A DNA stretch of 32,000 nt from Vibrio alginolyticus NBRC 15630 = ATCC 17749 (GCF_000354175.2 NC_022349.1:2280001-2312000), one strand, 5' to 3'; positions 1-32,000 are shown, counted from the first letter of the stretch. Notes: generated from the letters alone by a model not told the origin. Translations and numbers: made by a program.

Positions 1-1142
1 TGCGCCTCAGCAAAGGCACTCATCGCATTCAGTTTGTGGGTTTCCACCTGCTTCTGTGGACCATCGTCTTTCTCATCCAACATACGACGCAGCCAACTGA
101 TGTCCGCTGGGTCATACAACATCATCGCTTCCGCAGGCAAACCATCACGCCCTGCACGACCGGTTTCCTGATAGTAGGACTCGATATTACGCGGGATATC
201 AAAGTGAACCACAAAACGCACGTTTGGTTTGTTGATGCCCATACCGAATGCCACGGTCGCCACTACAATTTGGATGTCATCACGTTGGAAAGCTTCTTGA
301 ACGTAAGCGCGCTCATCAGCGTCCATACCTGCGTGATAACCAGCAGCACGAATGTGGTTGTTGCACAGCTTCTCGGTCACCATCTCAACTTTCTTACGGC
401 TACCACAATAGATGATGCCGCAGTTACCCTTTTGGGTTTCCAGATAACGAACGATTTGCGAAACCGGCTTGTGCTTCTCAACTAAGTTGTAGCGAATGTT
501 AGGACGGTCGAAGCTGCCTAGGTAAACCTCTGGATTATTCAGTTGCAGACGCTCAAGAATATCTCGGCGCGTTGCATCATCCGCCGTCGCCGTCAGCGCC
601 ATAAATGGCACATGGGAAAACTGCTGCTTAAGTTGACCAAGCGCGGCATATTCTGGACGGAAATCGTGTCCCCACTGGGAAATACAATGCGCTTCATCGA
701 CAGCAATCATCGATAGCGGCAAGTTTTCCAAGCGCTCAATGAAATCACGCATCAATACGCGTTCTGGCGAGACGTACACCAACTTAAGATGACCAGTGTG
801 CATGCGGTTATACACGCTGAGCAGCTCTTCACGAGGCATGGTCGAGTTAATGCACTCAGCCGCTACACCGTTGGCTTTAAGCTGGTCTACTTGGTCCTTC
901 ATCAGCGAGATAAGCGGAGAAATCACCAAAGTAATGCCAGAGCGAACCAAAGCAGGAATTTGATAGCACAGCGACTTACCGCCACCAGTAGGCAGGATAA
1001 CTAAGCTGTCGCGACCTTCTACCGCGGCATCAATCACCAACTGCTGACCATCACGGAACTCTTGGTAACCAAACACATCCTCCAACACACGTTGAGGCGT
1101 TACAGGCGAGTCTGATTGTTCGGCTAACAAGGTCGAGGTCAT
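1..1142 (-). CDS. recQ: ATP-dependent DNA helicase RecQ, N-terminal ~380 codons; the gene runs off the left edge of the window
   Basis: Absent from the ORF track because it is open at the window edge. Manual minus-strand translation from the ATG (complement of 1140-1142) gives MTSTLLAEQSDSPVTPQRVLEDVFGYQEFRDGQQLVIDAAVEGRDSLVILPTGGGKSLCYQIPAL...MIAVDEAHCISQWGHDFRPEY...MALTATADDATRRDI...VATVAFGMGINKPNVRFVVHFDIPRNIESYYQETGRAGRDG. These are the Walker A, DEAH and later SF2 motifs in RecQ order, with no stop down to position 1. Confidence 0.93.
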   Translation of the reverse strand, partial: MTSTLLAEQSDSPVTPQRVLEDVFGYQEFRDGQQLVIDAAVEGRDSLVILPTGGGKSLCYQIPALVRSGITLVISPLISLMKDQVDQLKANGVAAECINSTMPREELLSVYNRMHTGHLKLVYVSPERVLMRDFIERLENLPLSMIAVDEAHCISQWGHDFRPEYAALGQLKQQFSHVPFMALTATADDATRRDILERLQLNNPEVYLGSFDRPNIRYNLVEKHKPVSQIVRYLETQKGNCGIIYCGSRKKVEMVTEKLCNNHIRAAGYHAGMDADERAYVQEAFQRDDIQIVVATVAFGMGINKPNVRFVVHFDIPRNIESYYQETGRAGRDGLPAEAMMLYDPADISWLRRMLDEKDDGPQKQVETHKLNAMSAFAEA

Positions 1143-1320
1143 GAAAAGTCTCAGATTGGGTCTTAAAAAAGAGGTGCTTATGCATACCACTGGCACACAA
1201 AGTGAGGGCACATTGTAATGGGGTTTCATGGTGAATAAAACCGCAAATTGTTAGGTGTTTCGCATCACGACTCGTATACTGATTTTCTGCTCTATAAAAC
1301 ACACAATTAGGTGACACTTC

Positions 1321-2238
1321 ATGACACCAGAAGACGAACAACAACGCGCGCGGCAAGGTATCTTGCTAGCGATTGGCGCGTATACCATGTGGGGCATTGC
1401 GCCGATGTACTTTAAGTCCATCGCACAAGTATCTCCTTTGGAAATTCTAAGCCACCGAGTGATATGGTCTTTCTTTTTGCTTGCTGCACTCCTCCATTTT
1501 GGCCGTCACTGGCGCTCGGCTTACCACATCGCGAAAGACAAAACGAAAATCGCTTACCTGATCGCAAGTTCCATGCTAATTGGCGGCAATTGGTTGATTT
1601 TCATTTGGGCGGTAAACTCGAATCATATGCTCGACGCCAGCTTAGGTTATTACATTAACCCACTGATCAACGTCTTACTCGGGATGGTATTTTTGGGAGA
1701 GAGACTGCGTAAATTACAGTGGTTCGCGGTTGTATTGGCAGGTTGTGGCGTACTCGTTCAACTGATTGTATTTGGCTCCGTACCTGTTGTTGCGATGGCG
1801 TTAGCAATGAGCTTCGGCTTTTATGGCTTATTAAGAAAGAAAGTCAGTGTCGATGCAAAAACTGGCTTGTTTATCGAGACATTACTTCTACTGCCAGTGG
1901 CCGCTGTTTATTTGCTTTTTATTGCCGATACACCAACCTCAAATATGCTTACGAATCCACTTACGTTAAATAGTTTGTTGATCGCGGCTGGGGTTATAAC
2001 AACCCTGCCACTGCTGTGCTTTACGGGTGCAGCAACAAGACTCAAATTATCGACTTTGGGCTTTTTCCAATATATAGGCCCAAGCTTAATGTTTTTACTT
2101 GCAGTATTGATGTATGGCGAACCCTTTACCATGGATAAAGCGATCACTTTCGTCTTTATTTGGGGAGCACTAGTCGTGTTTAGCTTTGATGGATTACGTA
2201 ATAACCGTCGCTCACGCCGAATCGTTCAGCCACAGTGA
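1321..2238 (+). CDS. rarD: EamA-family transporter RarD
   Basis: 305-aa ORF with about 10 predicted TM segments. Collinear with E. coli RarD as I remember it (QGILLAIGAYTMWGIAPMYFK, HRVIWSFF, GGNWLIFIWAVN, LGYYINPL, GFFQYIGPSLMFLLAV). Divergent from recQ, and recQ and rarD are also close neighbours in E. coli. Confidence 0.88.
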   Translation: MTPEDEQQRARQGILLAIGAYTMWGIAPMYFKSIAQVSPLEILSHRVIWSFFLLAALLHFGRHWRSAYHIAKDKTKIAYLIASSMLIGGNWLIFIWAVNSNHMLDASLGYYINPLINVLLGMVFLGERLRKLQWFAVVLAGCGVLVQLIVFGSVPVVAMALAMSFGFYGLLRKKVSVDAKTGLFIETLLLLPVAAVYLLFIADTPTSNMLTNPLTLNSLLIAAGVITTLPLLCFTGAATRLKLSTLGFFQYIGPSLMFLLAVLMYGEPFTMDKAITFVFIWGALVVFSFDGLRNNRRSRRIVQPQ

Positions 2239-2309
2239 TCGTTTTTTACAAGACAAGTTAGAAATTGCCAGATAAGCTTGGTCATAATGTGACCAAGCTT
2301 TTTTATTTA

Positions 2310-3107
2310 ATGGAACATATTCAGTACTACGCAACCGACCATGACAACTTGAGTCTAATAGAGGCGAAATACCAGAAATTTGCTTTTCAAAGGCATTACC
2401 ATCTGGATTTTCATCTCGGCCTGATCACGCATGGCGCGCAGAAGTTCCAATACCAAGGTAACAGCCACCAAGTTGGTCACGGGCAAATAGTGATTATGCC
2501 GCCAGATGAGCTGCACGACGGGCAATCTAAGCTCGAAAGTGGCTATGAAGTGAATGTATTTGCGATCGAACCTCACCTATTGAGCGATCTGGCTGATCTT
2601 AAGCAAAACGGTCAAATAATACACTTCAACGAGCTGATCATCTCGGATCCACAGATATTTTCACAACTTAGTAACTTACATGGGCTACTTCGTCGTGAAA
2701 ATCTCAGCCAACTCACCAAAGATTGCCTTCCTTTTGAAGGATTTAACCAGCTTTTTGATCGCTACGGATCGCTTGAGCGACAAAAAGTAGTACCACTTGG
2801 GAATCAATCGCTTGGGACGTTAAAAGATTATCTAATGGCAAACCTCGACCAAGCGGTGCGTTTGGATTCACTTTCAGAGCTGTGCCAACTGAGCCCAACT
2901 CAGTTCCAGCGCCACTTTAAAGCGCAAACCGGCATGACGCCTTATGCATGGTTCGCACGCCTGCGCCTTGAACAAGGCATGAAGTTACTGCAATCAGGTC
3001 AATGTGGTACCGACGTTGCCCATCAGATCGGTTTCTACGATCAAGCGCATTTCAGCAAAGCGTTTAAGCAGACCTACGGCGTTTCCCCTTCTCAAGTGGC
3101 TCGTTAA
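2310..3107 (+). CDS. AraC-family transcriptional regulator (cupin-type sensor domain plus C-terminal HTH)
   Basis: The ORF-track frame 2265..3107 begins at TTG; I prefer the first ATG at 2310 (MEHIQYY). The C-terminus LSELCQLSPTQFQRHFKAQTGMTPYAWFARLRLEQGMKLL...IGFYDQAHFSKAFKQTYGVSPSQ is a typical AraC double HTH. The N-terminus has a cupin-like HYHLDFHLGLITHG...IVIMPPDELHDG. Confidence 0.82.
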   Translation: MEHIQYYATDHDNLSLIEAKYQKFAFQRHYHLDFHLGLITHGAQKFQYQGNSHQVGHGQIVIMPPDELHDGQSKLESGYEVNVFAIEPHLLSDLADLKQNGQIIHFNELIISDPQIFSQLSNLHGLLRRENLSQLTKDCLPFEGFNQLFDRYGSLERQKVVPLGNQSLGTLKDYLMANLDQAVRLDSLSELCQLSPTQFQRHFKAQTGMTPYAWFARLRLEQGMKLLQSGQCGTDVAHQIGFYDQAHFSKAFKQTYGVSPSQVAR

Positions 3108-3198
3108 TTTCATTTACCGAGAAAGCTGTCAGTTTTTTACAAGCGCCACAGGTGACTTACCACGACAATAGCCGCATTGGTTAAATTTGAGATGTGTT

Positions 3199-3858
3199 AT
3201 GAATGAATCCACCATATTGCTGACACTCGCCAGCATTCACTTTATTGCCCTAATGAGTCCAGGTCCGGACTTTGCGCTGGTCGTACAAAATGCGACGCGT
3301 CATGGTCGTCAAACTGGCTTGTACATTGCGTTGGGATTGTCCGTCGGTATTTTGCTGCACTCTTTGTTCAGCCTGACAGGTGTGAGTTTTGTCGTCCACC
3401 AGCACCCAGTGCTGTATTCCGTGGTACAACTGCTCGGTGGTAGTTACCTGCTCTACTTAGGAATTGGCGCATTGCGTGCCGTGATCTCGATGATCCAAAA
3501 CCCACAGACGGATCAACCTAAGAAGCAAAATAACCTAGTGATCAGCAATAAGCGTCAAGCGTTTGCTAAAGGGTTTGCGACCAACATTCTTAACCCAAAA
3601 GCCCTGGTGTTCTTTGTCAGTTTGATGTCGAGTTTAGTCCCAGCAGGTATGTCGATTACTGGCAAAGGTATTGCACTGGTCATCCTGTTTGGCTTGTCGC
3701 TATTCTGGTTCTCTAGCCTTGCATGGATGCTGTCGACACAGCGCTTACAGCGTAAATTGCAACAAGCGGGTATCTACATCGACGGTCTATGCGGCGTGGT
3801 ATTTACTCTAGTGGGCGGCAGTATTCTATACCAAACTATCAATACTTTTATCGGATAA
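3199..3858 (+). CDS. LysE/RhtB-family amino-acid (homoserine/threonine-type) exporter
   Basis: ORF-track frame 3187..3858 (TTG); ATG at 3199 (MNESTILL) is preferred. About 6 TM segments, with the family N-terminal motif LMSPGPDFALVVQNA and NILNPKALVFF. rhtB/rhtC lie next to recQ in E. coli, so the neighbourhood fits. Confidence 0.8.
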   Translation: MNESTILLTLASIHFIALMSPGPDFALVVQNATRHGRQTGLYIALGLSVGILLHSLFSLTGVSFVVHQHPVLYSVVQLLGGSYLLYLGIGALRAVISMIQNPQTDQPKKQNNLVISNKRQAFAKGFATNILNPKALVFFVSLMSSLVPAGMSITGKGIALVILFGLSLFWFSSLAWMLSTQRLQRKLQQAGIYIDGLCGVVFTLVGGSILYQTINTFIG

Positions 3859-3969
3859 AGTACTGATTTAAAAGCGTAGCACAATCGACATTTCTAAGAT
3901 TGCTGACTCGACGTGACTCTCCATAACTGCCAAGCTCAAAGCACAAAACTGGCAACATGGAGAGTCATC

Positions 3970-5736
3970 ATGCATTGGACGTTCAACCGACTCGTGACCA
4001 CGGGTCTTTTTCTTACTTCCCCACTCGTCTTATCTACCCCAACCTTTGCTAACCAAGCAGCAGATGCGGTTGCGCCGGAGCACAGCACTGGCTTCGAGCA
4101 AAAACAACTGGTCAAAGCGAAAGATTATATGGTTACCGCTGCTAACCCAATTGCAACCCAAACTGGTGCGGATGTTATTGCCCAAGGTGGTAATGCTATT
4201 GATGCTATGGTTGCCGTGCAGCTGATGCTGGGCTTGGTAGAACCGCAATCATCAGGTATTGGTGGTGGCGCCTTCTTAGTTTATTGGGACAGTGAGAAAC
4301 AAAAACTGACTACGTATGATGGACGCGAGACCGCACCGCTCGCCGCAACGCCGAAACTCTTCCTAGATGACAAAGGACAACCACTGCAATTTTACGATGC
4401 GGTTGTCGGTGGGCGTTCCGTTGCCACTCCTGGCACAGTGAAACTACTTTGGGACACGCACCAGAAATACGGCAAGTTGGAATGGAAGAAGATAATCCAA
4501 CCCGTGATTACCTTGGCTGAGCAAGGTTTCGAAGTCAGTCCTCGCCTCGCGAGTCTGATTGAGAAAGATGCCAAGCGCCTATCTCGCTTCCCTGCGACTA
4601 AGGCTTACTTCTTCAATCCAGATGGCTCACCAAAAGCCGAAGGCACGTTGTTGAAGAACCCTGAATACGCGCAAACTCTGACGGCAATTGCAGAGCAAGG
4701 GGCAAAAGCTTTCTATCAAGGCGATATCGCCACAGACATCATCAAGACAGTACAGAATGCACCGGGCAATCCTGGCGTATTGGCACAACCTGACTTTGAT
4801 GCGTTCCAAATCAAGCAACGTGAGCCGGTTTGTGCGGCTTATCAAAGCTATGGTATCTGCGGCATGGGACCACCTAGCTCTGGCGCATTGACGGTTGGAC
4901 AGATTCTCGCGATCACCGAGCAATACGATCTTAAAGGTTGGGGAGCCGAAAGCGCGAAATCATGGCAAGTGATCGCCGATGCATCGCGCCTTGCGTTCGC
5001 GGATCGTGGTAAATACATGGCTGACCAAGATTATGTGCCAATGCCAACCGAAGGCTTACTTGATAAAGATTATCTCAAGCAACGTGCTGAGCTCATTCAA
5101 GTCGGTAAAGCCTTGAGTAAGGCTGAAGCCGGTAATCCTCCTTGGTCGCACGCCATGAACTTAAGCATGGACCAATCGATCGAGCTGCCTTCCACCAGCC
5201 ATTTCAATATCGTCGATAAGCAAGGCAATGTGGTTTCAATGACAACAACCATTGAGAACGCCTTTGGCTCACGCTTGATGGTACGCGGCTTCTTGCTCAA
5301 TAACGAACTGACCGATTTCTCTTTCCGCACGCATCAAGATGGTGTGCCAATCGCGAACCGCTTAGAACCGGGAAAACGCCCACGTTCATCCATGGCACCA
5401 ACCATTATGATGAAGGATGACAAACCTTACATGGCAATTGGCTCACCGGGTGGCAGCCGCATTATTGGTTACGTCGCACAAGCCATTATCGCCCACACGC
5501 AATGGGATATGGACATCCAAAGCGCGATTAATCAGCCACGATTGCTGAACCGTTTTGGCACCTTAGATATTGAGCAAGGTACCGCCGCAGAGGGCTTACA
5601 GCCTGCTCTGGAGAAGATGGGCTTTAAAACCGATGTTCGGGATTTGAACTCTGGTCTGCATGCGATACGAATAACAAAAGACGGTCTTGAAGGCGCTGCG
5701 GATCCAAGACGTGAAGGTGCCGCTATCGGGCAGTAA
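3970..5736 (+). CDS. ggt: Gamma-glutamyltransferase (periplasmic, autoprocessing)
   Basis: ORF-track frame 3913..5736 starts at GTG; the ATG at 3970 is preceded by GGAGAG and opens a signal peptide (MHWTFNRLVTTGLFLTSPLVLSTPTFA). GGT hallmarks are present: SGIGGGAFL, the nucleophile region PSTSHFNIVDKQGNVVSMTTTIENAFGS, and MAPTIM...GSPGGSRII. Confidence 0.92.
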   Translation: MHWTFNRLVTTGLFLTSPLVLSTPTFANQAADAVAPEHSTGFEQKQLVKAKDYMVTAANPIATQTGADVIAQGGNAIDAMVAVQLMLGLVEPQSSGIGGGAFLVYWDSEKQKLTTYDGRETAPLAATPKLFLDDKGQPLQFYDAVVGGRSVATPGTVKLLWDTHQKYGKLEWKKIIQPVITLAEQGFEVSPRLASLIEKDAKRLSRFPATKAYFFNPDGSPKAEGTLLKNPEYAQTLTAIAEQGAKAFYQGDIATDIIKTVQNAPGNPGVLAQPDFDAFQIKQREPVCAAYQSYGICGMGPPSSGALTVGQILAITEQYDLKGWGAESAKSWQVIADASRLAFADRGKYMADQDYVPMPTEGLLDKDYLKQRAELIQVGKALSKAEAGNPPWSHAMNLSMDQSIELPSTSHFNIVDKQGNVVSMTTTIENAFGSRLMVRGFLLNNELTDFSFRTHQDGVPIANRLEPGKRPRSSMAPTIMMKDDKPYMAIGSPGGSRIIGYVAQAIIAHTQWDMDIQSAINQPRLLNRFGTLDIEQGTAAEGLQPALEKMGFKTDVRDLNSGLHAIRITKDGLEGAADPRREGAAIGQ

Positions 5737-5899
5737 GAGTCTTTCGCTCGACCCCTTGTGCGAGATCTCTCACAAAGGGTTGAGCAAACCTCTCTTTTTT
5801 AATGGTAAAACCGTACAGAAAAGAGCATAAGCCATTGAATTTAATACTCATGTATCTTTTTTGAACGCTAAGAGAGTTAAAAAATGTGAGATTAGCCCG

Positions 5900-5928
5900 T
5901 TGTTGGAAATCGTTAAACACGTAATATT
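5900..5928 (+). promoter_or_regulatory. Candidate sigma70 promoter of the GGA-repeat sRNA (TTGTTG-17 nt-TAATAT)
   Basis: TTGTTG at 5900-5905 and TAATAT at 5923-5928 with a 17-nt spacer, ending about 7-10 nt before the first GGA motifs. Placed by eye only. Confidence 0.4.
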
Positions 5929-5934
5929 AAACCT

Positions 5935-6356
5935 GTCGGAAGGATGCTGACACGGAACAGGAAACACCACGGACTTGGTGAACTTCAGGAAGAAGAAACG
6001 GTTATTCAGGATGAATAGTCGGGCATGGATTGCAAAATTGGACATTGAAGGGAATCAATAGTGACTAGGATGGTTGCTACTAAGGACGGGAAATGGACAC
6101 CTCTGGACGAGGCAAGGATTTGAACATCAGGATGATGTCAGGGACACCGCTCAGGGAACAAGTGATGAGAGCTAACGAGGATAGTTAGCAGACCAGGATA
6201 AGGTCATTAAGGACACCGCTAGGAAGGCGACGTAAGGATTAAGCTGACGGATTCAGCACACTATCATGGATTAGATGCATGGAGCACTCTTAGTAGCTGG
6301 ATTGCTGCGAGTAAGACTATAACCCCGATGGGCGCAAGCCCTCGGGGTTTTTCTTT
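5935..6356 (+). ncRNA. csrB: CsrB/CsrC/RsmB-family CsrA-sequestering small RNA (GGA-repeat sponge)
   Basis: I count 28 GGA between 5938 and 6303, against about 6 expected. Several sit in loops of short perfect stems: TATTC-AGGAT-GAATA 6003-6017, CATC-AGGAT-GATG 6125-6137, GCTAAC-GAGGATA-GTTAGC 6171-6189, GACC-AGGATAA-GGTC 6191-6205, GCTGA-CGGAT-TCAGC 6243-6257. No credible ORF. The region ends in a strong intrinsic terminator. The 5' end is approximate. Confidence 0.78.
6321..6356 (+). terminator. Rho-independent terminator of the GGA-repeat sRNA
   Basis: AACCCCGA-T-GGGC-GCAA-GCCC-TCGGGGTT, a 12-bp stem with one bulge and a GNRA loop, followed by TTTTCTTT. Confidence 0.85.
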
Positions 6357-6437
6357 GCCTAAAGTTTTTCTCATCTGCACCGTTAAATCGCGCTTTCGAA
6401 TTCCATTTTTTTACTGCTTTATCGACGCCAAAACCGC

Positions 6438-6467
6438 ACAAACAAAAAGAGCCGCCGAAGCAGCTCT
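6438..6467 (-). terminator. Rho-independent terminator on the minus strand, probably the displaced uvrD terminator
   Basis: The minus strand reads AGAGCUGC-UUCG-GCGGCUCU (8-bp stem, UUCG tetraloop; complement of 6448-6467) followed by UUUUUGUUUG. Confidence 0.7.
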
Positions 6468-6477
6468 TAAGTTGATG

Positions 6478-6639
6478 ATACCAATCACAGTAAATAAGTG
6501 ATCAGAAATAGCGTAGGGAAAATGCTTGAGAACAAGGCGCAATTTTTCGATAAGTAGTTATTCTACAATCAAAAATTGCAACGCAGTTATCGAGTATTTT
6601 AACAAGCTAGAATGACCAGTTATTTACTACGATTGGTAT
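6478..6639. repeat. 162-bp imperfect long-hairpin (MITE-like) element in the uvrD 3' region
   Basis: The outer arm 6478-6503 (ATACCAATCACAGTAAATAAGTGATC) matches the reverse complement of 6614-6639 (ATACCAATCGTAGTAAATAACTGGTC) at 22 of 26 positions. Complementarity continues inward (GCAATTTTT(C)GAT on both arms) to a small loop near 6555-6562. No ORF. Confidence 0.6.
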
Positions 6640-6655
6640 GAGTTTTGGTCAAGCC

Positions 6656-8830
6656 TTACAGTTTCTCTAGTCGTGCGTAAGCAGTTACCAACCATTTGAT
6701 GCCTTCACCGTTAAAGGCAATCTGTACACGGCTTTGTGGACCACTGCCTTCGAAGTTGATGATGGTGCCTTCACCAAACTTTGGATGCATCACACGAGAA
6801 CCTAGCGTAAAGCCGGTTTCATTAAAGCTCTCTTTCACAACAGTTTGGCTAAATCGACCACTGCTTGAAGGACGGCTAACTTGCGCCTTCATTCGTACTT
6901 CATCTAAACAAGTTTCTGGCAGTTCACGGATAAAGCGAGACGGTTTATGGTATTTATCCTGACCGTACAAACGACGCATTTCAGCATAAGTGATGTACAG
7001 TTTCTGCATTGCACGGGTCATGCCTACGTAACACAGACGGCGTTCTTCTTCTAAGCGCCCTGCTTCTTCTGCCGACATTTGGCTTGGGAACATGCCTTCT
7101 TCCACACCGACCATAAACACCAATGGGAACTCTAGACCTTTCGCACTGTGTAATGTCATGAGCTGAACCGCATCTTCAAATTCGTCCGCTTGTCCTTCGC
7201 CCGCTTCTAGTGCTGCGTGGGTTAGGAATGCCGTCAGCAGTGACATGTCTTCGGCTTCTTCTGGTTTCTCGAATTGGCGAGTTGCGGTCACCAATTCCTC
7301 CAAGTTCTCAATACGTGCCTTAGACTTTTCGCCCTTCTCTTGCTCGTACATCGCGAACAAGCCCGAGTATTTAATTACATGGTCAGTTTGGTGATGCAGC
7401 GGCATCTCTAAGGTGTCGTCTTCTAGCGCGGTGACAAGCTCGATAAAACGGCTCAGAGCACCAGCAGCGCGACCAGCAAGCACCTTCTCGTCCAACATAG
7501 CTACACTCGCTTCCCACATGGTGCAACCACGGTCACGAGCCGCAAAACGGATGGTTTCAAGCGTCTTATCGCCCAAACCACGCGTTGGCGTATTCACCAC
7601 ACGTTCAAACGCTGCATCATCGTTACGGTTGGCAATCAGACGCATGTAGCTCAAGGCATCTTTGATTTCCTGACGTTCGAAGAATCGCATGCCGCCATAG
7701 ATACGATAAGGCAGACCGGCTTGAATTAACGCTTCTTCCAGAACACGCGACTGGGCGTTGTTACGGTAAAGCATCGCAGCGTCATTCAGAGCACCGCCCT
7801 TGTCTTGCCACTCTTTGATTTTGTTCACCGCAAAACGGGCTTCATCTAATTCGTTGTAAGCGCTGTAAACCGAGATAGGCTCACCGACCACGCCATCCGT
7901 CCACAACTCTTTACCCATACGCTCGGTGTTATTCGCAATCAGGGTGTTAGATGCTTCCAGAATGGTCTTAGTGGAACGGTAGTTTTGCTCAAGACGAATG
8001 GTATTCACGCTTGGGAATTCGAGCGTAAACTTCTCAATGTTCTCGACTTTTGCACCACGCCAACCATAAATCGACTGGTCGTCATCACCTACGATCATCA
8101 CGTGACACTCAGGACCCGCCATCATACGTAGCCAAGCATATTGAATGTTGTTGGTATCTTGGAACTCATCCACCAAGATATGCTTAAAGCGTGCTTGGTA
8201 GTGTTCACGGACGAACTTGTTATCACGCAGTAGCTCATGTGCGCGCAGCAAGATTTCCGCAAAATCGACTAAACCAGCACGATCACACGCTTCTTGGTAA
8301 GCGGTGTACAACTGTAGATATGTCTTGGTTACTGGATCATGGTACGCATCAATGTGCGACGGGCGCAGACCTTCGTCTTTCTTACCGTTAATCCACCATG
8401 CCACTTGGCGTGCCGGCCACTGCTTCTCATCGAGGTTTTGCGCTTTAATCAAACGCTTTAGTAGACGCTGTTGGTCGTCACTGTCAATGATTTGGAAATC
8501 TTCCGGTAGCTTCGCATCAAGATAGTGTGCACGCAGAATACGGTGACAAATGCCGTGGAAAGTACCATTCCACATACCGCCTGCACTGCCCATCATTAGC
8601 TCTTCGATACGTCCACGCATCTCTGCCGCCGCCTTATTGGTAAAGGTTACCGACATAATTGAAAACGGAGAAGCTTGCTCGACCGACATCAGCCAAGCGA
8701 TACGGTGAACAAGAACGCGTGTCTTACCACTTCCTGCGCCAGCAAGAACGAGCAAGTTTTCTAGAGGTGCTGCAACGGCTTCACGTTGTTTATCGTTCAA
8801 ACCGTCGAGTAATAGAGATGGATCCATCAT
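6656..8830 (-). CDS. uvrD: DNA helicase II UvrD
   Basis: 724-aa ORF beginning MMDPSLLLDGLNDKQREAVAAPLENLLVLAGAGSGKTRVLVHRIAWLM, with Walker A, DEFQDT, QNYRS, and TLHSAKGLEFPLVFMVGVEEGMFP...EERRLCYVGMTRA. This is the UvrD/Rep SF1 motif order, and the length matches UvrD. Confidence 0.96.
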   Translation of the reverse strand: MMDPSLLLDGLNDKQREAVAAPLENLLVLAGAGSGKTRVLVHRIAWLMSVEQASPFSIMSVTFTNKAAAEMRGRIEELMMGSAGGMWNGTFHGICHRILRAHYLDAKLPEDFQIIDSDDQQRLLKRLIKAQNLDEKQWPARQVAWWINGKKDEGLRPSHIDAYHDPVTKTYLQLYTAYQEACDRAGLVDFAEILLRAHELLRDNKFVREHYQARFKHILVDEFQDTNNIQYAWLRMMAGPECHVMIVGDDDQSIYGWRGAKVENIEKFTLEFPSVNTIRLEQNYRSTKTILEASNTLIANNTERMGKELWTDGVVGEPISVYSAYNELDEARFAVNKIKEWQDKGGALNDAAMLYRNNAQSRVLEEALIQAGLPYRIYGGMRFFERQEIKDALSYMRLIANRNDDAAFERVVNTPTRGLGDKTLETIRFAARDRGCTMWEASVAMLDEKVLAGRAAGALSRFIELVTALEDDTLEMPLHHQTDHVIKYSGLFAMYEQEKGEKSKARIENLEELVTATRQFEKPEEAEDMSLLTAFLTHAALEAGEGQADEFEDAVQLMTLHSAKGLEFPLVFMVGVEEGMFPSQMSAEEAGRLEEERRLCYVGMTRAMQKLYITYAEMRRLYGQDKYHKPSRFIRELPETCLDEVRMKAQVSRPSSSGRFSQTVVKESFNETGFTLGSRVMHPKFGEGTIINFEGSGPQSRVQIAFNGEGIKWLVTAYARLEKL

Positions 8831-8841
8831 GATGAGAGCTA

Positions 8842-8857
8842 CTGGTTATTTATACAT
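8842..8857 (-). promoter_or_regulatory. Candidate LexA (SOS) box in the uvrD promoter/5' UTR
   Basis: The minus strand reads ATGT-ATAAATAA-CCAG, against the consensus CTGT-N8-ACAG. It starts about 9 nt downstream of a TATAAT (complement of 8866-8871). The E. coli uvrD box as I recall it also ends in CCAG. There are two mismatches to the consensus. Confidence 0.35.
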
Positions 8858-8978
8858 AAAAACCGATTATAACCTAAACAACCGGGTGCTGTTTAGACAA
8901 AACTTGATAAAAAAATCGATGTTTTTTTGCCCAACACATCAATTAGTTATACCTATTTGACCCTACAAACCTATTTAC

Positions 8979-8996
8979 TTCAGAAATTTTTCTGAA
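8979..8996. promoter_or_regulatory. 18-bp palindrome TTCAGAAA-TT-TTTCTGAA upstream of the DUF2282 gene (candidate operator)
   Basis: Perfect 8-bp arms around a 2-nt centre, 116-133 nt upstream of the ATG at 9112, in the uvrD/DUF2282 divergent intergenic region. I could not assign it to any known regulator motif. Confidence 0.25.
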
Positions 8997-9111
8997 AGTT
9001 TTTTAGCCAGTTTCCTATCTTTTAAGTTAAGCAAGTTGATAACAAAAACGCCAAAACAGGCGATTCATCTTGCCAACTTAAAGTAAAGGAAATCATTCAG
9101 AGGAATTTATT

Positions 9112-9372
9112 ATGAAAAAGTCGAATCTAGCTGTTACTGCTGCTGTTACTGGTCTTCTAGCTCTTGGTGGCACAATGCTAACTGCAGCTCCAGCTGTCGC
9201 TGCTGAAAAAGAAAAGTGCTATGGCGTTTCTAAAGCAGGTAAAAACGACTGTGCAACAAAAAGCAGCTCATGCGCTGGTACTTCTAAAGAAGATAACCAA
9301 AAAGACGCATTCGTAGTCGTACCAAAAGGTCTTTGTGACAAACTCGCTGGCGGTAGCACTTCTTCTTCATAA
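9112..9372 (+). CDS. bufA: DUF2282-family secreted four-cysteine peptide, BufA-type bufferin precursor
   Basis: 86 aa, with GAGGAA 6 nt upstream of the ATG. Sec-type signal peptide MKKSNLAVTAAVTGLLALGGTMLTAAPAVAA. The core is EKEKCYGVSKAGKNDCATKSSSCAGTSKEDNQKDAFVVVPKGLCDKLAGGSTSSS, with Cys at residues 36, 47, 54 and 75 (C-x10-C-x6-C-x20-C). The KCYG...AGxNDCA...CAG signature is typical of DUF2282. Confidence 0.85.
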   Translation: MKKSNLAVTAAVTGLLALGGTMLTAAPAVAAEKEKCYGVSKAGKNDCATKSSSCAGTSKEDNQKDAFVVVPKGLCDKLAGGSTSSS

Positions 9373-9393
9373 TCTTTTATCGCTAGCTATTGT

Positions 9394-9439
9394 GAGGATG
9401 CGTTGACGCTCAACCAACGCAAAGCCAAGACGCATCCTT
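9394..9439 (+). other. Intercistronic RNA stem-loop between precursor and modification genes
   Basis: (G)AGGATGCGT at 9394-9403 pairs with ACGCATCCT(T) at 9430-9439, giving 9 Watson-Crick pairs plus one G-U. An alternative mutually exclusive stem is GCGTTG 9400-9405 with CAACGC 9415-9420. It is followed by TCTCTTCC, which is not a clean U-tract. Confidence 0.45.
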
Positions 9440-9471
9440 CTCTTCCCGCACGATTTGAAAAGGAGTTTCAC

Positions 9472-10344
9472 GTGAAACACCACACCTTCCACGACCTTGT
9501 TGGAGTTGGATTAAGAACCCCTCACCTCGATTACTTTAGCCAAAACCAACCCGAGTTGTCTTGGTTAGAAATCCACAGTGAAAACTATTTCCAACCCAAT
9601 GCAACAGAGCGCCATCAGCTACAAACGCTTCGTGAGCAATATCAAATTAGCTGCCACGGTATTGGTTTGTCGCTAGGTTCGGTGGAACGTGTTAGTCAAA
9701 AGCATCTTGCGCAACTTAAAGCACTGATTAACTCAATCGACCCAATCCTTGTTTCTGACCATTTAAGTTGGAGTGAAAACGGCGGTCACTACTTTAATGA
9801 CCTGCTTCCACTTCCGTATACGGAAGAAGCGCTCAACGTGTTCACTCGTAACGTGAATGAAGTGCAGGAATATTTGCAACGCGAGATCTTGATAGAGAAC
9901 CCATCTAGTTATGTGAAGTTTCAACATTCGACCATCAGCGAATGGGAGTTTCTTACCGAAGTGCAAAAGCGCACTGACTGTCGTTTATTGCTCGATCTAA
10001 ACAATGTTTATGTTTCGGCGTTCAACCACGGTTTTGATTGCGACACATACCTAGATGCGATTCCAGCCGACAAAGTGGATGAGATTCACTTGGCAGGTTT
10101 TACCATCAAACAACTCGACAAAGGTGAGATATGGATTGATACCCATAGCCGCCCAGTTAGTGATGAAGTTTGGCAACTGTTCGCGCAGTGGACAAAAAAA
10201 CACGGTCCACGTCATACGTTGATTGAATGGGATTTGGATATCCCCGCGCCAGAAGTCTTGCTCGAAGAAGCACAGAAAGCATCGCAACTACTGTTGCAAG
10301 GCACACTTCCAAGTGAACAAAGCGAACCAAGGAAGGCATCATGA
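9472..10344 (+). CDS. bufB: DUF692-family multinuclear non-heme iron oxidase (MNIO), MbnB/BufB-like
   Basis: ORF-track frame 9403..10344 begins at TTG. I prefer the GTG at 9472, which is preceded by AAGGAG with 6-nt spacing. TIM-barrel-type strand-end motifs rich in metal ligands are present: RTPHLDYF, LEIHSENYF, CHGIGLSLGS, VSDHLSW, LIENPSSY, LLLDLNNVYVSAFNHG, EIHLAGF, IDTHSRPV, LIEWD. Confidence 0.85.
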   Translation: MKHHTFHDLVGVGLRTPHLDYFSQNQPELSWLEIHSENYFQPNATERHQLQTLREQYQISCHGIGLSLGSVERVSQKHLAQLKALINSIDPILVSDHLSWSENGGHYFNDLLPLPYTEEALNVFTRNVNEVQEYLQREILIENPSSYVKFQHSTISEWEFLTEVQKRTDCRLLLDLNNVYVSAFNHGFDCDTYLDAIPADKVDEIHLAGFTIKQLDKGEIWIDTHSRPVSDEVWQLFAQWTKKHGPRHTLIEWDLDIPAPEVLLEEAQKASQLLLQGTLPSEQSEPRKAS

Positions 10345-11099
10345 ATCTAGCCACCTTACAAAGCCAGTTTGCTAAAGCCCTACACTATCAAGCACTCGGT
10401 GAAGATTGCGATATTGCCAGTGATACGTTTACCGCTGATGAACGCATGCAGATTTACCGCAATAACTTTATCGTCAGCTTAAGCGAGGTGTTATCCGCGA
10501 CCTACCCGATGGTTGAAGCGCTGCTTGGTGAAGAATGCTTTGAACAGATATCTCGCCAGCATGTTCTTTCTTACCCATTAGAAGAAGGAAATGTGGTGCA
10601 TTATGGCGAAGGCTTTCAAGACACCATCATGCAGTTCAGTCAGGTGATCGCACAAGCACCTTACAGCCCTGAAGTCGCACGCTTCGAGTGGCATATCGAC
10701 CTAGCTCGTCAAGCACAGTATGAACAATCCAATGCAGCGGAATTAAAACCGCTTGCGTTACTTGGCGAAGTGAGTGAAGAGCAACAACCCGCTTTAGTCT
10801 TACACCTTAAAAAGGGCTGCCGCAGCTTTGACTCCAACTACGCAGTATTCGATCTATTTAGTGCGATTCAAACTGGGCAATTCGAACAACTTAATATCAA
10901 CCAATTACAGCAAGGTGTCATCTCGATTCAAGCCAATGGAGAAGCCTTGTGTCACGCACTCGATGCCGATGTGTTCCAACTGCTGCAATGTTTAGAGCAG
11001 AAGCAGAGTTTGAGCGAAATACCTGAAGTTTTACTCGCTCATCTCAATCGCATCATGGCACTCGATATTGTTGACGGCTTTACATTGCAATCAATCTAA
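10341..11099 (+). CDS. bufC: DUF2063-family partner protein of the MNIO (MbnC/BufC-like)
   Basis: 252 aa. Its ATG overlaps the upstream stop (ATGA at 10341-10344) and is preceded by AAGGAAGG, which suggests translational coupling. The N-terminal ERMQIYRNNFIVSLSEVLSATYPMVEALLGEECF carries the YRNN motif characteristic of DUF2063. Confidence 0.8.
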   Translation: MNLATLQSQFAKALHYQALGEDCDIASDTFTADERMQIYRNNFIVSLSEVLSATYPMVEALLGEECFEQISRQHVLSYPLEEGNVVHYGEGFQDTIMQFSQVIAQAPYSPEVARFEWHIDLARQAQYEQSNAAELKPLALLGEVSEEQQPALVLHLKKGCRSFDSNYAVFDLFSAIQTGQFEQLNINQLQQGVISIQANGEALCHALDADVFQLLQCLEQKQSLSEIPEVLLAHLNRIMALDIVDGFTLQSI

Positions 11100-11109
11100 G
11101 GAGCACTCT

Positions 11110-11565
11110 ATGAAGGATACGGTTAAAAACTTAGTGAATCGGTATGACGATTTAATCAGTACCTTACAAGCAGCCTTTGTCCCTTTACTACTTCTCTTTT
11201 GCCGCTTTTGGGTTGCTTGGGTGTTCTTCAATTCAGGACTAATCAAAATCTCGTCTTGGGATAGCACGTTGTACTTATTTGAGCTGGAATACCAAGTGCC
11301 AATCTTGCCATGGGAATTGGCGGCTTATTTAGGTACGGCTGCGGAGTTGGTTCTACCGGTGTTCTTGGCACTGGGATTGATTACCCGCCCGATGGCAGCA
11401 ATGCTGTTTGTGTTCAACATCATCGCAGTGATCTCTTACCCACTGTTGTGGGAGAAAGGTTTTTATGACCACCAACTTTGGGGATTGATGATTCTTATCG
11501 TAATCGTATGGGGGCCAGGACCGCTGTCTTTGGACCACATCCTGAAAAAGAAAATGACGAGCTAA
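11110..11565 (+). CDS. DoxX-family integral membrane protein (putative thiol/quinone oxidoreductase subunit)
   Basis: ORF-track frame 11068..11565; the ATG at 11110 (MKDTVKNL) follows AAGGAG at 11098-11103. Four hydrophobic segments. LLLFCRFWVAWVFFNSGLIKI and AAELVLPVFLALGLITRPMAAMLFVFNIIAV are typical DoxX features. Confidence 0.8.
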   Translation: MKDTVKNLVNRYDDLISTLQAAFVPLLLLFCRFWVAWVFFNSGLIKISSWDSTLYLFELEYQVPILPWELAAYLGTAAELVLPVFLALGLITRPMAAMLFVFNIIAVISYPLLWEKGFYDHQLWGLMILIVIVWGPGPLSLDHILKKKMTS

Positions 11566-11570
11566 AAAAC

Positions 11571-11595
11571 TCCCGCATCATGCGGGGATTTTTTA
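11571..11595. terminator. Bidirectional intrinsic terminator shared by the DoxX operon (+) and the 93-aa gene (-)
   Basis: (T)CCCGCA-TCA-TGCGGG(G) hairpin flanked by an A-run (CTAAAAAAC) on the left and a T-run (ATTTTTTATT) on the right. Confidence 0.75.
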
Positions 11596-11877
11596 TTATT
11601 TATTCAAGTAAGCCAGTAGCTCTTCTGCTGAGATACCTTGCTGAGCGAGGTCTTTTGCCATCTGCTCGACTTGTTCATCTTTGCGTGACTCAATCACTTG
11701 CTGAAATTGGTACACGATATCACGCAAAATTGGCAGAGGTACTTGTTTAGCCGCACTACGAATACGCTCGGAGCTTTGATTACCCAGCTCATTAAGCAAC
11801 TTGCCAAACATCACCTTTTCTGGTGAATCTTCCATTTGCTCTAGAATACGAGCCATTTCATACGTGGTTAACGACAT
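11596..11877 (-). CDS. tsrA: Small H-NS N-terminal (oligomerisation) domain-only protein, TsrA-like
   Basis: 93 aa, predicted all-helical, with no DNA-binding C-terminal domain. The C-terminal part ...VIESRKDEQVEQMAKDLAQQGISAEELLAYL resembles E. coli H-NS ...VVNERREEE...[22 protein letters not shown]. Its position next to the bcr/lysR/pepP/thi cluster matches my unverified recollection of V. cholerae tsrA (VC0070). Confidence 0.55.
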   Translation of the reverse strand: MSLTTYEMARILEQMEDSPEKVMFGKLLNELGNQSSERIRSAAKQVPLPILRDIVYQFQQVIESRKDEQVEQMAKDLAQQGISAEELLAYLNK

Positions 11878-11968
11878 TACTTTTTGAGTTCCGTTATGGT
11901 GTCAGGAAAAGTCTGAGTGACAAATATACACGCCTTACTTACATTGGAAAATACTAAATTACACTGAT

Positions 11969-13162
11969 TTACGCTTTCGCAAAGCTCGAGTGCCAGTTCT
12001 TCCCTGCTTTTGTAAACAGAACGACCAACGCAGGTAATAGGACCCACATATGAATTGCAATCAAGGTTTGCGGATCCAGAGATAAGCGTTGCAGCGTACC
12101 CACCAACAAACCAGAGCCACTCATTTGGAACAATCCAAGCAGTGCAGCTGCCGTGCCCGCCTTATCACCAAACGGTTCTAACGCTTTCCCTGCCGCTGCA
12201 CCCAGAATGAATGCAAAACCTACAGAAGACATAAAGATAGGTAACATGAAAGAAAGCGCGGTATTCTGACCATTCATCACTAGCATGATCACACCTGCGA
12301 GACCCAGAGTTGAGATCCCGGTGACCAAGGTGTTGTGAGTTCCAACGCGCTCCATAAACTTAGGCGCCAGCATACATGCCGCAATGTTTATCACCGCATT
12401 TACACCAAACCAGAAAGTGAATTCATTCATCGACAGCCCCATCCCCGTCATCAATACCGACGGTGCTGAGGTAACGTAAGCAAGAATAACCGCCATCGCC
12501 ATCAAGCATAATGACGCATGGAAAACAAAAGATGGTGTGCTAAGCACTGCCCAATACCGACTAAGCTTAAACACGGCTTGCTTTTCTGTTGACGGGTTAG
12601 TCTCTTTCATCATGAAAAACATCAATGATCCAGACACCACAGCAAAACCCGCCATAAAGCTAAAGTTAGCACGCCAGTCAAATTGTTGAGTTAACCAGCT
12701 ACCTAGAATTGGAGCTAAAGCCGGAATGAAACAAATCGCACCGTTAAGGTAGCTGATCATTTTGCCGCTTTTTTCCGGGCCAAAGATATCGCGAACTGTT
12801 GCAAAGGCTGCTACCGATGTCGCACACGCACCTAAGCCTTGTAGCAGTCGGGAAACCAACATCCACTCAATATTTTGAGCACTCCACGCCAATAAAGCGC
12901 TCATCGCGTAAATGGTGATACCGCCCAATGCAACAGTTCGACGTCCGAGTTTATCTGCTAAGGGACCTGCGAATAGCTGACCAACACCCATAGCAAATAA
13001 GAACCAAGTGATCGTGTCTTGTGCTAGCGCATTATCGACCTGAAAAGTGGAAGCAATAAGAGGTAAAGCAGGTAGATAAATATCAATCGCTAAAGGACTG
13101 AAAAGAACCAAAAGGGTCAATAACGCCATCTGTTTTTTACTATTAGAAAACTGGCTAGACAC
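11969..13162 (-). CDS. MFS drug:H+ antiporter, Bcr/CflA subfamily
   Basis: 397 aa, 12 TM segments. GTG start (complement of 13160-13162) with GGAG 7 nt upstream. FSPLAIDIYLPALPLIASTF and GPLADKLGRR are the Bcr/CflA signature regions. Confidence 0.85.
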   Translation of the reverse strand: MSSQFSNSKKQMALLTLLVLFSPLAIDIYLPALPLIASTFQVDNALAQDTITWFLFAMGVGQLFAGPLADKLGRRTVALGGITIYAMSALLAWSAQNIEWMLVSRLLQGLGACATSVAAFATVRDIFGPEKSGKMISYLNGAICFIPALAPILGSWLTQQFDWRANFSFMAGFAVVSGSLMFFMMKETNPSTEKQAVFKLSRYWAVLSTPSFVFHASLCLMAMAVILAYVTSAPSVLMTGMGLSMNEFTFWFGVNAVINIAACMLAPKFMERVGTHNTLVTGISTLGLAGVIMLVMNGQNTALSFMLPIFMSSVGFAFILGAAAGKALEPFGDKAGTAAALLGLFQMSGSGLLVGTLQRLSLDPQTLIAIHMWVLLPALVVLFTKAGKNWHSSFAKA

Positions 13163-13203
13163 ACAACACTCCGAATTGGATAAAGAACTTTGGGTAAAGC
13201 TTA

Positions 13204-13216
13204 ATCATCTGATGAT
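13204..13216. promoter_or_regulatory. Perfect palindrome ATCATC-T-GATGAT in the MFS/LysR divergent region (candidate LysR T-N11-A site)
   Basis: 13-bp perfect dyad; with its flanks it reads T-N11-A. It lies between the MFS start (13162) and the LysR start (13240), upstream of a TATAAT at 13233-13238. Confidence 0.35.
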
Positions 13217-13239
13217 ATGAATGGAAATGATGTATAATC

Positions 13240-14211
13240 ATGAGCATTATTCCTCAGAGGAAATTCACTGTGAACGTCGAAAAACTGGCTCGTATCGATT
13301 TAAATCTATTGGTCTGCTTTAAAGTGCTGATTGAAGAGTTAAATGTTACTCGTGCGGCCCACCGATTGTGCTTAAGCCAATCCGCCGTAAGTAAATCACT
13401 GGCTAAACTGCGCATTCAATTTGATGACCCGCTTTTCACTCGAAACTCACATGGATTAACACCTACGCCGCGCGCATTGTTTCTTAAACCGAAACTGGAT
13501 CTGTTGATAAATCAGTTAGAAGTGCTGACTCAACCCGAAGAGTTTTCTCCGCAAAGCAGCGAATACCGTTTTCAAATAGCAGCTGTAGAGAGTGTCTACC
13601 CTCTCATTCTACCCCATTTCTTACCGGCGATTTTTCAACAAGCACCTGGCGTGACCATAAGCACACACCCGTGGTCGGATAATACATTTAAAATGCTTCA
13701 ACGCGGCGAACTGGATTTAGGCTTAACTGGAAAAGATATCGATATAAACGATGCCAAGCTGACTCTCCAACCACCCGATGACATTTGCGAGTTGGAAATT
13801 TATCGTGATTACCAAATGTGCATCATTCGCAAAAACCATCCTGCGCTAAAACAACCTTGGAATCTGGAAGCCTATCTCGCCCTACGCCATGTACAAGTAC
13901 GTTGTGATGGCAACGACCGTTGGTTGCTGGATTATCGCCTTGCAGATATTGGCGCCGACCGCGATATTGCCGTCACCGTGCCCGACTTTAACAGTGCCGC
14001 AAGTTTATGTTCATACACCGACTTTATCTTTACTGCGCCAAGTCATTTTGTGCAACTTGCGGCCAAACAGCTTGATTTGGTCGTGCTGCCACTACCGTTA
14101 GAATTCCCACCTATGGCTTACACTTTATTCTGGCACCGAGATAGAGAAAACGACCCTGCATTAGGCTGGCTACGTACGATGATCACACAAAAAACCGATC
14201 ACCTTAGATAA
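13240..14211 (+). CDS. LysR-family transcriptional regulator (LeuO-like N-terminus)
   Basis: 323 aa. The HTH reads IDLNLLVCFKVLIEELNVTRAAHRLCLSQSAVSKSLAKLRIQFDDPLFTR. An alternative start is the GTG at 13270, which has a better RBS (AGAGGA 8 nt upstream). Divergent from the MFS pump. Confidence 0.85.
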   Translation: MSIIPQRKFTVNVEKLARIDLNLLVCFKVLIEELNVTRAAHRLCLSQSAVSKSLAKLRIQFDDPLFTRNSHGLTPTPRALFLKPKLDLLINQLEVLTQPEEFSPQSSEYRFQIAAVESVYPLILPHFLPAIFQQAPGVTISTHPWSDNTFKMLQRGELDLGLTGKDIDINDAKLTLQPPDDICELEIYRDYQMCIIRKNHPALKQPWNLEAYLALRHVQVRCDGNDRWLLDYRLADIGADRDIAVTVPDFNSAASLCSYTDFIFTAPSHFVQLAAKQLDLVVLPLPLEFPPMAYTLFWHRDRENDPALGWLRTMITQKTDHLR

Positions 14212-14414
14212 AAACACCGCACTCAATTTGCGCTTAGCGGCTAAAATGAGTAGCTTAACTGTCGTAGTCCTTTTTGGCTCATCTATGGCCTAGTTGTACT
14301 CCGACTCTATTGAAGTGATTGCGAGCCTCAATGGAATCGTAAACTGCATGAAGCAGATGGAAACAGCTCCCACACCTGAGCATGAAGGAGCGGTAATTTG
14401 AAGGAATAACACAG

Positions 14415-16205
14415 ATGCACAACGATACCCAAAGCCGCGTGAATGCAATTCGCGAATGGCTAGCACAACATAATATTGATGCCCTACTTGTCCCACATGA
14501 AGACGAGTATTTGGGCGAATACGTACCAGCGCACAACGAGCGTTTACATTGGCTAACTGGTTTTACTGGTTCTGCTGGTGCTGCGGTAATCACCAAAGAC
14601 AAAGCTGCTATCTTTGTTGATGGTCGCTACACGGTACAAGTCACCAAGCAGGTTCCTGCTGATCTATTCGAATACCGTCACCTGATTGAAGAGCCTGCAT
14701 TAGATTGGATTAAAGACCATCTTGCAAATGGCGCGTCTGTGGCAATCGACCCTCGCATGCATAACTCTGCTTGGTTAGACATGGCACAAGCAAAACTTGC
14801 AGGTGCACTTGAGCTTAAGATTCTCGACAGCAACCCAATTGATGAGCTGTGGCACGACCGCCCTGCTCCTGTGGTTTCTGACGTTCGCCTAATGGCAACA
14901 GAAGCGGTTGGTCAATCAAGTGAAAGTAAGCGCCAAGAAATCGCAGAGCTCGTGAAAAAAGCCGGCGCAGACAGCGCGGTGATCACAGCACTTGATTCTA
15001 TCTGTTGGTTGCTCAACGTTCGTGGTCTAGATGTATCACGTCTACCAGTTCTGCTTTCTCACGCGATTCTGCATTCAGACTCAAGCGTGGAATACTTCCT
15101 AGAGCCAGCGCGCCTACCTGCTGAGTTTGACGCTCACGTTGGTTCTGGCGTAACAGTTCATCACCCAGAAGCATTACAAGCACGACTAGAAACTCTAACT
15201 GGCAAGAATGTACTGGTTGACCCTGCGACAAGTAACGCATGGTTTAAGCTGGTTCTACAAAATGCTGGTGCATCAGTGGTGAGTAAAGCTGATCCATGCC
15301 TAATGCCAAAAGCGGCGAAGAACGCAGTTGAAATCGCAGGCATGAAAGCATGTCATATCCGTGATGGCGTGGCGATGAGCAAGTTCCTATCTTGGTTAGA
15401 TGCAGAAGTCGTTGCAGGTAATCTGCATGATGAAGCGACGCTGGCAGACAAACTGGAAGCGTTCCGTAGCGAAGACCCAACGCTTATGGACCTTAGCTTC
15501 GATACTATTTCGGCAGCAGGTGGCAACGCAGCGATGTGTCACTACAACCACGAGAACCAACCTGAACCTGGCAAGCTAGAGCTGAACACACTTTACCTAG
15601 TGGATTCAGGTGGTCAGTACCTAGATGGCACAACAGACATCACGCGTACCATTGCGATCGGTCAGCCTTCACAAGAGATGATTAAACAATTCACTCTCGC
15701 ACTAAAAGGTCACATCGGTGTTGCTCGTGCACGTTTCCCGAAAGGCACACGTGGTTACCAAATCGATACACTAGCTCGTCAGCACCTATGGGCGGAAGGC
15801 TACGATTACGACCACGGTACTGGCCACGGTGTTGGTCACTTCCTAAGTGTTCATGAAGGTCCAGCGAGCATTTCGAAGAAGCAAATCGACGTGCCTCTAA
15901 CAGAAGGCATGGTGCTATCCAACGAGCCAGGTTACTACCGTGCGGATGCGTTTGGTATCCGTATCGAGAACCTAGAGCTTGTTGTTGAAACACCAACTAA
16001 CGGTGACTTCCCTGTTCTGTCATTTGAGTCACTAACACGCTGCCCAATCGACAAGCGCAATATCAACGTTGATATGCTAACTCGTCCAGAACTTGCTTGG
16101 CTGAATGATTACCATCAGAAAGTATGGGATGAGATCAGCCCGCTAGTTGAAGGCAATGTGAAAGAGTGGCTTCGTCAAGCAACACTACCAGTAGCACACA
16201 GCTAG
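14415..16205 (+). CDS. M24-family Xaa-Pro aminopeptidase (long-form aminopeptidase P-like)
   Basis: 596 aa with AAGGA 9 nt upstream. N-terminal creatinase/prolidase-type domains are followed by the pita-bread catalytic domain: YLVDSGGQYLDGTTDITRT, HGTGHGVGHFLSVHEGP, SNEPGYY, GIRIENL. Confidence 0.88.
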   Translation: MHNDTQSRVNAIREWLAQHNIDALLVPHEDEYLGEYVPAHNERLHWLTGFTGSAGAAVITKDKAAIFVDGRYTVQVTKQVPADLFEYRHLIEEPALDWIKDHLANGASVAIDPRMHNSAWLDMAQAKLAGALELKILDSNPIDELWHDRPAPVVSDVRLMATEAVGQSSESKRQEIAELVKKAGADSAVITALDSICWLLNVRGLDVSRLPVLLSHAILHSDSSVEYFLEPARLPAEFDAHVGSGVTVHHPEALQARLETLTGKNVLVDPATSNAWFKLVLQNAGASVVSKADPCLMPKAAKNAVEIAGMKACHIRDGVAMSKFLSWLDAEVVAGNLHDEATLADKLEAFRSEDPTLMDLSFDTISAAGGNAAMCHYNHENQPEPGKLELNTLYLVDSGGQYLDGTTDITRTIAIGQPSQEMIKQFTLALKGHIGVARARFPKGTRGYQIDTLARQHLWAEGYDYDHGTGHGVGHFLSVHEGPASISKKQIDVPLTEGMVLSNEPGYYRADAFGIRIENLELVVETPTNGDFPVLSFESLTRCPIDKRNINVDMLTRPELAWLNDYHQKVWDEISPLVEGNVKEWLRQATLPVAHS

Positions 16206-16242
16206 AAGCTAGAAGCTAGAAGCTAGAAGCTAGAAGCTAGAA
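16200..16242. repeat. Heptanucleotide tandem repeat (TAGAAGC) x5 plus partial copies
   Basis: Five exact copies at 16203-16237, flanked by a partial AGC (16200-16202) and TAGAA (16238-16242). The first TAG is the aminopeptidase stop codon. Confidence 0.95.
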
Positions 16243-16248
16243 AAAGTA

Positions 16249-16282
16249 GAGGGTTGATGTTTTGCATCAACCCTCTTTTTTT
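16249..16282. terminator. Intrinsic terminator between convergent aminopeptidase and thiH genes (probably bidirectional)
   Basis: GAGGGTTGATG (16249-16259) pairs with CATCAACCCTC (16265-16275), a perfect 11-bp stem, followed by TTTTTTT. The minus-strand reading is followed by UACUUUUUC. Confidence 0.85.
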
Positions 16283-16286
16283 GCCT

Positions 16287-16304
16287 ATGTTTCACGTGAA
16301 ACAT
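16287..16304. repeat. 18-bp perfect palindrome ATGTTTCACGTGAAACAT (one of three copies of the GTTTCACGTGAAAC core)
   Basis: Exact dyad read directly from the sequence. The other copies are at 9465-9478 and 20205-20220. Confidence 0.9.
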
Positions 16305-16332
16305 AACGATGACCAGTGGCTTTATTTATTGC

Positions 16333-17445
16333 TTAACCGGAATACGCTGAGTGCCAATCTCGCCATACAGGGTCAAAACCTTTGGCTCGAATCATATTTT
16401 CCACAGAACCCGCGCTTCGTTCGTCACTGATCTCAAACTGCTCGAGTTCAGCATCATCCATCGCATAACCACCCGGCTGAGTTTTCGATGCAGCAGACAT
16501 ACTAGTGATGCCTAACGGTAATGCATTGTCTCTGAACTTCGGTGATTCACGAGTCGATAATGACAACTCCACTTCTGGATTCAACAAGCGATAAGCGCAA
16601 ATCAACTGCACAAGCTGTTTATCCGTCATGACTGATTTTGGTTGGAGCGCACCCTCACAAGGACGTAAACGTGGGAAAGAAATTGAGTAACGAGTCTGCC
16701 AATACGTGCGCTCAAGATAGTCCAAGTGCGCTGCCACATAAAAACAGTCGGTACGCCACTCTTCCAATCCTATCAAAGCACCAATACCGATCTTATCGAT
16801 GCCTGCTTTTGCAAGACGATCGGGTGTATCCAATCGGTATTCGAAATCCATTTTATTACCTCGCAAATGGTGCTCGGCGTAAGTCGAAGGATGATACGTT
16901 TCTTGATAGACCATCACCGCATCCAAACCCAATGTCTTGAGCTCTGCGTATTCGTCTTGATCTAGCGGCTGCACTTCCATCGCCAAATAGTTAAAGCGCT
17001 TCTTAATCATCGGCACCATTTCGCGGAAGTATTTCATGCCCACTTTGGTTTCGTGTTCGCCAGTCACCAGCAATACGCTATCAAACTTCATGCGTTTAAT
17101 GGCCTCAACTTCTGCAGCCACTTCGTCCCTATTCAAAGTACGACGCTTGATTCTGTTGTCCATAGAGAAGCCACAATAAGTACAAGCATTGGCGCACAAG
17201 TTAGAAAGGTACAGTGGAATATAAAGCGACATGGTATTACCAAAACGCTTGCGAGTGGCCGAGTATGACAGTTGTGCCATCTGCTCTAAGTACGCTTCAG
17301 CCGCTGGTGAAATTAGCGCTTTAAAGTCTTCCAAATCACGCTTGGGTTTATTCAATGCTCGCTCAACATCTTGTGCCGTTTTCGCGTAGATCGACATCGA
17401 AATGTCATCCCAATTAAGCTGCTTAAATTGTTCAACGAAGCTCAT
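16333..17445 (-). CDS. thiH: 2-iminoacetate synthase ThiH (radical SAM tyrosine lyase)
   Basis: 370 aa. YLSNLCANACTYCGF is the CxxxCxxC radical SAM motif. Collinear with E. coli ThiH along its whole length (QLNWDDI, VTGEH, MEVQPL, GLDAVMVYQETYH, SFPRLRP, SKTQPGGY). Confidence 0.95.
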   Translation of the reverse strand: MSFVEQFKQLNWDDISMSIYAKTAQDVERALNKPKRDLEDFKALISPAAEAYLEQMAQLSYSATRKRFGNTMSLYIPLYLSNLCANACTYCGFSMDNRIKRRTLNRDEVAAEVEAIKRMKFDSVLLVTGEHETKVGMKYFREMVPMIKKRFNYLAMEVQPLDQDEYAELKTLGLDAVMVYQETYHPSTYAEHHLRGNKMDFEYRLDTPDRLAKAGIDKIGIGALIGLEEWRTDCFYVAAHLDYLERTYWQTRYSISFPRLRPCEGALQPKSVMTDKQLVQLICAYRLLNPEVELSLSTRESPKFRDNALPLGITSMSAASKTQPGGYAMDDAELEQFEISDERSAGSVENMIRAKGFDPVWRDWHSAYSG

Positions 17446-17479
17446 GTTTTCCTCGCTTAATAGCTAAACCAATCTAGTA

Positions 17480-18247
17480 CTAAAGCTCATCTAGGAATGA
17501 CGTCAGTGGACTCGACGCAACCGCATGAGAAACCTTACCGGCAAGTCCGGCTTCATAAGCCATACGCCCCGACTCTACCGCCAACTTAAATGCCTTCGCC
17601 ATCGCAACGGGATCGCTCGAAGCTGCAATCGCAGTATTAACGAGCACGGCATCCGCGCCCATTTCCATCGCACGCGCGGCATGTGAAGGAGCACCAATAC
17701 CCGCATCAACAATGACAGGAACATTAGCTTGGTCGATGATGATCTCTAGGAAATCGTGAGAAACTATCCCTTTGTTGGAACCAATCGGAGCACCTAATGG
17801 CATGACAGCAGCGCAGCCAACCTCTTCCAATCGTTTACACAGAACCGGGTCAGCATGACAGTAAGGAAGGACAATGAAGCCTTCACGAACCAGCTGTTCA
17901 GCGGCTGCAAGTGTCTCAATTGGATCGGGCATCAAGTACTTCGGGTCTGGATGAATTTCCAGTTTTAGCCAGTTAGTACCCAACGCTTCTCGCGCCAGTT
18001 GTGCAGCAAACACAGCATCTTTAGCATTCTTTGCTCCTGATGTGTTTGGCAATAAGTTCACCCCCGCTTTTACTAGCGGCAGCAAAATATCGTCTTGTTG
18101 GTCATTCACATCCACACGCTTCAACGCCATGGTCGCAAGTTGAGAGCCCGATACTTGAATCGCTTCTGCCATTAATCGGCTGCTGGCAAATTTCCCTGTT
18201 CCCGTGAACAGTCTTGATTCGAATTGTTTATCACCAATTTTAAGCAT
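17480..18247 (-). CDS. thiG: Thiazole synthase ThiG
   Basis: 255 aa: [20 protein letters not shown]...LPNTSGA...LKLEIHPD...[13 protein letters not shown]...[12 protein letters not shown]. Confidence 0.95.
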
Positions 18248-18252
18248 CGACT

Positions 18253-18507
18253 TTAACCCCCCGCGATCGCTTGAAACAAAGAGATGCTATCTCCCTGTGA
18301 AAGAACTGTGCTAGCCCACTCACTGCGTGGCACAACATTGTTATTAATTGCAAAAACGCAGCCCTTTTCTGGTAGCGCAAATTGACTAATGATTTGCTGT
18401 AGATTCGACTCACTGGCAACTCGATGTGACTGGTCATTGATGACAATAGTGATCACATCTAAGTCAGCAGCGGTCATTTGTGTTGTTTGTTGTTCTGATA
18501 ACGTCAT
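18253..18507 (-). CDS. thiS: Sulfur-carrier protein ThiS (with a short N-terminal extension; start uncertain)
   Basis: Ends in the diagnostic ...LFQAIAGG followed by a stop. The core [25 protein letters not shown]...[33 protein letters not shown] aligns with E. coli ThiS. Candidate starts are TTG 18516 (ORF track), ATG 18507 (chosen) and ATG 18477. Confidence 0.85.
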
Positions 18508-18553
18508 TGCTTCCAACTCTCTTAATTCTGCCTATTACTCGTATACTCGTAAG

Positions 18554-19327
18554 CTAAATCTGAGCACATACTTGGCACTGTTTGTCTTTGCTTATCGCCA
18601 TGGTTTGCCATTGCAGTTTCAACCCATCAAACAGATGCAACTTGGCAGTCTCGACATGAAACTTTCCCGTCGCCAGTTTTTGAATTGCCGCTATCGCTTG
18701 GTAGTTACCAAGTGTGCCCACTACCGGGCCGACAACACCGCTCTCACTGCATTTTTGACTTTGTGGTAATTCGTCAAACGGATACAAACAGCGGTAACAG
18801 GCTTTACTCTGCACTTCTTGTTCACTTGGTGTTTGGTAATCAAAGACAGCAAATTGCCCTTGCCAACCAATTGCCGCCGCTGAGATGAGTGGCGTATTTT
18901 GCTCGAAACAAACTTGGTTAATTAGCTGACGCGTTGGCATGTTATCGGTGCAGTCGAGCACCACATCCGCTAGCATCACCTCAAGCTGAAGCTGTGCTTT
19001 GTCTAATCGCTTATTGATAGCACGAATTTGAACCATAGTATTAAGTTCAGTAAGTTGCTTTACAGTCGCTTTTGTTTTCGCAACTTGGAGGTCTTGTTCA
19101 CGATAAATGATCTGACGTTGTAGGTTACTGCTATCAACTTCATCGTCATCGACTACAACCAATTTACCAACGCCCGCTGACGCCAAGTACAAACTCGCTG
19201 CGCTCCCCAATCCACCACAACCGATGATCAGCACATGCGATTTGCTCAAACGCTCTTGCCCAACTTCGGCAATTTCTGGCAGAGCGACTTGACGTTGATA
19301 GCGAAGGAACTGCTTATCCGTGAGCAT
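18554..19327 (-). CDS. thiF: ThiS adenylyltransferase ThiF
   Basis: ORF-track frame extends to 19357. The ATG at 19327 ([14 protein letters not shown]) aligns with the E. coli ThiF N-terminus (MNDRDFMRYSRQI). Features: GCGGLGS nucleotide loop, SNLQRQ, and the CYRC...CQVC zinc cysteines. It overlaps the thiE 3' end by 14 nt. Confidence 0.92.
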
Positions 19328-20728
19328 GCTCGCCTCTCTTACTAAGCGCCAACTCACTATTCTGATCAGTAAACGTTAGCTGTCTTTCCTTCATCAGTTG
19401 TGCAAAAAACTCGATAACGAACTGAGGTGATTCTGCCAACGTAATAGCACGCACAACTGCCAAACTAGAGACGCCTGTGCGCCAAACTTGGTCTGCATTA
19501 GATTGGTCAATGCCACCAATCGCGACCGTCGGAAAGCCAAGCACATAGTCACTATCTGCTTTGTCTTTTGAAGGATGGAAAACCGACTCCGCGTTTCCAT
19601 AAGGAATGCTATCAATCAGCTTTTGATACAGAGCCAAGCGCACCAAACCTTGTGGTTTCGATGGCATCTGTTTTGTGGTGGTTGGGAAAATATGCCCTAG
19701 CGCGATGTAACTAGGATGAATTTGTACGATGCGCAGTAGCTCATAATAACCATGAGTAGAAAGACCAAGACGAATGCCGGCTTTAGTTAGCTGAGCCAAA
19801 TTCGATTCTTCTATGTCTTCTTGTCCTAGGTGAACACCATAAGCGCCATGCTTGATTGCCAACTGCCAATAGTCATTGATGAACACTTGTGCTTGATACT
19901 GACGACCTAGCTCAATTGCTCGAATGATCTGTTGTTCTAAATCGGCTTGTTGTGGGTCCTTGATTCGCAGTTGAATAGTGTTGATGCCTAGTGGCAGTAA
20001 ACGCTCAATCCAAGCAACGTCATCAACGACTGGGTAGAGCCCTAGACTTTGCTTGGTTAGAGTTGGAAAGCTAACACTCTCACCTTGTGCAGACCAACCA
20101 ACTTGAATACCTAGTCGGTTATCCTCCAGTACAGGTGTGGGGAAATCATCAAATTGGTCAGCCCACTGAGTAGAGCGTCCCTCGTCAAGGTTGTCGTTCA
20201 ACAGTGTTTCACGTGAAACATTCGCTTGTTGAGTTAGCATTCCTTGAGCAAGTGTTAACGCATCTTCGATAGGAAAATCGAGTACTGTCAGCGTTACTAT
20301 CCAAGCAAGGTGATGTTCGGGATCGAACATTGCGTTGGGTTTGGACTTAACGGAAAGCGCTCTCACTTCGTCGTTAATTGGGTGACGCCAGATATCAAGC
20401 TGAAGCACTTTCTCCTTTTCACCGAAAACCTGAGTATCAGCAATACCAATATAAATCGCTTTCGACGGTTGCTTAGCACACGCTTCTACCGACAAAGCAG
20501 AACGGTAATAGAGCACAAGTGAACTCTCATGCTCAGAGTCATAATCATCAATGAGATCAGTCGTTATGTGTGTGGTCTGTTGGCCGCGAACAAGCTGAAT
20601 AGATTGAGTTGGGCTCACACCCAACTCAATGTCTTCAATGCTAAAACCCTGTTCTTTCGCCAACAACAAACATTGCTGAACGAAACCTGTCAGTTCAATC
20701 AACGATGACGGAATAAGGATTTTGCTCA

Positions 20729-20729
<1 letters not shown>
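19314..20729 (-). CDS. thiE: Thiamine-phosphate synthase ThiE with an about 228-aa N-terminal extension of unknown function
   Basis: 471 aa, versus about 211 aa for E. coli ThiE. Residues about 229-433 ([17 protein letters not shown]...LQLRIKD...[23 protein letters not shown]...[21 protein letters not shown]...PTVAIGGI) are collinear with E. coli ThiE. I recognise no motifs in residues 1-228. The start forms TAATG with the thiC stop. Confidence 0.9.
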
Positions 20730-22693
<1,964 letters not shown>

Positions 22694-22844
22694 CTAGATA
22701 AAAAGTAATTGGATAAAAATGCTTGGCGGATAGATGCGACAAGAGGAGTCAAATTAAGGCTAGTTAAAGCTTACGATATTTGCCTGTAACAACATTCGAC
22801 TTTTGATAGATCAACCAGAAAGAACTCCGGTGTGAATATCTTCT

Positions 22845-22925
22845 CTTGTTCCCTTCGCAGATTCTAATCTGATCAGGTTCAACGGATCCCGAATTAACGG
22901 TCTCAGCCTTATGGCACTCCGACAA
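22845..22925 (-). ncRNA. TPP (THI-box) riboswitch aptamer in the thiC leader
   Basis: The minus strand reads GGAGUGCCAUAAGGCUGAGACCGUUAAUUCGGGAUCCGUUGAACCUGAUCAGAUUAGAAUCUGCGAAGGGAA. It contains the invariant CUGAGA, ACCUGAUC.GGAU.A..C..GCG.AGGGA-type elements in the correct order, about 175 nt upstream of the thiC ATG. Confidence 0.9.
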
Positions 22926-22940
22926 GTGATGTCAGTATAT

Positions 22941-22966
22941 AAAAACGGCTTGGTGAAACCAAGCCG
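22941..22966 (-). terminator. Intrinsic terminator of crcB, overlapping the thi operon promoter region
   Basis: The minus strand reads CGGCUUGGU-UUC-ACCAAGCCG followed by UUUUU. It is immediately followed by TATATACT, a candidate -10 for the thiC leader, with TTGGTT 17 nt upstream inside the hairpin. Confidence 0.7.
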
Positions 22967-22991
22967 ACCTGTTCAATTTTTAACTACTTTG

Positions 22992-23375
22992 CTAGCTGCG
23001 CATCAATAATTGAAAGCCTATCCACGCCGCTGAAATACTTAACACTACATTCAACAATACGTTCAACCCCATCTTAAAGAAAGCGCCCTGCTGCATAAGC
23101 AACACATTATCCATCGAGAAGGTGGAAAACGTCGTTAGTGCCCCTAAAAAACCCAAGCCAATCACTTGTCGCCAAGGTTCCGTTGCCAAAAGTTCATTAT
23201 CGAAAGCTGCTATCAATAAGCCCATCATAAATGAGCCAACAACGTTAACGGTTAACGTACCATATGGAAAACCACGCCCCAATAAAATGACACAAAGTTC
23301 AGAAATTAAGTAACGAGAACATGCACCAAATGCACCACCCAATGCAATAAAACCCAAAACGGATAGTTGTCCCAT
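22992..23375 (-). CDS. crcB: Fluoride ion channel CrcB/FluC
   Basis: ORF-track frame extends to 23438. The ATG at 23375 gives 127 aa: MGQLSVLGFIALGGAFGACSRYLI...GFPYGTLTVNVVGSFMMG...GFLGALTTFSTFS. It has four TM segments and the CrcB signature GxxGGxTTFSTF. Confidence 0.9.
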   Translation of the reverse strand: MGQLSVLGFIALGGAFGACSRYLISELCVILLGRGFPYGTLTVNVVGSFMMGLLIAAFDNELLATEPWRQVIGLGFLGALTTFSTFSMDNVLLMQQGAFFKMGLNVLLNVVLSISAAWIGFQLLMRS

Positions 23376-23498
23376 AATTCCCCCAGAAAAGTTAATGGCG
23401 ACATTGTAATCAAATTTACGGCAATAGTGATTATACAATCTTAGAATTCAGCAAAGTATAGCGCTTAAAACTTATCAAGATTTTAAAAGTTACAGGAG

Positions 23499-24881
23499 TC
23501 ACTTTACTTCGATGTAACCCATCAACCCCGTCTTCATGTGTTCAATTACATGACAATGGTACATCCAACGCCCTGGGTTATCTGCAACAAATGCCGCTTT
23601 CGCACTGCCGCTTTTTCCAAGTAAGACCGTATCGGTATGAAACGGTTCGTCGAGTTTTTTGCCATCTAACTCAAGAACCGTAAATGTGTGTCCATGAAGA
23701 TGAATAGGATGATGATATTGGGTGACGTTCTTTAGGTTGAAGATATAGGTTTTTCCCATCTCCAATGTTGAAAGCGGCGCTGGAATATTATCTTTGCTCA
23801 TTCCTTCCCAAGCCCGTTTGTTCATCAGCCAGAATTGGGGGATCGCTTTGCCCGATTTATCAGCAGGAGTGATCGCCCCCTCCCACTCAAACACATAATC
23901 GATTTGCTCTGCATTTTTCAAATCGAGAGCTGGCACAGGGTTGAGAGGTAACAAAGGCAGTTTCTGGTTGCTCGGCAAGTCAGACTCAACAACGTCAAAC
24001 TCGCACAAAGGGAATGGGAAGCGTCCTTTCATTCGACGCACATAAACACGTGTTCCAGCCTTCGGAGCAATCAATCCGACATCCAACCTCATTCCTGGAC
24101 CAATTTTGTGCTGAGTGAGCTTATAAGGCGCTTTAACAGGATTACCATCAATAGCAATAACCCAAGCCTCTGCACCTTCAATAGCGATCGGGTAAGTAAT
24201 GGTATTATCGACATTAGCAATTCTTAATCGCGTGGTAGCATTCTGCTTCAGCGCATAAACAGGTTCATGCACACCATTGACGCTACTCCACTCTCCGGGA
24301 GTCCCCATACGAGCGCTCAAGCGCGGTACCATAAGGTTCTTCCACTGACCTTGTTTGTCTAAATGCCAATGCTTTAGAACTATTTCCTGTTCTTCATCAA
24401 ATAGAACAGGCTCAGCCTCTTCAACGATAATTAACCCAACTAAGCCCATACCAAGTTGCTTAACGCTATTCATATGGGGGTGATACCAAAACGTGCCTGC
24501 ATCTGGCGGTGTAAATTCATAAACGAATGTTTCACCCGGCATGATAGGCGGCTGGCTTAAGAAAGGTACACCATCCATTTCAATAGGGATTCGCAAGCCA
24601 TGCCAGTGAATTGTAGTTGGCTCTGAAAGCTTGTTGGTGAATCGGATAATAACTTTCTCACCTTGGCGACAGCGAATCGTAGGCGCTGGAATCGAACCAT
24701 TAAATGCGAGTACGTCTGTGTTAAACCCTGGGACCAATTCTGCAGTAGAAGGCTCTGCAGTGATATCGTATATATATTGCCCCTGCTTATTAGTGCTCCT
24801 AGATAGAGAACATGCAGGTAGAACGGTAAGCGCGGAGATTGCTAAGGATGATTGAAGAAAGCGTCGACGAGATATATCCAT
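23499..24881 (-). CDS. Tat-exported three-domain multicopper oxidase (laccase-like)
   Basis: 460 aa. Twin-arginine signal MDISRRRFLQSSLAISALTVLPAC. All four copper-ligand motifs are present: HWHG, WYHPH, HPIHLHGH, HCHVIEHMKTGLM. No Met-rich insert. Confidence 0.88.
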   Translation of the reverse strand: MDISRRRFLQSSLAISALTVLPACSLSRSTNKQGQYIYDITAEPSTAELVPGFNTDVLAFNGSIPAPTIRCRQGEKVIIRFTNKLSEPTTIHWHGLRIPIEMDGVPFLSQPPIMPGETFVYEFTPPDAGTFWYHPHMNSVKQLGMGLVGLIIVEEAEPVLFDEEQEIVLKHWHLDKQGQWKNLMVPRLSARMGTPGEWSSVNGVHEPVYALKQNATTRLRIANVDNTITYPIAIEGAEAWVIAIDGNPVKAPYKLTQHKIGPGMRLDVGLIAPKAGTRVYVRRMKGRFPFPLCEFDVVESDLPSNQKLPLLPLNPVPALDLKNAEQIDYVFEWEGAITPADKSGKAIPQFWLMNKRAWEGMSKDNIPAPLSTLEMGKTYIFNLKNVTQYHHPIHLHGHTFTVLELDGKKLDEPFHTDTVLLGKSGSAKAAFVADNPGRWMYHCHVIEHMKTGLMGYIEVK

Positions 24882-25088
24882 ACATAGTTACTCATTAATC
24901 CAGATCGGTTGAGTGTAACTAAATATAAATAGTGATTCCCCTTTATTATTAAAATTTCGGGCCACTGATCATTACAGCTAACTGTAGTTTCGTTCGTTCA
25001 GTAGATTAAATGCAGCCAAAGTACAGCAGAAAGCCATACTTACGGGATAAGAGTAGAAATAAGCTATAATAATGAGAAGAAACCAGAT

Positions 25089-25119
25089 ACAAAAAAGGCT
25101 CTGACCTAAGTCAGAGCCT
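25089..25119 (-). terminator. Intrinsic terminator of the rrn/tRNA operon
   Basis: The minus strand reads GGCUCUGAC-UUAG-GUCAGAGCC followed by UUUUUU (complement of 25091-25119), just downstream of tRNA-Trp. Confidence 0.85.
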
Positions 25120-25125
25120 GATATA

Positions 25126-25202
<77 letters not shown>

Positions 25203-25263
25203 ATAGAATTTTCATATTCTAGATTTGACAAAACCTCGCATAAGCGAGGTTGTCGATATTAAG

Positions 25264-25340
25264 TGGCGGAGTGGACGGGACTCGAACCCGCGACCCCCGG
25301 CGTGACAGGCCGGTATTCTAACCAACTGAACTACCACTCC
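25264..25340 (-). tRNA. aspT: tRNA-Asp (anticodon GTC)
   Basis: The reverse complement GGAGTGGTAGTTCAGTTGGTTAGAATACCGGCCTGTCACGCCGGGGGTCGCGGGTTCGAGTCCCGTCCACTCCGCCA is 77 nt and close to E. coli tRNA-Asp. Confidence 0.95.
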
Positions 25341-25415
25341 GCAGTGGTATCACTCGCTTTAATAAGCAAGCGTCCGCTTTTGTCTTCACTTTTCGAAAAA
25401 GTGAAAATAAAACTA

Positions 25416-25536
25416 AAGCCTGGCGATGTCCTACTCTCACATGGGGAAGCCCCACACTACCATCGGCGCTATTTCGTTTCACTTCTGAGTTCGGCATGGA
25501 AATCAGGTGGGTCCAAAACGCTATGGTCGCCAAGCA
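25416..25536 (-). rRNA. rrf: 5S ribosomal RNA
   Basis: The reverse complement begins TGCTTGGCGACCATAGCG...CCGAACTCAGAAGTGAAAC...GCCGATGGTAGTGTGGGG and ends ...GAGAGTAGGACATCGCCAGGCTT. Collinear with E. coli 5S. Confidence 0.93.
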
Positions 25537-25627
25537 AATTCTTTAATCTGGAAAGCTGTTTCTTAATTCTCGTTACTACACATTCAACGTTCTTTCATTG
25601 AGTCCATCAAAACCCCTTGGGTGTTGT

Positions 25628-28517
<2,890 letters not shown>

Positions 28518-28740
28518 ATACAACCCGAAGGAGTTTCGAGTTGATGTTCAAATCACCAAAGTTGTCTCTCATTATTTGAATGAGCGAGAGACATTTCGAT
28601 TTTGCCGGACTCAATTTCGAATAATCACTTAAAAGTGATATTCCCAAGAACACTTGAATGTGTTTTTTGGTGTTTGTCATAAAGACAAACATTGAGAACT
28701 TTACAAACAATCTTAAAGATTGTTTTGTCAGCTTTCCAAA

Positions 28741-28752
28741 TTGTTAAAGAGC
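28741..28752 (-). promoter_or_regulatory. Spacer boxA antitermination element
   Basis: The minus strand reads GCTCTTTAACAA, matching the rrn boxA consensus TGCTCTTTAACAA, between tRNA-Ala and 23S. Confidence 0.7.
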
Positions 28753-28807
28753 TAGATTTTCTGATGAAAACCATTTTTAAAGATTCTTTTTCAAGAACAC
28801 TTAAAGA

Positions 28808-28883
28808 TGGTGGAGCTATGCGGGATCGAACCGCAGACCTCCTGCGTGCAAGGCAGGCGCTCTCCCAGCTGAGCTATAGCCCC
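28808..28883 (-). tRNA. alaT: tRNA-Ala (anticodon TGC), 16S-23S spacer
   Basis: The reverse complement is GGGGCTATAGCTCAGCTGGGAGAGCGCCTGCCTTGCACGCAGGAGGTCTGCGGTTCGATCCCGCATAGCTCCACCA. Confidence 0.95.
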
Positions 28884-28925
28884 ATCAAGGTGTCGATACT
28901 GTCGCCAATTCCTTGGAAAAGAAAT

Positions 28926-29002
28926 TGGTGGGTCTGAGTGGACTCGAACCACCGACCTCTCGCTTATCAGGCGAACGCTCTAACCACCTGAGCTACAGAC
29001 CC
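28926..29002 (-). tRNA. ileT: tRNA-Ile (anticodon GAT), 16S-23S spacer
   Basis: The reverse complement is GGGTCTGTAGCTCAGGTGGTTAGAGCGTTCGCCTGATAAGCGAGAGGTCGGTGGTTCGAGTCCACTCAGACCCACCA. Confidence 0.95.
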
Positions 29003-29068
29003 AGTATCGTCTCTTTACTTTATAAACCGTATCAATCTGTGTGAACACTCATCGCAATAATCATCGTT

Positions 29069-30621
<1,553 letters not shown>

Positions 30622-30809
30622 AAGATTTTGTTCGGCTCAATGAATACTGAACATTCCTTTCGCTAATAAATAGCAGAAGTAATGTTTGAATTGACTGTGC
30701 TGAATCCGAAGATTCAATGGTCACTTCGTTTCATTGAAACCTAAATTGTTTCCGAAGAAACTATTTGGATTATCATCAACGAGTGCCCACACAGATTGAT
30801 AGGTCTATA

Positions 30810-30822
30810 TTGTTAAAGAGCT
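30810..30822 (-). promoter_or_regulatory. Leader boxA antitermination element
   Basis: The minus strand reads AGCTCTTTAACAA, matching 12 of 13 positions of TGCTCTTTAACAA, between P2 and the 16S 5' end. Confidence 0.7.
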
Positions 30823-30855
30823 TTCCTGTTGAGCTTTGCTCAAAACAGGACGGCC

Positions 30856-30883
30856 ATTTTAGCGAGTTAAAGTTTAGTGTCAA
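30856..30883 (-). promoter_or_regulatory. rrn promoter P2
   Basis: The minus strand reads TTGACA-16 nt-TAAAAT followed by the GC-rich discriminator GGCCGTCC, with an A-rich stretch (GAAAAAAGTGA) just upstream. Confidence 0.7.
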
Positions 30884-30920
30884 TCACTTTTTTCAAACTT
30901 TCTTCAAGCGTTTCCGCTTG

Positions 30921-30946
30921 GCTAACTTGGCTTGCTAACTTGGCTT
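30921..30946. repeat. 13-bp exact tandem duplication GCTAACTTGGCTT x2 between rrn P1 and P2
   Basis: 30921-30933 equals 30934-30946, read directly from the sequence. Confidence 0.9.
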
Positions 30947-30996
30947 CTTACTTTCGAAACTTAAGCTTCGAAGCGTTGCCGTGTCAGCGAGGTGGC

Positions 30997-31075
30997 ATTA
31001 TAGAGATTGCGATCACATTGGCAAGCCCTTTTTCTCGTTTTTTTTGATTTTTTTATCGTTTGGGTGTTTTTTATT
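30997..31075 (-). promoter_or_regulatory. rrn promoter P1 with an A/T-rich UP element
   Basis: The minus strand reads TTGCCA-16 nt-TATAAT with the GC-rich discriminator GCCACCTCGC (30997-31024). It is preceded by ATAAAAAAATCAAAAAAAACGAGAAAAAGGG (31025-31075), a typical UP-element A-tract. Confidence 0.7.
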
Positions 31076-31144
31076 CTAAAAGGCGAGTTTTCACTACTAT
31101 TCTACCTCCATACACCCTGTAATCGCCCTGAATAAGGAAAAAAG

Positions 31145-31693
31145 ATGAGCTCAATGAGAAGCTACAAAGGTATAAAGCCTGAACTTGGTGAGCGTGTTTA
31201 CGTTGACCCAACCTCTGTTTTAGTCGGTGATATCCGAATTGGCGATGATTCTAGCATTTGGCCATTGGTAGCAGCGCGAGGCGATGTAAACCACATTCAC
31301 ATTGGTGATCGAACGAATATTCAAGATGGCAGTGTTTTGCATGTCACCCATAAGAACGCCGAAAACCCAAACGGCTACCCATTGATTATTGGTAATGACG
31401 TTACGATTGGCCACAAAGTGATGCTGCACGGTTGTGAGATCCACGATCGTGTTTTGGTTGGTATGGGAGCTATTGTTTTAGATGCTGTTGTAATTGAGTC
31501 AGAGGTGATGATCGGAGCAGGCAGTTTAGTGCCACCTGGGAAAGTATTAGAAAGTGGCTACTTATATGTTGGAAGCCCAGTAAAACAAGCTCGCCCTCTA
31601 TCAGAAAAAGAACGAGCTTTCTTGCAAAAGTCTGCCAACAACTATGTGCAGAACAAAAACGACTACTTAAATGAAGTAAAAGACTTGAACTAA
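31145..31693 (+). CDS. yrdA: Gamma-class carbonic anhydrase-like / left-handed beta-helix hexapeptide protein (YrdA family)
   Basis: 182 aa with hexapeptide repeats and the gamma-CA-type His pattern (IGDDSSIWPLVAARGDVNHIHIGDRTNIQDGSVLHVTH...TIGHKVMLHGC). Divergent from the rrn operon, as yrdA is in E. coli. Confidence 0.8.
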   Translation: MSSMRSYKGIKPELGERVYVDPTSVLVGDIRIGDDSSIWPLVAARGDVNHIHIGDRTNIQDGSVLHVTHKNAENPNGYPLIIGNDVTIGHKVMLHGCEIHDRVLVGMGAIVLDAVVIESEVMIGAGSLVPPGKVLESGYLYVGSPVKQARPLSEKERAFLQKSANNYVQNKNDYLNEVKDLN

Positions 31694-31700
31694 AACCCTG

Positions 31701-31964
31701 TTAACCGATGATGATATGGCCTTCTTCGTTGAAGGCTTCATCTTCTATTAGCTCTTCAGCCATTTCTTCTAGGTCGAATCTGTAATCAGTAAACACTTTA
31801 ATTGCCGCTTGCTCAGTTTCAATCAGTGAACCACTGAGCTTTTCTAACTTTTGTTTCGTCACAAAGCACTCTATTAGTGCGCCTGATTGTTGCGCCGAAA
31901 AGTTTACCGATTGTGATACTTCATCCCATGATTGAATATCTGGGAATAAGATGGATTGATTCAT
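31701..31964 (-). CDS. yrdB: DUF1488-family small protein (YrdB-like)
   Basis: 87 aa. MNQSILFPDIQSWDE...F.A...G..I.C......L...F...RFDLEEMAEELIEDEAFNEEG resembles E. coli YrdB as I recall it (MNQAIQFPDREEWDE...HRWDLEEEAENLIQE). Its position next to yrdA is conserved. Confidence 0.65.
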   Translation of the reverse strand: MNQSILFPDIQSWDEVSQSVNFSAQQSGALIECFVTKQKLEKLSGSLIETEQAAIKVFTDYRFDLEEMAEELIEDEAFNEEGHIIIG

Positions 31965-31967
31965 CGC

Positions 31968-32000
31968 TTATTGACCTTCAAGATTCTTTCTTAGTTCTCT
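31968..32000 (-). CDS. 3' end (last 10 codons plus stop) of an upstream minus-strand gene, possibly aroE by synteny
   Basis: The minus-strand frame reads ...RELRKNLEGQ then TAA (complement of 31968-31970), 3 nt before the yrdB-like ATG. The fragment is too short to identify; aroE is only a synteny guess from E. coli aroE-yrdB. Confidence 0.3.
   Translation of the reverse strand, partial: RELRKNLEGQ

What the first reader, a model, noticed from the sequence alone, without database searches (positions are those of the whole stretch)
9112..11565. Uncharacterised bufferin-type RiPP operon: secreted four-Cys DUF2282 peptide + DUF692 (MNIO) + DUF2063 + DoxX
Seen in the sequence: four tightly packed same-strand genes, bounded by a divergent promoter region (8831-9111) and a bidirectional terminator (11571-11595).
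(1) An 86-aa peptide with a strong RBS, a Sec signal peptide and a 55-aa core with exactly four Cys (C-x10-C-x6-C-x20-C; KCYGVSKAGKNDCATKSSSCAGTSK...GLCDK).
(2) A TIM-barrel DUF692 protein with metal-ligand-rich strand ends (EIHSENYF, CHGIGLS, SDHLSW, IENPSSY, LLDLNNVY, EIHLAGF, DTHSRPV, IEWD).
(3) A DUF2063 protein (YRNN motif) whose ATG overlaps the DUF692 stop (ATGA).
(4) A 4-TM DoxX protein.
Established knowledge: DUF692 enzymes are multinuclear non-heme iron oxidases (MNIOs) that, with a DUF2063/MbnC-type partner, oxidatively rearrange Cys residues of ribosomal peptides. MbnBC in methanobactin biosynthesis is the paradigm. As I recall, the DUF2282/DUF692/DUF2063/DoxX arrangement was characterised experimentally only recently, and only in Caulobacter. 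Those 'bufferins' have Cys converted to 5-thiooxazoles and act as periplasmic copper-binding peptides that protect against copper stress.
Inference: this locus encodes an unstudied Vibrio-type member of that family. Unlike what I remember for other such loci, no sigma/anti-sigma pair or other regulator flanks it, and there is no dedicated protease or exporter. It sits back to back with uvrD.
Basis: partly seen in the sequence, partly recalled or inferred. Interest (0 to 1): 0.9.

Follow-up and report, generated by a model that had tools for sequence, protein, structure and literature searches.

The report
Ordinary Vibrio bufferin (BufA1) copper-peptide operon
This is a standard four-gene bufferin operon, which makes a small secreted peptide whose cysteines are enzymatically converted into metal-binding rings; it is present in nearly every Vibrio and already named as such in public databases, so it is real but not new.

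Summary
The 86-aa peptide hits DUF2282/BufA1 (E 1.7e-23). The MNIO passes NCBIfam's BufB equivalog cut-off (379.6 vs 310 bits). The third protein is DUF2063 with the fold of MNIO partner proteins. The fourth is a 4-TM DoxX.

The peptide has one N-terminal signal segment and four Cys spaced 10/6/20, the majority pattern of the family. uvrD-bufABCD synteny holds in 79 of 80 Vibrio species.

NCBI, UniRef and Pfam already call these Vibrio proteins "BufA1 family periplasmic bufferin-type metallophore". Published surveys list thousands of such clusters with this four-gene core. Absence of a sigma/anti-sigma pair, protease or exporter is normal for the family.

The one correction: bufA and bufB are 99 nt apart, not tightly packed. 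That spacer holds a hairpin conserved in all 80 Vibrio spacers, with covarying stems. A second conserved hairpin sits at the predicted 5' end of the transcript. Neither matches Rfam or is mentioned in the bufferin papers.

Verdict: observation confirmed, interpretation supported, already known, low interest. Chemistry and copper role are inferred by homology only.

The parts
8992..9021 (+). Promoter-like pair conserved across Vibrionaceae: cTGAAA (8992-8997; TTGAAA in many species), 18-nt spacer, then TATCTT (9016-9021; TATCCT in most species), preceded by a near-invariant C at 9015
   Evidence: Columns are conserved in at least 90% of 80 Vibrio intergenic regions. The same xGAAAG-N15-CCTATC spacing occurs in Grimontia and Salinivibrio. 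It was not picked up by the consensus scan. Promoter function and the sigma factor used are inferred.
9031..9074 (+). Hairpin at the predicted 5' end of the transcript (GCAAGUUGA ... UCAUCUUGC) with a loop of variable length
   Evidence: 84.6% of cells are paired versus 20-44% when partners are slid; 17 cells changed on both sides, reached by 0 of 500 shuffles. Loop length varies from about 7 to 60 nt between species. Stems are entirely different at the same position in Grimontia (GCACUG/CAGUGC) and Salinivibrio (GCCCAC/GUGGGC). The window UTR folds this way, -14.1 kcal/mol, z -2.0. No Rfam match.
9099..9104 (+). Ribosome-binding site GAGGAA of bufA
   Evidence: Near-invariant in the 80 Vibrio loci.
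9112..9372 (+). bufA: BufA1/DUF2282 precursor. Sec signal peptide (residues 1-30/31) plus a 55-56 aa core with Cys36, 47, 54 and 75
   Evidence: PF10048 E 1.7e-23, 82.8 bits vs cut-off 22.4. Single hydrophobic segment at residues 6-24, followed by AVA|A or VAA|E. Spacing 10/6/20 in 79 of 80 Vibrio loci and in 111 of 136 patterned family representatives. A 99%-identical RefSeq protein is named BufA1 family.
9394..9439 (+). Intercistronic hairpin in the 99-nt bufA-bufB spacer, with loop motif GCUCAAC and no U-run after the stem
   Evidence: dG -18.4 kcal/mol in the window. All 80 spacers have a hairpin (median -17.5, weakest -11.8), with 59 distinct 5'-arm 8-mers and GCUCAAC in 38 of 80. It exceeds dinucleotide shuffles, median z 4.4. 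Covariance-model alignment: 79.4% paired vs 30-48% slid, 11 of 12 pairs with changes on both sides, 97 such cells vs 36+-6 in shuffles. Absent from five of six non-Vibrio loci, whose spacers are 0-21 nt.
9472..10344 (+). bufB: multinuclear non-heme iron oxidase (MNIO, formerly DUF692) of the bufferin-maturase type
   Evidence: PF05114 E 1.7e-107. NF050167 MNIO_BufB equivalog 379.6 bits vs cut-off 310; below the HvfB, MbnB, ApyH and ChrH cut-offs. Iron ligands of VcMbnB align to H97, E142, D175, N178, H206, D223 and H225. H62 and E252 fit by spacing or motif only.
10341..11099 (+). bufC: DUF2063/HvfC_N partner protein with a C-terminal alpha/beta domain; its start overlaps the bufB stop (ATGA)
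   Evidence: PF09836 E 1.4e-21. AlphaFold2 model pLDDT 86.8. The only significant PDB fold matches are TglI, the partner of MNIO TglH (8hi7_A, E 8e-7), and NGO1945/3DEE (E 1.4e-4). Orthologues are named HvfC/BufC.
11110..11565 (+). bufD: DoxX-family membrane protein with four hydrophobic segments
   Evidence: PF07681 E 5.8e-18. Hydropathy peaks near residues 22-40, 74-92, 95-113 and 123-141. Weak match to HvfX (47.5 bits, cut-off 80).
11571..11597 (.). Bidirectional intrinsic terminator shared with the convergent 93-aa gene
   Evidence: G+C-rich stem TCCCGCATCATGCGGGG flanked by A-run and T-run, found on both strands.

Best explanation
The locus is the Vibrio copy of a bufferin-1 (BufA1) RiPP gene cluster.

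Proposed mechanism, by homology to Caulobacter Buf1. BufA is translated as an 86-aa precursor. In the cytoplasm the iron-dependent oxidase BufB, held on the substrate by its partner BufC, carries out a four-electron oxidation of the two central cysteines (Cys47, Cys54), turning each into a 5-thiooxazole ring. The Sec system exports the peptide and signal peptidase I cuts after A30 or A31. Cys36 and Cys75 then form a disulfide, giving a folded 55-56-residue periplasmic mini-protein that binds copper through the thiooxazole groups and buffers excess metal. DoxX is an accessory membrane protein that Caulobacter does not need for the modification.

Shown here: the gene content, family membership, conserved Cys pattern, conserved iron ligands, partner-protein fold and genus-wide conservation.

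Inferred only: the chemistry, export, copper binding and physiological role.

Added inference. In Vibrio the operon is driven by a conserved sigma-70-family promoter, and bufA is bracketed by two conserved RNA hairpins. These probably stabilise the bufA segment, or attenuate read-through, so that precursor mRNA exceeds enzyme mRNA.
For: - Profile hits for all four proteins, with BufB above its curated equivalog cut-off.
- One N-terminal hydrophobic segment with an AXA-type cleavage site, and four Cys spaced 10/6/20. Caulobacter BufA1 has core Cys12/23/31/52, spacing 10/7/20, with the central two modified and the outer two in a disulfide. 10/6/20 is the majority pattern in the family.
- Seven MNIO iron ligands conserved in alignment with MbnB.
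- BufC model matches TglI and NGO1945.
- ATGA overlap, short gaps and a single terminator indicate one operon.
- uvrD-bufABCD synteny in 79 of 80 Vibrio species. BufA is 78-98% identical while BufC falls to 38%, so the peptide is under strong purifying selection.
- NCBI, UniRef and Pfam already name the orthologues BufA1 and HvfC/BufC.
- Published requirement for BufB and BufC but not DoxX, and copper protection, in Caulobacter and in E. coli carrying buf1.
- Hairpins.
Against: - No experiment on any Vibrio member was found in the searchable literature.
- No copper-responsive regulator or sigma/anti-sigma pair lies anywhere in the 32-kb window, so copper induction is not supported here.
- A related MNIO/DUF2063 cluster in Microbulbifer was not expressed under copper stress.
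- DUF692/DUF2063 operons gave chlorite-resistance phenotypes in three gammaproteobacteria.
- The signal peptide was judged by hydropathy and the -3/-1 rule, not by a trained predictor.
- His62 and Glu252 as ligands rest on spacing and motif only.
- The promoter and the role of the hairpins are inferred from conservation alone.
Confidence: 0.85

Rival explanations
1. Same cluster and same chemistry, but in Vibrio the peptide's main role is not copper detoxification. It serves general or oxidative (chlorite/hypochlorite, sulfur) stress protection, or housekeeping metal handling, and is expressed from a general-stress or constitutive promoter rather than a copper-sensing circuit.
For: [quoted passage not shown]
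- The bufferin survey itself suggests DoxX points to other stresses.
- There is no metal sensor or ECF sigma in the window.
- The conserved -10 region TCTATCCTTTT, with its C just upstream of the hexamer, resembles from my memory the RpoS-type extended -10.
- The Microbulbifer relative did not respond to copper.
Against: - The only direct functional data for DUF2282 peptides are copper induction, copper binding and copper protection.
- The gig operons of Cupriavidus and Legionella respond to copper and gold.
- The RpoS resemblance is recalled rather than tested, and a regulator may be encoded elsewhere.
Confidence: 0.2
2. The locus belongs to a different MNIO peptide class: an Hvf/oxazolin-type (EGKCG-repeat, 'captophorin' Lys-Cys) system, a BufA2 six-Cys bufferin, or a methanobactin-like chalkophore used for copper acquisition.
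For: - Weak sub-threshold hits to HvfB (233.8 bits), HvfC (28.1), HvfX (47.5), BufA2 (24.6) and MbnB (64).
- All of these systems share the MNIO plus partner logic.
Against: - Every one of those scores is below its curated cut-off (360, 142, 80, 60 and 325 bits), while BufB passes its own.
- The precursor has no EGKCG or Cys-Lys repeats and has four rather than six Cys.
- It carries a Sec signal peptide instead of a leader peptide.
- No TonB receptor, MATE exporter or MbnA-like gene is nearby.
Confidence: 0.02
3. The DUF2282 protein is an unmodified secreted or membrane protein (Pfam's old description was 'predicted integral membrane protein'), and its adjacency to the MNIO genes has no biosynthetic meaning.
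For: - The published survey notes that sizeable proportions of DUF2282 genes are not next to an MNIO gene.
- No modification was measured here.
Against: - The only hydrophobic stretch is the N-terminal signal segment.
- The gene order bufA-MNIO-DUF2063 is fixed in 79 of 80 Vibrio loci and in six of six distant loci.
- BufB and BufC are necessary and sufficient to modify BufA1 in Caulobacter and in vitro.
- The two central Cys are invariant across the 60-sequence family alignment.
Confidence: 0.03

Closest known systems
Bufferin 1 cluster buf1ABCD (CCNA_03363-03366) of Caulobacter vibrioides (Leprevost et al. 2024, PMC11626156)
   Same: Same four genes in the same order (DUF2282 precursor, MNIO, DUF2063, DoxX). 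Sec signal peptide on the precursor. Four conserved Cys with near-identical spacing (10/6/20 here, 10/7/20 there). No dedicated protease or exporter.
   Different: - The Vibrio core is shorter (55-56 vs 68 residues) and CysI lies 5-6 residues from the N-terminus instead of 12.
- There are no adjacent SigF/NrsF genes.
- A 99-nt bufA-bufB spacer with a conserved hairpin, and a 5'-UTR hairpin, are present in Vibrio. I could not examine the Caulobacter spacer.
- The Vibrio product has never been analysed.
gig (gold-induced genes) operons of Cupriavidus metallidurans and Legionella pneumophila (PMC5413113; cited in PMC11626156)
   Same: Homologous DUF2282/DUF692/DUF2063/DoxX operons, now classed as Buf1 clusters.
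   Different: These are known mainly from metal-induced transcription (gold, copper). No such expression data exist for the Vibrio locus, and I found no metal regulator near it.
Hvf/oxazolin, gonophorin, fontiphorin and bulbicupramide systems (MNIO + DUF2063 acting on EGKCG or Cys-cassette peptides; PMC11252979, PMC13097082, PMC12538549)
   Same: The same enzyme pair and, after structural revision, the same 5-thiooxazole product and copper binding. These clusters are reported as enriched in Vibrionales.
   Different: The precursors are repeat peptides rather than a folded DUF2282 domain. The Vibrio MNIO scores below the HvfB cut-off and above the BufB cut-off.
MbnBC of methanobactin biosynthesis (PMC8888699, PMC9060507)
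   Same: TIM-barrel MNIO with the same iron ligands acting on Cys of a ribosomal peptide, plus a partner protein.
   Different: A different product (oxazolone/thioamide), a leader-dependent small secreted chalkophore used for copper uptake, and only 64 bits against the MbnB model (cut-off 325).

Membership tests
Bufferin 1 (BufA1/DUF2282) gene cluster | Precursor matches the DUF2282/BufA1 profile (PF10048) | tested here: met
   82.8 bits, E 1.7e-23, cut-off 22.4; profile positions 1-52 of 53.
Bufferin 1 (BufA1/DUF2282) gene cluster | Precursor carries a Sec signal peptide with a signal-peptidase I site instead of a RiPP leader | tested here: met
   MKK n-region, a single hydrophobic segment at residues 6-24, then AVA|A or VAA|E. 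A30 is invariant and A31 near-invariant in Vibrio. Judged by hydropathy and the -3/-1 rule only; no SignalP was available.
Bufferin 1 (BufA1/DUF2282) gene cluster | Four conserved Cys (CysI-IV), with the central pair as modification targets and the outer pair forming a disulfide | tested here: met
   Cys36/47/54/75, spacing 10/6/20, versus Caulobacter 10/7/20. Identical in 79 of 80 Vibrio loci. 111 of 136 patterned family representatives share 10/6/20. Three Cys are invariant and the fourth is conserved in at least 90% of a 60-sequence family alignment.
Bufferin 1 (BufA1/DUF2282) gene cluster | Adjacent MNIO of the bufferin-maturase subfamily with intact iron ligands | tested here: met
   NF050167 MNIO_BufB equivalog 379.6 bits, above cut-off 310. 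H97, E142, D175, N178, H206, D223 and H225 align with VcMbnB H91, E135, D165, N168, H194, D209 and H211. H62 and E252 fit by spacing or motif only.
Bufferin 1 (BufA1/DUF2282) gene cluster | DUF2063 partner protein (BufC) with an N-terminal DUF2063 domain and a C-terminal RRE-like domain | tested here: met
   PF09836 77 bits. The confident model (pLDDT 86.8) has an N-terminal helical domain followed by an alpha/beta domain. Top PDB matches are TglI and NGO1945/3DEE. Peptide binding by the C-terminal domain was not tested.
Bufferin 1 (BufA1/DUF2282) gene cluster | DoxX gene at the end of the operon (frequent core component; dispensable in Caulobacter) | tested here: met
   PF07681 65.7 bits; four hydrophobic segments.
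Bufferin 1 (BufA1/DUF2282) gene cluster | CysII and CysIII converted to 5-thiooxazoles (-4.03 Da each) and a CysI-CysIV disulfide in the mature periplasmic peptide | not testable with these tools
   Requires co-expression and MS/NMR. Defined for Caulobacter Buf1.
Bufferin 1 (BufA1/DUF2282) gene cluster | Copper binding and protection from copper stress | not testable with these tools
   Requires metal-binding assays and a deletion mutant. Shown only for Caulobacter and for E. coli carrying buf1.
Bufferin 1 (BufA1/DUF2282) gene cluster | Neighbouring ECF sigma / NrsF anti-sigma pair (present in some Buf1 clusters; not a defining feature) | tested here: not met
   No sigma-70 r2/r4 or NrsF domain occurs in any large ORF of the 32-kb window. 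It is also absent from six of six non-Vibrio loci. The survey treats it as optional.
Hvf/oxazolin-type (EGKCG) MNIO system | HvfB, HvfC and HvfX equivalog scores, and an EGKCG-repeat precursor | tested here: not met
   233.8 vs 360, 28.1 vs 142 and 47.5 vs 80 bits. The peptide has no EGKCG repeat.
Bufferin 2 (BufA2, six or twelve Cys) | BufA2 equivalog score and six conserved Cys | tested here: not met
   24.6 bits vs cut-off 60; four Cys only.
Methanobactin (MbnABC) | MbnB equivalog score, an MbnA precursor, and uptake/export genes | tested here: not met
   64 bits vs cut-off 325. No MbnA-like gene, TonB receptor or MATE exporter in the window.

The most novel reading that the evidence does not exclude
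In the genus Vibrio, and partly in Salinivibrio, the bufferin operon has replaced the ECF sigma/anti-sigma copper switch seen in Caulobacter with RNA-level control. A conserved sigma-70-family (possibly RpoS-like) promoter is followed by a 5'-terminal stem-loop, and a covarying intercistronic stem-loop with a conserved GCUCAAC loop follows bufA. Together these would yield a stable monocistronic bufA message in excess over bufBCD. The conserved loop could also be the binding site of an unknown RNA-binding factor. If so, the Vibrio bufferin would be a constitutively or general-stress expressed core periplasmic component rather than a copper-induced defence.
Probability: 0.25. Interest if true: 0.4.

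Novelty: already known. Interest (0 to 1): 0.18.

Why it matters
As a gene cluster it matters little. It is one more copy of a family with thousands of catalogued members, and public annotation already names it correctly.

Its modest value is practical:
- Vibrio is genetically tractable and includes pathogens of humans, fish and shellfish that meet copper in hosts and in aquaculture. The locus is a fixed core feature of the genus beside uvrD, so a Vibrio knockout would be a convenient test of whether bufferins protect against copper, reactive chlorine or something else.
- The two conserved RNA hairpins around bufA are not described in the bufferin papers I could read. They offer a simple, testable case of how a RiPP operon may set the precursor-to-enzyme ratio.

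Tried and rejected
- The sigma-70 consensus scan found no + strand promoter before bufA, so the promoter proposal rests on conservation only.
- I compared the conserved upstream block by eye with remembered consensus sequences for CueR/MerR-type palindromes, sigma-54 (GG-N10-GC), RpoE and Caulobacter SigF (GTAACC-N16-CGAA). None fitted. A sigma-32-like reading (TTGAAA-N15-tCCtATcT) and an RpoS-like -10 are both possible and remain unresolved.
- RNAalifold on the MAFFT alignment of the 5' UTR predicted no structure because several 3' arms were misaligned. I therefore counted a named structure instead.
- The whole 110-nt bufA-bufB spacer is not significantly more stable than shuffles (z -0.95). 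The signal lies in the local hairpin and its conservation, not in total folding energy.
- Sequence search of the PDB found nothing for BufA, and nothing meaningful for BufC. 3DEE appeared only by fold comparison.
- I suspected that the buf operon itself was a recombinant patch, because the neighbouring MFS and LysR genes match V. diabolicus. Sliding identity showed that the patch is only the MFS-LysR pair and that buf is uniformly Harveyi-like.
- A possible kissing interaction between the GCUCAAC loop and GUUGA in the 5' UTR is only 5 bp, so I dropped it.
- Literature searches for Vibrio-specific work on DUF2282, DUF692 or DUF2063 returned none. The library holds open-access papers only.
- I did not model a BufA/BufB/BufC complex, because the tool folds single chains.


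Full report
**Observation.** The + strand between 9112 and 11565 carries four ORFs as described.
- bufA, 9112-9372, is 86 aa and is preceded by GAGGAA.
- The second gene most likely starts at GTG 9472, with AAGGAG 6 nt upstream. The Pfam match begins at residue 10 of that form, and orthologues align from residue 1. It ends at 10344.
- The third gene starts at the ATG at 10341, overlapping that stop (ATGA), and ends at 11099.
- The fourth gene runs from 11110 to 11565 behind an AAGGAG.
- A G+C-rich hairpin with T-runs on both strands at 11571-11587 closes the unit.
- uvrD (6656-8830) is divergent.

bufA and bufB are 99 nt apart, so the operon is not uniformly tightly packed.

**Family assignment.**
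- Pfam gives PF10048 (DUF2282) E 1.7e-23, PF05114 (MbnB_TglH_ChrH) E 1.7e-107, PF09836 (DUF2063) E 1.4e-21 and PF07681 (DoxX) E 5.8e-18.
- In NCBIfam the oxidase scores 379.6 bits on the MNIO_BufB equivalog (cut-off 310). It fails the HvfB (233.8 vs 360), ApyH, MbnB (64 vs 325) and ChrH models.
- The peptide fails BufA2 (24.6 vs 60).
- The locus is therefore specifically a bufferin-1 type cluster, not an oxazolin, BufA2 or methanobactin system.

**The peptide.**
- It has one hydrophobic segment (residues 6-24) after MKK, followed by AVA|A or VAA|E. This leaves a 55-56-residue Lys/Asp/Glu-rich core without His or Met.
- Cys lie at 36, 47, 54 and 75, a spacing of 10/6/20.
- Caulobacter Buf1 has core Cys12, 23, 31 and 52 (10/7/20). 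Its central two Cys are oxidised to 5-thiooxazoles and the outer two form a disulfide.
- 79 of 80 Vibrio orthologues have 10/6/20.
- Among 150 representatives of the 1,300 family clusters at 50% identity, 111 of the 136 with a recognisable pattern have 10/6/20 and only 8 have the Caulobacter spacing. The Vibrio peptide is the typical form.
- Across Vibrio the core is almost invariant (KEKCYGV.KAGKNDCATK.SSCAGT...DAFVV.PKGLC). BufA stays at 78-98% identity while BufC drops to 38%. That pattern fits a folded functional mini-protein.

**The enzymes.**
- There is no solved BufB structure. The nearest by sequence is 3BWW, an uncharacterised DUF692 protein (E 2.9e-39), followed by TglH and MbnB.
- The iron ligands of Vibrio caribbenthicus MbnB are H55, H91, E135, D165, N168, H194, D209, H211 and E238.
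- Using the printed alignment to 7DZ9, H91, E135, D165, N168, H194, D209 and H211 correspond to BufB H97, E142, D175, N178, H206, D223 and H225.
- H62 (CHGIGLS) fits H55 by spacing. E252-W-D254 fits the E238/D240 motif. These two are inferences.
- BufC finds no PDB relative by sequence. Its AlphaFold2 model is confident (pLDDT 86.8, pTM 0.80). The only significant fold matches are TglI, the partner of MNIO TglH (8hi7_A, 8hci_A), and NGO1945 (3DEE), the structural founder of DUF2063.
- BufD has four hydrophobic segments.

**Distribution and prior knowledge.**
- The window comes from a Harveyi-clade Vibrio, about 95% nucleotide identity to V. harveyi over the operon. The best BufC matches, at 98%, are labelled V. 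alginolyticus or multispecies.
- uvrD-bufA-bufB-bufC-bufD is syntenic in 79 of 80 Vibrio species genomes. The exception is a contig end. The same order holds in Grimontia and Salinivibrio.
- RefSeq and UniRef already name the 99%-identical protein and its orthologues 'BufA1 family periplasmic bufferin-type metallophore' and 'HvfC/BufC N-terminal domain-containing protein'. Pfam's current names are BufA1 and HvfC_N.
- Leprevost et al. 2024 defined the family and showed that BufB and BufC, but not DoxX, are required.
- The 2025 survey collected thousands of Buf1 peptides. It states that precursor, MNIO, DUF2063 and DoxX genes are the core, with sigma/anti-sigma genes in only some Buf1 clusters.
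- A further study notes that MNIO-partner clusters are enriched in Vibrionales.
- A profile search found at least 6,536 BufA1-type proteins.
- None of six distant loci I fetched has a sigma/anti-sigma pair, and none is present anywhere in this window.

I found no experimental paper on a Vibrio member.

**What is slightly new: RNA elements around bufA.**

*Intercistronic hairpin.*
- The 99-nt bufA-bufB spacer folds into a hairpin (window 9394-9439, -18.4 kcal/mol).
- Every one of the 80 Vibrio spacers has one (median -17.5, weakest -11.8), with 59 different 5'-arm 8-mers. 38 carry GCUCAAC in the loop.
- Perfect-stem scores exceed dinucleotide shuffles (median z 4.4; 64 of 80 have z above 2).
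- A covariance model built from 22 copies found the element in 40 of the 81 bufA-bufB spacers. Elsewhere in 1 Mb of flanking DNA it gave only five weak hits, all with E above 0.1.
- On the resulting alignment 79.4% of cells pair, against 30-48% when partners are slid. Eleven of 12 pairs show changes on both sides, and 97 such cells compare with 36+-6 in shuffles. That alignment was fitted to the model, which favours the structure.
- The window copy has a ~13-nt insertion in the loop relative to V. harveyi and has no U-run after the stem, so it is not a canonical intrinsic terminator.
- Outside Vibrio the spacer is 0-21 nt, leaving no room for such a hairpin. The exception is Salinivibrio, at 54 nt with a -19.9 kcal/mol hairpin.

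*Promoter-like pair and 5' hairpin.*
- Upstream of bufA, conservation across species reveals xTGAAAGTTTT-N-(T/C)CTATC(C/T)TTTT (window 8992-9021). This can be read as TTGAAA-18-TATCYT with a conserved C before the -10 hexamer.
- Grimontia and Salinivibrio have the identical spacing.
- Immediately downstream is an inverted repeat, GCAAGUUGA...UCAUCUUGC (9031-9074). Its loop varies from about 7 to 60 nt. Its stem is paired in 84.6% of cells against 20-44% when slid.
- In Grimontia (GCACUG/CAGUGC) and Salinivibrio (GCCCAC/GUGGGC) the stem is replaced by unrelated sequences at the same place.
- Variable spacing and full stem replacement argue for an RNA hairpin at the 5' end of the transcript rather than a protein operator.

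No Rfam family matches either element, and the bufferin papers mention neither.

My inference is that the two hairpins bracket bufA, stabilising that segment or attenuating read-through, so that precursor mRNA exceeds enzyme mRNA. From general knowledge, this is a common arrangement in RiPP operons. It is untested.

**Mechanism and rivals.**
- Best explanation (0.85 for identity and chemistry by homology): cytoplasmic oxidation of Cys47 and Cys54 to thiooxazoles by BufBC, Sec export, signal-peptide cleavage, a Cys36-Cys75 disulfide, and periplasmic copper buffering.
- The physiological role is less certain. DUF692/DUF2063 operons gave chlorite-resistance phenotypes in three gammaproteobacteria. 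A related Microbulbifer cluster did not respond to copper. No copper sensor flanks this locus.
- A role in oxidant or general stress is therefore a live rival (0.2).
- Assignment to other MNIO classes, or to an unmodified secreted protein, is effectively excluded by thresholds, the Cys pattern and fixed gene order.

**Verdict.** The finding is real and correctly interpreted, but it is a routine, already annotated member of a family described in 2024-2025. Novelty: already known. Interest: about 0.18, carried mostly by the undescribed Vibrio-specific RNA hairpins and by the usefulness of Vibrio as a test organism.

Noticed in passing
window 9373-9471 (hairpin 9394-9439); L001-L080 spacers; L082 4262-4315: The bufA-bufB spacer carries a hairpin conserved in all 80 Vibrio species, with covarying stems and a GCUCAAC loop motif in 38 of 80. 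It is absent where the spacer is 0-21 nt (Grimontia, Motilimonas and three other gammaproteobacterial loci) and present in Salinivibrio. Why the loop sequence is conserved is unexplained.
   Followed up: yes
window 8992-9074: A conserved promoter-like pair (TGAAAG-N15-CCTATC) is followed by a 5'-UTR hairpin with variable loop length and, in other genera, replaced stems. The -10 region resembles RpoS-type or sigma-32-type elements from memory; the sigma factor was not determined.
   Followed up: partly
window 8840-8871: A LexA-box-like CTG-N10-CAT (TACTGGTTATTTATACATAA) lies next to the uvrD -10 (TATAAT on the - strand, 8866-8871). It is conserved in at least 90% of Vibrio species and suggests SOS control of uvrD. 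It sits about 130 nt from the bufA promoter-like element.
   Followed up: partly
window about 11800-14200 (MFS 11969-13162, LysR 13240-14211): This is a mosaic patch. The divergent MFS-transporter/LysR pair is 93-95% identical to V. diabolicus but 76-88% to V. harveyi. The flanks on both sides, including the buf operon, are about 95% harveyi-like and 77-87% diabolicus-like. This suggests a homologous-recombination import.
   Followed up: partly
window 11596-11877 (- strand): A 93-aa protein consists only of an H-NS N-terminal oligomerisation domain (PF22470, E 2.4e-8), convergent with bufD and sharing its terminator. It is present at this position in roughly half of the Vibrio loci. It could be a truncated H-NS modulator.
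   Followed up: partly
window 9394-9439 vs L001 5935-5970: The window's intercistronic hairpin has a ~13-nt insertion (AAAGCCAAGACGC-like, partly duplicating the 3' arm) relative to V. harveyi, owensii and jasicida. This gives two alternative pairings for the 5' arm.
   Followed up: no
L028 11455-11489, L043 11518-11552, L050 11452-11486: The hairpin covariance model gives weak hits (E 0.13-0.7) about 5.5 kb downstream of bufB at similar positions in three species. These may be unrelated terminators or a second copy of the motif.
   Followed up: no
window 6043-6358 (+): A CsrB/RsmB-family small RNA (Rfam RF00018, 84.7 bits) lies between the gamma-glutamyltranspeptidase gene and uvrD.
   Followed up: no
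window 22833-22931 (-), 16333-22669 (-): A TPP riboswitch lies upstream of a thiamine biosynthesis operon (thiC, a TMP-synthase fusion, thiF, thiG, thiH-like).
   Followed up: no
window 23499-24881 (-): A 460-aa three-domain multicopper-oxidase-like protein lies about 12 kb from the bufferin operon, next to a CrcB fluoride channel gene. It may be an FtsP/SufI-type or CueO-type protein. No link to the buf locus was examined.
   Followed up: no
window 25129-30621 (-): A complete rRNA operon (16S, two tRNAs, 23S, 5S, two more tRNAs) is present.
   Followed up: no
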